From positions 1-52,465 of the forward strand of contig JAVHQG010000140.1 of the NCBI GenBank assembly GCA_036171035.1: DNA of 52,465 nt. The letters run 5' to 3'. The translations under genes and the position numbers were made by a program. Below, piece by piece: positions 1-52,465 of the stretch (positions are counted from its first letter, which is position 1; the number at the start of each line of letters is the position of its first letter). The stretch comes from Bacteroidales bacterium (lineage in GTDB: Bacteria > Bacteroidota > Bacteroidia > Bacteroidales > GWF2-35-48). Below the pieces are notes generated by a model. That model ran no database searches and was not told where the DNA came from. It saw nothing but the letters and a program-made list of their open reading frames with translations.

Positions 1-359
1 CCTTCGGGTCAGTGTTTACGATACTATTGCAAGTGAGAAATGTTAGTAAATAATTTTATTTTTAAAGGTCAGATGGAACTCCATGTTTAGTATTTTGTAT
101 TTATTCGTAATTGAACTTTTCTTATGGTACTCATGAATGCTAAAGCATTTGTGTTTTTGTAAACATGATTGTTTTATAGGTAACGTAATAAATTGTAAAA
201 TCGTGCTAAAATAGTAACATTTTTTTGCTGTAAGGTGATTTTTGAAAAAGATATTAATATGAATGGGAGGGCAATAAGCAATAGGAAAATAAGCAATATG
301 CAATAGGTGATAGACAATGGGCAAAGTTTTGAGTTATAATAATTTTCGTTTTTGTATAT

Positions 360-1505
360 TTGTATTTATTTGAAAATTCATATAGGTTTGTAAAAAATTA
401 TATTTTAGTGAAAGATGAGGATGTAAAAAAAGTACAGGAACTTGCACTCAAAAAGTTATTGGAAACGAATGTGGCGCAGGAAAACCAAATTGCAGCGTTA
501 CAGCATGAAGTTGATAGTCTGAAGATGCGGTTAGGAACGGGTTCTGTGCATAGTGAAATAGACGTTTTGCAGTTACTTGAGCAGAATAAAATTTTAATGC
601 AGAAAGTAGCTTTGTTGGAGTTAGATATTCAGCGAATGAAGCAAGATGTTGATATTTCTGTTGTCCCAGTGGATGAAAAGCAAATTTCTGAAAAAGCTGA
701 AAGAATAGACATTCGTAAACGATTGGTTTATACTGCAGTTGATTCTTTTAGTATTTATATTTTTGCTTATATTTTTTCATTTTTACTATATAATTTTGTA
801 ACCTTATATGCTGGTCAGCAGTTTGGACTTCACGGCAATATAAGATATTGGGGCATTGAATGGCCAAGAACGTTTGATGCTGCATTTTGGGATAGTGAAA
901 ATATTGTTAAGATATTTTTTGCCGGATCACTGGTATGCTTGATTGTTGCTTCTTTTCTGTATGTTTTATTGAAGTTATTTAAAAAATTTTATTATAAATA
1001 TCAGCTTTTTTTTGCATGGGTAATGCTTCTTTGTTTGAATCAGTTTTTTGGAAATTATATTTCCGGAGTTATTACAGGAAAAGGTTTTGCGTACGTTACT
1101 ATGGCTTTGGGTTTAGGGTTTGGTAACGATATTTTTATTGTCCTTTTTATGATTCTTGTAATGTATATTTTGGGAGCTGTTATTACAAAACCATTTTTAT
1201 ACGCATCAAGTGGATTTAGTTTAGCTGAAAAACAAAAGCGATTTCTTTTATATCAAGTGCTATATCCGAGTTTAGCAGGTAATGTTTTGATTTTATTTGT
1301 AAAAATGCCGGAGGTTACAGCATATGAATTTTTTAGTTTGATCATGATGTACATTATGATTGTTCCAATGTTTTATTCATCATCATTAATATTTGTCCGG
1401 AATAGCGTGATTTCTTTTCATAAAAATTACCGATTGAATAGCTATAGTAAAGAGCTGATTATTGCTTCAATTGTATTTCTTTTTGCTTTGAGGATATTGA
1501 TGTAA
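360..1505 (+). CDS. Membrane protein of unknown function: N-terminal coiled-coil-like region followed by a polytopic membrane domain
   Basis: Long ORF. The first ~110 aa are heptad-rich and charged (LKKLLETNVAQENQIAALQHEVDSLKMRL...LELDIQRMKQD), followed by about seven hydrophobic helices. I recognise no family. The track start is TTG at 360; GTG at 408 or a later start is possible. Confidence 0.55.
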   Translation: MYLFENSYRFVKNYILVKDEDVKKVQELALKKLLETNVAQENQIAALQHEVDSLKMRLGTGSVHSEIDVLQLLEQNKILMQKVALLELDIQRMKQDVDISVVPVDEKQISEKAERIDIRKRLVYTAVDSFSIYIFAYIFSFLLYNFVTLYAGQQFGLHGNIRYWGIEWPRTFDAAFWDSENIVKIFFAGSLVCLIVASFLYVLLKLFKKFYYKYQLFFAWVMLLCLNQFFGNYISGVITGKGFAYVTMALGLGFGNDIFIVLFMILVMYILGAVITKPFLYASSGFSLAEKQKRFLLYQVLYPSLAGNVLILFVKMPEVTAYEFFSLIMMYIMIVPMFYSSSLIFVRNSVISFHKNYRLNSYSKELIIASIVFLFALRILM

Positions 1506-1536
1506 TGGGTCTGATGTTTCATTAAAATTATGTTGT

Positions 1537-2469
1537 ATGAGAGGGGCTGTAATTGATCTAGGGACAAATACTTTTAATCTTTTAATTGTAGATATTTTAT
1601 CTGATGGAACATTTCAAGTAATTATCAGCACAAAAAGGGCTGTAAAATTAGGGTTGGGAGGTATGAATGCCAATTTCATTATGCCTGAAGCTTTTTTGCG
1701 GGGAGAAAAGGCTATTGCAAGTTTATTCAGCACATTAAAGAAATATAAACCAGATGTGATTTTTGCTTTTGCAACATCTGCTATTCGAAGTGCTACCAAT
1801 GGCACTGACTTTACAAGCATAATTGAGCAAACGTATGGATTTAAAATTGATGTTATTTCGGGCGATAAAGAGGCAGAATATATCTACAAAGGTGTCAAAA
1901 ATTCAGGAGTTTTAACGGATGAAAAAGTGTTGATTCTTGATATTGGAGGTGGAAGTAATGAATTTATTATTGCTGATAAAAATGAAATTTTTTGGAAAAG
2001 AAGTTTTAATATAGGTATTGCTCGTTTGATAGATAAATTCAAGCCGCATGATCCAATTCTATTAGAAGAAATTAGAAATATTGAAAAATACTTTGATGAA
2101 CAATTGGTCTCTTTGTTTGAAGCAGTGCAACAGTTCCCATTGACTACTTTGATTGGTTCGTCGGGTTCTTTTGAATCATTTTCAAAAATGATTGCATTTA
2201 AGAGCAAGTGTAAGGATAAAATTGTTAGTCCGATTTCTTTGGAAAATTACTTTACACTTCACAAAACGCTTATAGAATCAACAATTGAAAGTAGAAAAAG
2301 GATGAAAGGACTTGTGTGGATGCGTGTAGAAATGATTGTACTTGCCAGTATTTTTGTTAATTATATTATTAAGAAAATGAATATTTCAAAAATCATAAAA
2401 TCGGATTTTTCGTTGAAAGAGGGAGTGATTGAAGAAATATTTCAACAGCATTTGAATACAAATAATTGA
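1537..2469 (+). CDS. Ppx/GppA-family phosphatase (short two-domain form)
   Basis: ATG start. ASKHA-fold motifs are present: AVIDLGTNTFNLLIV near the N-terminus and ILDIGGGSNEFII mid-protein. The 310-aa length fits the catalytic N-terminal half of exopolyphosphatase/GppA. Confidence 0.85.
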   Translation: MRGAVIDLGTNTFNLLIVDILSDGTFQVIISTKRAVKLGLGGMNANFIMPEAFLRGEKAIASLFSTLKKYKPDVIFAFATSAIRSATNGTDFTSIIEQTYGFKIDVISGDKEAEYIYKGVKNSGVLTDEKVLILDIGGGSNEFIIADKNEIFWKRSFNIGIARLIDKFKPHDPILLEEIRNIEKYFDEQLVSLFEAVQQFPLTTLIGSSGSFESFSKMIAFKSKCKDKIVSPISLENYFTLHKTLIESTIESRKRMKGLVWMRVEMIVLASIFVNYIIKKMNISKIIKSDFSLKEGVIEEIFQQHLNTNN

Positions 2470-2532
2470 GGATATTGGTTGCAGAATATATGGACACATT
2501 CCGTTCAAAGCAAATATTATACTCTCGGTAAA

Positions 2533-3282
2533 TTATTTTTTTCTAATCAGATCAAGAATTCCATTTATAAACGTAAGTGGGTGCATTGGATTTCCAGGTA
2601 CATAAAGATCGATAGAATATTTCTCCAAAAAGCTTCTGTTTAGTGCAGGGCTGCTAGAAAAAATTCCTCCACTGATTGCATCAACACCGGCTAAAACGAT
2701 TATTTTAGGATGTGGTGTGGCATCGTAACAGGTTTGCACTGGTATTGCCATATTTTCGGTTATCGGTCCCGTAATCACAATTCCATCTGCATGACGTGGC
2801 GATGCAACAAATTCAACACCAAATCGGCTCATGTCGAAATTTACATTATTGGTTGCACCTAGTTCCATCTCACAACTGCCATCGCCACCTGCTGAAATCT
2901 GACGTAATTTTAATGAACCACAAAACATACTATGAATTTCTTTTCGAATCAAATCAGCATTTAGTGTAATCGGGTTATCTGTGCCTTCAGAAATTATTAA
3001 ATCATTCCGATTGTTTGCAGCAATTTTATAATCTTTTGTGAAATTAATTTTTGTTGGAAAACATCTAGCACAAGCTCCGCAAAATGTGCATTTACCTAAA
3101 TCAATCCGCACGGGATTTAATAAAATTGCATCTGTTGGGCAAGTATCAATTAATTTAGATTCATCAACTTTTTTGTTGCTGATTACAGGTCGTCCTCGAA
3201 AAATTCCGGGTGCTTCAACCTTTGTAACATCAGGAATGAACTGCTTTCCCTGATGATATAATATTTTTATAGTATTTAACAT
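2533..3282 (-). CDS. NuoB/HycG/HyfI-like small subunit fused to an N-terminal ferredoxin-like segment; proximal-cluster cysteines mostly missing
   Basis: FVASPRHADGIVITGPIT and VPGNPMHP align to the NuoB/HycG core. The N-terminus carries CPTDAI...CTFCGACARCFP. It is the last gene of the tightly packed operon. Confidence 0.85.
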   Translation of the reverse strand: MLNTIKILYHQGKQFIPDVTKVEAPGIFRGRPVISNKKVDESKLIDTCPTDAILLNPVRIDLGKCTFCGACARCFPTKINFTKDYKIAANNRNDLIISEGTDNPITLNADLIRKEIHSMFCGSLKLRQISAGGDGSCEMELGATNNVNFDMSRFGVEFVASPRHADGIVITGPITENMAIPVQTCYDATPHPKIIVLAGVDAISGGIFSSSPALNRSFLEKYSIDLYVPGNPMHPLTFINGILDLIRKK

Positions 3283-3293
3283 TTTTTATTTTT

Positions 3294-4793
3294 TTATAAA
3301 TCGTGTCCGCAATATGATAAATTGAAACTTTTATTACAAATTGGGAAATCTGAAATTTCATTATTTCTTACAGCCAAAGCCAATGCCAACCAATTGTGAA
3401 ATGAGGGATCTTTTATTTTATATATTACAAAATCGCCTTTTGCATCAGTAATTGCACAATGGCATATTTCTCCGCGCCAGCCTTCCACAAGCGAGAGTGT
3501 GAATGCGTTTGGTTTGGGAGAATTCAAATCCGGAATATTTGTATTTTGCTCAGGAATATTTTCTAATAATTTGCGAATGTAACCTATTGATTGGCGTATT
3601 TCATGTTTGCGAATTTGTATGCGAGAGTAAACATCTCCATGTCGTTTGATAATGGGGTTATGATATATTTCAGGATACAGGCTGAAAGCATGTGTGAGTC
3701 GAATATCTCTCCGAAGCCCGCTTGCTCTGGCAGCCATCCCTACAGTTCCTGTGAAAATGGCATTTTCAAGTGAAAATATTCCGGTACGTTCAAATCGCGA
3801 AATTGCACTGGGCAGTTTAAATAACTCAATGCTCATTTCATTGAAATCTGGTTCAAATGCCTGCAAAACTATTTTTAATTTTTCAGCCAATGCCGGTGTG
3901 AATTCAAAAGGAGTATATCCAGGATAAATCAGGGTTTTAGCTAATCTGTTGCCACACCATTCTTGAGAGAAGTTAATTATTGGTGTTCGCAATCGTCCGA
4001 AAACAGAGGCTCCTAATTGATATGCAATGTCGGCACATGCTGCGCTTAAATCTCCCGTGTGTACAGCTATTCGTTCTAGTTCAAGCGCCAGTGTACGTTG
4101 GAAATCAACTCCACGTGCTACATGGAATCCGTTCAGACTTTCCCATAGATTTGAAAAGGCGGTAGTGTGTCCTACAACTGTGTCGCCAGCAATATTCTCG
4201 GCTAATGTGGTGCGTTCTTTTAATTTTTTCTTTTCTAAAAATAATTGTTCAAGACCCCTGTGTTGATAGCCTAGCTGTATTTCAAGATGTAAAATTTGTT
4301 CTCCATTACAAATAAATCTAAAATGTCCCGGCTCAATGATTCCTGCATGAATAGGACCAACACCTACCTCATGTAATTCTTCACTTTCAATTTTAAAAAA
4401 AGGATAATTTGCAATTGTTTTTGATTGATCTGCACGATTGAATGCGTAGCGTACAGGTTTTAGCCAAGTGTGTCCTGTGAAATCTATTCCAAAATTTTCA
4501 TGAATTTCGCGTTCAAATTTTTCAAACCCTAAGTGTTTAATTGTTAATGATTGTAGTTTGTCGGTATTGCATGTAAGGCATGAAGAAACATAGATTTCGT
4601 TTGAATCATCATCGGCAATGCAACAAATAAGTTTTATTTTATCATTTATTTTATATCCAAAATAATTCACACAGTGTCTCTCATCGTGATCGTGAATTAA
4701 TTCTGATTGTAGATCAAAAAAAGAGCGATAAGCTACTTCGGGAATATCAGAAACAGGGATGGTTTGGTTATTTTTTATTTTAATGTAGTCCAT
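3294..4793 (-). CDS. NuoC-NuoD / HycE / HyfG-like large subunit homologue lacking the [NiFe] cysteine ligands
   Basis: GPIHAGIIEPGHFRFICNGEQILHLEIQLGYQHRGLEQ is the hallmark of the group-4 hydrogenase/NuoD family. The N-terminal ~130 aa are NuoC/HycE-N-like. The L1 position reads ENIAGDTVVGH and the C-terminus reads NLSYCGHDL. Confidence 0.85.
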   Translation of the reverse strand: MDYIKIKNNQTIPVSDIPEVAYRSFFDLQSELIHDHDERHCVNYFGYKINDKIKLICCIADDDSNEIYVSSCLTCNTDKLQSLTIKHLGFEKFEREIHENFGIDFTGHTWLKPVRYAFNRADQSKTIANYPFFKIESEELHEVGVGPIHAGIIEPGHFRFICNGEQILHLEIQLGYQHRGLEQLFLEKKKLKERTTLAENIAGDTVVGHTTAFSNLWESLNGFHVARGVDFQRTLALELERIAVHTGDLSAACADIAYQLGASVFGRLRTPIINFSQEWCGNRLAKTLIYPGYTPFEFTPALAEKLKIVLQAFEPDFNEMSIELFKLPSAISRFERTGIFSLENAIFTGTVGMAARASGLRRDIRLTHAFSLYPEIYHNPIIKRHGDVYSRIQIRKHEIRQSIGYIRKLLENIPEQNTNIPDLNSPKPNAFTLSLVEGWRGEICHCAITDAKGDFVIYKIKDPSFHNWLALALAVRNNEISDFPICNKSFNLSYCGHDL

Positions 4794-4794
4794 A

Positions 4795-6225
4795 TTATTT
4801 AGGTAAAAGCATTGTACTTTCGTTGATTAAATTTATTAATTCGACAGGAGGATTTAACCCCAAATAAACTGCGGTTGCCAGTAAAACAAATTGTGTAAGC
4901 GATTCCCATGGGTTGATTTTAATATGTTCTTTCGTCTCTATGACGTGTGTTGATGGGACAAACAGCATTTTCAAGATATTCTTTCCTAAAGACCACATAA
5001 TAAGTGTTAATAGTATTACAACGAAAACCAAAGCTACAATTTGATGTGCTTGGAACATGCCGCGGAAGATAAGAAATTCGCTAACAAACAAACCAGATGG
5101 TGGCATGGCTGTAATGCTTATCAAAACAAACAACATTACAATTGCCCCAACAATATTTTTACTAAAATAATTCCCTGTTTTGCTCAATATGTATGTATGA
5201 AAGGTTCGATGTACCTGATCTATTTGATAAAACACACTTGCTTTTACAAATGAATGTAAAACCATGTGGAGAATTGCTGCAAAGTAGCCAATCCCTCCGC
5301 TTGCAAGTCCAAGAGCTGTAAGTCCCATGTGTTCTAAACTTGAATATGCAAACATTCTTTTTAAATGAGAAACTTTTAGAATATAAACAACTGAAACAAA
5401 TATAGATAGTAATCCGCACCACAGCAGCATTTGGTTCATCCAAGGCAGAATGCTGGTGTTTGCCATTAATGAATATGTGCGAAAAATTGAAACAAATCCA
5501 ACGTTCATTAAGGTGGTTGAGATGAACGCACTGATAGGTGGTGGAGCTACAGTATGAGCATCTACGGCAATTGTGTGCATTGGGAAAAGTCCCATTTTAG
5601 TACTAAATCCAACAATCATAAAAAGGAAGGCAAGCTTTAACCAAAAAGGATTTACATTTTTCAAATGATGTGGGATGTCTAAAATATTTAGATTTGAGGA
5701 GCCTGATTCTTGAAGAGCTTTGCTTAAAAAAATGATCCCAACAAAAGCAAAGGTGATACCGATGGAACAAATAAATACATATTTCCAAGTGGCTTCAAGG
5801 GAAAGCTGTGTTCGCTCGTGGTATATTAATATTGCAACGCTCAATGTAGTTGCTTCAATAAATACCCACAAAACCCCGATGTGATTAGCAAGATAAACAC
5901 ATGTCATGGCAACAATAAGCATGATGAGGGCAGTAAAATAAAGACTCTGATTTCGATCGCTATCTTTACGATATTGCAGATAGATGTAACTGTGATAAAC
6001 GGTTGTGTAACTTAAAATTGTGAGGACACAAAGGAAAATGATCCCCAATGAATCGTAAGTAAAAAACCTAAATTCAGTTTGATGTAAGTGTTGAAAACCG
6101 TAAATCGTAATTGCTGTTTGTAATAATAAAAAAGACAAAAGCAATATTTTTCGTAGAGCAATATTTTTGTTAATAACTGTTCCTGCGGCAAGTAAAATAG
6201 CAATAATAATATAATAACTAAACAT
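4795..6225 (-). CDS. HyfF/NuoN/NuoM-like antiporter-type membrane subunit
   Basis: Polytopic 476-aa protein with LFPMHTIAVDAHTVAPPPISAFISTTLMNVG, matching the conserved (W)LP.AH..AP.P(V/I)SA motif of Mrp/NuoLMN-type subunits. It lies 1 nt from the next gene. Confidence 0.85.
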   Translation of the reverse strand: MFSYYIIIAILLAAGTVINKNIALRKILLLSFLLLQTAITIYGFQHLHQTEFRFFTYDSLGIIFLCVLTILSYTTVYHSYIYLQYRKDSDRNQSLYFTALIMLIVAMTCVYLANHIGVLWVFIEATTLSVAILIYHERTQLSLEATWKYVFICSIGITFAFVGIIFLSKALQESGSSNLNILDIPHHLKNVNPFWLKLAFLFMIVGFSTKMGLFPMHTIAVDAHTVAPPPISAFISTTLMNVGFVSIFRTYSLMANTSILPWMNQMLLWCGLLSIFVSVVYILKVSHLKRMFAYSSLEHMGLTALGLASGGIGYFAAILHMVLHSFVKASVFYQIDQVHRTFHTYILSKTGNYFSKNIVGAIVMLFVLISITAMPPSGLFVSEFLIFRGMFQAHQIVALVFVVILLTLIMWSLGKNILKMLFVPSTHVIETKEHIKINPWESLTQFVLLATAVYLGLNPPVELINLINESTMLLPK

Positions 6226-6229
6226 ATAA

Positions 6230-6859
6230 TTAATCTTTTAAATTTGTTAAATTATCAACACTCATCTCTTCAAATGTATTTCCGATTCTGTTTATGAAAA
6301 TCCCTAAAACAAGCACACTCACAAAAATATCGAGCATAATTCCAACATTCACAAGCTGTGTCATTTCCGTACCTACAGCCAACGACAACACAAAAACGCC
6401 ATTTTCAATAATTAAATATCCCATGATATGTGTTACAACTTTTTTCCGTGTAACAATAAAATAAAGTCCTGTAAATAGAGAGGAGAGAGCAACTATAAAA
6501 AATATTTTTTCTATTGTAGTATCTTTAATTGCGTTTGTTAAAAGGATGGTTGCTACAATAATTAAGGTCGTTATTATTAACGATACAAAGTTTGGCAAAT
6601 AGGGTTCGGCCTCTCGGGTTATTTTGTTTTTCTTAATCACATAATTTAAAAACAGTGGAACTGCCAATGATTTAAAAACAATGGTTTCCAATAAAATTAA
6701 AATTAAATTTAATGTATCAATCTCTTGCAATCGGAGCAGTACGACAAAGAACAGTAAAATACCCTGTAGTGAAAGCACCCGAATAAAAGTCAACATTCTG
6801 TTTGCGATTGCCACATAAAACAAGGTAATTAGAAATGTAATAAGTATTACGTTTATCAT
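6230..6859 (-). CDS. HyfE-like small membrane subunit (NuoK-related C-terminal half)
   Basis: 209 aa and all hydrophobic. GYLIIENGVFVLSLAVGTEMTQLVNVGIMLDIFVSVLVLGIF resembles the HyfE/MbhE/NuoK-type helix pair. Its operon position matches hyfE. Confidence 0.7.
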   Translation of the reverse strand: MINVILITFLITLFYVAIANRMLTFIRVLSLQGILLFFVVLLRLQEIDTLNLILILLETIVFKSLAVPLFLNYVIKKNKITREAEPYLPNFVSLIITTLIIVATILLTNAIKDTTIEKIFFIVALSSLFTGLYFIVTRKKVVTHIMGYLIIENGVFVLSLAVGTEMTQLVNVGIMLDIFVSVLVLGIFINRIGNTFEEMSVDNLTNLKD

Positions 6860-6880
6860 TTTTGTGTTTTTATGAAATTA

Positions 6881-7786
6881 TTAAACAAATTTATCTAGTA
6901 TTAACAGCACACCAAAGAAAATCAATAAACTAACTGAAGTAAGCGTGAAAATAAATTGAGCATTGTGGCTCATGCGGAAGCGAGCCATGAATGATTCAAT
7001 CAACCCAATGACTATTGCCATTGAAAATTGAATCACAAAGAATATTGGAATACTGTATTCATAAGGTACCATTCCAATAAATAAGTTTACGACCAATGTT
7101 CCGTATATAGCAAATTTTAAACAGCCTGCAGCAAAAATTAAACCTAGGTCAAACCCACTATTATCTAAAATCATGACTTCGTGTATCATGGTTAATTCTA
7201 AATGGGTTTTAGGGTCGTCAATAGGCATTCGGCTATTTTCAATCATGGTAATCATGATTAATACAAATGTTGCCAAGGTAGTAAGAGCATACGTGATATA
7301 TGAACCCACATGAAGTGAATAAAACATTTCCTGAAAAGATGTATGTCCTGTGAGCAGTGCAAGCGAACCCATGAGAATAAAAAAAGCAGGTTCAGCAAAC
7401 ATCGAATACAATGCTTCGCGACTGGCACCCATTCCTTCAAAGCTGCTCCCTGTGTCCATTGCAGCAATAATGCTGAAAAATTTACCTAAAGCCAGCACAT
7501 AAGCAAAGAAAATAAAATCGCCATTAAAACTAATTACCCCCTTAGATTTCCCAAATGGGATTACAAGCATTGCCATCACTATGGATGCAAAATAAATTGT
7601 GGGTGCAATTTTAAAAATAATGCTTGTGGTTTCGCTATATACAGCTCCCTTTTTAAAGAGCCGCCATACATCCTTTAATGGCTGAAATATACCCGGCCCT
7701 TTACGACCCGATGCAATGCTTTTTGTCCGGATAATGATACCCGTGAAAAATGTTGCCGCAATTAAAATCAGAATAAAACTCAACAT
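6881..7786 (-). CDS. NuoH/HycD/HyfC-like membrane subunit
   Basis: 301 aa, about 8 TM helices. The N-terminal GRKGPGIFQPLKDVWRLFKKG motif is typical of NuoH/HycD. Confidence 0.85.
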   Translation of the reverse strand: MLSFILILIAATFFTGIIIRTKSIASGRKGPGIFQPLKDVWRLFKKGAVYSETTSIIFKIAPTIYFASIVMAMLVIPFGKSKGVISFNGDFIFFAYVLALGKFFSIIAAMDTGSSFEGMGASREALYSMFAEPAFFILMGSLALLTGHTSFQEMFYSLHVGSYITYALTTLATFVLIMITMIENSRMPIDDPKTHLELTMIHEVMILDNSGFDLGLIFAAGCLKFAIYGTLVVNLFIGMVPYEYSIPIFFVIQFSMAIVIGLIESFMARFRMSHNAQFIFTLTSVSLLIFFGVLLILDKFV

Positions 7787-7788
7787 AA

Positions 7789-9813
7789 CTAAAGTTGTTT
7801 TAAAAACTCAATAAAATAAATAACTCCATCAATTATTATAGGGATAAAAATTACTGAAATAATAAAGATTACACCGTATAAAATATAAAATTGAAGTTTC
7901 CCTTGACTTAAAAACATAAATTTGCTAAACCCTGCTCTAGTCGAATGCAATGAATTGTCTATAAACCATTTTTCAATTTTATCGTAAGGACGTGTTTCAT
8001 AATGTGCATCTTTTGGGAAAATTCCTTCAATATCTTTTTCTTTTTTAATAAATAATAATACGGAACTAAATAATTTACTGTAGGTTCTGACAAATGAACT
8101 TGCCGTATATTGCAGCTTTGGAGTAAGGGCAACATAGCCACATCCCCACGTTGAGGCAACTTCGATAGTACGTTTTTTTGTTATGAATTTCCGCACATAA
8201 AAAATTAAAATTATTAATAAAATAAAACCCCATGCAGCCCAACTAATTTTTTGTAATATTTCAAAAAGAGGATTCACAATTTGGAGATTTGATTTTTGAG
8301 GAATCAATGTAAATAGACTGACAGGCATTAAAAGCATATTCACAAATATTTTGGGAAACAACCCGATTGCAATAATAAAAAGTGCAATAATATATAGTGG
8401 GATGCGCTGCATAAATGGTGCTTCTTTTATTTCGTGATGAAAAGGATGTCTGGGATTGCCTAAAAATACTGTTCCAAAAGCCTTGGTAAAACAAAGCATG
8501 GCTAATCCTCCAATCATTACCAGACTAACTACAATAGACACAATGGCAATTGTCGGAATAAGAGTGGCATTTTGAATCCAGTAAAAAAGTCCACTATAAA
8601 TAATAAATTCAGAAATAAAACCATTAAATGGAGGAATCCCACAAATAGCAATGGCTGCAATTAAAAAAAGAAAAGCAGTTTGTGGCATTTTTCTTATCAG
8701 TCCACCCATTTGTTCTATGTTTAACGTGTGAATTGCCTGATAAACAATCCCTGCTGCGTAAAATAAAAGAGATTTGAAAAGTGCGTGGTTCAGCACATGC
8801 AATAATGCGCCTGCAAATCCTAATATGATTAGAACCTGATTGGCCGAACCCATGCCAATGCACCCAATTCCAATTCCAATTCCAATAATTCCAATATTTT
8901 CAATGCTGTGATAGGCTAAAAGTTTTTTTAAATTATGTTGCACAATTGCCAACATCACCCCATATAAGCCTGAAATTACTGAAAAGGTTAATATCATGTA
9001 TCCAACTTTTGTGTAATCAGTATGAAGTATTAATATCATGCGCAGAATTCCATAAATACCTATCTTAATTAATACGCCCGACATAATACCTGAAATGTGA
9101 GCAGGCGCAGCAGGGTGCGCATAAGGCAACCATGTGTGAAAGGGAACAAAGCCAGCTTTTATTGCAAATCCTATAAAGAAAAATAAAAACAATGCAAATT
9201 CAGAAGCACCATTATGTTGTGAGGAGTATAGCGCAATAGCATTAAAATCATAACTGCCGGTTTTATAGGCAACATAAATAAATCCGAGTGATAAAAAAAC
9301 AATAGAGATGTGTGCTTGTATCAGATAATTTAATCCTGCTTTGATTGTTCCTGTTTTTTCATGCTCAAAAATTACTGCAAAAAACGCTGAAACCGCCATA
9401 ACTTCCCATGCTACAAGAAACGCAATGCTATTTTGAATAACACAAATACTAAGCAGTGCAGCATGTGTTAATATCATCACAATGTAATGAATTGTTAAAT
9501 TATTTTTTTGATCTTTATATGCTTTCATGTAGGTCAAACCGTAGAAACTACCAGTAATAAAAACCAAATTAAAAATCATGATAAACCAACCGGCCAACGA
9601 ATCAATTTGTATGCGGATATAGCCTGTAATCAGACTTCCGGGAAATGTATAGTTAAATATTTCACCAGAGAATGATTGAATGGCAAAATAACTTGAAATG
9701 CCTGCCTCTAAAAGAATCGTAGAAAACAAAATAATATTCTTCCACTTTAAATTTATAAAGGGAATTGCAATGATTGCAAGGAAAGGGATTAATATGTACG
9801 CTTTTAACAGCAA
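7789..9813 (-). CDS. HyfB/HycC/NuoL-like antiporter-type subunit (copy 2)
   Basis: 674 aa. It has FHTWLPYAHPAAPAHISGIMSGVLIKIGIYG and a C-terminal extension with STWGCGYVA, as in HyfB/HycC. Confidence 0.85.
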   Translation of the reverse strand: MLLKAYILIPFLAIIAIPFINLKWKNIILFSTILLEAGISSYFAIQSFSGEIFNYTFPGSLITGYIRIQIDSLAGWFIMIFNLVFITGSFYGLTYMKAYKDQKNNLTIHYIVMILTHAALLSICVIQNSIAFLVAWEVMAVSAFFAVIFEHEKTGTIKAGLNYLIQAHISIVFLSLGFIYVAYKTGSYDFNAIALYSSQHNGASEFALFLFFFIGFAIKAGFVPFHTWLPYAHPAAPAHISGIMSGVLIKIGIYGILRMILILHTDYTKVGYMILTFSVISGLYGVMLAIVQHNLKKLLAYHSIENIGIIGIGIGIGCIGMGSANQVLIILGFAGALLHVLNHALFKSLLFYAAGIVYQAIHTLNIEQMGGLIRKMPQTAFLFLIAAIAICGIPPFNGFISEFIIYSGLFYWIQNATLIPTIAIVSIVVSLVMIGGLAMLCFTKAFGTVFLGNPRHPFHHEIKEAPFMQRIPLYIIALFIIAIGLFPKIFVNMLLMPVSLFTLIPQKSNLQIVNPLFEILQKISWAAWGFILLIILIFYVRKFITKKRTIEVASTWGCGYVALTPKLQYTASSFVRTYSKLFSSVLLFIKKEKDIEGIFPKDAHYETRPYDKIEKWFIDNSLHSTRAGFSKFMFLSQGKLQFYILYGVIFIISVIFIPIIIDGVIYFIEFLKQL

Positions 9814-9814
9814 A

Positions 9815-11824
9815 TTAAAGGATATTTAAAATCGTTAATAAAATGATGCTAATGATAAAAATAATACCATATAAAACATAAGATTGTGTTCTGCCATTTT
9901 GGAAAAATAAAAAATAATTTGCCAGATACACGATTCTGTTTGTGATTTTCCCGATAATGCGCTGTTCAAAGAAATCAAGGTAGTGAGACGCATATTTTCT
10001 CTGTTGGGGAAACACTTCATTTTTTTTGAGTTCTTGAAATTGTTTTTTCTCTAACAATAAAAAATTGAAAATTTTCCCTAAAGGTTTTGAGAATGATTTA
10101 CCGGAATATTGCATTCTGTTGTTTGGTGCAACATACCCACATCCCCACGTGGTATTTATCGTTGCAGGTTTGTTTTTAATGGCAATTGCACGAATGCCCC
10201 AGATTAAAATGATTAATAAAACAAATATTGCAGAATAAATGCTGATATGAGAAATGTTTTGAGAATAAGTTAAAAAGGGAGAAACATCCATGTGTGCTGT
10301 AGCCGGAATTAGGTTACTTATTAAGTTACCTAGCGGATTCAGATAGAATTGCGGAAAAAATGAAACACTTAACATTACAGCAATAATAACGTATTGCGGA
10401 TAAATCATTGTGGAAGAAACTTCATGTGGCTGATGATGAAATTTTTCATGTTCGTTGCCCAAAAATATTGCACTAAACGATTTCGTAAATGTAAGAATAG
10501 AAATACCTCCAATGATACTTAATCCCGCAAACGAAGTTACCAAAAGGCTGGTCATACTAATATTGTTTGACTTCATCCCTTCTAACAATCCACTGTAAAT
10601 AATAAATTCTGACACAAATCCATTAAAAGGTGGAATTCCACCAATAGCAATGGCTCCAATTAAAAATAGCAGTGCAGTTTTTGGCATAATTTTAATTAAT
10701 CCGCCTAATTTTTCCATATCGCGTGTATGCGTTTGTTGATATACAGAGCCTGCTGCAAAAAAGAGTAATGATTTGAATAAAGAATGATTTAATACATGCA
10801 GTAAGGCACCACCAAATCCTAGATAAAACAATACGTTTGAGTCTGTTCCAACGCCAATAAGTCCCAAGCCAATACCTATCCCAATTATGCCAATATTTTC
10901 AATGGTACAATAGGCTAGCATACGTTTAAAATCACGATGAATTGCTGCATTGAATATTCCATAAAGTCCGGTAAATAAAGAAATACTTACAACAATTTCA
11001 CCTAGTAGGGTATAATCTGATTGAAGAAAAGAAATGATTCGGATAATTCCATAAATACCGAGTTTTACGATTACGCCCGACATCACACCCGATACGTGAG
11101 AGGGAGCAGCAGGGTGCGCATGTGGCAACCAACTGTGTAGGGGCACAAATCCGGCCTTCAGTCCAAATCCAATAAAGAAAATTAGAAATAACCAAATGTT
11201 GCTGTTTGTATGAAAAAATGTTCCAATGGACTCAAAGTTTAATGAGCCTGTTTGGAAATAAACCCAAATAAATCCTATCGTTAAAAACACAACGCTGATG
11301 TGCATTTGCACAAGGTAATTCATCCCTGCTTTGAGTGTGCGTGGATTGTTGTGATCGAATATTACCAGCAACATGGACGAAAGCGACATGATTTCCCAAG
11401 CAATAAGGAATGCAAAACCTTGTTGTATTATGCAAACCCACACCATTGAGAGATGAAACAAAATAAACCAGATAAAGTGCAGGGTTATTTTTGCACTTGG
11501 CTCTGAATATGCTTTTAAATAACCTTTTCCATAGATAATACCGGTGAGCGATGTGAAATTGATGATGAGAATAAACCATGCTGATAAGCTATCAATACGA
11601 AGAGGAATGTTGCCCCAAAAATTGCCTGCATATAAGACTAAGTCAATAGGCTTTCCGGTTATTGCGTGGACGGCAATAATGCTTGTGGCAATAACATTAA
11701 TCACAACTGCAAATATTGCTACAAGTGATTTATATTTTAATGGTATAATTACTAAAAATAAAATTGAAACAAGTGTAAATATTAACGTTATATTGAGTAA
11801 AAAATCGTGTTCTATCATCTGCAT
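9815..11824 (-). CDS. HyfB/HycC/NuoL-like antiporter-type subunit (copy 1, first gene of the operon)
   Basis: 669 aa. It has LHSWLPHAHPAAPSHVSGVMSGVIVKLGIYG and a C-terminal TTWGCGYVA. It is a clear paralogue of the adjacent 674-aa protein. Confidence 0.85.
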   Translation of the reverse strand: MQMIEHDFLLNITLIFTLVSILFLVIIPLKYKSLVAIFAVVINVIATSIIAVHAITGKPIDLVLYAGNFWGNIPLRIDSLSAWFILIINFTSLTGIIYGKGYLKAYSEPSAKITLHFIWFILFHLSMVWVCIIQQGFAFLIAWEIMSLSSMLLVIFDHNNPRTLKAGMNYLVQMHISVVFLTIGFIWVYFQTGSLNFESIGTFFHTNSNIWLFLIFFIGFGLKAGFVPLHSWLPHAHPAAPSHVSGVMSGVIVKLGIYGIIRIISFLQSDYTLLGEIVVSISLFTGLYGIFNAAIHRDFKRMLAYCTIENIGIIGIGIGLGLIGVGTDSNVLFYLGFGGALLHVLNHSLFKSLLFFAAGSVYQQTHTRDMEKLGGLIKIMPKTALLFLIGAIAIGGIPPFNGFVSEFIIYSGLLEGMKSNNISMTSLLVTSFAGLSIIGGISILTFTKSFSAIFLGNEHEKFHHQPHEVSSTMIYPQYVIIAVMLSVSFFPQFYLNPLGNLISNLIPATAHMDVSPFLTYSQNISHISIYSAIFVLLIILIWGIRAIAIKNKPATINTTWGCGYVAPNNRMQYSGKSFSKPLGKIFNFLLLEKKQFQELKKNEVFPQQRKYASHYLDFFEQRIIGKITNRIVYLANYFLFFQNGRTQSYVLYGIIFIISIILLTILNIL

Positions 11825-11856
11825 TATTGAGAATTTATTTCATTAAAAAAATTTCA

Positions 11857-11864
11857 CAAAGGTA
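11857..11864 (-). promoter_or_regulatory. Candidate -7 promoter box for the Hyf-like operon
   Basis: The minus strand reads TACCTTTG, matching the Bacteroidetes primary-sigma -7 consensus TAnnTTTG, about 30 nt upstream of the ATG at 11824. Such octamers occur by chance in AT-rich DNA. Confidence 0.3.
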
Positions 11865-11880
11865 TGTAAGAATTTTTAAC

Positions 11881-11888
11881 TATTTTTG
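11881..11888 (+). promoter_or_regulatory. Candidate -7 promoter box for the Crp/Fnr-family gene
   Basis: The plus strand reads TATTTTTG (TAnnTTTG consensus), about 75 nt upstream of the ATG at 11964. This is weak evidence on its own. Confidence 0.25.
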
Positions 11889-11963
11889 ATTTTAGTCATT
11901 TAAAAAATTGATATTTATTATAAAAAAAGTTGACTAAAACTTATCTTTACAAAAAAATATGTC

Positions 11964-12662
11964 ATGAAAAATATTTTTCCAATTGAAAAATTTACTTCTA
12001 CCAGTGATTCCATTTTCAAAAATATTTCGGATGAAGTTAGAAAAAAATTAGAGAATCAAATGATTGAAAGAACATATAAAAAAGGTCAAAGTATTTTTTT
12101 GGAAGGTTCTTTTCCGGCAGGAATTTTTTATTTGAAAGAAGGGCTTGTAAAAAAGTATAAAACAGATAATGTCGGCAAAGAGCATATCTTATATCTTTGT
12201 TCTTCCGGTGAATTACTGGGTTATTCGGCTGTGTTGTGTAACGAGACATATCCTGATTCTGCTTCTGCGCTGGAGACTTCCATACTGGGATTTATTTCAA
12301 ACGAATTGTTTTTAAAAATCATACATGGATCGAATGAATTAATGTTGAATTTATTATCGAGTCTGAGCCATGAATTTAGTGTAATGGTTAACAGCGTTAC
12401 TGTGTTTACACACATGACTGTGCGTGAAAGGCTCGCATTGATTTTATTAATTTTGTCGGCAACCTTTAAAAAAAGATCAACAACAAAATACGTAGAAATT
12501 GTTTTGTCTCGGAATGATCTGGCAAGTATGGTTGGTACAGCAACAGAAACGCTTGTTAGGTTGCTGCAGGCATTCAAACAAGAGGGAATTATTGAAATAA
12601 AATCAAAAAATATTATTGTGCTGAAGCCAAAAGAATTAATTATGCTGTCGAAGTTTTATTGA
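11964..12662 (+). CDS. Crp/Fnr-family transcriptional regulator
   Basis: An N-terminal cNMP-binding-like beta-roll (IFLEGSFPAGIFYLKEGLVKKY...GELLGYSA) is followed by a C-terminal HTH (SRNDLASMVGTATETLVRLLQAFKQEGII). There is no N-terminal Cys cluster. Confidence 0.85.
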   Translation: MKNIFPIEKFTSTSDSIFKNISDEVRKKLENQMIERTYKKGQSIFLEGSFPAGIFYLKEGLVKKYKTDNVGKEHILYLCSSGELLGYSAVLCNETYPDSASALETSILGFISNELFLKIIHGSNELMLNLLSSLSHEFSVMVNSVTVFTHMTVRERLALILLILSATFKKRSTTKYVEIVLSRNDLASMVGTATETLVRLLQAFKQEGIIEIKSKNIIVLKPKELIMLSKFY

Positions 12663-12806
12663 AAGCTTAACTGTTTTAATTATAAACAAACTCGCTTTAT
12701 TTTTGTTGATATAAATTTGTAATGCACAATTTAGAGCGATTGAATAATATTAATTTTGTAAATTATTTTTTTTGAAATTGTTATAAATTAAGAAAGCTCT
12801 ATTGAC

Positions 12807-14897
12807 TTGTGTAATATAAGAAGCATATTAATCAGACTGCTACTGAATTTGTTTGTTATAGTAATAGTTTTATTAGGCAATCACGCATTTGCGCAGGATA
12901 CTGCGAATCCATGTGACTTGAAGATTAATAAAAAAGCCGAAAAGTTATATGAAGAAGCCCTTAAAACTTTAAAATTTGATAAAGTTGAAGGCTATGCTTT
13001 ATTAATGGATGCAGTTGATAAGGATAAAAATTTTGTTGATGCGTGGTACACACTTGCCGACATTAATATGAAAAAGGCCGAGAATATTAAAAAAGGTGCT
13101 GATAACAATAGCATACACGACATGCTGAATCTGTTTACAAAAGCGGAGCAGAATTATCTTAAAATAATAGAAATTTGTCCTGAATTTGATCATTATGGTG
13201 TGTATTATATTCTCGGCGATTACTATTATAAAAATGAAAATAACTGTGGCAAAGCAAAAGATTTTTTTGCAGAATTTGTAAAAAATAATGACGAATCTCA
13301 ACCTAATTTTAAGCGCGCACAGAAACTTCTTAAAAGCTGTACCGATCTAGAACATATTATGGATAACCCTGTACCATTTGACCCAAAGCCTGTGGATGGA
13401 CTTTGCTCAACTGACGACGAATTTTTACCAATAATCTCACCTGATGGCTCACTTGCTTTTTATACACATCGCTATGCACGACTTAATACACTGATGAATT
13501 CTTCGAGTTATGTGGAGGAATTTACCGTAAGCGAGCGGGTTGATGATGACAAAAATAATGGATCAGAAAAATATGTAAAGGGGACACCCATGCCGACACC
13601 TTTTAATGCAGGAAAAAATCAGGGTGGTGTGGCAATTTCTATTGATAATAACCATATTTTTATCACTATTTGTGAAATGTCTGAATGGAAGAAAAAGCCT
13701 TATAACAATTGTGATATTTTTCAGTCAGATTTTGTAAAAGGGAAATGGACTCCTTTGCGGAATCTTGGATCGAATGTAAATACACCAGGCTCATGGGAAA
13801 GTCAGCCAACCCTCTCGTCTGACGGTAAAACTCTTTATTTTGCTACAATCAGGAAAGGTAATATTGGCTTTTCAGATGATAATCAAACTTCTGATATTTG
13901 GAAAAGTGAGCAGCAGCTTGATGGCTCATGGGGTAAAGCAGAAAATCTTGGTCCGGTAATCAATACCGCCGGCGATGAAAAATCACCATTTATACATACT
14001 GACAGCCAAACTTTATATTATTCTTCTAACGGGTTGATGGGGCTTGGTGGATATGACATTTTCTTTTCAAAAATGAATCAGGATAAAACGTGGGCTGAAC
14101 CTAAAAATATCGGATTACCTATTAATGGCGAAGGCGACGATGTGGGATTTATTGTAAGCACTGATGGTAAAAGAGCATATTTCTCATCTAATAGACTTAA
14201 AGGGCTGGGTGGCTATGATATTTTTGCGTTCGATTTATATGCTGAAGCGCGTCCTAAAAAAGTTGTGATTGTGAAAGGTGATTTGAAAGATGAGAAAGGC
14301 GAGGAACTTCAGAATGCAAAAGTTGAGCTGAAAAATACAAAAACAAATAAAATACAGGAAGCCGTTGTTGATAGAATTTCGGGAAAATATGCAATTGCTG
14401 TAACCCTTGATGATTCAAAGAAAGATGAGTTTTTGATGGTTGTTAAAAAAGATGGATATGCTTTTACTTCAGAATATATTAAACCATACGAGGATGAGAA
14501 AAAGTTTGAAAAAACTGTAACGGTAGATTTTGAAGTAAAGGAAGTAAAGGTTGGTGAATCTGTGAAACTAAATAATATTATGTTTGCCAGTAATTCTGCT
14601 AGTTTTGATGAGTCGAGTCGTGTTGTGCTGAATAATTTTGCTGAATTTTTGGAAGATAATCCTAAAATAAAAATTGCTATACATGGTCATACAGATAATG
14701 TTGGGAATGCATCGGGAAACATGAAGCTATCTGACGATAGAGCAAAATCTGTGTACGATTATTTACGTATTTCCGGTATTGATGAAATTCGGATGACTTA
14801 TAAGGGATTTGGTCAGACAAAACCTGTTGAGAGCAATGATACACCTGATGGACGTGCATTGAATAGACGAACAGAATTCATGATTACCGGAAAATAA
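12807..14897 (+). CDS. OmpA-family outer-membrane/peptidoglycan-associated protein with TPR, TolB-like PD40 repeats and a C-terminal OmpA domain
   Basis: Signal peptide ending in HAFAQ. PD40-like repeats are present (SPDGSLAFYT, LSSDGKTLYFAT, TDSQTLYYSSN, STDGKRAYFSSNR). The OmpA_C motifs are HGHTDNVGNASGNMKLSDDRAKSVYDYL...NRRTEF. The track start is TTG, so the start is uncertain. Confidence 0.85.
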   Translation: MCNIRSILIRLLLNLFVIVIVLLGNHAFAQDTANPCDLKINKKAEKLYEEALKTLKFDKVEGYALLMDAVDKDKNFVDAWYTLADINMKKAENIKKGADNNSIHDMLNLFTKAEQNYLKIIEICPEFDHYGVYYILGDYYYKNENNCGKAKDFFAEFVKNNDESQPNFKRAQKLLKSCTDLEHIMDNPVPFDPKPVDGLCSTDDEFLPIISPDGSLAFYTHRYARLNTLMNSSSYVEEFTVSERVDDDKNNGSEKYVKGTPMPTPFNAGKNQGGVAISIDNNHIFITICEMSEWKKKPYNNCDIFQSDFVKGKWTPLRNLGSNVNTPGSWESQPTLSSDGKTLYFATIRKGNIGFSDDNQTSDIWKSEQQLDGSWGKAENLGPVINTAGDEKSPFIHTDSQTLYYSSNGLMGLGGYDIFFSKMNQDKTWAEPKNIGLPINGEGDDVGFIVSTDGKRAYFSSNRLKGLGGYDIFAFDLYAEARPKKVVIVKGDLKDEKGEELQNAKVELKNTKTNKIQEAVVDRISGKYAIAVTLDDSKKDEFLMVVKKDGYAFTSEYIKPYEDEKKFEKTVTVDFEVKEVKVGESVKLNNIMFASNSASFDESSRVVLNNFAEFLEDNPKIKIAIHGHTDNVGNASGNMKLSDDRAKSVYDYLRISGIDEIRMTYKGFGQTKPVESNDTPDGRALNRRTEFMITGK

Positions 14898-14920
14898 AAA
14901 ACCCGGTTGGAATGACCGGG
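14891..14920 (-). terminator. Intrinsic terminator downstream of rplS
   Basis: A 6-bp GC-rich stem, cccggt (14902-14907) / accggg (14915-20), with a 7-nt loop. On the minus strand it is followed by a T-run (the complement of aaaataaaaaa), which overlaps the stop codon of the convergent OmpA-family gene. Confidence 0.6.
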
Positions 14921-14944
14921 CTTACATATAATTTGTAAATAAAA

Positions 14945-15292
14945 TTACATTCTCTTTTCTTTGATTCTTGCCTTTTTCCCGGTAAGCCCACGCAGATAGT
15001 ATAATCTTGCTCTACGAACCTGACCAACTTTATTAACTTCTATTGTATCAATAAATGGAGATGATAATGGGAAAACCCTTTCTACACCTACATTGCTCGA
15101 CATCTTCCTTACTGTGAAGGTTTTTGTGCGACCTGTACCTTTAATCTGGATAACCACACCGCGGTATTCCTGAATCCTCTCTTTATTTCCTTCTTTAATT
15201 TTATAGCTTACGGTGATTGTATCACCGCTCTTAAATTCCGGATATTGTTTCTGAACAGCTAACGTGCTGTCAACAATTTTCATCAAATCCAT
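14945..15292 (-). CDS. rplS: 50S ribosomal protein L19
   Basis: [11 protein letters not shown]...[33 protein letters not shown]...[19 protein letters not shown]...RRARLYYLR is an unmistakable L19. I moved the start to the ATG at 15292 (115 aa) instead of the longer track ORF. Confidence 0.95.
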
Positions 15293-15405
15293 CGTAGTAA
15301 TGTTTAATAATTTATACCTAAAAAAATCGGACTGCAATGTTACTATTTATTTTTATAATTTAAAAATCTAATGTTAAATATTTTTAAATTGCTTGATATT
15401 CATGA

Positions 15406-16827
15406 CTATTCCTTGATGATTTTTTTGCTGATTGTTGTGTTTTTTAATTGAAAACGAATGAAATATATTCCTTTTTGAAAACGGCTAACGTCTATTGATT
15501 CTATATTCGGATTATTTTTTATCTGCATCGTTTTTCCATTCATATTGGTAATGTCAATATTTGTAACATTTAATTCTTTTGTTTTAAAAAATATCAGATT
15601 TTTTACCGGATTTGGATAGATAATGATGGATTCGTCGGGTGTTGCAACTTTTGAAATATCATAATTTGTTTGGAGGAAATTACTATAAACAAATTTTTCG
15701 ACATTTTGCATTTCTTGTAAATTGCTGTTCCATTTTCTGTAAATTTTTTCAGTCATTATACTATCTGCATTGTATGTATAGTCGTAATTATCTTGATCTG
15801 AAAGATTCCAATTTCCTTGATTCCAAAATTCAGATCGGTTTTCAATAAGATTTTCGTAATCATTTACTGTTTTTGTGTTTTTTGAAAAATTATACCAAAT
15901 GGATCCGGAATATTTTTCTGTAAGTGTTTTGAAAATTCTATAGTCACTTATTGTGTAGGTTAGTTTTTCTTTATGTTTCCATAAATAGTTTTCAACAGTA
16001 TCCGTAACAACTGTGTAATCATCGCCATTGTAAGAATAATTGTATTGTTGCACATTGATCCATGAATCGCTATAAGGGAGTTGCAGGGTTGCGCTTTGTG
16101 TTTTCAAGCTCGATGGGTATGGAATATACAGCATCCTTTTTTCGGGTAACCATGTTTCGGAACTGTCCTGCCAATAGTAGGCTGCATATTCAGATAGAAA
16201 AAAATCAGAATATCCAAATGTTTTTTTTGTGTAATAGTTCCAGCTTCCATTCCAATTTGAAGTGGCATCTTCAGTAATAAATCTGTCAGAGTTATATTGA
16301 AATTGATGTTTTGTGCCTGCAACCATCTGCCATTGGCCTGCAATCCATTTATAGTTTATTGTTGCACTATCATTCTCATAAATATCATAAGCATGTGTGG
16401 TCTGTGTGTTCTGAATCCAAGCGGTATGCTGCCACGCATAATTTTTATGAGATATTAATTTTTGATTTGCATATTCAAATGTATCTTTAAACAGAAAATT
16501 ATTTTGAATTGTATCAACGGTAATACTCATCATTACTGCATTTGTTGAATCAAACAGGGAAATAATACTGTATTGATAAATCCAATTGTCTGCGCCAATT
16601 GTGTCCCATTTGTAATAAGCCTGTGAACGGTGAAGCCAAAAATTTGATTTATCATGTTTCTCTGATTGCTTTTGATATAAAGGATTTAAAGATGTCTCAC
16701 CATCAGTATTTTGTGCAATTGTCGAAAGAGATAGAAATAAAAATATCAAAACTGAAGATACAGCCCCTTTTTTTAACACTTTTTTGCGAGACACAATTAT
16801 TTTGTTATTGTCACTGAAATAATACAT
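15406..16827 (-). CDS. Secreted protein of unknown function with a T9SS (Por) C-terminal sorting domain
   Basis: N-terminal signal peptide (...LSLSTIAQ). The C-terminal ~75 aa, IIYPNPVKNLIFF...MNGKTM...IDVSRFQKGIYFIRF...KKIIKE, match the Por_Secre_tail pattern. The body is rich in W/Y/N. Confidence 0.7.
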   Translation of the reverse strand: MYYFSDNNKIIVSRKKVLKKGAVSSVLIFLFLSLSTIAQNTDGETSLNPLYQKQSEKHDKSNFWLHRSQAYYKWDTIGADNWIYQYSIISLFDSTNAVMMSITVDTIQNNFLFKDTFEYANQKLISHKNYAWQHTAWIQNTQTTHAYDIYENDSATINYKWIAGQWQMVAGTKHQFQYNSDRFITEDATSNWNGSWNYYTKKTFGYSDFFLSEYAAYYWQDSSETWLPEKRMLYIPYPSSLKTQSATLQLPYSDSWINVQQYNYSYNGDDYTVVTDTVENYLWKHKEKLTYTISDYRIFKTLTEKYSGSIWYNFSKNTKTVNDYENLIENRSEFWNQGNWNLSDQDNYDYTYNADSIMTEKIYRKWNSNLQEMQNVEKFVYSNFLQTNYDISKVATPDESIIIYPNPVKNLIFFKTKELNVTNIDITNMNGKTMQIKNNPNIESIDVSRFQKGIYFIRFQLKNTTISKKIIKE

Positions 16828-16836
16828 TATAGGACA

Positions 16837-19800
16837 CTAGATTGAGACAGGAACAATTTCAGTTACCACTTCAGGCGAAACTTCTACGGCTGCCTCATGA
16901 TGCGTTGCCTTAGTTGATTCGGTCTGTTCATCATTTTTTGCACTTTTAATCATAAAATAAAGCCGATTGTGGACATTTACTTCGCTGCTTCCTGAATCAA
17001 AGTCGAGAAAAAGTAAACTCATATTTGGGAAAAGTGTTTTGATTTTTTTCTCAACACCTTTCGAAATAATATGATTTGCAATACATCCAAAAGGTTGCAG
17101 ACTCACTACATTCTGTACGCCCATTTCTGCAAAAGAAGATATTTCGGCAGGGATCAGCCAGCCTTCTCCAAATTGGTTTGCAAGGCTCATTATTTTTTCT
17201 GCTTTAACAGCTTCATGAAGGATATTGTCATGAGGATAATTATATCTGAATCCTGTCATTATTTTTTCTGTCTGTCGAATGTGATAGTTTGCATATTTTT
17301 CAATGAAATAGGCATACATGCTCATCCCTTTTCGTTCAATATTTAATTTTTTATTGACACGTACGTTCACAAATCCCTGAATCATGAAATCAATTAATGG
17401 AGGGACAACAACTTCAATGCCTTGTTCAATTAGCCAGTTCACGACATTCATGTTGCCAAAAGCATTGTATTTGACATAAATTTCACCAACAATTCCAACA
17501 CGTGGTACATTGATGTCTTTTACTTCAATTTTATTAAATTCAATTACAGCATCTTTCAGCAATGTTCGTACCTTACTTGTATTTCTTGTTTTAATATATT
17601 CCTGAACCTCTGAAATATATTTGTCGAGCATCTTTTTTGAAGTCCCTTTGATTTTTTCTTTAGTAACAGTTGTATAATACATTTTTGCAAGACCGTCAGC
17701 AAAAAGGGTACTCATTAAAGTTGCTTTCATTACTTTTTTCCAATCGAGCTCAAATCCGGGTTGAGCGTTGATAAGACCGTCGCCAGAGGCAATTGAAATA
17801 ACAGGAATATTATCAAATCCTGCTGCCACCATTGCTTTTTTTATTAACGAAATATAATTGGTTGCTCTGCATTGTCCACCTGTTTGTGTGATACCTACAA
17901 CTGTGTTTTTTAAATCATATTTTCCTGATTTTAATGCACTCACAATATTTCCTACAATTAAGGTTGCAGGATAGCAGATTTCATTGTTTGCATATTTTAA
18001 TCCTTCTGTAACTGCTGCATTATCAGGAATTGGAAGATTTACATAATTATAATCCAGAATAGTAAAAAGGCTTGGAATAAATGGCGAATAAATATCTGAA
18101 AAATGAGGACCCAGTATGGTTTTCTTGACATCATTTTTTGTGTAAACGGGTGTGGTTTTTCTTTTCTTTTCAACCACTGGTGCTTTACTCTTTAGTTTAA
18201 GAGATTCTATAAAAGACCGTAATCGCAGTCTTACAGAGCCCGTGCTGGATATTTCGTCTATTTTTATCAGTGTATGATTTTTCCCTTTGCTTCTTAATAT
18301 TTCTGTAGTTTCATCAATCAGATACGCATCAGGACCACAGCCGAAGGAATTAAGTTGTACGAAATGAATATTAGCATTTTTTTGGTTAGCAACCCATTGT
18401 GCTGCTTTAAGAATCCGATTAGGATAGGACCACTGTGTGACGGTGTGAATCTCGTCAAATGTGCTGCCACCTTCTTCATACGCAATACTTTCATTGATTA
18501 CATCTGCGCCAAGGTCTGTAAGGATTTGAGCTGTTTTATGCTGAATTAATGGATCTGCATGATAAGGTCTCCCTGATAGTAACACAACAAGTTTGTTATT
18601 CAAATATGCTTTTTCGATAATTTCGTAAGCTTTATTTCTTAAGGTAAGTTGGAATTTTTTTTTCTCACTGATTGCACTAATAAAGGCTTTGTTAAAAGTG
18701 TTTTTGCTCACACCGAGAGGTTTTAAATATTCAAAACAAGCTTTTTTTAGAAGGATTTCGTCATTAAAAACAATGGTGGGTGCATCTAATGGAATACCAT
18801 ATTTTTCTTTTGGATTTATAGCACTTTTTAATACTTCGGAATAGCTAGATACAACAGGGCAATTATAGCTATTCACAGCATTTTTTTGCTCTTTGCTTTC
18901 AATCATTACCATTGGAAAGAATATTCTGTCAACCTTTTTTTCAATAAGGTTTATAATATGTCCATGTGCCAATTTTGCAGGGAAGCATATATTGTCTGAC
19001 ATCACAGAGCCAAGCCCTTTTTCATAAATATCTACTGTTGATGTATCTGATAATTTGACATTAATCCCACTTTCAGTCAGTAGTGTATTCCAAAATGGGA
19101 AATTTTCGTACATGTTTAAAATCCGTGGAATCCCAATTGTGAGCATGGGTTTATCGGTAACGCTTGTTTTTCTGTTAAAGAGAAGGTCGTATTTAAAATC
19201 ATAAATATTAAATCCTTTTTCTTTGGCACTTCCTTTATTTGTAAATACTTTTTCGCAATTATTGCCTGAAAAATATTTGTTCCCGCTTGGAAATTTAAAG
19301 CGTGTTACGGCACAATTATTTTCGCAAGCACTACATCGTACTATGTTTGTTTCATAATTGTTAATATTCTCAAGGTAATCGAGACCAACAAAAGAAGATT
19401 CATTATAGTTCTTATTATACATTGTAGTGGCATGCAAAGCCGCTCCATAAGCACCCATAAGTTCAGGAATATCGGAGCAACTTACTTTTTTCCCTGTTAA
19501 TACTTCTAACGCTCTGTGTACGGAAGGGTTTTTAAATGTCCCACCTTGCACAACAATATTATCGCCAAGTACAGACATATCTTTTATTTTAAGAACCTTG
19601 AAAAGGCAGTTCTTAACCACAGAGTAAGAGAGTCCTGCGGAAATATCTTCAACTTTAGCCCCTTCGCGTAAAGACTGTTTTACTTTGGAATTCATAAATA
19701 CAGTGCAGCGTGTACCTAGCTCGCATGGACGTTGAGCATCGCAGGCAACTTGAGCAAAATCCGATACTTTGTAGTTTAATGTATTGGCAAATCCTTCAAT

Positions 19801-21177
19801 AAATGAACCACAGCCGGAGGAGCAGGCTTCGTTGATTTCAAGATTATTGATGCTGTTGTTGTTTATAAAAATTGCTTTCATATCCTGACCACCAATGTCA
19901 AGCACAAAAGATACTTTTTTGTCAAATTTTTTCGCAGCAGTGTAATGAGCAATGGTTTCAACAATACCATGATCGATTCCAAAAGCAGCTTTAATAAGGT
20001 CTTCACCGTATCCGGTTACCGTACATTGAGCAATTTTTATTTTTTTTCTATTTTCAAAAAGTAGGGCGGCAAATTCTTTTAATCCATGTGTTACAGCATC
20101 AAGAGGATTGCCCTTGTTATTGTTGTAATGGCTAAAAATGATTCGTCCTTTTTCATCAGTTACAATTATTTTTGTTGTTGTTGAGCCTGAGTCAATGCCT
20201 ATAAAACAGATGTCAGACGTTAATTTATCAATTGCAATACGTTCTACTTTGTTTGCTGTATTTTTTTCTCTCCATTCGGCTAGTTCTTCTTTGCTTTTGA
20301 AAAGTGGATCGAGTCTGTAAGAATAATTTGAAACAACTTTTTGTTTATCAATGAGCAAATCCTGCATTTCGAGTAAAGTCATTGAGAGTCTTTCGCTGTT
20401 ATCTGCCAGAGCGGCTCCCATTGCAGGGATAAGCTCAGGACGTAAAGGAACCACAATGTCTTGTTCTGATATTTTAAGTGTGTGCATAAATGATAGCCGT
20501 AAGCTTTTGATAAAACTAAACGGACCACCCGTGAACATTACTTTTGGTGCAATATCAAAACCTCGGGCAAGTGTATTCATTGATTGCACAGCTACCGCAT
20601 GAAAAACTGATGCTGCAATATTGGCTTTTGAGATTTTTCTTGAGATTAAGTTTTGCACATCTGTTTTTGCAAACACACCGCAACGTGAAGCAATGGGATA
20701 TAGCTGTTCTGCTTTTGCAGCATATGAGTCAAGCTCTTCTACATGCACATTTAACAATGTTGCCATTTGATCAATAAATGCACCTGTGCCACCTGCGCAA
20801 CTCCCGTTCATTCTAATGTCCGGTTGTTTATCGCTATAGAAAAATATCATTTTGGAGTCTTCGCCACCAAGGTCAATAAGAGTTTTTACATGTGGATATT
20901 TTAACCGCACAACTTCTGCAGAAGCAACAACTTCCTGAATGAAGGGAATATCGGTTTTTTCAGCGATACCAAGTCCTGCGGAACCAGTAATCATCAGGCT
21001 TATATGGGCATTGCCAAGCGATTCCTGTGCTTCGCTAAAAATAGATGAAAGTGTTTTGACGATTTCTGTATTATGCCTTCTGTATATTGAAAATATTATT
21101 TTTGATTTTTCATCAATGAATACAACTTTTGCTGTTGTTGATCCTACATCTATTCCTACTTTGTAATTTTTTGTCAT
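16837..21177 (-). CDS. Acyl-CoA dehydratase activase-related fusion protein: two BcrAD/BadFG/HgdC-type ATPase domains plus DUF2229/HgdB-like domains
   Basis: Two ASKHA ATPase modules (VGIDVGSTTAKVVF and IGIDSGSTTTKIIV). Each has the cluster-bridging Cys contexts (NGSCAGGTGAF / ASRCGVFA and NEACSSGCGSF / GTRCTVFM). The C-terminal two thirds carry dehydratase-component-like motifs (NICFPAKLAHGH, NSFGCGPDAY, QTGGQCRATNY, LQPFGCIANH). Confidence 0.85.
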   Translation of the reverse strand: MTKNYKVGIDVGSTTAKVVFIDEKSKIIFSIYRRHNTEIVKTLSSIFSEAQESLGNAHISLMITGSAGLGIAEKTDIPFIQEVVASAEVVRLKYPHVKTLIDLGGEDSKMIFFYSDKQPDIRMNGSCAGGTGAFIDQMATLLNVHVEELDSYAAKAEQLYPIASRCGVFAKTDVQNLISRKISKANIAASVFHAVAVQSMNTLARGFDIAPKVMFTGGPFSFIKSLRLSFMHTLKISEQDIVVPLRPELIPAMGAALADNSERLSMTLLEMQDLLIDKQKVVSNYSYRLDPLFKSKEELAEWREKNTANKVERIAIDKLTSDICFIGIDSGSTTTKIIVTDEKGRIIFSHYNNNKGNPLDAVTHGLKEFAALLFENRKKIKIAQCTVTGYGEDLIKAAFGIDHGIVETIAHYTAAKKFDKKVSFVLDIGGQDMKAIFINNNSINNLEINEACSSGCGSFIEGFANTLNYKVSDFAQVACDAQRPCELGTRCTVFMNSKVKQSLREGAKVEDISAGLSYSVVKNCLFKVLKIKDMSVLGDNIVVQGGTFKNPSVHRALEVLTGKKVSCSDIPELMGAYGAALHATTMYNKNYNESSFVGLDYLENINNYETNIVRCSACENNCAVTRFKFPSGNKYFSGNNCEKVFTNKGSAKEKGFNIYDFKYDLLFNRKTSVTDKPMLTIGIPRILNMYENFPFWNTLLTESGINVKLSDTSTVDIYEKGLGSVMSDNICFPAKLAHGHIINLIEKKVDRIFFPMVMIESKEQKNAVNSYNCPVVSSYSEVLKSAINPKEKYGIPLDAPTIVFNDEILLKKACFEYLKPLGVSKNTFNKAFISAISEKKKFQLTLRNKAYEIIEKAYLNNKLVVLLSGRPYHADPLIQHKTAQILTDLGADVINESIAYEEGGSTFDEIHTVTQWSYPNRILKAAQWVANQKNANIHFVQLNSFGCGPDAYLIDETTEILRSKGKNHTLIKIDEISSTGSVRLRLRSFIESLKLKSKAPVVEKKRKTTPVYTKNDVKKTILGPHFSDIYSPFIPSLFTILDYNYVNLPIPDNAAVTEGLKYANNEICYPATLIVGNIVSALKSGKYDLKNTVVGITQTGGQCRATNYISLIKKAMVAAGFDNIPVISIASGDGLINAQPGFELDWKKVMKATLMSTLFADGLAKMYYTTVTKEKIKGTSKKMLDKYISEVQEYIKTRNTSKVRTLLKDAVIEFNKIEVKDINVPRVGIVGEIYVKYNAFGNMNVVNWLIEQGIEVVVPPLIDFMIQGFVNVRVNKKLNIERKGMSMYAYFIEKYANYHIRQTEKIMTGFRYNYPHDNILHEAVKAEKIMSLANQFGEGWLIPAEISSFAEMGVQNVVSLQPFGCIANHIISKGVEKKIKTLFPNMSLLFLDFDSGSSEVNVHNRLYFMIKSAKNDEQTESTKATHHEAAVEVSPEVVTEIVPVSI

Positions 21178-21224
21178 GAGTGATTTTTTACTGATTTAAA
21201 ATGCTCTGTTTTTATGGGCTTTCT

Positions 21225-21845
21225 TTAAATTTTTTTCATGAAATTAATAATCATTCCAGAGATGATTTTCTTCCGTTCTTGTATAAATTTCTGAAAGATT
21301 TTTTCATTATTATTGAAAAGATATTCGTCTAAAAGTGGCTTTGAAAGGAATGGAAAAACGCACATTCCTATAAGATCAATTACAAAATGTTCAATAGGGA
21401 AATTGCGAAGAATTCCTGCCTGTTTTTCCATTTCAATTTGGATTAATAGTTTATCTAATTTAATTCCTTTTGTGTTAATGATATTAAATACAGATTGGGG
21501 ATCACGGGACATCTCGTGTACTATTAAATTTGGTAAAAGTGGGTTTTCTGATAAAACATTCAGATAGTTTTCTACAAACATTTCTACCTTTTGAAACATT
21601 GGAATAGGCATCTCAATGATTTCGTTGAATTTTGGAGTAATTCTGGTTAGCGATTCAGCAAAAATGATTATAAAAAGTTTTTCTTTATTGCGAAAATAAT
21701 AGTGAAGCGAAGTACGGCAAATGTGTGCTTCATCTGCAATTTCTTGCATGGTTGCCCCGTCCATCCCTTTACGAAAAAAAACAGCTTTTGCTGCCTCTCT
21801 GATTTTTATTTCAACATCTTGTTCCCCTAGTGTTTCTATATCCAT
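21225..21845 (-). CDS. TetR/AcrR-family transcriptional regulator
   Basis: N-terminal HTH: AAKAVFFRKGMDGATMQEIADEAHICRTSLHYYFRNKEKLF. 206 aa. It lies 47 nt upstream of the activase-fusion gene on the same strand. Confidence 0.85.
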   Translation of the reverse strand: MDIETLGEQDVEIKIREAAKAVFFRKGMDGATMQEIADEAHICRTSLHYYFRNKEKLFIIIFAESLTRITPKFNEIIEMPIPMFQKVEMFVENYLNVLSENPLLPNLIVHEMSRDPQSVFNIINTKGIKLDKLLIQIEMEKQAGILRNFPIEHFVIDLIGMCVFPFLSKPLLDEYLFNNNEKIFQKFIQERKKIISGMIINFMKKI

Positions 21846-21916
21846 AATTTGTAAATAATTTTAATGTAAGTTAGTGTCTTATTGTTTGTGTTAAACATTA
21901 TTGTTTTACACTTTAG

Positions 21917-21934
21917 TTTGACAAAAGTGTCAAA
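21917..21934. promoter_or_regulatory. Candidate operator palindrome TTTGACA-N4-TGTCAAA in the tetR/corA divergent intergenic region
   Basis: Perfect 7-bp inverted arms with a 4-nt spacer, 72-89 nt upstream of the TetR start. A second overlapping dyad, ACACTTT-N9-AAAGTGT, lies just to its left. Confidence 0.35.
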
Positions 21935-22072
21935 AGTATAAAAAGAAATTAAATCTCAAAAAAAAATTGCTGTATATTGCGTTTTTTTAGCATTTAAGAA
22001 TCTTCAAAAAAATAATGGATTTGGTTCTCGAATGTGTTTATGTTCACGATTCAACATATAGATTGTAAGAAT

Positions 22073-23137
22073 ATGCAAAACAGAAAAAAACGCTTTGCCC
22101 TAAAAGTAGGCTATCCTCCCGAAAGCCTTATTTATACCGGGGATGTTATATTAGAACCAAACATTATGCGTTTGGTTAGTTACAATGAACAGGATTGTGA
22201 ATCGTTTACAAGTGTAGATATAAATCAAATATTTAAAGAATTTAAGCAGGATAGGATAAATTGGATTAGCATCAGTAGTCTCCATAATACGGGGCTTGTG
22301 GAGCAGATTGGTAAATATTTTGACATTCATTCTTTGATGCTCGAAGATGTGCTTAACAGTGAACAGTTTCCGAAACTTGAAGAAACAAAACAGCACCTTA
22401 TTCTTACATTGAAACATATGTATTTTAAACAAGATGGAACACAAGTTGCACAATCGCATATCAGCTTGATTTTAGGGAAAAATTATATTATCACATTTTC
22501 AGAAGGGGAACAAGATATTTTCAAGAATATTCGTGAGAATATATTATCAGGTAAGGGGAAACTCAGGAGTCGCAGTGCAGATTTCCTTTTTTATTTTATT
22601 CTTGATGCCATTGTCGATAGTTACTATTTGATATTTGAACAGTTGCAAGATCAGATTGAAGCACTTGAAGACAGGTTGCTTTCAAATCGTTCGTATAATT
22701 TTATTAACGAAATTCATGCAATGAAAAAATTGCTTTCATCAACGCGGAAAACCATTAATCCATTGTTGGAAGCTACCAATAAACTTACACATGAAGATGT
22801 GCTATATATTGATTCTTCCAGTATCCCTTATATGAAAGATGTAGCCGATCATGTTTTTCATCTTACTGATATTTATGAAACTTGCCGTGATATGCTAACC
22901 GGACAGATCGATCTCAATATGTCGAATCAAAATAATAACCTGAACAATGTGATTAAAACGCTTACAATCGTTTCGACGATATTTATTCCCCTTACATTTT
23001 TGGTGGGTGTGTATGGAATGAATTTTAAATTTATGCCTGAATTGGAGTGGAAGTGGGGCTATCCTTCTGTGGTGATTTTTATGGTTGCAGTATCCATAAC
23101 AATGATTATTGTGATGAAAAATAAAAAATGGTTTTGA
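22073..23137 (+). CDS. corA: Magnesium/cobalt transporter CorA
   Basis: C-terminal signature VGVYGMNFKFMPEL followed by the final TM helix. The start is placed at the ATG at 22073 (MQNRKKRF...) rather than the upstream GTG of the track ORF. Confidence 0.9.
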   Translation: MQNRKKRFALKVGYPPESLIYTGDVILEPNIMRLVSYNEQDCESFTSVDINQIFKEFKQDRINWISISSLHNTGLVEQIGKYFDIHSLMLEDVLNSEQFPKLEETKQHLILTLKHMYFKQDGTQVAQSHISLILGKNYIITFSEGEQDIFKNIRENILSGKGKLRSRSADFLFYFILDAIVDSYYLIFEQLQDQIEALEDRLLSNRSYNFINEIHAMKKLLSSTRKTINPLLEATNKLTHEDVLYIDSSSIPYMKDVADHVFHLTDIYETCRDMLTGQIDLNMSNQNNNLNNVIKTLTIVSTIFIPLTFLVGVYGMNFKFMPELEWKWGYPSVVIFMVAVSITMIIVMKNKKWF

Positions 23138-23145
23138 TGATTTTG

Positions 23146-23724
23146 TTATTTGAATCGAAAATTAATTCCTGCTGAAAGCCACAATACATGTGTCTCTAAT
23201 TCTGCAAAAAATGCAACATGTTTAGTGAAATAATATCTGTATCCGGCATATAAAGCAAATTTGAATCCATCTGTTGCATCGTTTGTTGGGATTGTTGTAA
23301 TTGAACCGTACTTCGACATGTCGTTATATTTATACCAAACAATAAATCCACCGTAAACATCAAACTTTTTCTTTACGTAGATGTGATATGACGGTCTGAT
23401 TCCTATATTCCATTTATGATAGATAACGCCTTCAAATTTATTTGAATCTCTACCGGTTGTATATTGTGTTTTTGCTTTTTGTAAATTTATTACTACACCA
23501 ATTCCTATTGCTTGTCGCATAAGTCCTATGCTGTCAACAACACACATATCAAATGTTAGCGAAGCAGGTGGTAGCATTATTTTCCATTGTTCTCCATTGT
23601 AAAGGCTGGTAAAATAGCCAGAACCAAGTCCAATCACTTTATCTCCGCCATTAAATGATATGTTTTGCGCAAAGGCAGGAATCACAACGATCAGTAGAAT
23701 AAATGTGTGTAAAATTTTTTTCAT
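23146..23724 (-). CDS. Small outer-membrane beta-barrel (porin-family-like) protein
   Basis: Signal peptide MKKILHTFILLIVVIPAFAQ. It has alternating aromatic and hydrophilic beta-strand patterns and an aromatic-rich C-terminus (AGINFRFK). Confidence 0.6.
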   Translation of the reverse strand: MKKILHTFILLIVVIPAFAQNISFNGGDKVIGLGSGYFTSLYNGEQWKIMLPPASLTFDMCVVDSIGLMRQAIGIGVVINLQKAKTQYTTGRDSNKFEGVIYHKWNIGIRPSYHIYVKKKFDVYGGFIVWYKYNDMSKYGSITTIPTNDATDGFKFALYAGYRYYFTKHVAFFAELETHVLWLSAGINFRFK

Positions 23725-23743
23725 GACGATTTTTTTAAAATTT

Positions 23744-24466
23744 CTACAGCCTTTTTTTGGGAACTGTAGCTACAAAATCTTTTAAATAAAATGGTTCAAA
23801 ATAGGCTATATTTTCAAATTTTTTTTGTTCGAAGTAAGTGTTGCTAAGGTTGGTCATGAGAAGTGCAGACGATTCAATATTCGATAGAAAAATTGCATTT
23901 GGATTTGTGATGATGTTGCGAAACTTTTCTGCACCATTTCCAAAGAAAATAAGGGTTGAGACAGCTAGTTGTTCGGCGTAAGAGTTTTCGTTGAGAATTT
24001 CTGCTTTTATTTCAGAAGCCTGATTCAGATTAAAATCATACAATGCGGTATATACCTCCATTCTACGTGCATCAATCATTGGGCATAGCAGAACCTGTTT
24101 TTTGTTTTCAATAATTTTTTTTGTATCTGCTTTTTGTAAAGCTCCATAAACTAAACTTTCAAGTGTACAAATCCCAATTAATGATTTTCGTGCACCATAG
24201 CAAAGTCCTTTGGCTACTGATACTCCAATTCGTAGCCCTGTGTAGGAACCGGGACCTTTACTTACAGAAACAGCATCTAAGGATTTGTATGAATGCCCTG
24301 TGTCTGTCATTATTTTATCAATAAAAACAGTAAGGTTGGCAGAATGGTCGTTATCACCAGAGCTGGCAGCATATCCTATTATTTGATTCCCATTGCATAA
24401 AGCAACGGAACAAATTTTTGATGATGTTTCTATGTTTAGAATTAGAGCCACATTATTTTTCTTCAA
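23744..24466 (-). CDS. tsaB: tRNA t6A37 threonylcarbamoyltransferase complex subunit TsaB
   Basis: ILNIETSSKICSVAL and VSKGPGSYTGLRIGVSVAKGL are TsaB/YeaZ hallmarks. 240 aa. Its start overlaps the stop of the upstream adaptor gene by 14 nt. Confidence 0.85.
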   Translation of the reverse strand: MKKNNVALILNIETSSKICSVALCNGNQIIGYAASSGDNDHSANLTVFIDKIMTDTGHSYKSLDAVSVSKGPGSYTGLRIGVSVAKGLCYGARKSLIGICTLESLVYGALQKADTKKIIENKKQVLLCPMIDARRMEVYTALYDFNLNQASEIKAEILNENSYAEQLAVSTLIFFGNGAEKFRNIITNPNAIFLSNIESSALLMTNLSNTYFEQKKFENIAYFEPFYLKDFVATVPKKRL

Positions 24467-25769
24467 ACAGAAATTTTTTATCTGTTTTTGTAACCATCAT
24501 GCTGTCGCGCAATTTTTTTGATATAGAGCCATATGGGGCAGTAATAACCTCATCTGAAAGGATTAATCCATTTGTGATTTCGATATATTTATTGTCTTGA
24601 ATTCCTGTTTTTACTTCACGTTGAAATGCTCGACCATCTTTATAAATAAATACTATTTCTTTTATTTTTTCGCTTGAAACAGATTCTTTTTTACCTTTAT
24701 TTTTCAGTGAATCAAGTCTGGTCGTAACTGCTTCAATAGGAACAGCAAGTACATCAAAAACTTGTTTGGTTTGAATGTCCACTGTTGCAGACATGCCGGG
24801 TCTGAACGGATATTGTTTTCCACTGCCGGTGGCAATTAAATTTTTGTATGAATCGGGTAAAATTCTGACTTTAACATCAAAGTTGGTAATTTGGTCTGTT
24901 GCAACGCCTAGTGTATTTGCAGAATTCGATACTTCAGTAACTATGCCTTTGAATTTTTGATTCAAATACGCATCTACTTCAATAAGTGCTGTATCACCCA
25001 TTTTCACACGGACTATATCATTTTCGTTTACTTCAACTTTCACTTCCATTAGGTTTAGATTTGCAATTCGGAGCATTTCTGTTCCAGCCATCTGAATGGT
25101 TCCAACTACACGTTCACCTTTTTCAATATTTAGTTTGGATACGGTGCCGTCAATCGGAGCAAAAATGCTTGTTTTTGTAAGATTTTCATCTGCTTCTTTT
25201 AGTGAGGCTTCGGCACTGTTCACGGCGAATTCGGCTGCTTTAACATTTTGAATGGTGGCATCAACATCGGCTTTTCCCATGTCGAATTGGGCTTTTGCAT
25301 TTTCATATTCAGCTTGAGAAATGGCTCCTTTATCGAATAGTCCTTTGCTTCGTTTGAATGATATTTCTGTTTGATTAAATTGTGCCTGAACCTGAGCTAA
25401 ACGGGCTTTTGAATTATCAAGGTTTGCTTTAGATGAATTTAATGCAGCCTTTACTCTGTCGAAGTTTGATATATAGATATCAGGTTTTATTTTTAAAAGT
25501 AAATCACCTTGTTTTACTTCATCACCTTCTTTTACATATAAATCAACAATTTCACCTGAAATTTCAGGACTGATTTTAATTTCTTTTTCAGGTTGAACTT
25601 TCCCGTTTGCAGTTATGGTCTCAATAATTGAATGTTTTTTTATTGCTTCAGTACTAACTTTATAAATTAGCCCTTTACCAAACCAGCCAGAGCGCTTTCC
25701 AATAACAGCAACCAAAATGCAAATAATGGTTAGAATCAGAAAAATTTTAAATATCTTTTTTGTCTTCAT
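24453..25769 (-). CDS. Efflux periplasmic adaptor subunit (HlyD/MacA-like membrane fusion protein)
   Basis: N-terminal membrane anchor, a lipoyl-like motif (SGEIVDLYVKEGDEVKQGDLLLKI), a long alpha-hairpin (...AQVQAQFNQTE...) and a beta-barrel domain (IFAPIDGTVSKLNIEKGERV). Confidence 0.85.
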   Translation of the reverse strand: MKTKKIFKIFLILTIICILVAVIGKRSGWFGKGLIYKVSTEAIKKHSIIETITANGKVQPEKEIKISPEISGEIVDLYVKEGDEVKQGDLLLKIKPDIYISNFDRVKAALNSSKANLDNSKARLAQVQAQFNQTEISFKRSKGLFDKGAISQAEYENAKAQFDMGKADVDATIQNVKAAEFAVNSAEASLKEADENLTKTSIFAPIDGTVSKLNIEKGERVVGTIQMAGTEMLRIANLNLMEVKVEVNENDIVRVKMGDTALIEVDAYLNQKFKGIVTEVSNSANTLGVATDQITNFDVKVRILPDSYKNLIATGSGKQYPFRPGMSATVDIQTKQVFDVLAVPIEAVTTRLDSLKNKGKKESVSSEKIKEIVFIYKDGRAFQREVKTGIQDNKYIEITNGLILSDEVITAPYGSISKKLRDSMMVTKTDKKFLFEEK

Positions 25770-25775
25770 TTTTTC

Positions 25776-27254
25776 TTACATCTTAATTTGATTTCCTCTG
25801 TAAAAATCAAGTATTTTTGATTTAAAAATATATTCATATTTTGCTTGAAGCATATCTGCTTTTGCTTTAGCCAGATTGTTTTTTGCTGTGTTATAATCAA
25901 GTGTATTAATAAGCCCTACATCGAATTTTTGTTGTGTGTATTGAAATGCTTCTTCCATGGATGCAACAGCTTTTTTTGTGGCATTGAATTTTTTGATAGA
26001 AGCTACTGCATCGGCATGTGCTTGCTGAATTTCTTTGAGCAATTGTTTTTTTGTAACGTCAAGTTGATATTCTGCATTTAGCATATTAATCTTTGCATTG
26101 TTGATTCCCGTTTTAATTTGCCACCCGTTGAATATTGGGATAGTTAAATTGATAGAAAGGCTTTTACTAACGTTGTTTTTAGCCTGTTCTTTAAATGGAG
26201 TTGTTTCATATTTATAGTCGGGTATGTTTTGTGTAAATGGAACATCTGTCCCTCCAATGTTTATTGATGTAGTCTGAGGTGTATAGGTTGTGTCAGTAAT
26301 GCTTTTTCGTGCATCAGAGTAGCCTGATCCAAAAGAACCGGAGACCGTAAGCCTTGGGCTGATACCTCCTCGTGCCAGTGAAAGTCCTGCTTCTGCGCTT
26401 TTAAGGGCTGCTTCTGCACTTTTAATTTGTGGTAGGTTTTTTTCTGCTTCCAAATATACTTGTCCTGTGGTGAGTAGTGCCGCATTTATATCAAAGTTTG
26501 AAAAATCAGGTTTTAATATATCAAAATTTTCGGCTGAATCGAGATCAAGAAATTGCACCAATGTAAGGTATGCCATGTTGAGCTGGTTTTGTGTATTGAC
26601 TAGCTGTAACTCTTCTGATGCATATTGGGCTTCCACTTGCAATAAATTCCCTTTTGCAACACTTCCTGCTTCGACTAATTTTTTTGTGTGATCTACTTGT
26701 TGCTTTGTCATGTCTAGCTGGTTTGCTGCAATTTCGTCCAATTCAGCACAATATAAAATCTGTAAAAAAGCAGAAGAAATATTGAGTGCGATATCGTTTT
26801 TTGCCTTTTCAAGATTCTGCAAACTAGCTTGAAGTTCAAACTGTTTTTGCCGGATAGTATTATAGTTTTGTAAACCACTAAAAAGTGTGATGCTTGATGA
26901 TAATCCAAAATTAACTGACATGGTTTTTTCTTCTGAAAAAGAATTTGTAAATCTGTCCACAGACCGCCCCCAACTGTAGTTTTGAGCACTTTGCCCATTT
27001 AGGTTTGGCAATAGCGAAAGTTTGGACTGCTCTAAATTATTTTTTGAATATCGGCTATTTAATTCTTGTTGTTTGATTTGAATATTGTTTTTCAACGCAT
27101 AGTCAATACACTTTTCGAGTGTCCATTTCTCCTGTGCTTGGCTATAACCAAAAAGCAGTATTAGGAAAATAATTGTAGAAATAATTTTTATTTGTGTATT
27201 CAAATTCAGTTTTATTAAAAACTTTAAAATTATATAATTAGTCTGAATCTGCAA
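25776..27254 (-). CDS. TolC-family outer-membrane efflux protein
   Basis: Signal peptide ...GYSQAQ followed by WTLEKCIDYALKNN. It has two repeats of the OEP coiled-coil pattern and ends with ...ILDFYRG. The track start is TTG, so the start is uncertain. Confidence 0.85.
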   Translation of the reverse strand: MQIQTNYIILKFLIKLNLNTQIKIISTIIFLILLFGYSQAQEKWTLEKCIDYALKNNIQIKQQELNSRYSKNNLEQSKLSLLPNLNGQSAQNYSWGRSVDRFTNSFSEEKTMSVNFGLSSSITLFSGLQNYNTIRQKQFELQASLQNLEKAKNDIALNISSAFLQILYCAELDEIAANQLDMTKQQVDHTKKLVEAGSVAKGNLLQVEAQYASEELQLVNTQNQLNMAYLTLVQFLDLDSAENFDILKPDFSNFDINAALLTTGQVYLEAEKNLPQIKSAEAALKSAEAGLSLARGGISPRLTVSGSFGSGYSDARKSITDTTYTPQTTSINIGGTDVPFTQNIPDYKYETTPFKEQAKNNVSKSLSINLTIPIFNGWQIKTGINNAKINMLNAEYQLDVTKKQLLKEIQQAHADAVASIKKFNATKKAVASMEEAFQYTQQKFDVGLINTLDYNTAKNNLAKAKADMLQAKYEYIFKSKILDFYRGNQIKM

Positions 27255-27276
27255 TGAAATAAGTTAAAAACGAATT

Positions 27277-28665
27277 CTATTTTTTTGAACCAAACACATT
27301 ATATTGATTTAGCAGTACCAGTAAGTCTTTTGTGGTAAGTGGTTTCCCAATAATATATTTTTTTTTGTCTAATAAGAACATTGTTGGTGTTGCATAAATA
27401 CAGTAATCATCTGCAACTTTACTATTCCAACCTTTTAAATCTGAACAGTTGAGCCAAGTATATTTTCCTTTTGTTAAAAAGTCTGAATAAGTGTTCTTTG
27501 CTGTATCGAGAGAGAATGCAATGACCTCGAATTTTTTTTCAGTTTGTGAGTCGTAGATTGTTTTAATTTCAGGTAGCATCTGTGTACAGTGCGGACACCA
27601 GCTTGCCCAAAAAATCAAAAGTGTTAGTTCTGATTTACTGGATTCAAGTGTAACTTCATTAGTGTTTAAATCAGGCACATTAAAGGAGATTGCTTTTTTC
27701 CCGATAGTCAAATTTTGATAGCTGTCCATCCTTTTTTGTAAAGTGGTTTTTCGAGTTTCATTTTCACATTTTTCAACTTTGTAATTTGTAGAAATATGTG
27801 CCAGTACTTTATCTAGCTTGAAGTTTTCAAATCCGTTCATAAGAAAATTTAGAATAAACTCGTATGCTTTTTCATTTGTTTTTGCTTTTGGAAGTAAGAT
27901 GTCAACGGCTTCTATAAATGCTTCTTCCTGAAGTGGCGGAGGAAGTTTTTTTGCATTGAATAGTACAAGAAACGAAATTGATTTGCTGGTGAGTATATTA
28001 CTTCTGAAGAGGCTGGTATCTTTAAAATCGATATTATCCCAAAAATGATTTTGCAGAAACTGTATTTTTTCCTTGTCTCCCATGGCGGCATCAACAATCG
28101 GAGTCCTTTTTGCTTGTATTATTTTAGCTACGTATGATTCAGCGTTGTCTTTGATGATTTTTACAAGACGATTATCTCTGTCGTGTTGCAGCTTATTGTA
28201 GGTTTTTGCAGCTTCATCATAGAATTTATCATCTTTTGGATAGTATGAAATGAGTGGAATCAATAACTCAAGTTTGCGCTGTGAAGCCTCCTCCTGCTGC
28301 AAAAAATCATAAAATATTTTGTTTTCTTTGGATGATATAATTTGCATGGTTGCATCAGTGTTCCCAAATTCACATACAAGTTTTATATTTTCATTATTAA
28401 AAACAAAATCAATGGCATTATCTTTATCAATATATAATCGATACATTCCGGAATAACGATTTGTAAAAATGTAGCTGAATTTTCCTGTGCTATCAAGTTT
28501 TACAGAGTCAATTAAATTGTTTTCGTCGCCATAAAAAGTTAATAAGTAGGCTGTTTTATTCTCAGCATTTTTGATTGTGATATCTATGTTATATTTCTGG
28601 CAGTATCCGCTTAAAAGGAATGAGAAAAAAAGGATAAAAAGTGTTACAATCTTAATGTTATTCAT
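27277..28665 (-). CDS. TlpA/AhpC-like thiol-disulfide oxidoreductase with an N-terminal DUF4369-like domain
   Basis: Signal peptide. The C-terminal thioredoxin fold has the active site FWASWCPHC. Confidence 0.8.
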   Translation of the reverse strand: MNNIKIVTLFILFFSFLLSGYCQKYNIDITIKNAENKTAYLLTFYGDENNLIDSVKLDSTGKFSYIFTNRYSGMYRLYIDKDNAIDFVFNNENIKLVCEFGNTDATMQIISSKENKIFYDFLQQEEASQRKLELLIPLISYYPKDDKFYDEAAKTYNKLQHDRDNRLVKIIKDNAESYVAKIIQAKRTPIVDAAMGDKEKIQFLQNHFWDNIDFKDTSLFRSNILTSKSISFLVLFNAKKLPPPLQEEAFIEAVDILLPKAKTNEKAYEFILNFLMNGFENFKLDKVLAHISTNYKVEKCENETRKTTLQKRMDSYQNLTIGKKAISFNVPDLNTNEVTLESSKSELTLLIFWASWCPHCTQMLPEIKTIYDSQTEKKFEVIAFSLDTAKNTYSDFLTKGKYTWLNCSDLKGWNSKVADDYCIYATPTMFLLDKKKYIIGKPLTTKDLLVLLNQYNVFGSKK

Positions 28666-28825
28666 GTGTGTATTGTATTTTTTTACAAACCAACATAAAT
28701 TTTATGGATTTTAAATAAATAAAGTACAAAAAATATTTTATAAAAAAAATGGAACTCAAAATATTAAACTTCTTTTTGCATATCTCTATATTGATAATAT
28801 CTTTGACCAATTAAAATTTTAAACT

Positions 28826-30106
28826 ATGAACAGAGATACAATAATATTTGACCTGATTGAACAGGAAAAAAACAGACAGATGCACGGTTTAGAACTGATT
28901 GCATCAGAAAATTTTGTGAGCGATCAGGTACTGCAAGCCATGGGTTCGGTATTAACCAATAAGTATGCTGAAGGATATCCGGGTGCTCGTTACTATGGTG
29001 GATGTCAGATAGTAGATCAAACGGAACAACTTGCTATTGACAGGTTAAAATTATTATTTGGAGCAGAATATGCAAATGTTCAACCTCATTCCGGAGCACA
29101 AGCAAATGCAGCAGTGATGCTTGCTTGCTTGAAACCAGGTGATACCTTTATGGGTCTCGATTTGTCACATGGAGGACACTTAACACATGGCTCAGCAGTA
29201 AATTATTCCGGTCTTTTATATCATCCGGTTTCGTATGGTGTGCGAGAAGAAACAGGAAGGGTTGATTATGACGCAATGGAACAGGTTGCTTTAAAAGAAA
29301 AGCCCAAAATGATTATTGCAGGTGCTTCAGCTTATTCGCGTGATTGGGATTTCCCTCGCATGAGGCAAATAGCTGATAAAATCGGAGCATTGCTTATGGC
29401 AGATATTGCACATCCTGCCGGTTTGCTTGCAAAAGGTTTTCTAACGCATCCTTTTCCGCATTGTCATATTGTGACATCTACAACACATAAAACCCTCAGG
29501 GGTCCAAGGGGTGGAATTATTATGTTGGGTAAAGATTTTGAAAATCCATGGGGATTGAAAACGCCTAAAGGTGAATTAAAAATGATGTCGCAATTGCTGA
29601 ATAGTGCAGTGTTTCCAGGTATTCAAGGTGGACCATTGGAACATGTGATTGCTGCAAAAGCCGTTGCTTTCGGAGAAGCATTAACAGAAAGTTACCAAGG
29701 ATATATCCAACAGGTTATAACGAATGCTCAAGTAATGGCAAAAACCTTTGTTGAAAAGGGGTACAAGGTTATTTCCGGTGGTACAGATAATCATCTGATG
29801 TTAATTGATCTTCGCACTAAAGTGCCACAAATTACAGGGAAACAGGTTGAGAACACGCTTGTTAGAGCAGATATTACATTGAATAAAAATATGGTTCCTT
29901 TCGATAGTCGCACACCGTTCACTACTTCGGGTATTCGAGTGGGAACGCCGGCTCTTACTACACGGGGCATTAAAGAAAATTTAATTCCACAAATCGTAGA
30001 ACTTATTGACGATGTTATTATGCACATTGAAGATGAAACTATGATTACTAAGGTAAGAGGCAAGGTAAATGAAATGATGAAGGATTTTCCTTTATTTGCA
30101 TATTAA
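28826..30106 (+). CDS. glyA: Serine hydroxymethyltransferase
   Basis: [22 protein letters not shown] and the PLP-lysine context [15 protein letters not shown] are present. 426 aa. Confidence 0.97.
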
Positions 30107-30171
30107 TAGTCATTAGGTTATAAAAGGGAGGCGTGATGTTATATTGCGCCTTTTTTGTTGTATAAGAGGCG

Positions 30172-31353
30172 TTATATTATTTGTTTGTATTTTTCTAATA
30201 ACTGTTTTGCACAAACTTTCACATTAAGGTTTTTTTCAATAAATTTTCTGTTTTCAATAATAAGTTCAGCCTTTTTATTATCAGGAAGCATAAGAAATTT
30301 TTCAATATTTTCCGTCAATTGTGTGCTGTTTCTTTCATCAGACAAAAATTCACAATTTTGTTTTGAAAGAACAAATGGAATATCGCAATGTGTTGTGCTG
30401 AATATGGGCATTCCGCTGGCAGCCATTTCAATGATTCCAACAGGAGCTCCACCTTCTGTATCGCCGTTTGTTGCAGTTACACTAGGTGAAATAAAAATAT
30501 GTGATTGGTAGGCTTCCTGAATCATTGCCTTGTGTGAAATAAATCCTAAAAGGTGGACTTTATCCTGAAGATTACATTGATTGATGATGTCTAATATTCT
30601 TTTTTTTTCTTCTAAGCTTTTCTTAAAAATATCAAATTTATTTTTTCCGGCATCGCCGATAATTTTAATTGAAAAATTTTGATGTTTTTTTTGAAATAAT
30701 CCAAGTGATTCCAGTGCATATGGGATTCCTTTCTTTTCGCGAAATGTTCCTGCAATTAGAAAATTTAAGTGTTCGTTTGCTGAAAAAATGCGAGGTATAA
30801 ATTTTATTTTTTCAAGATCTACACCGAGTCTCTGTATCTGTATTTTTTCTTTCGGACAACCCAGTTTCTCAATACATGAAGCCATATAAGGACCCTCGCA
30901 AAGGCAAAGATTTATATTTTTGAACATTTCTTTATATCGATTTCTCCAAATAGCTTTTTGTGGTAACATATTTACATCAACACCATAAAATGTTACAATA
31001 TGTTTGATATTGTGCTTTAGTGCCAGTTTGTGATTTAGCCATCCATAATGGCCAAAATGGGAGTGGAGAATATCTGGTTTTTCTTTTGTTAATACTTGAT
31101 CTAAAAGATTTAATTCTACTTTAATACCTGTTTTTCTAAACACTCTTCTAGTAAAACTATTGACCATGGATTCTTCATTTAGCGAATAAATTTTTGATGC
31201 AGGGAACTGGTCAATATTCATTGTTCGCTCGCAAACAATTATGTTTTCGCATGAATCTACTGGGATGTTATGTACCTGCCCAAAGAGCCATGTCATGGTC
31301 TGTGGCAGCCAATATTCAACACTATGTATAACTTTTATTTTTTTCACAATCAA
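30172..31353 (-). CDS. Glycosyltransferase, GT4-like (GT-B fold)
   Basis: The C-terminal half has SPSVTATNGDTEGGAPVGIIEMAASGMPIFST, matching the E(x7)E-type GT1/GT4 donor-binding region. Confidence 0.8.
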   Translation of the reverse strand: MIVKKIKVIHSVEYWLPQTMTWLFGQVHNIPVDSCENIIVCERTMNIDQFPASKIYSLNEESMVNSFTRRVFRKTGIKVELNLLDQVLTKEKPDILHSHFGHYGWLNHKLALKHNIKHIVTFYGVDVNMLPQKAIWRNRYKEMFKNINLCLCEGPYMASCIEKLGCPKEKIQIQRLGVDLEKIKFIPRIFSANEHLNFLIAGTFREKKGIPYALESLGLFQKKHQNFSIKIIGDAGKNKFDIFKKSLEEKKRILDIINQCNLQDKVHLLGFISHKAMIQEAYQSHIFISPSVTATNGDTEGGAPVGIIEMAASGMPIFSTTHCDIPFVLSKQNCEFLSDERNSTQLTENIEKFLMLPDNKKAELIIENRKFIEKNLNVKVCAKQLLEKYKQII

Positions 31354-31413
31354 TGCTAAATTTTTTGTTTATGGGCATTCGTAATTAATAAAAAAAGCCC
31401 CAAATGGAGCTTA

Positions 31414-31457
31414 TGTAGCGTGAGACAGGGTCGAACTGTCGACCTAATGAATATGAA
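31414..31457 (-). repeat. Displaced copy of the tRNA-Met 3' half (anticodon loop to acceptor 3' strand); att-like direct repeat
   Basis: It matches 33271-33314 at 40 of 44 positions in the same orientation. The T-stem GACAG/CTGTC and the acceptor strand TCACGCTA are kept. There is no D-arm or 5' acceptor sequence beyond it, so it is not a whole tRNA. Confidence 0.75.
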
Positions 31458-31752
31458 ACTTAATTTTAAAAACACCATATACTGATTATCAGAAATTTGA
31501 ATCATTGAATCGATGCTTTTTCGTTGATTATTTCGTCCAAAAGTTGATCCATTTCATTGATCCATTTCTATCATAAACTTCACAAAAACAGTTTAAAATA
31601 GCTAACGATTATTGCGCCATTTTGTCAACACAAAGATAGTTGTTTTTGCCATACAAAATAAAGTAACAAAAAATAAAAAAATAATTTTTGATTAATATTG
31701 TAATTATGCTTATGAAACATTATTTTTGTCAAGCATAATTAATTAAACAACT

Positions 31753-33111
31753 ATGAAATTCATAAACAGAAAAATAGAATTAGAGCTTTTCACTAAAGTT
31801 CTAAACCAAAATAAATCAACCTTTATTATTGTTTATGGAAGACGTAGAATAGGTAAATCTACGTTGATAAGGAAGGCTCTTAATCCTACAGATATTTATT
31901 ATATGGCGCAGTTGTCTGATGAATCACTTCAACGAGAATTACTGGCAAAAACCATTGCACAAAACATTAATGGATTTGATTCAGTTATTTATCCTAATTG
32001 GGATTCACTCTTTGAAAGCCTGTCAGAGCGTGTTACAAAAAAGACAACTTTATGTCTTGATGAATTTCCATATATGGTTAAAGCATCACCGGGATTACTA
32101 TCGGCAATACAGAAATGGCTCGATCTTCATAAGAATGGAAAATGCAACCTAATTATTTGCGGATCATCACAGCAGATGATGCAAGGGTTTACTTTTGATT
32201 CAACGAATCCACTTTATGGCAGAGCTTCTAAAACACTTAAAATAGATCCTCTTTTACCCGGCTATTTGTTACACGCACTCAAAACAGATCCGATTCATGC
32301 TGTGGAAGAATATTCAATCTGGGGTGGTGTTCCAAGATACTGGGAATTAAGGAACAATTCTGAAGATTTACCTAATGCAATTTCTGACATAATTTTAGAT
32401 AAATATGGAGTTTTGCATCAGGAGCCAATACAACTTTTTTTGGATGATATGCGCGAATCCGTACAGGCGTTTTCTATTATGTCAGTCATTGGTTCGGGTG
32501 CAAACAGATTATCAGAAATTTCCGCAAGACTTGGAAAACCATCTACACAATTATCAAGACCACTTGATGTACTTATTCAATTAGGTTATTTAATTCGTGA
32601 AATCCCATTTGGTGAAAATCCTAAAAACAGTAAACGAAGTCTTTATAAGATAAATGATCCATTTCTTGCATTTTATTTTAAACTGGTTGTTCCAAATATG
32701 AGTGCGCTTGAACAAGGTTTTGTTGCAAGAGTTATAAAGCAAACCCAAGAGTTGTATGTAAATCATATTTCATCGCAATGGGAAAATTTATGTAGAATGT
32801 CAGTACCAAGAATGCAGATTATGGGACATGATTTTAATGTTGCTAATCGTTGGTGGAATAATAAATGTGAGTTCGATCTGGTAGCTGAATCGGTAGATGG
32901 GAAACACATTCTTGTTGGTGAATGCAAATGGAGTGATATCGCCAAACCAATGGAAATTATTAATCATCTAAAAAATAAGATAAAGGAAAGTAATCTCGTG
33001 AATGGAAGATTTTTGATTATGGCTCTATTTGTGAAAAACTTTAATTTTAAGGAGAGTAACGAAGAATGTCTAATATTTACACCAAAAGAAATTATGAAGC
33101 ATCTTGTTTAA
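31753..33111 (+). CDS. AAA+ ATPase (archaeal-ATPase/ATPase_2-like) with a DUF234-like C-terminal domain
   Basis: Walker A VYGRRRIGKSTLI and Walker B LCLDEFPYM. There is a winged-helix-like middle region. The C-terminal segment reads EFDLVAESVDGKHILVGECKWS. Confidence 0.8.
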   Translation: MKFINRKIELELFTKVLNQNKSTFIIVYGRRRIGKSTLIRKALNPTDIYYMAQLSDESLQRELLAKTIAQNINGFDSVIYPNWDSLFESLSERVTKKTTLCLDEFPYMVKASPGLLSAIQKWLDLHKNGKCNLIICGSSQQMMQGFTFDSTNPLYGRASKTLKIDPLLPGYLLHALKTDPIHAVEEYSIWGGVPRYWELRNNSEDLPNAISDIILDKYGVLHQEPIQLFLDDMRESVQAFSIMSVIGSGANRLSEISARLGKPSTQLSRPLDVLIQLGYLIREIPFGENPKNSKRSLYKINDPFLAFYFKLVVPNMSALEQGFVARVIKQTQELYVNHISSQWENLCRMSVPRMQIMGHDFNVANRWWNNKCEFDLVAESVDGKHILVGECKWSDIAKPMEIINHLKNKIKESNLVNGRFLIMALFVKNFNFKESNEECLIFTPKEIMKHLV

Positions 33112-33272
33112 TCAAATCTTTAAATCAAATATTAAACAATGGGTTTTTATTTGTTTACACAGCTTACAATATTAAAAAAAAGGCTTAAAAAAGTAGTTGT
33201 GGTGCAAATCGTATGCAAGTAATAAAAAAAGCCTCTCAAAGAAAAACCCTGAAAGGCTTATCGTTGTCAATG

Positions 33273-33346
33273 TAGCGTGAGACAGGATTGAACTGTCGAC
33301 CTCATGATTATGAATCATGCGCTCTAACCAGCTGAGCTACCACGCC
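33273..33346 (-). tRNA. tRNA-Met (anticodon CAU), elongator type; a lysidine-modified tRNA-Ile2 cannot be excluded
   Basis: The reverse complement folds by hand into a cloverleaf: GGCGTGG TA GCTC AGCTGGTTA GAGC G CATGA TTCATAA TCATG AGGTC GACAG TTCAATC CTGTC TCACGCT A. The acceptor stem has terminal G:U pairs. CCA is not encoded. Confidence 0.9.
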
Positions 33347-33517
33347 ATAATTTTTTTGAGGTGCAAACCTACATAAATTTTTAAATTTTAACAAACAAAT
33401 AAAATAAATTTGTGGGTAGTCCATTCAATATTCAGTAAAAATGGTATTTGGCATTTACCGATTACTAAATGTAATGTAATATTCCGTTTGCAGTTGGGAT
33501 AGTATTATTATAAAATG

Positions 33518-34762
33518 CTATGATTTTGTTTGTGAATTTTTTAATTTCAAATCGTGACCCATCTTATCGCGCTTGGTTTTAAGATAAAATTCATTAAATT
33601 TATTAGGAATGATTTCATTATTTATATTTTCAACTATTTCAAGTCCATATCCCTCAAGACCTGCACGTTTTACAGGATTGTTAGTTATCAGTCTGATTTT
33701 ACTAATTCCTAAATCACGCAATATTTGTGCTCCAATTCCATAATCTCTTTCATCGGAATGAAAACCAAGTTCAATATTTGCTTCAACTGTATCGCGCCCT
33801 TGCTCTTGCAGTTTATATGTCAATATTTTGTTGAATAATCCAATTCCTCTACCTTCTTGCATCATATATAAAATAACGCCTTTGCCTTCTTTTTCAATCA
33901 TTGAAATTGCATTTTCAAGTTGCGAACCGCAATCACATCGCAGGGAATGAAAAATATCGCCTGTAACACAGGAAGAATGGACTCTTACTAAAATTGGCTC
34001 ATTGGGTTTCCAAGTTCCTTTAATTAATGCAACATGCTCCAACCCGTTTGAAATTTGTCTGTATGCAATCATTTCAAAGTATCCAAATGAGGTCGGTAAT
34101 TGTACTTTAACTCCTTTTTGAATAAGGCTTTCACGTGTAAGTTTATAGGCTATTAAATCTTCAATTGAGATAATTTTGATATTAAACTTGGCAGCAATTT
34201 TAAGCAGTTCAGGCAAGCGAGCCATTGATCCATCTTCATTCATTATTTCAACCAAAGCTCCACCGGGTCTTAATCCGGCTAATGTTGTAAGATCAACAAC
34301 GGCTTCAGTATGCCCGGCTCTTCGTAAAACTCCGCGTTCTTTGGCTTTGAGCGGAAAAATATGACCTGGTCGAGCAAGATCTGCCGGTTTTGTGTCGGGA
34401 TCAACTAATGCTTTGATTGTTTTTGCCCTGTCTGATGCAGAGATTCCTGTTGTACAACCATCACCAATAAGATCAACGGATACTGTAAAATTTGTTTCAT
34501 GCAATGAAGTGTTATTTCCCACCATCATTTCTAATTTAAGCTCATCGCAGCGTTTTTCAGGGATTGCCATGCAAATAAGTCCCCTCCCGTACATTGCCAT
34601 GAAATTAACTTTTTCGTCTGTGATTTTTTCGGCTGCAACTACAAAATCGCCCTCATTTTCTCGATCTTTGTCATCAACAACAATAAGAAATTTACCATTT
34701 TTGATATCCTCGATTGCTTCATCAATGGTATTTAATACTATATCCATATCTGTTTTATTCAT
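33518..34762 (-). CDS. ribBA: Bifunctional 3,4-dihydroxy-2-butanone-4-phosphate synthase / GTP cyclohydrolase II
   Basis: DRENEGDFV and GHTEA (DHBP synthase half), plus [24 protein letters not shown] and the EGRGIGL context (GCH II half). The start is placed at the ATG at 34762. Confidence 0.93.
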
Positions 34763-34825
34763 TTTTTTACAAAGATAAAATGTGTGATTTAAAAACACGA
34801 ATCATTTTTTAGAAGATATATCATA

Positions 34826-35989
34826 TCAGGAATGTATTATTATCTGTTCCAGCATTGTGTTATGTTTCTCCCAACTATAATTTTCTGAAACGAATTGATG
34901 TCCATTGGCTGCTAATGTATCTGCTTTAGACGGGTTTTCAAGTAAAGAAATAATGTGGTTGACGTAGTCTTCAGGTGTTTTTCCAATTAATATTTCTTTG
35001 TCTTCTTTTGCTTTTAACGAATTGTTGGCTATTGATGATGAAATACAAGGAATTTGCATTGACATTGCTTCCAAAAGTTTGTTCTGTAATCCACTGCCTA
35101 GCTGCATAGGTGCAATAAATATTTTTGATTCAGCATAACATTTTCTCATATCTTCAATCCAACCGGTAATCTCTATATTTTCAGATGCCAATATCCGAAC
35201 TGAAAGTGCCGGATTTGCTCCGGCAATTCGTATTTTTATTTTTGGATGTGTTATGCGCAAAAGTGGTAAGATTTTATGTACAAGAAAATTAGCACTATCA
35301 ATATTGGGAGCATAATTCATGTTCCCTGTAAATACTAAATCGGTGCATTTTTCTTTCTGTAATGGTTTGAAATATTCCATGTCAACCCCATTGCGAATAA
35401 TATGAATTTGATCTTTTTGTGGATGCATGATTTTATCACGATCTTGTTCTGCAATTATGATTTTGTTGTTAAAATAATTGAAGATATCGTGTTCATATTT
35501 TTGCAATCTTTTGTATTCTATTTTTAAAATCGGGTGCTTGTAAAAAGGCGAATTATGATATCTCCGTTCTACCCCAACTGAAAAAGCGTCTTGATAATCA
35601 AGTGTTTTGGGGATATTTATGTCTTTCACATATTCTGAAACTCGTATCAGTTGACAAAAAATATGATCAGGTTTTTCTTCATGAATGATTTTTTTTACCA
35701 TTTTCGATGCAGAATTATTATAGAAATATCCTACTTGAAAAGGTTTCCCATTAAAAAAAACTTTTATTAGATGATAAAGAATAGAGAGCATTGTAAGGCG
35801 AAAAACATGGATTTTTTTACAATATTTTCCGAGTATATTCATCGCATCCTTATGCAATGCAGTGTCAGTTAATGCAAAGAGGATTATTTCATGATTTTTT
35901 GATAGGCTTTTTATTTGGTTAAAAGCTCTTAACTTATCGCCTTTTTCAAGAGGATATGGGAAACGCGATAGTATGACAAATATTTTCAT
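34826..35989 (-). CDS. Glycosyltransferase, GT4-like
   Basis: N-terminal FPYPLEKGDKLR and C-terminal IAPMQLGSGLQNKLLEAMSMQIPCISS (GT-B donor-binding region). Confidence 0.8.
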   Translation of the reverse strand: MKIFVILSRFPYPLEKGDKLRAFNQIKSLSKNHEIILFALTDTALHKDAMNILGKYCKKIHVFRLTMLSILYHLIKVFFNGKPFQVGYFYNNSASKMVKKIIHEEKPDHIFCQLIRVSEYVKDINIPKTLDYQDAFSVGVERRYHNSPFYKHPILKIEYKRLQKYEHDIFNYFNNKIIIAEQDRDKIMHPQKDQIHIIRNGVDMEYFKPLQKEKCTDLVFTGNMNYAPNIDSANFLVHKILPLLRITHPKIKIRIAGANPALSVRILASENIEITGWIEDMRKCYAESKIFIAPMQLGSGLQNKLLEAMSMQIPCISSSIANNSLKAKEDKEILIGKTPEDYVNHIISLLENPSKADTLAANGHQFVSENYSWEKHNTMLEQIIIHS

Positions 35990-36055
35990 TTCAGTATCAG
36001 AGCTGTTAATTAAATTACAAAAATGGTGTTTTAAAACGACTTATCAAAACCGATA

Positions 36056-37003
36056 TTATTTGCATTTGGAATTATATAGTTCTTCAGCTTGTTTGTCGCC
36101 TAATTTTTTTGCTGTTTTCCATGCTTCACAGGCTCCTTTTTGATCCCAAAGCATGTTTTTTGTAATACCCATCAAGCGAAATAAAACGGGATTTTTTGAA
36201 TTGATTTCATTGCATTTGGCGTAGTCTTCAAGTGCGCCATGATAATCTCCTTTATCATATTTTGCACGGGCTCTGCCAAAATATGCATCAAAAAATGGAT
36301 TTTGGCATTTTACAATGGCTGCTGAAAAAGTAGCAATGGCTTCATCTGGTTTTTTCTGTTTTAAAAGAATATTGGCTTTGTTGCAGTAGGCAGTTGAGTC
36401 GTTGGGAGTAATTCTGATTATGCTTGCATATGCAAAACAGGCATCATCGTAGAAACCTTTCATGGCAGTGTAGTATGCAAGTTTTTTTAATACCGGAACA
36501 TTTAAAAAATCGGTGCCGGCAGCTTTTTTCAGATAGTCAATCAGCATAAGCGTATCTTTATGTCTTTCAGATATATTTGATGCTCTCAGAAAATATTTCA
36601 TGCTGGCTTTTTTCAATTTGTCATATTTTTGACCGGTCTCAAAATTTTTTTCAGCTTCATTATTTTTCTTTTGTAGTGTTAACGCCATACAAAATCCGAA
36701 ATAAGAATCGGCTTCATTGGGCGATAGTAACCATGCTTTATTGAATTTTTGAATAGCTATTTCTATTTGATTTTCTGACAGATTTTTCCATCCTACATCA
36801 ATAAATGTTGAAAATGCTTTTTCTTTTGATTTATAAAGGTCAATAGTCTCTTTAATAAATTCCTGATCGGCTTCTTTCTCTTCGCTTGTTTTTACTGCAT
36901 TTCCATACATTGGCAATTGCTCGTCAGCTTTCTGTGCAAAGCATAAAATAGGGAAAGAGAGCATAATTAGAAGATAATAGCAAATAATACTAATTTTTTT
37001 CAT
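36056..37003 (-). CDS. Secreted TPR-repeat protein
   Basis: Signal peptide ...LCFAQ. There are several TPR-like units (e.g. AYFGRARAKYDKGDYHGALEDYAKCNEINSKN). Its start overlaps the stop of the upstream glycosyltransferase gene by 14 nt. Confidence 0.7.
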   Translation of the reverse strand: MKKISIICYYLLIMLSFPILCFAQKADEQLPMYGNAVKTSEEKEADQEFIKETIDLYKSKEKAFSTFIDVGWKNLSENQIEIAIQKFNKAWLLSPNEADSYFGFCMALTLQKKNNEAEKNFETGQKYDKLKKASMKYFLRASNISERHKDTLMLIDYLKKAAGTDFLNVPVLKKLAYYTAMKGFYDDACFAYASIIRITPNDSTAYCNKANILLKQKKPDEAIATFSAAIVKCQNPFFDAYFGRARAKYDKGDYHGALEDYAKCNEINSKNPVLFRLMGITKNMLWDQKGACEAWKTAKKLGDKQAEELYNSKCK

Positions 37004-38204
37004 TACCCGATATTTTGTTGAAAAAATTAATAAGTTTTGTTGTTACAATACTGTTATTATATTGGTTCTGTATTAATAATATGGCATTTCTTCCGATGGT
37101 TTCACAAAGTTTTTTATCTTCTGCACATTGTATTATGGCATTTGCAAATGTTTCGGCAGAATCTGCTATAATGATGTTTTTTTGATGTGAGTAGTTAATT
37201 CCTTCTGCTCCGATTGTTGTTGAAATAATTGTTTTTCCAAGAGACATCCCTTCAATGATTTTTACGCGCATTCCACTTCCCGAAAGTAATGGAACCAGCA
37301 TTACCTGTTTTGAGTTCATAAACGCAGCTGCATCGGGTACTTCTCCAATAATATTGACCCCGCGAAAATGCTGTTCTGCGAACCATGATGGGAAATTCCG
37401 TCCGGCGAGAGTGAGTTTGCTGTCTGGTTTTTTGCTTAATACTATTGGCCAGATATTTTCAAGCAACCATCGGAGTCCTTCAATATTTGGCATCCAGTTC
37501 ATTGACCCAATGTGGAAAAATCCGGGAAATTCAGCATTTGTTGTCTCATACTCATCAGGCACATGTGCTATTGCAACGGGGATATCGATTAATGGAACGG
37601 TGCATCCTAATTGTTTAAAAAATGTAACATCCTGTGGCGAAATTGCTGCGATGCCATCAACTTTATTGATATGTGTGAGTTCAAATTTTTTTAATCGTTT
37701 TGAAAGTACTATAAGATAATATTTTTTAAAAAAAATTGAACAGGAATTTGCCATTCGCTCCCAAATATAATGTTCAACATTGTGTGCCCGAAGTATTATT
37801 CTTGCATTGGAATATGTTCTTATTGTATCAATATATGGGGCAATAAAAAGTGATTCTAAAATAACAATATCAAATTTATTTTTTTTGAGAATTTCTATGA
37901 TTTTTTGTTCGAATTTTTTGGAAATAAATCGTGTAATATTATATGATTTATTCGTAAATAAAAGATTGAATAAGGCATCAAATGGCTTTACTCTGTTATC
38001 AACAAATACGCTCTCAATTGTAGTTGTATTCTTGTATTCAAGTGGAATAATGTCCATGTCCACCGGATGTTTGGAAGTGTTCATTGCAAGTATTTTTACC
38101 GAATGTCCTGCGTTTAAAAGTCCTTGCGTGATGATGTTTATCGCAATGCTTCCTCCCTCCTCTGGTGGATATGGAACTTTATTTGTTAGTTGTAGTATTT
38201 TCAT
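36990..38204 (-). CDS. Glycosyltransferase, GT4-like
   Basis: N-terminal KILQLTNKVPYPPEEGGSIA and C-terminal LVPLLSGSGMRVKIIEGMSLGKTIISTTIGAEG. Confidence 0.8.
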   Translation of the reverse strand: MKILQLTNKVPYPPEEGGSIAINIITQGLLNAGHSVKILAMNTSKHPVDMDIIPLEYKNTTTIESVFVDNRVKPFDALFNLLFTNKSYNITRFISKKFEQKIIEILKKNKFDIVILESLFIAPYIDTIRTYSNARIILRAHNVEHYIWERMANSCSIFFKKYYLIVLSKRLKKFELTHINKVDGIAAISPQDVTFFKQLGCTVPLIDIPVAIAHVPDEYETTNAEFPGFFHIGSMNWMPNIEGLRWLLENIWPIVLSKKPDSKLTLAGRNFPSWFAEQHFRGVNIIGEVPDAAAFMNSKQVMLVPLLSGSGMRVKIIEGMSLGKTIISTTIGAEGINYSHQKNIIIADSAETFANAIIQCAEDKKLCETIGRNAILLIQNQYNNSIVTTKLINFFNKISGNEKN

Positions 38205-39738
38205 TCTGCTTTTTTGGCTTTTTACTGAAAAATTGTTTCATTGAACTTATGTATAAAGCCGGATTCATAAGCACGGATTCGTTTGCTGCTTTGTATGTTA
38301 AAAAAACTCCCAATGGCAGTAGTATAAATGAAGATAGCCACATCCCGGCAAGTGGAGAAATAACCTCTTCGCGTACAAATTTTTCGCCTGTGATGGAAAT
38401 CACATAATATATAATAAAGAAAACGACAGAGATTACCATTGGCATTCCCAGCCCTCCTTTGCGAATAATAGCTCCTAATGGTGCCCCAATGAAAAATAAA
38501 ACCAAACATGCAAATGATAAAGTAAATTTTCTGTGCCATTCAATTTCATGACGTAATAAATTTTTTGTTTTAAAATCGAAGTCATTTGAAGCTGCATTTA
38601 CATATGTTTTTACTGATCTGGCTAAGTTTGCAGCATAGTCAGCAATTTGCTGTCGTTGAGAAACTTTTAGCGATTTATACAGACTGTCAACATTAATATT
38701 TATGGGAGTTACTTTTGAAAAAGTGTCTTTTGAAGCGGAAGTTATTTTTTTGATTTTAATAGGTGATATCGCATTTGAATCTGTTGGATTTCTTGCCGGC
38801 ATCTCTGCCGATTCCATATCAGGCGAATCTTGTACTTTTTTCAGTATAGTTGATTTTATAAAGCCATCAACAAAAGCAGCACGGCGTTCGTCAAAATATT
38901 TTTTCAAAGAATCCATTGCTCTATTTAATTGTTTGATAGTGAACATTTGAAAATTATTATTAAATAAATTCTCATTTGATCGTGTAAATTTTAGACCGGA
39001 TAGGTCAAGTAAAACTCTTTGTTCTTCAAATTTTTGTCTTTGATGAGGAAGTGTTTTTTCATATTTTTGCTTTTCCTTGTCATTTTGTTCTTCATAGGTG
39101 CATCCGTTCTGAAGTGTCATGACAAGATAATGTCGGTCTTTAGACATATTCATTGTTCCCGATTGAGCGATGGTAACTGTTTTGTTCCCTGAATTGTTTC
39201 GGTGATCGTAGATCATCATATCGTACATCACATTTTTTACATTATCTTTTCTGCCAATCTTGATACTAAATCCTTCAATGTCTTGATTAAAAATTCCTTC
39301 CTTTATTGATAATTGTGGCTTTTTGTTTTGAATATCGTATAGCAAGGCGTTGAATTTTAGATTTGCCCGTGGCATTACGTTATTTGTAAAGAAAAAAGCC
39401 AAAACGCTAATCATTATGGATAGAATAACCAATGGAAACATGATTTTTTGCAATGAAATTCCGGCAGCTTTTAAGGCTACCAGTTCGTAATTTTCGCCAA
39501 GACTCCCAAATGTCATTATTGAAGAAAGAAGAATAGCAAGTGGAAGTGCCATAGGCACAAGTGTGGCTGAAGTGTAAAGTAATAATTCTGCAATAATGTG
39601 CCATTCCAGCCCTTTCCCAACAATATCGTCAATGTATTTCCATAAAAATTGCAGTAATAATACAAATAATGAAATAAAAAAAGTGAGTATAAACGGACCT
39701 AGATATGATTTTAATATGAATAAATGAAGCTGTTTCAA
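38179..39738 (-). CDS. LptF/LptG-family (YjgP/YjgQ) permease with an enlarged periplasmic domain
   Basis: The N-terminal LFILKSYLGPFILTFFISLFVLLLQFLWKYIDDIVGKGL is the typical LptF/G start. There are three TM helices at each end and a long insert in the middle. Confidence 0.8.
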   Translation of the reverse strand: MKQLHLFILKSYLGPFILTFFISLFVLLLQFLWKYIDDIVGKGLEWHIIAELLLYTSATLVPMALPLAILLSSIMTFGSLGENYELVALKAAGISLQKIMFPLVILSIMISVLAFFFTNNVMPRANLKFNALLYDIQNKKPQLSIKEGIFNQDIEGFSIKIGRKDNVKNVMYDMMIYDHRNNSGNKTVTIAQSGTMNMSKDRHYLVMTLQNGCTYEEQNDKEKQKYEKTLPHQRQKFEEQRVLLDLSGLKFTRSNENLFNNNFQMFTIKQLNRAMDSLKKYFDERRAAFVDGFIKSTILKKVQDSPDMESAEMPARNPTDSNAISPIKIKKITSASKDTFSKVTPININVDSLYKSLKVSQRQQIADYAANLARSVKTYVNAASNDFDFKTKNLLRHEIEWHRKFTLSFACLVLFFIGAPLGAIIRKGGLGMPMVISVVFFIIYYVISITGEKFVREEVISPLAGMWLSSFILLPLGVFLTYKAANESVLMNPALYISSMKQFFSKKPKKQNENTTTNK

Positions 39739-39949
39739 CTGTATGCGGAATTATTTATGTTGTATTTGTATTTTTAAAATTTCCCAAAATTAATCAAAAA
39801 TCAGTTCATTGCTACGAAAAAGCTGATGTGAATAATTTTTAATAACTTCTTTGAAAAAATACAACAACTTATAACTCGAATAATTTACTTCGCTTACACA
39901 AATTGTAGCAAAAAATGAGTTTTTTTACAAGAACTAATTCGATATAACC

Positions 39950-40918
39950 ATGGATAAATTCTCCAAAAATCAAACAATTACAAGCACTGAATTTCAATTT
40001 CCAAAACAAAAAAGTTTTTATAAAGGGAAAGTGCGGGATGTATATAATATTGATGATAAATATTTGGTAATGGTGGTTAGCGATCGTATTTCTGCATTCG
40101 ATGTGGTTTTGCCAAAAGGGATACCATATAAAGGACAAGTGCTAAATCAGATTGCTTCAAAGTTTTTAGATGCAACTACAGATATTGTTCCTAATTGGAA
40201 AATTTCAGTCCCTGATCCAATGGTCACTGTGGGGCATTTATGTAGGCCTTTTCCGGTTGAAATGATTATTCGAGGTTACCTGACAGGGAGTTCGTGGAGG
40301 TCGTACAAGGATGGGAAACGTGAGATTTGTGGTATAAAAATACCCGATGGCATGAAAGAGCATCAACGTTTTGCACAGCCTATAATTACACCTTCAACTA
40401 AGGCTGAACAAGGCATGCACGATGAAGATATTTCTAAAGAAGAAATAATTAACAGAGGGCTTATTTCTTTGCAAGATTATGAAATGCTTGAACTTTATAC
40501 TCAAAAACTTTTTGAGAGAGGCTCTGTGATGGCTAAAGAAAAAGGTTTGATACTGGTTGATACGAAATATGAATTTGGAAAAAAAGATGAAGAAATTTAT
40601 TTGATTGATGAGATTCACACACCAGACTCTTCGCGATATTTTTATTTAGATGGATATGAAGAGCGGCAGCAAAATAATGAACAACAAAAACAACTTTCCA
40701 AAGAATTTGTGCGTGAATGGTTGATGAGTAATGGATTTCAAGGTAAGCAAGGGCAGACATTGCCTGAAATCACAGACGCATATGCGATGAGTGTTTCAGA
40801 ACGATATATTGAGCTTTATGAAAACATTACAGGTGAAAAATTTATTAAAGCAAATATTTCAGATGTTCAAACACGAATCAAAAATAATATTGATAAATTT
40901 CTGACAGGAGTACATTAA
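39950..40918 (+). CDS. purC: Phosphoribosylaminoimidazole-succinocarboxamide (SAICAR) synthase
   Basis: [32 protein letters not shown] and [11 protein letters not shown]...[15 protein letters not shown] are present. Confidence 0.93.
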
Positions 40919-42489
40919 TTCACTTTTTCAAAAAGCCTGCCCTGCCATGTGTTTCGGGTAAGCATACGTTTTTCAATTTTTGAAATAATTTCAAAATTTT
41001 TAAGCCCTTTCCAATTTGGGCTGATGACCATATCCAGTGGCGATTCACTGATGAAACGTTCAACAATAATTGTGGGATTAAGTTTTTCAAGAAAATCAAT
41101 AACCAACTCAATGTATTCATCTGCAGAATACACTTTAAACCATTCAGGGTGTTGTTCAAATTGTTCAGCCATTTTTGTCCCTTTGATAATTTGCAATTGA
41201 TGTAGTTTAATTGTATGCAAAGGCAATTGAGATAGAAGCACAGCATGATTTAAAATTGTAGAACGATCTTCTCCGGGTAGCCCAATAATTAGATGTGCTC
41301 CGGTGAGGATTTTTTTCTCAGCAGTTAGCCTGATTGCGTTTGCTGATTCTTCAAATGTATGGCAGCGATTGATAAACCATAGTGTATGATCTTTTGTTGA
41401 CTCAACACCGTACTCTATCACGACATAGTGTTTTGCTGAAAGTTCTGCAATATATTCCAATTTCTCGTTATCAACAGCATCTGGTCGGGTTGCAATAACA
41501 ATTCCCATTATTTTTGGAAATGAAAGTGCTTCATTATACAACTTTTTTAATTCTTCTAAGGAAGCATATGTGTTGGTGTATGCTTGAAAATATGCAAGAT
41601 ATTTCTGTGCCTTGTATTTCTCTGAAAAGAAAGCAATTCCTTCTTCCAGTTGTTTTGTAATAGATTTTTCGGGTTCACAATAAAAAGGACTAAACGTTTG
41701 ATTATTACAATAGGTACAGCCACCTGCTCCTTTTGTTCCATCGCGGTTTGGACAAGTAAATCCTGCATTTATTGAAATCTTTTGAATTCGCTGAGAAAAT
41801 GCTCGCTTCATGTAACCACTGTAGTCGTTATAAGGCTTATCAGTCATCCATGCCAATGCTTGCGATTCATCTTCATCTTCTTTTTCAGTATCACCTTCAG
41901 GTTCTGATTCCCATGAATATTCTATTTTTTTTGGACCCTCTTTTCTGTAAAATATTGCCATAAGCAAACCAGCAATTCCACCCATCAGATGCGATTCCCA
42001 TGAGATTCTTTTATGAATTGGAAATACGCCCCATATCATGCTTCCATATAAAAATACGGTTATTAATGAAACGGCCATCAGTCTGAAATCTTTTCGAATG
42101 ATTCCACTGAAAAAAACAAAAGATGCAAGACCATAAACAATTCCACTTGCTCCAATGTGATAAGCCTCTCGTGCACTGAACCAAACCCATGTTCCAGTGA
42201 TTATATAGATCAGAAAAAACACTTTATATGCAATTTTATTATAGAAATAAAATAAGCCTATTCCAAGTGTAAGAAAAGGGATGGTGTTTGCATATAAATG
42301 AGCCATGTCTGCATGAATCAGCGGTGAGAATAAAATACCTGACAGCCCTTTTAGTGTGAGTGGATATATTCCAAAATGCACAAAGCTCGATCCGGTGATG
42401 TTTTCCGAACCTTTAACAGACCAAATAATCAATACGAAAAATATGGGAAAAACCAGACTATGATAAAACCTTTTTACTTCAATATTCAT
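40915..42489 (-). CDS. Fusion protein: rhomboid intramembrane serine protease (N-terminal) plus TIGR01212-type radical SAM protein (C-terminal)
   Basis: Rhomboid motifs: [24 protein letters not shown] (catalytic Ser context) and [11 protein letters not shown] (catalytic His context). After an acidic linker comes [24 protein letters not shown] and a TIM-barrel-like remainder. It is one uninterrupted frame. The start is placed at the ATG at 42489. Confidence 0.8.
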
Positions 42490-42646
42490 ATCCTGCAAAA
42501 ATATTAAAAAATGATTAGGGTTTGTGATATTTAATATTTTAGGTTATTATTTGAATTAATAAAAATACTATATTTGACCCAGCTGACTTGTTTTATTAAA
42601 CACATACTCTTTTTGTAACTTATATCAATATTTCAATATTTCAATT

Positions 42647-45049
42647 ATGAAGACAGTAATTTCCTTTCTTATTATTATTGCGTTTATGCCATTCTTACTG
42701 CTTGGTCAAAATAAAGGAGCTGGGAAAATAGATAGCCTTATTAAACAGTTGAAAAGATGTTCTAGTGATACATGTACGATTAATAATCTGAATAAATTAG
42801 CAAAGGAATATCTCAAGATAGATGATGAGAAAAACACAATATTAAGTGCAAAACAAGCCAATGAGCAGGCGATAAAAAAAAATTATCAAGCCGGAATAGC
42901 AGAATCAATTAACTATCTTGGTAAAATTGATAAACGGCATGGGAACAATGAATTAGCGTTGAAAAAATATTATAAGTCGTTAGCAATATTTGAACAACTT
43001 GGTGATACAATCTGGATTTCCCGAAATCTGAACAATATAGGAGAAATATATGTTGCATGGGGTCAGTATGAAAAAGCGATTGATTTTTATTTAAAAGCAT
43101 TGAAGCTGAAACAAGCTAATAAAGACAAAAACGGAGAGGGAATTACATTAAATAGCATTGGGCTGATTTTGTTAAGAGCTGCGAAGCACGAGGAAGCCGT
43201 GAAATATTTTCAGCAGGCATTGAAAATATTTGAAAAGGCAGGAAATAAAAATTTTATGGCATCTACTTATAACAATCTTGGAAATCTTTATTTAAACAGT
43301 TCTGTGGGAAATGATACAGCGAAACTTTACAAGGCTTTAGAATATTTTAATTCCGCCTTGGAAATTGTAAAAATGAGCAGCAAAAAGCGTGATAGGGCTG
43401 ATTTGTTAAACAATATAGGAAATGTTTATGTGCATCTTGCTGATAATTTAAAATCGACTTACAACAGTAAAAAAAATAAAATTAAAGATCGGTACAAACA
43501 TAACATTGAGAAATCTATTGAGTTCTATACTGAATCGCTTAAGGATAGAAAAGATATTAATGATAAAAATGGAATTGCTGCAAGTTATTCAAACATTGGT
43601 GGTGCCTATTCTGATCTTGGGGAATTTCTAAATGATGTATCAACGTTAAATAAGGCGATGTCGTATTTACATGATGCTTTGGCAATAAATAAAGAGCTTA
43701 AAAATTCAACTGAAATATCGATTACACTTTACTACATTTCGCAAAATTATTTTTATTTGAAACAATATGATAAAGCGATCTCGTATCTTGGTGAAAGCGT
43801 TTCTATTTCAAAAGAAATAGATGTAAAAAAAACTGTTATGAAGAGCTATGAATTATATACAAATATTTATGATTCAATAAGAAATTATAAACAGGCATTG
43901 TTTTACGCCAGGCTTTTTTCCGAGATGAAAGATTCAATTACGAACGAAGCATCTGTGAAAGCTATTCAAGAAATGCAAACCAAATATGAAACAGAAAAAA
44001 AAGAAACACAAATTAAGCTGCTTGGATCAGAAAAACTACTTCAGGAAACTAAGATACGACAACAAAAAATTGTTATTATCGCTTTTTTTGCAGGGTTTTT
44101 AATTATACTTGTTTTCTCAATAATTATTTACAAGCAATACCGTGACAAGAAAAAGGCAAATATTCAACTTGCCCAGCAAAACGAAGAAATCAATCAGCAG
44201 AAAGAGGAAATATTGGCGCAGCGTGATGAAATAGAAGGGCAAAAAGATATTGCCGAAAAGCAAAGAGATTACATCACTGATCAGAAGAATGAAATTGATG
44301 ACAGTATAAGATATGCCAAAAGGATACAGCAGGCTGTGTTGCCCCAACTTGAGAATGTGGGTATTTACACAAAGGATATGTTTATCATGTTTAAACCAAA
44401 AGATGTTGTTAGTGGCGATTTTTATTTTGTCAGATATATTGAGCGTTCGGGTGTGTTGCTGGCTGCAGCGGCCGATTGTACAGGGCATGGTGTGCCAGGC
44501 GCATTTATGAGTATGCTTGGTGTTACTTTTCTTAATGAAATCTGTTTAAAACCTGAAATACAACATGCCGGTGAAGTGCTGGATGAGTTACGGAAATATA
44601 TTATTAATTCATTGCATCAGACAGGAAAATTTGGAGAGCAAAAAGATGGGATGGACATTGCACTTGTTGCTATTTTCAGAGAAAAAAAAATACTTGAGTT
44701 TGCCGGTGCAAACAACCCTCTATATTTGTTTCGTAACAATGAATTGCACGAGTATAAAGGTGATAAGATGCCTATTGGAATTCATGATCGAGTCAATCAG
44801 TTATTTGCAAATCAAGTTATCAATATTGAGGAGGACGACAGTTTGTATTTGTTTTCTGATGGCTTTGCCGATCAGTTTGGTGGTATTAAAGGTAAGAAAT
44901 ATATGTATAAAAGATTTAAGGAATTCCTTATGAATATCCACAACAGACCAATGATCGAACAGCAGAAAATGTTAGCACAGGAATCTGTCGATTGGAGAGG
45001 ATCAATTGAACAAATAGATGATCAGTTGATTGTTGGTATTAAGATATAA
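42647..45049 (+). CDS. Signal-peptide TPR array - TM helix - coiled coil - PP2C/SpoIIE-family serine phosphatase
   Basis: Signal peptide ...LLLGQ and about 9 TPR units (NNIGEIYVAWGQYEKAIDFYLKAL...). The TM helix is IVIIAFFAGFLIILVFSIIIY, followed by an E/Q-rich coiled coil. SpoIIE motifs are SGDFYFV, CTGHGVPGAFMS, DGMDIAL and SDGFADQFGG. Confidence 0.85.
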   Translation: MKTVISFLIIIAFMPFLLLGQNKGAGKIDSLIKQLKRCSSDTCTINNLNKLAKEYLKIDDEKNTILSAKQANEQAIKKNYQAGIAESINYLGKIDKRHGNNELALKKYYKSLAIFEQLGDTIWISRNLNNIGEIYVAWGQYEKAIDFYLKALKLKQANKDKNGEGITLNSIGLILLRAAKHEEAVKYFQQALKIFEKAGNKNFMASTYNNLGNLYLNSSVGNDTAKLYKALEYFNSALEIVKMSSKKRDRADLLNNIGNVYVHLADNLKSTYNSKKNKIKDRYKHNIEKSIEFYTESLKDRKDINDKNGIAASYSNIGGAYSDLGEFLNDVSTLNKAMSYLHDALAINKELKNSTEISITLYYISQNYFYLKQYDKAISYLGESVSISKEIDVKKTVMKSYELYTNIYDSIRNYKQALFYARLFSEMKDSITNEASVKAIQEMQTKYETEKKETQIKLLGSEKLLQETKIRQQKIVIIAFFAGFLIILVFSIIIYKQYRDKKKANIQLAQQNEEINQQKEEILAQRDEIEGQKDIAEKQRDYITDQKNEIDDSIRYAKRIQQAVLPQLENVGIYTKDMFIMFKPKDVVSGDFYFVRYIERSGVLLAAAADCTGHGVPGAFMSMLGVTFLNEICLKPEIQHAGEVLDELRKYIINSLHQTGKFGEQKDGMDIALVAIFREKKILEFAGANNPLYLFRNNELHEYKGDKMPIGIHDRVNQLFANQVINIEEDDSLYLFSDGFADQFGGIKGKKYMYKRFKEFLMNIHNRPMIEQQKMLAQESVDWRGSIEQIDDQLIVGIKI

Positions 45050-45082
45050 AAAAAACCACGCTGAAAAGCGTGGCTTTTTTTA
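45048..45082. terminator. Bidirectional intrinsic terminator between convergent genes
   Basis: The stem is ccacgc (45056-61) / gcgtgg (45068-73) with loop tgaaaa. It is flanked by an A-run upstream and a T-run downstream. Confidence 0.7.
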
Positions 45083-45096
45083 TAGAAAATATCAAA

Positions 45097-45552
45097 TTAC
45101 TTAATAAAAGTCATTTTCATTTTTGTACCTCCTTGATCACCACTAACAATTAATTTACTGTCAGAAAGTTCATCAACGTTTAATTTGTCTTCTTTACCGG
45201 CATCACCTTGTTTGGTTGTTAAAGTTTTTCCATCTTCGCTTAAAACCCAAGTTCCTTTGTCTGTTTTTCCATCCATAGCTGATTCAAAAGTTTTGTCATC
45301 TTTGAAAGTCATTGTAAGTGCGCCTTTCATTTTTTCAAAACCTTGTTTCATGCCATCTTCCATTGCTTGTTTCTGTGCTTCTTTAAGGCTGTCTGGAACA
45401 GTTGCAAGTGCTTGTTGAATAACTTCATCAAGATTTGTAATTTCAACGCCATCGCATTTCCATGTAGCAACAAGTTTTTTGCTTGGACCACCTGAACATG
45501 ATACAACAATTGCCACTGCAACTGCCATAACAAAATAAAATAATTTCTTCAT
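45097..45552 (-). CDS. Small lipoprotein, lipocalin-like beta protein of unknown function
   Basis: Lipoprotein signal MKKLFYFVMAVAVAIVVSCSGG (lipobox Cys). The mature part is K/D/T-rich and predicted beta-rich (WKCDG..., GTWVLSEDGKTLTT). The start is placed at the ATG at 45552. Confidence 0.6.
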   Translation of the reverse strand: MKKLFYFVMAVAVAIVVSCSGGPSKKLVATWKCDGVEITNLDEVIQQALATVPDSLKEAQKQAMEDGMKQGFEKMKGALTMTFKDDKTFESAMDGKTDKGTWVLSEDGKTLTTKQGDAGKEDKLNVDELSDSKLIVSGDQGGTKMKMTFIK

Positions 45553-45707
45553 AAACGATTTAATTTTAGTTAAACATAGAGACAAAGATATTACTAATAA
45601 TGAAAAATAAAAAAAAATGTCAGCAATGATTAATTTATGTCATTGTTTACAAATCAAATAAATATAGATCAATAATAGATTGTGTATGGCTTTAGCAGTG
45701 TTAAAAA

Positions 45708-48236
45708 TTATTGTCCGTAATACACAAATGGAGCCCAAAAGAATGGCATTTTCCAACTAGATCCGAAATCGCCATTAATAAATTTTCTTTTTACAATATT
45801 AATAGCCTGCGCATATGTCATATGCTCGTTTTCTGCCTGTTTATACATTTCAACCATAAACTGGGCAGTTGATTTATCTGCTACTTCCCAAAGCGATACC
45901 GAAATTCCATTTGCTCCGGCAATCAAAAATGATTGTGAAAGACCCACCACACCTTCGCCGCTGTATATTTTACCAAGTCCTGTTTCACAGGCGGAGAGAT
46001 TTACAAAATCGGCTTGTAAGTTAAGATCTGCTATTTCTCCCATGCGCAAATATCCATCTTGATTATCTGCAACATTTTTTGATTCTATCTGCGAAAGTAC
46101 TAATGCACTCATTTCAGGCAATTCGGGGATTGTCATTCCATGACACGAAAAATGCAGTACTTTATAATCACCAAGCTTTTTGTCCTTTGCAAGTGATTTA
46201 AAAGTAGATTCGCTTACTTTTGCACCGACAATTGTATCGCATTTATTTACAATCTTTGTAATCGCCCTCACTTCGACTAAACTCCCTTTAAGGTTGCTCC
46301 ATTTTTCATATCCTAATGTCTTATACTCGTCTGAAAGTGCCCTCCCTTCAGCAATTGCTTTATCAACTTTTTTCTGAATATATGATAGTTGCTTTGGATT
46401 TATTTTTCCCATTCCACTACCACGTGTGCCAAGTTTTTCTCCGGCACTCATATCTTCTTTATACGTTTTTTCGTTGTAAACTGCGCCACCGAGTGCTAGC
46501 ATTGACTTTCTGGTTGTAGGGTATTTTCTTGTTTTCAGCATTTCTGAAACGCTTAATGATTGTGTGTATGTAATATCAAAATTTTCTACTATATATTTAT
46601 TGTCAGCATTTAAAAGTGTTTCAAAAGGCAAATAGCCTAATATTCCACCCGGTGCAATTAAAAGGTTTGTATGTCCTGCAATAACATCTTTAACAGGATC
46701 AATCAGAAAATTGTAAAATAGCTTTGATAATTCTTTCAGCTTAGATTCATTCTCGGCTTTGGGTTTCATCAGCATATCACGGTAGCTGTGAATGACTGTC
46801 TCAAATATTTTTTCTTCAAATTTTTTGTCACGATCTTCTTGTTTGGCCACCATGAATGCTTGAAATTTTTCGAGTTCTTCAAATGGAATTTTCGACATGA
46901 TAAATGATTTCACATTTGGGTTATTTAAACTGGTATTTACAAAATCACTTTTGCTTCTTTCAATTGCATTAGCTTTGTCGTTCGTAATAGACATAAGGGT
47001 TATAGCCGGCTGATCAATGGTTGTGAAAATTAGTACAACAGTTTTTGGGTCAAGATTTTTTTGCAAGGTTTCAAGAGATGTCAGCGTAAATGCGTTAGAG
47101 GATTTTGAAAGTCTTTCTGCAAGAACCTTTGAGCTGCTGAGTTCAATGATCCTAAAAGCATTGGTAAAATCATTTTTTTTAATGTATGATAAAATTAAAT
47201 TCTGATAGGTATCAATCTGGCTGGCAAGATAATCTCTGCGGATATCGCCTGGTGCAGTGAGGCGTAGCTTTTCCTTTACTTCAACGGAACGCAGAAAATA
47301 TTTTATTGCTTCATCATAATTTTCAGATAGCTTATAAGCATATCCAATATTGTTTAATCTCTCTGAAATGCTTTTTTGATTGTTCTGTGAAGAGTCTATT
47401 TTTAAAGCTTCCTGATAATATGAAATTGCTTGGTTGTATTGTTTTTTGTGCTGATAAACTGATGCTATATTGTTTAATCGTGTTGCAATTCCTTTCTTGT
47501 TTTCAAGTTTTAAGTCTTCTTGTAGTGCATCCATAAAATATTTTAGTGCCTTGTCATATTCTCGTTTCTTTACATAGATAGAGCCTATGTTATTCATCCT
47601 TATGGCCATTTTTGCGACGTTATCAAGTTCCAGATCTATTTTGAATGATTTGAGGTATTGATCCAGTGCTTTGTCGTTCATATCTTTGCTGTCATATACA
47701 ACACCAATGTTGTTATAAGCTGTAGAAATACCGTCTTTATTGTTATTCTTTGTATAATTATCCAGTGCTTGCTGATAAAATTCCAGTGCTTTTTCATAGT
47801 TCCCCCATGCTTTGTAAACCATTCCTATGTTATTGTATGCTGTCGAAATCCCTTCTTCATTTTTAATTTTTGTATCAATCTTTTGTCCATTTTGAAAGGC
47901 TTCAATTGCTTTATCAAATTGCCCTATGAGATAATAACAGATACCTGATGCAGAATAGGATCTTGATGAAATTTTCATTACAGCATCTGATGAATCTTTC
48001 TTTTTCAAAGCTGCTTGGTGATAGACTTCTGCTGCTTCAAGATATTTTTCTGCCTTGTCTAGAGTATCAGCTTTGTAATATAGCAATTGCTGCGGATCTG
48101 TGATCTTAGGCATTTCTTGTTGTTGCTGTTTTTGATCATTTTTTTCATCTGCATCAAGATCTTCAATTGTAAGCTGTGCAAGAGAAACAGATGCGACAAC
48201 GAATAGAAATATAAATAAAAGAAACGAGGTTTTCAT
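45708..48236 (-). CDS. Secreted TPR-repeat CHAT-domain (caspase-like) protease
   Basis: Signal peptide MKTSFLLFIFLFVVASVSLAQ and about 7 TPR units (YNNIGMVYKAWGNYEKALEFYQQAL...). The C-terminal CHAT dyad contexts are VLHFSCHG (His) and FVNLSACETGLGK (Cys). Confidence 0.85.
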   Translation of the reverse strand: MKTSFLLFIFLFVVASVSLAQLTIEDLDADEKNDQKQQQQEMPKITDPQQLLYYKADTLDKAEKYLEAAEVYHQAALKKKDSSDAVMKISSRSYSASGICYYLIGQFDKAIEAFQNGQKIDTKIKNEEGISTAYNNIGMVYKAWGNYEKALEFYQQALDNYTKNNNKDGISTAYNNIGVVYDSKDMNDKALDQYLKSFKIDLELDNVAKMAIRMNNIGSIYVKKREYDKALKYFMDALQEDLKLENKKGIATRLNNIASVYQHKKQYNQAISYYQEALKIDSSQNNQKSISERLNNIGYAYKLSENYDEAIKYFLRSVEVKEKLRLTAPGDIRRDYLASQIDTYQNLILSYIKKNDFTNAFRIIELSSSKVLAERLSKSSNAFTLTSLETLQKNLDPKTVVLIFTTIDQPAITLMSITNDKANAIERSKSDFVNTSLNNPNVKSFIMSKIPFEELEKFQAFMVAKQEDRDKKFEEKIFETVIHSYRDMLMKPKAENESKLKELSKLFYNFLIDPVKDVIAGHTNLLIAPGGILGYLPFETLLNADNKYIVENFDITYTQSLSVSEMLKTRKYPTTRKSMLALGGAVYNEKTYKEDMSAGEKLGTRGSGMGKINPKQLSYIQKKVDKAIAEGRALSDEYKTLGYEKWSNLKGSLVEVRAITKIVNKCDTIVGAKVSESTFKSLAKDKKLGDYKVLHFSCHGMTIPELPEMSALVLSQIESKNVADNQDGYLRMGEIADLNLQADFVNLSACETGLGKIYSGEGVVGLSQSFLIAGANGISVSLWEVADKSTAQFMVEMYKQAENEHMTYAQAINIVKRKFINGDFGSSWKMPFFWAPFVYYGQ

Positions 48237-48386
48237 AGCGACATGGTATTAGGTATCATACAAAGGAACTTGTTGTTTGGCGTTGGTCGATAATTTATTT
48301 TTACTTCGAGTTACTTCGACAGACTCAATATCCGAAGCTAAGCAACATACGTTTAACAACCGAACTTTATAACGTTATAACTTATT

Positions 48387-51300
48387 TCACGATCCAGTTT
48401 CTTGTTTATTTGAACTGATTTTTTTCACAACTTTTATTAATTTAATATTCCCGAGATATTCAAACCCTTTTTTCATAAGATCGAATGTTAGAATAAAATA
48501 AAAGAATAATGTAGTGAGCCATATAAACATGATATTGAACCAAAATGTGTCAATTTTAAACCCGAAGATTCTTTTTACCGGTGCATACATCTGTGCTCTT
48601 CCTATTTTTGAATCCGGGTCTTTGTATATTGGATTCATAATTTGCACAATCTGATCGTCTTCTTCAAAGGTCTTCTTTATTTCTTGAGCATTGGTTACAA
48701 TATTTGTAACATTCTCATTATGATATTGTTTCTTGAATTCTTCCAGTGCTTCTTTGCTGCCAAATTGCTTTAGCAGTTCTTTATATTTTGCATCTTTTTC
48801 ACTCTCTTTTTCAGTTAATTGTTTTGCAAAAAACTTTTTATTTTTATCAAGATATTTTCTTGTCTTTTCAGCAATATCTGCATTAAATGAAGTTGCATTT
48901 AACTTATCAAGATATTTAAAATTTGCATCGCACTCTGATTTTAAAAGTTTTTTTATTTCATTTGAAACAACAAGTAAGTTGTGTCCGATATTATTAGATT
49001 TTGTTTTGTTAACCATATCTTGTTCACACTTGTCTATCATTGATACTAGCTCTGGTATCAAATAATTTGAACGATAGGAATTATAACTTATTTCTTTTTC
49101 TATATTGAAGAAATTCTTTTGGTATTTATTGTCTCTGAATTGGGTTACAATGATTGCCTCATAAGCCCATCGCGAGGTCATAAGATCGCCTGCAACAGGG
49201 ACATATGAGTGAGATGAGAAATTTTTATGGAGCTTATCGAATTTTACAATCACACCGCTTAACAGAAGTTGTGGCACCAAAATAAATGGAATTAAAATGT
49301 AAATTGTGACTACGGAGTTCAGTGCTGCAGAAATATTTAGTCCGAGCATATTGGCAAAGCATGAGGCTGAAAATAGCACAAGCCAATAGTTAATATCCAT
49401 TGAACTCACCCCAAGAATTAGATTACCAAGCATTACAAATGTCAATGTTTGAATGGCTGAAATTGCGAACATTATAAGAATTTTTGAGAACAAATAACCA
49501 GATCGGCTTAAGTTCAAAAACTGCTCGCGTTGTTGAATTTTTTTGTCTTTAATAATTTCTTCAGCACTAATGGTAAGACCTAGAAACAATGCCACAACCA
49601 CTGACATAAAAACATATGCCGGTAAATTTTCGTTTTCGCTAAAGATGTACGTGTCTCCAACAACATATTTGGTAAAATATCCAAGAATTAATGAAAGAAC
49701 GGGTGCTTCAAGAAATGTAAGTAATACGTATTGCCTGTTGGTGAGTTTCGACAAAATATCGCGTGTAGCATAAATCTTAAACTGCTTGATGATGCCCGGG
49801 ATTTTAAATTTATTTTCAGGGATGGGGTCTGTTACTTCCTCATGTTTAAGTTTTGATTCAATATTCTCTTTAAAGTGCCCATACCATTCTTTTGATGAGA
49901 TTTTTCGGCTTCTTGTTAATTTGCCATACTCATCCACAACCTTTGCTTCCACAATTTGTAACACTTGCTCAGGATTAACGTTCCCACATGTAATGCATTC
50001 CCCTTCTTCAGCGTTCACGTGGTTAGTCATTTTTTTGAAATATGTTACAGCATCAATGGGGTTTCCCAGATATATCGGATGACCGCCTTTGTCCATAATA
50101 AGAATTCTATCAAACATTTTGTAGATATCTGATGACGGCTGATGGATGTTGATGATAAGTAGTTTCCCTTTGAGTGATTGCTCTTTTAAAAGATCCATTA
50201 CCATTTCAGAATCCATTGACGAAAGTCCTGATGTAGGCTCATCCACAAACATTACTGATGGTTCTCTAATGAGTTCAAGGGCAATATTTAATCGCTTCCT
50301 CTGTCCTCCGCTAATGAATTTATTTAAGGGACCACCAACTTTTAAGTTCCGTATTTCATATAAATCCAAATCTTGCAAAACTTCGCAAACAGATTTGTTC
50401 ATCTCCTCTTCATTGAAATTATCAAAACATAATTTTGCATTGTAATAAAGGTTTTGATATACGGTCAATTCCTCAATAAGTAAATCGTCTTGTGGAACAA
50501 ATCCAATCACTCCTTTTACTTTGTCGCGCTGTGTGTAGATATTAAATCCATTGATGCAAATTTCGCCTTTTTGTGGCATGAGGTTCCCATTGAAAACATT
50601 CAATAATGTGGATTTCCCTGCACCACTTCCACCCATTACTCCAATTAAATGACCACCTTCTGCAATGAAATTGAATTTTTGAATTCCATTTTCACTATTT
50701 TTAAACCTGAACTCTATATTTTTTGCTTCAAAAATTATTTTTGATTTTGTTTTATCTTGCAAAAACATTCCTGCTATATCGCTGTAATATACTGTGTTAA
50801 TTTTATGTCCTCTGATGGAAGCTCCTCCAGGTAATAAATAACCCCAGTTTGGTTTGATGTTACGACCATTTAGAAATAATTCGCTTCTTCCATTATAGCG
50901 GAATGCGTACATGTTGGTGCTGCTGATATATATTACAACTATGCGACCAGACAAGTTTTCATTGTGAATATGCTTAATTTCAGGTGACCACGATTCAAGG
51001 TGAGAATCAATTATGAGAATTTTATCTTTTTCAAGAACTTCGCTGATATTATCAAATACAAATTCTTTTACATTTTGATATTCAGTGGCTGAAATATTGA
51101 AAGTTTCTGCTACAGTTTGCGCAAATTGAAGTTCTTTGTCGGTTATTGTCTCACCATAGCTGACGTATTCTATCAGTTGAAGCAACACGAGCATTTTTTG
51201 ATCTTGCCGAAGTTCATCATTGATCTGTTCACATATTTTTAATACCTTGACTGAATTTGATGATAATTTCTTCTTCCCTCCTTTATTATGGTGTTTGGTA

Positions 51301-51473
51301 ATAAAATCATCATATATTCCGAGATATTCATCTAAAAGTTCTTTATTTAGTTGTTGTTTAAGATACGACTCTACAATGTTTCGTGATGTGGAAGATACGC
51401 CTTCTTCTGCGGATTCAGTATTAGCAATGATTGCAAATAATTGCATCAATGCTTTAAGTATGGACTCGCTCAT
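48387..51473 (-). CDS. ABCG-like (ATPase followed by ABC-2 permease) half-transporter with N-terminal accessory domains and a C-terminal coiled-coil/TM extension
   Basis: Walker A GVMGGSGAGKSTLLN, signature ISGGQRKRLNIALEL and Walker B SVMFVDEPTSGLS. A six-helix ABC-2-type membrane domain follows. The ~260-aa N-terminal extension and ~230-aa C-terminal extension end in one more TM helix. Confidence 0.85.
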   Translation of the reverse strand: MSESILKALMQLFAIIANTESAEEGVSSTSRNIVESYLKQQLNKELLDEYLGIYDDFITKHHNKGGKKKLSSNSVKVLKICEQINDELRQDQKMLVLLQLIEYVSYGETITDKELQFAQTVAETFNISATEYQNVKEFVFDNISEVLEKDKILIIDSHLESWSPEIKHIHNENLSGRIVVIYISSTNMYAFRYNGRSELFLNGRNIKPNWGYLLPGGASIRGHKINTVYYSDIAGMFLQDKTKSKIIFEAKNIEFRFKNSENGIQKFNFIAEGGHLIGVMGGSGAGKSTLLNVFNGNLMPQKGEICINGFNIYTQRDKVKGVIGFVPQDDLLIEELTVYQNLYYNAKLCFDNFNEEEMNKSVCEVLQDLDLYEIRNLKVGGPLNKFISGGQRKRLNIALELIREPSVMFVDEPTSGLSSMDSEMVMDLLKEQSLKGKLLIINIHQPSSDIYKMFDRILIMDKGGHPIYLGNPIDAVTYFKKMTNHVNAEEGECITCGNVNPEQVLQIVEAKVVDEYGKLTRSRKISSKEWYGHFKENIESKLKHEEVTDPIPENKFKIPGIIKQFKIYATRDILSKLTNRQYVLLTFLEAPVLSLILGYFTKYVVGDTYIFSENENLPAYVFMSVVVALFLGLTISAEEIIKDKKIQQREQFLNLSRSGYLFSKILIMFAISAIQTLTFVMLGNLILGVSSMDINYWLVLFSASCFANMLGLNISAALNSVVTIYILIPFILVPQLLLSGVIVKFDKLHKNFSSHSYVPVAGDLMTSRWAYEAIIVTQFRDNKYQKNFFNIEKEISYNSYRSNYLIPELVSMIDKCEQDMVNKTKSNNIGHNLLVVSNEIKKLLKSECDANFKYLDKLNATSFNADIAEKTRKYLDKNKKFFAKQLTEKESEKDAKYKELLKQFGSKEALEEFKKQYHNENVTNIVTNAQEIKKTFEEDDQIVQIMNPIYKDPDSKIGRAQMYAPVKRIFGFKIDTFWFNIMFIWLTTLFFYFILTFDLMKKGFEYLGNIKLIKVVKKISSNKQETGS

Positions 51474-51600
51474 GTGATTTTAATTTAGTTGTTAAATAAT
51501 AAAATATTCAAGTGCTAAAATTAACAAAATGTATTGTAATTCAAAATGGATTTTTGACAAAAAATAGTCATTAGATTTTTGCTGTAAGAATTTATTATTT

Positions 51601-51741
51601 GAGTCCACTCCGAAAAGTCCAAAAAATATTTTCCAGCGATTTTTTGCCCTTGATCCCTGAAGGGAAATCGCTGAAAATCAGTGTGCCTTTAAAGTCCCCT
51701 TTAGGGGATTTAGGGGTTAAAAGACTTTTCGGAGTGGACTC
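51601..51741. repeat. 141-bp nested palindromic element (MITE-like, structured RNA or complex terminator)
   Basis: Perfect 19-bp inverted repeats, gagtccactccgaaaagtc (51601-19) / gacttttcggagtggactc (51723-41), enclose two internal hairpins: cagcgattt...aaatcgctg with inner ccctt...aaggg, and aagtcccc-ttta-ggggattt. Confidence 0.6.
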
Positions 51742-52398
51742 TTATTTGTTAGCTATTTTAAATGGTGATACGTATTTTCTGCCAACAAGAATAGCTACGC
51801 ACCCACGGGTTTCAACTGTGTTTCCGTTGACTTTAAGTTTTATAACAAGTCGCTTGCTTGCTTCAAGATTTTTAATGTCATAAAATGATATTCCATCGCT
51901 TGTTTCATTGTCATATAAGATGGTCTCATGGACTATTACTGTGTTATCCCAGATTGTATCGCGCAAAATTTCTTTGCTTAGCACCACAGGTTTATCGTCG
52001 CCACCTAAAATTTGTTCTCCATATTCGTCAAGTTTATATATGATTTCTTCATTCTCGTTAATTTTGTTAATTTTAGAAATATTTTCACGGTTGGGTTCTA
52101 CGATTTTATAGCTTATGCTTCCCAGTGACTTATCGCACAATGCGGTAATTCTAAAATCTTGTTTGGCGTAAACAATAATTGTAATATTTAAGGAATCGCC
52201 TTGTTGCAGTGAAGTGTAGTACGATTGGCTGCGGTAATCATAGCCTTTAAAATTAGATGTTTCCCATGATCCTGTATCGTTACAAATAATTTTTATAGAA
52301 TCATTAAATGTGTTGTTTTTAAAACTTGACACATCTATAGCTATAACTTGATTTAGTAAATAAAAAAAAGTGAAACAATATGTGATAACTTTTATCAA
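51742..52398 (-). CDS. Secreted hypothetical protein
   Basis: 218-aa ORF with an N-terminal hydrophobic signal-like segment (ITYCFTFFYLLNQVIAID) and beta-rich composition. I recognise no family. The track start is TTG. Confidence 0.45.
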   Translation of the reverse strand: MIKVITYCFTFFYLLNQVIAIDVSSFKNNTFNDSIKIICNDTGSWETSNFKGYDYRSQSYYTSLQQGDSLNITIIVYAKQDFRITALCDKSLGSISYKIVEPNRENISKINKINENEEIIYKLDEYGEQILGGDDKPVVLSKEILRDTIWDNTVIVHETILYDNETSDGISFYDIKNLEASKRLVIKLKVNGNTVETRGCVAILVGRKYVSPFKIANK

Positions 52399-52465
52399 GT
52401 GTTATAAAAAAATAATTAGTTCTTGTAAGAAAACTCAGTGTCAGATAAGAAAATGTCAAGAATGA

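Follow-up and report, generated by a model that had tools for sequence, protein, structure and literature searches.

The window analysed here is a 52,465-nucleotide stretch of DNA from a Bacteroidales bacterium (contig JAVHQG010000140.1). Its open reading frames include seven close-packed minus-strand genes between positions 2533 and 11824, separated by gaps of 1, 2, 21, 4, 1 and 11 nt. The gene order is two HyfB-like subunits, a HyfC/NuoH-like, a HyfE-like and a HyfF-like subunit, a large subunit of the NuoC plus NuoD/HycE type and a small subunit of the NuoB/HycG type, and the list below adds a divergently transcribed regulator:

9815–11824, minus strand: EhrA1, HyfB/NuoL-like antiporter-like subunit, 669 aa (Pfam Proton_antipo_M, 1e-56)
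7789–9813, minus strand: EhrA2, second HyfB-like antiporter-like subunit, 674 aa, TTG start as listed (Pfam 2e-53)
6881–7786, minus strand: EhrB, HyfC/HycD/NuoH-like subunit joining head and membrane arm, 301 aa (Pfam NADHdh, 9e-35)
6230–6859, minus strand: EhrC, HyfE-like small membrane subunit, 209 aa (NCBIfam hydrogenase-4 membrane subunit (HyfE), 1e-20)
4795–6225, minus strand: EhrD, HyfF/NuoM-N-like antiporter-like subunit, 476 aa (Pfam 1e-44)
3294–4793, minus strand: EhrL, large subunit, NuoC-like and NuoD/HycE-like fusion without [NiFe] ligands, 499 aa (Pfam Complex1_30kDa and Complex1_49kDa)
2533–3282, minus strand: EhrS, NuoI/HyfH remnant (residues ~1–100) and NuoB/HycG domain (residues ~122–249), 249 aa (Pfam Oxidored_q6, 8e-18, and Fer4)
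11964–12662, plus strand: Crp-family regulator (Pfam cNMP_binding and HTH_Crp_2)

The initial annotation had described a minus-strand operon of this order with 1–21 nt gaps, and the open reading frames and the Pfam and NCBIfam assignments agree with it. Pfam recognises Proton_antipo_M in three genes (E values 1e-44 to 1e-56), NADHdh, a weak Oxidored_q2 (NuoK) match in EhrC, Complex1_30kDa with Complex1_49kDa, and Oxidored_q6. Across the operon NCBIfam gives hydrogenase-4 subunits B, B, E and F, NuoD and NuoB as its best names, each scoring under the curated cut-off: 508 bits for EhrA1 against subunit B (cut-off 667), 486 bits for EhrA2 against HyfB, 74 bits for EhrC against HyfE (cut-off 136) and 232 bits for EhrD against subunit F (cut-off 543). 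The operon could be misread as hydrogenase-like and encode instead a complex I of the 11-subunit type or a ferredoxin:menaquinone oxidoreductase, since relatives are annotated as 'NADH-quinone oxidoreductase subunit C' or 'NADH dehydrogenase subunit' and the NuoB, NuoD and NuoH models do match. However, these matches fall well under their cut-offs (NuoD 143 versus 360, NuoB 84 versus 116, NuoH 58 versus 305), the HyfB, HyfE and HyfF models give the best matches to the membrane subunits, NuoA and NuoJ genes are absent from the operon, three of the four N2-cluster ligands are lost and the slot of the quinone-ligand Tyr holds Gly, all of which makes this reading very improbable.

In the membrane arm, alignment of EhrA1 to MbhH and HycC identifies the canonical residues Glu144 (TM5), Lys223 (TM7), His230, Lys254, His347/Lys351 and Glu406 (TM12), a set that is invariant across 50 relatives. 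The corresponding residues of EhrA2 (E137, K219, H226, K250, H343/K347 and E402) are invariant across 66 relatives, as are E124, K210, H320/H324/K328 and E383 among the relatives of EhrD and Glu58 and Glu152 among those of EhrC, the last two of which we take to be intramembrane. Since all the charged proton- or cation-carrying residues of complex I, MBH and FHL are retained, the membrane arm probably still moves ions. The operon encodes no Mrp-type small subunits, so plain antiport would require another ion path. EhrB, whose best solved match is HycD (7z0s_D, 2e-18), is the most conserved subunit; 37% of its columns are invariant, among them those of the loop motifs GRKGPG..QP..D, DTGSSFEGMGASRE and ENSRMPIDDPKTHLEL. 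Median identity to relatives is 78% for EhrB, 70% for EhrS and 68% for EhrL (79 relatives) as against 49–62% for the antiporter-like subunits; thus the head and the NuoH-like subunit are conserved more than the antiporter-like subunits.

EhrL finds its best solved matches in HycE (6e-33) and MbhL (3e-27), and four regions of it are referred to below:

4167–4199, minus strand: former N-terminal Ni-binding motif ENIAGDTVVGH, residues 199–209, aligned to HycE DRVCGICGFAH
3297–3326, minus strand: former C-terminal Ni-binding motif FNLSYCGHDL-stop, residues 490–499, aligned to HycE LDPCYSC
4317–4367, minus strand: beta1–beta2 loop region GVGPIHAGIIEPGHFRF, residues 143–159, aligned to HycE PIGPLHVTSDEPGHFRL
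4620–4676, minus strand: His40, Cys41, Cys57 and Cys58 of the NuoC-like domain, present in 79–80 of 80 relatives

Alignment to the solved FHL, MBH and complex I chains leaves no [NiFe] cysteine in place. At the N-terminal motif, HycE 'sdRvCGiCgfaH' pairs with EhrL 'aeNiAGDtvvgH', so that both Cys are lost (Ala202 and Asp204) and His209 is retained, as had been claimed from the sequence; E199, G203, D204 and G208 occur in 80/80 relatives and H209 in 79/80, and the first Cys slot is A, T, S or V but never Cys. At the C-terminal motif, HycE 'slDPCY(sC)' pairs with EhrL 'sfNLSY(CG)'. The first Cys is indeed missing, as previously noted, but its replacement is Ser493 and not the neighbouring Leu, a correction of one position; the second slot holds Gly496. 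S493, Y494, G496 and D498 are found in 79/80 relatives, H497 in 76/80 and L499 in 78/80. The residues replacing the ligands (D204, H209, S493, G496, H497 and D498) are thus conserved rather than decayed. The beta1–beta2 loop is invariant among relatives at almost all positions, and Gly203 occupies the slot of Nqo4 Tyr87, which we take to be the quinone ligand.

We give least credence to the idea that the operon encodes a genuine group 4 [NiFe] hydrogenase, its ligands only shifted out of register by the alignment, or that it is a decaying relic. The lone Cys495 does lie one residue ahead of the fourth ligand slot, but that position is not conserved (Cys in 48, Ser in 24 and Ala in 7 of 80 relatives, or Ser/Ala in 31), all four slots are devoid of Cys throughout the 80 relatives, and hyp or protease genes are neither present in the window nor recurrent in 80 flanks. 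The possibility of offset cysteines, raised by the initial annotation itself, is answered by these residue-level alignments and relatives: the ligands are truly lost. The C-terminus of EhrL coincides exactly with the end of mature hydrogenase large subunits, and hence there is no protease-cleaved tail. Against decay, all seven reading frames are intact and of lengths typical of the family, the subunits share 49–78% identity across Bacteroidota orders with 20–37% of columns invariant, and frequent frameshifts or stop codons are not seen in relatives. Because the [NiFe] ligands are missing here and in all 80 relatives examined, the earlier view that this is not an H2-producing enzyme is supported.

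The small subunit EhrS carries the following sites:

3055–3141, minus strand: predicted single [4Fe-4S] cluster site C48-P49 ... C65-x2-C68-x2-C71 ... F75-P76, conserved Cys
2872–2883, minus strand: proximal-cluster slots 1 and 2, D134-G-S-C137, aligned to C-n-g-C of both MbhJ and HycG
2680–2682, minus strand: proximal-cluster slot 3, D201, aligned to the third cluster Cys of MbhJ/HycG
2590–2592, minus strand: proximal-cluster slot 4, N231 (PGNP replacing PGCP), aligned to the PGCP Cys of MbhJ/HycG/NDUFS7

The proximal-cluster slots read D, C, D and N, as first described, when aligned to the cluster cysteines of MbhJ and HycG. D134 is at least 98% conserved, C137 is present in 70/75 relatives, D201 is Asp in 74/75 and N231 is Asn in 75/75, so these replacements are likewise conserved rather than decayed; in non-Bacteroidota relatives slot 1 is Cys. 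The AlphaFold2 model of EhrS is a single compact unit (pLDDT 91.5, pTM 0.88), of which only the C-terminal domain matches HycG, MbhJ and NuoB chains in Foldseek (TMq 0.48 or less), the compact MbhJ/NuoB matches having an rmsd of 1.7–2.3 Å over ~130 residues.

Residues 1–100 of EhrS are a NuoI/HyfH-derived ferredoxin remnant that is absent from the initial annotation; NCBIfam matches to this protein include NuoI, HycF and HyfH besides NuoB. All 75 relatives keep C48, C65, C68 and C71, whereas C74 occurs in just 4 of them; the four are invariant, too, in a set of 66 sequences with distant relatives among them. Under the ligand rule that holds for ferredoxins in general, four such Cys ligate one cluster, which makes this a predicted [4Fe-4S] site. 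In alignment, the C65–C71 segment falls on the second CxxCxxCxxxCP motif of NuoI/NdhI, and C48-P is the leftover of the first, following a 'FRGRPVI' stretch that we take to be of NuoI type; all four ligands of the other ferredoxin-type cluster appear to be lost. Among relatives one finds either two NuoI-type motifs or precisely this remnant with one cluster, each time with an intact proximal site. This speaks for the retained cluster being the one that adjoins the proximal position, and from this and the ligand rule we infer that it is equivalent to N6b. The earlier suggestion of a possibly non-redox input therefore stands only in part: an invariant four-Cys site persists in the N-terminal domain, though it is unwired from the old active site.

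[quoted passage not shown] Gene fusions of NuoC with NuoD and of NuoI with NuoB have been published for them, and HydDB was trained to leave them out as non-hydrogenases. The operon shares both fusions, and its gene set corresponds to the subunit names given for Ehr of G. sulfurreducens (seven-gene locus GSU0739-45). The gene content, fusions and missing ligands thus support the assignment, already proposed for this locus, to Ehr, here as a stand-alone seven-subunit Bacteroidota member (EhrA1-A2-B-C-D-L-S). The Ehr kind is already known, and the present form is common in Bacteroidota: close relatives of the cassette were counted in at least 587 species genomes, most of them in this phylum. A Wallbacteria homologue has a six-gene operon (A-B-C-D-L-S) and a large subunit that is 42% identical overall, with the IAGD..GH and FNLSYCGHDL-stop (CNKSFNLSYCGHDL-stop) signatures; its relatives are in Victivallales (Lentisphaerae) and Spirochaetes, and a published Ehr clade names these phyla. 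These nearest Ehr relatives in other phyla have the large-subunit signature in common but retain all four proximal Cys, which makes the Bacteroidota form a further-reduced Ehr variant in which the electron wire is broken. The EhrL/EhrS head cannot bind the NiFe cofactor, and its proximal/N2 [4Fe-4S] cluster is lost. Production and cleavage of H2 are therefore precluded, as is the usual route of electrons to the former active site or a quinone.

We lean, on sequence grounds and somewhat beyond an even chance, towards an ion-translocating machine in which the head serves for sensing or gating and not for catalysis. The head would retain one [4Fe-4S] cluster in the NuoI-derived domain of EhrS, formerly beside the proximal one, and two putative conserved polar pockets at the former metal positions, Asp/Cys/Asp/Asn in EhrS and Asp204, His209, Ser493, His497, Asp498 and the free C-terminus in EhrL. 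The charge state of these acidic pockets, the redox state of the lone cluster, or both, would be the signal, reaching the antiporter-like subunits by way of the invariant beta1–beta2 loop and the highly conserved loops of the NuoH-like subunit. On this view the complex would be a regulated H+/cation translocator, akin to an Mrp-type antiporter or pump bearing a complex-I-style control head.

The strict Fe-S site and the strongly conserved head, whose conservation matches that of real enzymes, could equally fit true catalysis with a partner encoded elsewhere. In a redox-driven ion pump of this kind, which we consider rather unlikely, the NuoI-derived domain would be the docking site for flavodoxin, reduced ferredoxin or a dehydrogenase, formate dehydrogenase for instance, and the lone cluster would pass single electrons to an acceptor or a new metal site, driving the membrane arm. 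The invariant H40/C41/C57/C58 of EhrL, a set specific to the Bacteroidota family and absent from the Wallbacteria large subunit, form a possible extra metal site and could be such a new cofactor site, as could the Asp/His pocket. Ehr subunits of Geobacter become more abundant on formate, and FDH-Ehr complexes have been proposed for Margulisbacteria and Saganbacteria. However, the proximal cluster is lost, and by our estimate from complex I geometry the remaining cluster would lie more than 20 Å from the old active site, beyond the ~14 Å limit for efficient electron transfer; in complex I the chain runs N6a to N6b to N2 to quinone. Moreover, a complex with three antiporter-like subunits should need a large driving force, and a single low-potential one-electron centre is an unlikely source of it. 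No dehydrogenase, HycB-like or NuoEFG-like gene recurs beside the operon in 80 loci or lies in the window, and no hyp, FDH, CODH or NuoEFG-type domains occur in window ORFs of at least 100 aa, in line with the initial annotation.

The sensing or gating head is consistent with the autonomy of the complex, which is suggested by its presence in so many genomes and by the absence of any recurrent partner gene in the 80 loci, with flanks of up to 10 kb. The one recurrent neighbour is the Crp-type regulator, a homologue of which occupies the equivalent divergent position in ~10 related loci, also in L083 and L084. In one closely related lineage it is adjoined by a SulP/STAS transporter, which together with the conserved, non-random replacement residues and the retention of the large-subunit signature across phyla could be taken to favour a non-redox catalytic head, with pockets binding a metal or small molecule and a reaction coupled to ion flow in the membrane arm. 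Vectorial hydration of CO2, known from cyanobacterial NDH-1MS/CupA and from DabAB, would be one such reaction, and it has a precedent in NDH-1MS and DAB, where this hydration is powered by antiporter-like subunits. We regard this conjecture as improbable, since Pfam and NCBIfam detect no carbonic-anhydrase-like, DabA or CupA domain in the operon, the SulP neighbour is limited to that lineage and the pocket residues fit no testable metal-site pattern. The Crp-family protein itself lacks an Fnr-type N-terminal Cys cluster and is a possible regulator of the operon.

The operon at 2533-11824 consists of seven adjoining minus-strand ORFs with intergenic gaps of 1, 2, 21, 4, 1 and 11 nt. The genes, in order of transcription and preceded by a divergent neighbour, are:

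11964-12662 (+), Crp-family regulator with cNMP-binding and HTH domains
9815-11824 (-), EhrA1, HyfB-like, antiporter-like subunit
7789-9813 (-), EhrA2, HyfB-like, antiporter-like subunit
6881-7786 (-), EhrB, HyfC/HycD/NuoH-like subunit
6230-6859 (-), EhrC, HyfE-like subunit
4795-6225 (-), EhrD, HyfF-like, antiporter-like subunit
3294-4793 (-), EhrL, large subunit of 499 aa
2533-3282 (-), EhrS, small subunit of 249 aa

Pfam searches placed three of these ORFs in Proton_antipo_M (E 1e-44 to 1e-56), one in NADHdh, the NuoH family (9e-35), and one, weakly, in Oxidored_q2 (NuoK-like); the large subunit is a fusion of Complex1_30kDa (PF00329) and Complex1_49kDa (PF00346), and the small subunit combines Oxidored_q6 (NuoB, PF01058) with a weak Fer4 match. 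The top NCBIfam names were hydrogenase-4 subunits B, B, E and F together with NuoH, NuoD and NuoB, and both collections bear out the gene order and family assignments of the initial annotation. Since all of the bit scores fall far under the curated cut-offs (HyfB, 508 and 486 against 667; HyfF, 232 against 543; HyfE, 74 against 136; NuoD, 143 against 360; NuoB, 84 against 116), none of the operon proteins is a Hyf or Nuo equivalog.

[quoted passage not shown] They are known from Geobacter, Nitrospira, ammonia-oxidising archaea, CPR bacteria, Margulisbacteria and relatives of Cyanobacteria, and HydDB has been trained to exclude them as non-hydrogenases. The operon shares these features, as EhrL is homologous to group 4 [NiFe]-hydrogenase large subunits and NuoD without the CxxC ligands (the slots being A, D, S and G), its membrane subunits are HyfB/HyfF antiporter-like, NuoH-like and HyfE-like, and it contains a NuoC-NuoD fusion (EhrL) and a NuoI-NuoB fusion (EhrS). 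The proposal that this is an Ehr-type complex was therefore correct. Ehr as a kind is already known, having been reported bioinformatically since 2005-2013. In G. sulfurreducens, GSU0739-45 encode seven products that include EhrA-1, EhrC (HyfE-like), EhrL and EhrS, and this complex resembles the one studied here in comprising seven genes, a likeness drawn from subunit names and gene number only. The Ehr of Margulisbacteria has the same membrane subunit set and both the NuoC-NuoD and NuoI-NuoB fusions, but formate dehydrogenase or NuoEF-like genes lie nearby, whereas none is found near the window operon.

The closest solved relatives of EhrL are E. coli HycE (7z0s_E, 6e-33) and P. furiosus MbhL (3e-27). 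In the alignment with HycE, 'sdRvCGiCgfaH' corresponds to 'aeNiAGDtvvgH' of EhrL, which assigns the N-terminal Cys slots to Ala202 and Asp204 and retains His209, just as had been read from the sequence. At the C-terminus, 'slDPCY' is matched by 'sfNLSY', so that the third ligand slot is occupied by Ser493 and the fourth by Gly496; the cysteine ligand is indeed replaced, as claimed earlier, but by Ser493 and not by Leu, the initial placement having been one position off. Cys495 lies one residue ahead of the fourth slot. EhrL terminates with Leu499 at the His/Arg position where hydrogenase large subunits undergo cleavage, and it is thus without the tail on which a maturation protease would act. 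Alignment with T. thermophilus Nqo4 places Gly203 in the slot of Tyr87, the quinone-ligand residue. No Cys occurs in any of the four NiFe ligand slots among 80 EhrL relatives. Glu199, Gly203, Asp204 and Gly208 are present in all 80, His209, Ser493, Tyr494, Gly496 and Asp498 in 79 and His497 in 76; the first Cys slot varies between Ala, Thr, Ser and Val, and Cys495 is Ser or Ala in 31 of the 80. The beta1-beta2 loop, GVGPIHAGIIEPGHFRF, is nearly invariant in the same set, and an EPGHFR loop is common to EhrL and HycE. The possibility that the ligands are present but offset was rejected on the basis of residue-level HMMER alignments to HycE, MbhL, Nqo4, HycG and MbhJ, together with family conservation.

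The proximal [4Fe-4S] site of the small subunit has likewise been replaced. The proximal-cluster cysteines of MbhJ and HycG align with Asp134, Cys137, Asp201 and Asn231 of EhrS, exactly the D, C, D, N series listed in the initial annotation, and among 75 EhrS relatives the Asp134 column is at least 98% conserved, Cys137 is found in 70, Asp201 in 74 and Asn231 in all. As judged from these alignments, the conservation of the replacement residues in both subunits shows that the head (EhrL plus EhrS) has not decayed, and we reject the reading of the complex as a relic. Median identities of relatives to the window proteins are 78% for the HyfC-like subunit, 70% for the small, 68% for the large and 68% for the HyfE-like subunit, compared with 62%, 58% and 49% for the three antiporter-like subunits, which indicates tighter constraint on the head and its membrane socket than on the pumping subunits. 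The antiporter-like subunits retain the canonical TM5 Glu, TM7 Lys, TM8 Lys/His, TM11 His/Lys and TM12 Glu, and the HyfC-like subunit keeps loop motifs in common with HycD.

Residues 1-100 of EhrS, which were overlooked initially, correspond to what is left of the NuoI/HyfH/HycF ferredoxin subunit. The NCBIfam NuoI, HycF and HyfH models match residues 22-100, and the segment RIDLGKCTFCGACARCFPTKINFTKDY aligns with the second CxxCxxCxxxCP motif of E. coli NuoI and plant NdhI. Upstream of this region is 'FRGRPVI', a NuoI-type lead-in, and the first ferredoxin motif has shrunk to its final Cys-Pro, C48-P49. In two-cluster ferredoxins, motif 1 contributes its fourth Cys and motif 2 its first three to the ligation of one cluster. 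C48, C65, C68 and C71 of EhrS constitute exactly this ligand set, and all four ligands of the other cluster have been lost, the first three Cys of motif 1 being missing and the fourth slot of motif 2 being Phe75. The four cysteines are present in 75 of 75 family members, and an incidental Cys74 in four. Since this ligand set is complete and invariant, EhrS is predicted from its sequence to bind one [4Fe-4S] cluster still. The AlphaFold2 model of EhrS, built from 66 sequences, is confident across both halves (mean pLDDT 91.5, pTM 0.88). Foldseek superposed it on MbhJ with an rmsd of 1.7 Å over 126 columns and on NuoB-type chains with about 2.3 Å over 131 columns, with query TM-scores of at most 0.48; the matches were limited to the NuoB half and included no solved structure of a fused NuoI-remnant/NuoB subunit. 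Likewise, no solved chain closer to EhrL or EhrS than those of FHL or MBH was found.

Fused NuoI-remnant and NuoB proteins are widespread, as an EhrS search with one representative per 50%-identity cluster gave 89 clusters at E <=1e-30. Outside the Bacteroidota family, the nearest relatives reach 44-51% identity and retain every one of the four proximal cysteines, and Asp-x-Asp-(Asn/Ser/Asp/His) is found in scattered other lineages. One four-Cys member, the Wallbacteria protein P0128, has relatives in Cloacimonadota, Victivallales, Spirochaetes, Planctomycetes and others, phyla that overlap with those named in a published Ehr clade. About one third of these relatives have two complete NuoI motifs, more than one third have the exact one-cluster remnant, and the proximal-site motifs are intact in nearly all. 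One-cluster relatives with an intact proximal site can be wired only if the retained cluster adjoins the proximal position, and we infer that this cluster is the N6b equivalent. The Wallbacteria genes form a stand-alone operon of six, A-B-C-D-L-S, and the large subunit it encodes, 42% identical overall to EhrL, reads LAESIAGDTCIGH and ends with CNKSFNLSYCGHDL followed by the stop codon. Retention of these signatures at such a level of identity makes the large-subunit signature a cross-phylum hallmark of this Ehr lineage. Unlike its nearest relatives in other phyla, which keep four, window EhrS lacks three of the four proximal cysteines and has conserved Asp, Asp and Asn in their place; given these four-Cys relatives, the Bacteroidota complex is a further-reduced variant with Asp/Cys/Asp/Asn instead of the proximal cluster. 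A second difference from other Ehr complexes is an extra invariant set of His40, Cys41, Cys57 and Cys58 in the NuoC-like domain of EhrL (window 4620-4676, -), present in 79-80 of 80 Bacteroidota relatives and absent from the Wallbacteria large subunit. It may represent a metal or cluster site gained by the lineage in which the proximal cluster was lost.

More than 8000 relatives of EhrL are in the database; identity is 70% or higher for each of the top 120, and those that are named come from Bacteroidales/Bacteroidota genomes assembled from metagenomes and bear the label 'Ni,Fe-hydrogenase III large subunit' or 'NADH-quinone oxidoreductase subunit C'. In a scan with one genome per species, a relative was encoded in at least 587 species genomes (587 of 600 listed candidate stretches). 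The best 80 of these loci, in which the seven genes stay together, are almost all from Bacteroidota, including Prolixibacteraceae, Paludibacter, Lentimicrobiaceae, Rikenellaceae, Chitinophagales, Saprospiraceae and Flavobacteriales. Further lineages with relatives are those of Draconibacterium, Mangrovibacterium and Mariniphaga. Bacteroidota-type operons were also seen on two contigs (L026 and L080) of metagenome-assembled genomes labelled Acidobacteriota and Omnitrophica, with large subunits 69% and 64% identical to EhrL, which suggests mis-binning or horizontal transfer. In a Draconibacterium MAG (L046:12398-17401) a complete seven-gene Ehr operon is directly followed by a second set of HyfB-, HyfC-, HyfE- and HyfF-like membrane subunits, 54-71% identical to the window proteins and without a large or small subunit, which represents a head-less paralogue or else results from misassembly.

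To identify partners, we called ORFs in the 80 related loci with flanks of up to 10 kb and clustered the flanking ORFs all-against-all. No recurrent family beyond the seven genes was found in these loci, save a Crp-type regulator in about 10, and the remaining neighbours appear from their sequences to be unrelated housekeeping genes (ribosomal proteins, EF-Ts, IspG, RNase Y-like). Genes for Hyp maturation proteins or endopeptidases were absent from the 52 kb window and not recurrent in the flanks; a domain scan of the other window ORFs of at least 100 aa detected no Hyp, endopeptidase, formate dehydrogenase, CODH, HycB-like or NuoEFG-like domains, in agreement with the initial annotation, which had noted no adjacent hyp, formate dehydrogenase, CODH or NuoEFG genes. 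The cassette therefore seems autonomous, with any maturation or electron-input genes unlinked both here and in relatives. The Crp-family gene is likewise divergent from the operon in about 10 related loci, mostly of Prolixibacteraceae, and has counterparts at L083:1946-2650 and L084:1943-2647; an Fnr-type oxygen sensor was rejected as its N-terminal Cys cluster is missing. A SulP/STAS anion transporter gene lies beside the regulator in one lineage only. A TAnnTTTG match, TACCTTTG, is present at window 11857-11864 (-), about 32 nt upstream of the ATG of the first gene, and as a candidate Bacteroidetes-type promoter it carries no weight, because this motif occurs 90 times in the AT-rich window against 89 expected.

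E. coli Hyf/Hyc (FHL, PDB 7Z0S) supplies the best solved match for EhrL and for the NuoH-like subunit (HycD, 2e-18) and the second-best for EhrS (HycG, 3e-18) and EhrA1 (HycC, 5e-50), and the window gene order is hyf-like (B..C..E-F-G-(H)I). However, the window complex lacks the NiFe ligands and the proximal cluster, its HyfH counterpart is a one-cluster remnant fused to HyfI, HyfA/HycB, FdhF, HycI/HyfK and hyp genes are missing, and all Hyf models score under cut-off. Since a group 4 [NiFe] hydrogenase (Hyf/Hyc/Ech/Mbh) has four NiFe and four proximal [4Fe-4S] cysteines, and neither set is intact here, we reject the reading as a true hydrogenase. Complex I/NDH-1 shares the L-shaped set of modules, comprising NuoB, C, D and H, a partial NuoI, a K-like subunit and three L/M/N-like subunits with conserved proton-path residues, but the window complex is without the N2 cluster, the quinone-ligand Tyr, NuoA/J and NuoEFG, and scores far under the Nuo cut-offs; with three of four N2 ligands missing and Gly203 in the slot of Nqo4 Tyr87, this assignment was also dismissed. 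The P. furiosus MBS/MBX (6U8Y) and MBH (6CFW) are respiratory complexes of the complex-I-like type that use the same modules; they keep a three-cluster wire and carry Mrp-type small subunits. In MBS/MBX the wire comprises two clusters in the NuoI-like subunit and a proximal one, and it feeds a non-NiFe site. In the window complex the wire is cut, the Mrp small subunits are missing and similarity to MBS is low (1e-8 to 1e-13), so that with one cluster site left and no Mrp module a sulfane reductase of the MBS/MBX type was discounted. MBS nevertheless offers an earlier example of a hydrogenase-like head that has ceased to produce H2.

We infer that the complex would be unable to turn over H2. 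With the proximal cluster gone, the gap from the lone cluster to the old active site is, on our estimate from complex I geometry, more than 20 Å. Since the chains of complex I and FHL require inter-cluster steps of about 14 Å or less, electron transfer to the old active site or to quinone would be impossible. The reading that we favour, and hold to be somewhat probable with the secure Ehr identification counted in, is that the complex translocates H+ or cations under the control of a head that senses or gates. The membrane arm would be governed by whether the conserved acidic/His putative pockets are protonated or occupied by ions, as it may be by the redox state of the lone cluster, and the signal would pass via the beta1-beta2 loop and the HyfC-like loops. 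Its main rival, possible but doubtful in our judgement, is a redox pump in which a partner encoded at another locus would work with some further acceptor, one that may involve the His40/Cys41/Cys57/Cys58 set. The greater abundance of Geobacter Ehr on formate and a published FDH-Ehr proposal lend such a pump some plausibility.

Subunits of the PF00361 family function without a full redox wire in Mrp antiporters, NDH-1MS CupA and DabAB, which are precedents for non-redox use. In contrast to these Mrp and CO2 hydration systems, the window complex contains a NuoH/NuoB/NuoD head, its most conserved part, and homologues of MrpB/C/E/F/G, DabA and CupA were not found in the operon with Pfam and NCBIfam. 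An Mrp cation/proton antiporter was accordingly rejected, as only A/D-like subunits are present, joined to a NuoH/NuoB/NuoCD head. It is rather unlikely, in our estimation, that the head has been rebuilt as a new ligand- or metal-binding site, with the complex powering, or powered by, a non-redox event (vectorial CO2/bicarbonate conversion or cation binding, for example) and the lone [4Fe-4S] acting as a redox switch. Candidate residues for a rebuilt site may include Asp/Cys/Asp/Asn in the proximal slots, Asp/His/Ser/His/Asp and the free C-terminus in the NiFe slots, and the Bacteroidota-specific His/Cys/Cys/Cys. This putative non-redox catalytic head is the most novel of the readings considered.

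A search for Ehr with Bacteroidota/Bacteroidetes retrieved no paper on this complex in the phylum, and, provisionally, in the literature searched we found no description of the Bacteroidota sub-type with its conserved Asp/Cys/Asp/Asn in place of the proximal cluster, of its single retained NuoI-type cluster or of its very wide distribution as a self-contained cassette. This form matters since it is very common (at least 587 species genomes), self-contained and the most stripped-down, lacking both the NiFe site and the proximal cluster and keeping a single isolated [4Fe-4S]. If the reduced form still works, the core function of Ehr would be independent of electron delivery to the old active site, which would narrow the possible mechanisms for all Ehr complexes and bears on how the head is coupled to ion movement in complex-I-type machines. 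The finding sharpens the question of Ehr function without answering it, and points to tractable hosts. For annotation, metabolic reconstructions of Bacteroidota MAGs should count the cassette genes neither as hydrogenases nor as complex I.

The window has a G+C content of 33% and encodes a protein with a T9SS sorting domain, features indicative of Bacteroidota. It contains several further genes of note. An N-terminal Rhomboid protease domain is combined with radical SAM and Radical_SAM_C domains in a single 527-aa ORF at window 40915-42498 (-), an unusual fusion. In a 1446-aa protein (window 16837-21177, -), two BcrAD/BadFG ATPase stretches occur together with a DUF2229 'CoA enzyme activase' domain, and the gene for this protein is adjoined by that of a TetR-family regulator (21225-21845). 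Two large TPR-repeat proteins are encoded at window 42647-45049 (+) and 45708-48236 (-), one with a terminal SpoIIE/PP2C phosphatase domain and the other with a terminal CHAT (caspase-like) domain.

Follow-up and report, generated by a model that had tools for sequence, protein, structure and literature searches.

The closest described relatives of the locus reported here are mobile elements that use tRNA genes as their targets. NBU1 and NBU2 are mobilizable elements of Bacteroides that integrate at the 3' ends of tRNA genes, at tRNA-Leu and tRNA-Ser, respectively. They encode a tyrosine integrase with an N-terminal arm-binding domain, the integrase gene being located near one end of the element; they carry mobilisation genes, and their short cores (13-14 bp) lie at the extreme 3' end of the tRNA gene. 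In Islander, the anticodon loop is the commonest attP sublocation, and class A comprises the anticodon-centred attP sites (PMC4383910), a class also credited to Williams 2002, as cited in that paper. Finally, cis-mobilizable elements (CIMEs) are exemplified by the ICESt1-related remnants of Streptococcus thermophilus (PMC5704250, which cites Pavlovic et al. 2004).

Here, we describe an islet in a 52,465-nt stretch of Bacteroidales DNA (contig JAVHQG010000140.1; hereafter, the window), in which a tRNA-Met gene and a partial copy of it flank a single ATPase gene. Like NBU1 and NBU2, this islet is found in the phylum Bacteroidota and involves the 3' end of a tRNA gene; in contrast, its repeat extends over 44 nt, beginning at the anticodon loop, and no integrase or mob genes are left. 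It shares with the tDNA islands of Islander a regenerated tRNA, a co-oriented displaced 3' fragment, and a block of identity between the anticodon loop and the 3' end, but it fails the integrase filter, is shorter than typical, and lacks a compositional signal. Similarly to a CIME, it is flanked by attL-/attR-like repeats at the 3' end of its target gene (40/44), has kept its cargo and both att sites, and is devoid of integration and transfer genes; it may also serve as a landing pad for the accretion of a new element, a tandem structure that is seen at tRNA-Met of a genome of the same genus (G002). It differs from the described CIMEs in its host phylum, in its integrase family and in its size (1.9 kb and one gene, far smaller), and a search of 400 genomes of the order with its unique flank found no parent element. 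On balance, we favour the view that this 1.86-kb (~1.9 kb) interval is a CIME-like relic, reduced by decay, of a site-specific insertion into tRNA-Met.

Results

A tRNA-Met gene and its partial copy

The islet is delimited by two features:

33272..33346, minus strand: intact tRNA-Met(CAU) gene (ARAGORN; Rfam RF00005, 66 bits, full length)
31413..31457, minus strand: displaced, partial tRNA-Met copy, from the anticodon loop through the discriminator plus 2-3 nt (41/45 direct repeat)

ARAGORN identified one tRNA gene in the whole window, the tRNA-Met(CAT) at 33272-33346 (minus strand), and its CAU anticodon fits both an elongator Met tRNA and a lysidine Ile2 tRNA. The partial copy was called as a tRNA by neither ARAGORN nor Rfam. 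The original prediction reported a direct repeat matching at 40/44 positions over 31414-31457; our repeat search recovered it and extended it by one position (41/45 between 31413-31457 and 33270-33314). The two copies lie on the same contig in the same orientation, the arrangement of intact tDNA and fragment that Islander looks for, and their similarity sets in at the first anticodon-loop base; the anticodon loop is one of the crossover sublocations recognised in that scheme, beside the T loop and the T/acceptor junction. We also found, as predicted, that the T arms differ while remaining self-complementary: the T loops read TTCAATC and TTCGACC, and the GACAG/CTGTC stem is unchanged. The other two of the four mismatches fall in the anticodon loop and stem, and a tRNA composed of the resident 5' half and the partial copy would be mismatched at C27xU43. 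A weak match to the Atu_C8 sRNA over the partial copy (27 bits versus a gathering score of 50) was rejected as a chance match to the T arm and terminator.

A degenerate 31-nt pattern matched the window twice, at exactly the two copies (0 matches expected in 100 shuffles), and the same two places were its only matches across the 2.88-Mb assembly. The tRNA repeat is thus not dispersed, and the concern that the 44-nt sequence might be a dispersed repeat unrelated to integration can be set aside. The order glyA-glycosyltransferase-partial copy-ATPase was also present in three independent Logan assemblies (SRR25490549/45/23) at 99.9% identity, indicating that the arrangement is not an assembly artefact.

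Integrases in this genome and in its relatives

Between the two tRNA copies, we found no integrase and no other recombinase, relaxase or T4SS gene, and neither six-frame reading nor tblastx against the islands of the genus disclosed an integrase pseudogene in the two non-coding flanks. ORF, Pfam and six-frame analysis together agreed with the claim that the interval lacks an integrase and that the ATPase is its sole gene. Genome-wide, PF00589 gave only two matches, both to Xer-like recombinases. Behind tRNA-Asp lies a single truncated integrase of 155 aa that is reduced to its Arm domain, which shows that integrases do decay in this genome.

Two genomes of the same genus carry islands with an integrase. 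In G002, tRNA-Met is followed by 153 nt and then by an integrase gene (Arm-DNA-bind_5, SAM_5, Phage_integrase); ~10 kb past the integrase lies a 43/43 copy of tRNA-Met that starts at the same TTCATAA as the repeat in the window. In G001, a 3.2-kb islet at tRNA-Lys contains higBA, ORF6N and an integrase; a 45/46 copy marks its boundary, and this copy begins 4 nt ahead of the anticodon loop. Both islands exhibit TTGCA(A/C)(A/C)(A/T) repeats in both arms, and within each element the repeat variant matches between the arms. More broadly, a co-oriented tRNA was present 177-533 nt upstream at 15 of the 30 Arm-DNA-bind_5 integrase loci of relatives, and at least 10 of those 15 tRNA-integrase spacers contain tandem or inverted repeats specific to the element.

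The two ends of the islet carry unrelated terminators and repeats

Four features occupy the ends of the islet:

33229..33259, minus strand: terminator hairpin and T run directly 3' of the full tRNA (terminator scan), the first half of a module at 33196-33262
33203..33218, minus strand: tandem TTGCA-N6-TTGCA, TTGCATACGATTTGCA running into TTGCACCA, with an 11-nt period; candidate arm-type site (P' arm)
31544..31568, no strand assigned: tandem TTGATCCATTTC x2, with a 13-nt period, in the 240 nt of non-coding DNA adjoining the partial copy
31388..31412, minus strand: terminator hairpin (31395-31412) and T run after the partial copy (terminator scan)

The terminator scan thus placed a minus-strand terminator-like hairpin with a T run after each tRNA copy (33259-33229 and 31412-31395), in agreement with the hairpin and T run that had been predicted just past the partial copy. 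The hairpin beside the full tRNA has homologs in the flanks of further tRNAs and of tRNA fragments of the genus (z = 16-22); the R1 covariance-model match at this position, 80.6 bits, is to one of the model's own training sequences. The terminator at 31388-31412 is unrelated to this family (z <= 5). The TTGCA tandem follows the hairpin, and this motif, placed after a terminator hairpin directly 3' of a tRNA, occurs in two places in the genome, the other being tRNA-Arg on contig C347. In addition, a 110-nt flank in the window is homologous to the tRNA-proximal end of the integrase-bearing G001 islet (z = 22). We infer that the TTGCA tandem repeats would be arm-type sites to which the integrase binds.

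No TTGCA site was found on the side of the partial copy, and arm-type repeats are confined to the tRNA-proximal side. The 13-nt tandem at 31544-31568 is unique in the genome. It may be what is left of a P arm; its sequence is unrelated to that of the TTGCA repeats. Neither this tandem nor the 240-nt flank in which it lies had a relative in 400 genomes of the order; the tandem had no match in viral contigs and one unrelated cyanobacterial match. The presence of unrelated tandem repeats at its ends suggests that the two ends of the islet may come from different elements. Moreover, with the repeat motif present in one arm and missing from the other, the islet may have lost the capacity for cis-mobilisation.

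The cargo is a putative defence-related ATPase with its own candidate promoter

Two features make up the cargo:

31753..33111, plus strand: sole gene of the islet, encoding a 452-aa ATPase_2 (AAA+) - wHTH - DUF234 (PD-(D/E)XK-like) protein, convergent with the tRNA
31702..31740, plus strand: putative ATPase promoter/operator, an inverted repeat AATTATGCTT...AAGCATAATT enclosing a Bacteroidota -7 box TATTTTTG (31721-31728)

The ATPase gene, which is intact and single-copy in the genome, is the only ORF of at least 100 aa between the tRNA copies. Its product matches PF01637 (60.6 bits; cut-off, 33.2) and PF03008 (62.6 bits; cut-off, 22.5), and DUF234 is counted among the PD-(D/E)XK families (PMC3424549). 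It also matches the PADLOC family PDC-S27 (PDLC04984) over residues 2-394, with 147.9 bits and E = 1e-43. The Walker A, Walker B and D..E.K motifs are kept in 12 orthologs, and across the 13 sequences compared the conserved motifs read GRRR.GKstL, c.DEFPY and e.D....S.D....lvgE.KW. The near full-length HMM match, the conserved motifs and the position in a variable islet liken the ATPase to PDC-S27, a candidate family of single-gene phage defence; the conserved palindromic promoter/operator upstream of the ATPase gene and its orthologs is a point of difference. The ATPase is an accessory and probably defence-related cargo.

In at least 11 of the 12 orthologs, which belong to other families, the palindromic element precedes the start codon by 12-50 nt, and its arms co-vary among them (ATTATGC/GCATAAT, ATTATGT/ACATAAT, ATTATC/GATAAT). 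This co-variation is consistent with a promoter/operator that belongs to the ATPase gene itself. A limited literature search returned no mention of a conserved palindromic promoter/operator for ATPase_2 + DUF234 genes.

Orthologs with 43-50% identity were present in 12 of 200 genomes of the order, every one in a different context, and none was found in the two genomes of the same genus. One ortholog, on a contig that resembles a conjugative element, has a T4SS coupling protein, IS200/IS605 and a resolvase as neighbours. No tRNA or tRNA fragment was found within 1.5 kb of any of the 12 orthologs, nor at an ortholog on a contig of a viral collection.

These data bear on the proposal that the insert was horizontally acquired. 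The patchy distribution of the gene and the ortholog on the conjugative-element-like contig support it; the composition of the insert does not. Its GC content (0.337), GC3 (0.245) and codon-usage distance (0.68) are all typical of the window, and the anticipated deviation in GC and codon usage was absent, the insert being indistinguishable from its neighbours. Since the insert is typical of the window, however, the composition test is uninformative.

The search for an empty site

A DNA search of 30 relatives revealed no empty or excised tRNA-Met site, and synteny was absent to the left of the tRNA. The same-genus relatives are too divergent, being non-syntenic on the distal side of the islet. 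The neighbouring glycosyltransferase, considered as an anchor, is seldom found in the order; the homologs closest to it (71-57% identity) lie in unrelated contexts, and it is absent from JGI metagenome contigs. A pattern for the lineage-specific tRNA 3' arm had no exact match in two large collections, one of genome contigs and one of metagenome contigs. The two same-genus genomes lack the ATPase arrangement beside tRNA-Met, and the arrangement is therefore not a shared ancestral one, a circumstance that would have spoken against an insertion. The predicted integrase-mediated insertion into the tRNA is thus favoured by the co-oriented copy that starts at the anticodon loop, by the 43/43 analogue in G002 and by TTGCA repeats like those of integrase-bearing islands, but no empty site was found in the genomes and contigs searched.

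Two further integrase-less islets

On contig C187 of this genome, tRNA-Pro(GGG) and a 43/44 copy of it that starts at the anticodon loop lie 1.88 kb apart and enclose one SLFN_AlbA_2/HATPase_c_4 gene and no integrase. Similarly, in a genome of another family (G088), tRNA-Met and a perfect 98/98 repeat, composed of 47 nt of tRNA and 51 nt of terminator, lie 1.96 kb apart with no integrase between them. The G088 islet encloses one homologous gene, whose stop codon falls inside the repeat. No empty site for the G088 islet was found in its genus, in which only the tRNA-proximal flank is conserved.

Discussion

Our results suggest that the islet belongs to a kind that is already known, the remnants of tRNA insertions; this is the best reading of the data. 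We propose that a Bacteroidota-type tyrosine integrase of the Arm-DNA-bind_5 family would have inserted the islet into the anticodon loop of tRNA-Met. On integration, the element would have supplied the tRNA with a new 3' half, together with a terminator and arm sites (33196-33314), such that the full tRNA at 33272-33346 would correspond to attL, with a native 5' half and a 3' half supplied by the element. The original 3' half and its terminator would have been pushed to the far end (31388-31457), where the partial copy would represent the attR core and the hairpin at 31388-31412 the original chromosomal terminator of the tRNA. This assignment of the native copy follows from the mechanism of integration. 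The integrase gene, which in this element family normally starts 180-530 nt after the tRNA, would later have been deleted together with most of the element, leaving a self-sufficient AAA+/PD-(D/E)XK ATPase cargo with its own promoter/operator in an islet that would now be immobile on its own.

We considered whether, instead of losing an integrase, the islet never had one. It could be a non-autonomous gene with an attP-like tRNA half, inserted in trans in the manner of integron cassettes, which likewise consist of one gene and one recombination site, have no recombinase of their own, and insert at a fixed site through a tyrosine recombinase encoded elsewhere. In the window, however, half a tRNA gene takes the place of the attC hairpin, the cargo gene has its own promoter, and neither an array nor a platform integrase was seen. 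Two more integrase-less islets of near-equal size, each with one defence-like gene (C187, 1.88 kb; G088, 1.96 kb), are in keeping with such cassettes; the perfect 98/98 repeat of G088 is hard to square with slow decay, and an ATPase gene with its own promoter/operator could be expressed anywhere. Yet a single deletion can also be recent, the three cases can arise from convergent decay to one selected gene, and no empty site was found for G088 either. Furthermore, the 12 orthologs of the ATPase and the one in the viral collection have no tRNA or fragment within 1.5 kb, none of these cassettes turned up in circular form or at a second site, and this assembly contains no matching integrase. We therefore regard insertion in trans as unlikely, albeit the strongest of the alternatives.

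Slightly less likely still is the wider proposal that ~2-kb, integrase-less, single-gene defence cassettes inserted in trans form a class in this Bacteroidota order. The unit would be a self-promoted gene with a tRNA 3'-half recombination site, and Arm-DNA-bind_5 integrases encoded elsewhere would insert it into tRNA anticodon loops, as an analogue of integron cassettes. The members would be the islet in the window, the tRNA-Pro islet on C187 and the tRNA-Met islet of G088.

The decayed-remnant reading fixes the polarity of the two tRNA copies, and the terminator+TTGCA module bears on this point. The full tRNA, its terminator and the TTGCA repeats might instead be the older, genus-wide state, with the partial copy, its flank and the ATPase left over from a second element once accretion had occurred and an internal deletion had joined two tandem islets. 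In G002 and G052, the module lies past the distal tRNA fragment and outside the newest island. It also occurs behind tRNAs that have neither an integrase nor a fragment within 4-13 kb. The module may thus be an older scar or a feature of the host, and the argument for polarity would then be weaker. The syntenic tRNA-Met of G001 has a hairpin akin to the module (z = 7-13), different tandem repeats mark the two ends of the islet in the window, and tandem accretion followed by deletion is a documented route to such structures (PMC5704250). On the other hand, the module sits inside the repeats of the integrase-bearing tRNA-Lys islet of G001 and follows four tRNA species (Met, Lys, Asn and Arg). 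These observations led us to reject a native tRNA-Met flank as its full explanation, although it may still be a feature of the host. Because integrase-mediated insertion would still be needed, the reversed or hybrid history is a variant of the explanation that we favour rather than an alternative mechanism, and we consider it rather improbable.

Finally, that the fragment survived from a tandem tRNA-Met duplication or from illegitimate recombination, with the ATPase there by chance, is very improbable: tandem tRNA-Met arrays do occur in the order (three copies in G028, two in G088), and the lack of an integrase, of a compositional signal and of an empty site would fit, but truncation would have to match the first anticodon-loop base by chance, the repeats at tRNA-Met in G002 and at tRNA-Pro in this genome start at that same base (that at tRNA-Lys in G001 starts 4 nt earlier), the fragment has its own terminator, and TTGCA repeats like those in both arms of the integrase islands sit beside the full tRNA.

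Taken alone, a scar of this kind is routine in genomes, and the islet is of practical use chiefly for annotation: it marks the ATPase as accessory and probably defence-related cargo. Island finders that require an integrase, such as Islander, will miss such islets. The comparison with relatives also provides a testable anatomy for the tRNA-targeting elements of a poorly studied Bacteroidota order, namely tRNA, terminator, tandem 11-13-nt repeats and integrase. If the three integrase-less islets of near-equal size were true trans-mobilised cassettes, they would offer a simple route by which single defence genes could move between tRNA hot spots.

A displaced copy of the tRNA-Met 3' part

The sole tRNA gene called in the window, a tRNA-Met(CAT) identified by ARAGORN and scoring 66 bits over the whole Rfam tRNA model, is accompanied by a displaced copy of its own 3' part. 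The interval between the two spans ~1.9 kb and is hereafter called the islet.

Features of the islet and its borders
31413-31457, minus strand: displaced tRNA-Met 3' copy
31702-31740, within the last ~50 nt before the ATPase gene: putative ATPase promoter/operator, with a TAnnTTTG box between the arms of an inverted repeat (AATTATGCTT/AAGCATAATT)
31753-33111, plus strand: ATPase gene (452 aa), sole gene of the islet
33196-33262: module of terminator, T run and TTGCA repeats
33203-33218: TTGCA pair, candidate arm-type site
33272-33346, minus strand: tRNA-Met(CAT)

A repeat search of the window returned the direct repeat 31413-31457 / 33270-33314, identical at 41/45 positions, and thus bore out the 40/44 repeat of the original prediction. 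The copy runs from the anticodon loop through to the discriminator, taking in the 3' strands of both the anticodon stem and the acceptor stem together with the variable region and T arm; the match ends at the first base of the anticodon loop. Four positions differ, two in the T loop and one each at positions 38 and 43. The predicted altered but still paired T arm was found, as the loops TTCAATC and TTCGACC are both valid on an unchanged stem, and so was the predicted hairpin and T run after the copy (31412-31395, minus strand; its counterpart after the full gene lies at 33259-33229). A 31-nt pattern spanning both variants matched twice in the window (0 expected from 100 shuffles) and had no further match in the 2.88-Mb, 384-contig assembly: the 44-nt sequence is not a dispersed repeat, but occupies two places only. 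These data confirm the tRNA-Met gene and its displaced copy.

The order glyA, glycosyltransferase, tRNA fragment, ATPase gene recurs at 99.9% identity in three independent Logan assemblies, all of which stop within the tRNA at window base 33324, and the islet appears to be fixed in the three metagenome samples containing it. The 4/44 divergence of the repeats suggests that the insertion would not be recent.

The islet carries a single, probably self-regulated ATPase gene

The ATPase matches Pfam ATPase_2 (PF01637) and DUF234 (PF03008), the latter placed among PD-(D/E)XK families (PMC3424549), with a weak HTH_IclR-type helix-turn-helix match between them. It is a near end-to-end match (E = 1e-43) to PDC-S27, a single-gene phage-defence candidate of PADLOC; NCBIfam and PDB sequences gave no match. 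The genome has one copy of the gene. As 12 orthologs retain the Walker A, Walker B and D..E.K motifs, we conclude that the gene is intact and under selection.

The promoter/operator structure, with co-varying arms, is kept in at least 11 of the 12 orthologs, which belong to other families, and a variant form occurs in one IMG/VR contig. The general form of the structure, at window 31702-31740 and the corresponding places in loci L033-L042, L044 and L108, is ATTATGY...RCATAAT around a TAnnTTTG -7 box, 12-50 nt before the start codon of PDC-S27-type ATPases; across families the arms co-vary as C:G, T:A and ATTATC/GATAAT. The inverted repeat is probably an autoregulatory operator for the ATPase's own winged helix-turn-helix.

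The islet is flanked by chromosomal genes, with glyA and a WcaL-like glycosyltransferase on one side and ribBA, more glycosyltransferases, a TPR protein and lptF/G on the other. The predicted horizontal acquisition of the islet was supported by the distribution of its gene and not by its composition: GC, GC3 and codon usage of the ATPase gene are typical of the window, so that the compositional test yields no signal. Orthologs (43-50% identity) are present in 12 of 200 sampled genomes of the order. Neither search covering the same-genus genome G001 found a match there, and the other same-genus genome, G002, has only a 32% paralog. The gene contexts of the orthologs all differ, and no tRNA or tRNA fragment was found near them. 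One ortholog (44% identity) shares its contig with IS200/IS605 genes, a serine resolvase and a T4SS coupling protein, a context that, from its gene content, resembles a conjugative element. From this patchy distribution, the varied contexts and the conjugative-element-like contig, we conclude that the ATPase gene is accessory and carried by mobile elements.

The glycosyltransferase adjoining the fragment (30172-31353, minus strand) is rare, with 37-38% identical homologs in 2 of 200 genomes of the order; in G194 a homolog and the ATPase ortholog are ~5.5 kb apart. Hence variability at this locus may reach past the tRNA fragment.

The repeat resembles those of integrase-bearing islands in the genus

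The same-genus comparison comprised G001 and G002 only, both distant (ribBA protein ~83% identical). G001 keeps the order lptFG-GT-TPR-GT-ribBA-tRNA-Met, followed by unrelated genes; in G002, ribBA is followed by a gene of no known identity and a tyrosine integrase, and tRNA-Met lies elsewhere. Synteny is thus lost exactly at the tRNA in all three genomes, a break typical of an integration hot spot. Because of it no empty site is readable, and none was found for tRNA-Met in these two distant genomes, which are non-syntenic past the tRNA.

Both genomes carry integrase-bearing islands at tRNA genes. In G002, an integrase with Arm-DNA-bind_5, SAM_5 and Phage_integrase domains lies 153 nt after tRNA-Met, and ~10 kb beyond it a 43/43 tRNA-Met copy begins at the same anticodon-loop TTCATAA. 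In G001, tRNA-Lys precedes a 3.2-kb islet (higA, higB, ORF6N, integrase); the 45/46 copy that closes this islet begins 4 nt before the anticodon loop. The window repeat matches this local integrase family in boundary, orientation and length. It is alike in the same three respects to the anticodon-centred class that makes up about half of the islands found by Islander; the window islet would fail that program's integrase filter (PMC4383910).

A TTGCA module follows the full tRNA-Met

Over the 110 nt after the full tRNA-Met, a terminator and its T run lead into TTGCATACGATTTGCACCA and then into a T-rich tail. This flank is homologous (local-alignment z = 16-22) to the flanks of tRNA-Lys and tRNA-Asn in G001 and of the distal tRNA-Met fragment in G002, and more weakly (z = 10) to that of tRNA-Arg(ACG) on contig C347 of the window's own genome; none of the five is related to the flank beside the partial copy. 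A covariance model of these five flanks, built without tRNA sequence and searched against 61 genomes, found six further matches with TTGCA-N6/7-TTGCA, at tRNA-Met in G027, G020 and G041, at two tRNA-Asn in G032 and at a degenerate tRNA-like copy in G052. At all 11 sites the distance from the preceding tRNA or tRNA fragment is 4-9 nt. The bare motif occurs 103 times in the window's genome, and in only two of these places does it come after a terminator hairpin that immediately adjoins the 3' end of a tRNA.

Sites of the module (terminator, T run and TTTGCAYANAATTTGCAYA), found in several families of the order behind genes or fragments of tRNA-Met, tRNA-Asn, tRNA-Lys and tRNA-Arg
Window: 33196-33262
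Contig C347, same genome: 8773-8837
Other genomes: loci L060, L062-L065, L073, L080, L092 and L095

Both integrase-bearing islands have TTGCA-type repeats in both arms, with the same variant within each element (TTGCAAAT at both ends in G002, TTGCACCA in G001). Among 30 Arm-DNA-bind_5 integrase loci of relatives, 15 have a co-oriented tRNA 177-533 nt upstream, and in at least 10 of those 15 the spacer holds a terminator and then element-specific repeats, tandem (11-13-nt periods) or inverted. We therefore read the pair at 33203-33218 as a putative arm-type site of an element whose integrase gene would be expected to begin no more than a few hundred bases on; what is found instead, 90 nt from the pair, is the 3' end of the ATPase gene, which is convergent.

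This pair supports the predicted polarity, in which the 3' part and flank of the full tRNA-Met came from the element. Against it, the module also follows the distal fragments in G002 and G052. It is seen, too, behind several tRNAs that have neither an integrase nor a fragment within 4-13 kb, where the next genes are of accessory or defence type (restriction-modification, HEPN-nucleotidyltransferase, SUKH immunity, LRR). Both occurrences are explained by accretion onto an older remnant; alternatively, the module may serve a host function.

Across its sites the module is usually followed by accessory or defence genes; it may be an integrase arm site or a host feature. At L092 and L095 (G032:C93, ~87.3 kb and 159.2 kb), it accompanies each of two convergent tRNA-Asn genes separated by 72 kb, beside genes of LRR/SUKH-immunity and HEPN-nucleotidyltransferase types. 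At L093 (G052:C59, ~15480-16056), a terminator comes after a tRNA-Met that the contig end truncates; ~330 nt further on lies a degenerate tRNA-like copy sharing its 3' acceptor end, and then the module. This is another miniature tandem structure at tRNA-Met.

The other arm differs. The partial copy and the ATPase gene are separated by 295 nt, of which the last ~50 are the promoter/operator; the remaining 240 nt had no match in 400 genomes of the order. This stretch holds a tandem TTGATCCATTTC x2 of 13-nt period, unique in the genome, and no TTGCA site. Thus the two ends may stem from different elements, through accretion and then internal deletion.

Absence of an integrase and further single-gene islets

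The predicted absence of an integrase held: the islet has no second ORF of at least 100 aa and no recognisable pseudogene. Genome-wide, PF00589 detected two Xer-sized recombinases only (301 and 312 aa), and integrases of the genus used as queries found nothing better. The Arm-DNA-bind_5 model added one match, a 155-aa truncated integrase retaining the arm domain only. A second islet, on contig C187, emerged when 3' fragments of every tRNA in the genome were sought.

Related features elsewhere in the genome
C339 (locus L140), ~13340-14062: tRNA-Asp with the truncated integrase directly after it
C353 (separate 1.7-kb contig), 1310-1334: degenerate tRNA-Asp 3' fragment
C187 (locus L139), 2336-2410, minus strand: tRNA-Pro(GGG)
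C187, 417-460: tRNA-Pro fragment
C187, 541-2121, minus strand: sole gene of the tRNA-Pro islet

After tRNA-Asp on C339 come a terminator, a tandem TGTTTGACAAT x2, the truncated integrase and two small ORFs, one of them MazF/PemK-like by eye. Integrases at tRNA genes do decay in this organism. On C187, the order is tRNA-Pro(GGG), terminator, tandem GTAGCAAA x2 and one 526-aa gene (SLFN_AlbA_2, HATPase_c_4 and Fic-like_C); this islet, which has no integrase, is closed by a 43/44 copy that begins at the anticodon loop and lies 1.88 kb from the tRNA.

Searching the order with the C187 protein revealed a third islet in G088, a genome of another family (L156, G088:C5). There, tRNA-Met (3195-3269, minus strand) and a copy ~1.96 kb downstream form a direct repeat identical over all 98 bp (47 nt from the 3' part of tRNA-Met, then 51 nt of terminator) and enclose one 509-aa Schlafen-like homolog of the C187 gene, with its stop codon inside the repeat. 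This islet contains no integrase, and no empty site was found in its genus.

Origin of the islet

Our results are best explained by site-specific integration at tRNA-Met, with loss of the integrase and most of the element and retention of the PDC-S27-type ATPase gene, an account that we consider reasonably probable. An Arm-DNA-bind_5-type integrase would have inserted the element at the anticodon loop; integrase and most of the element would then have been lost, and the self-regulated ATPase retained. The product would be equivalent to a CIME, a cis-mobilizable element that keeps its att sites and has lost its integration genes (PMC5704250).

Insertion in trans of a cassette that was never autonomous is favoured in G088 by the perfect repeat there; for the window it is unlikely, as other ATPase orthologs have no tRNA fragments beside them. 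Less likely still is a polarity that is reversed, or hybrid after accretion, to which the modules after distal fragments in G002 and G052 and the unlike islet ends (13-nt tandem versus TTGCA) would point. Duplication of the tRNA part by a non-integrative route seems very improbable.

The three integrase-less islets, each holding one gene in ~1.9-2.0 kb, may be the outcome of repeated decay that spared only the selected gene, or may instead represent a class of cassettes inserted in trans. These recurring single-gene islets are the part of our findings worth pursuing.
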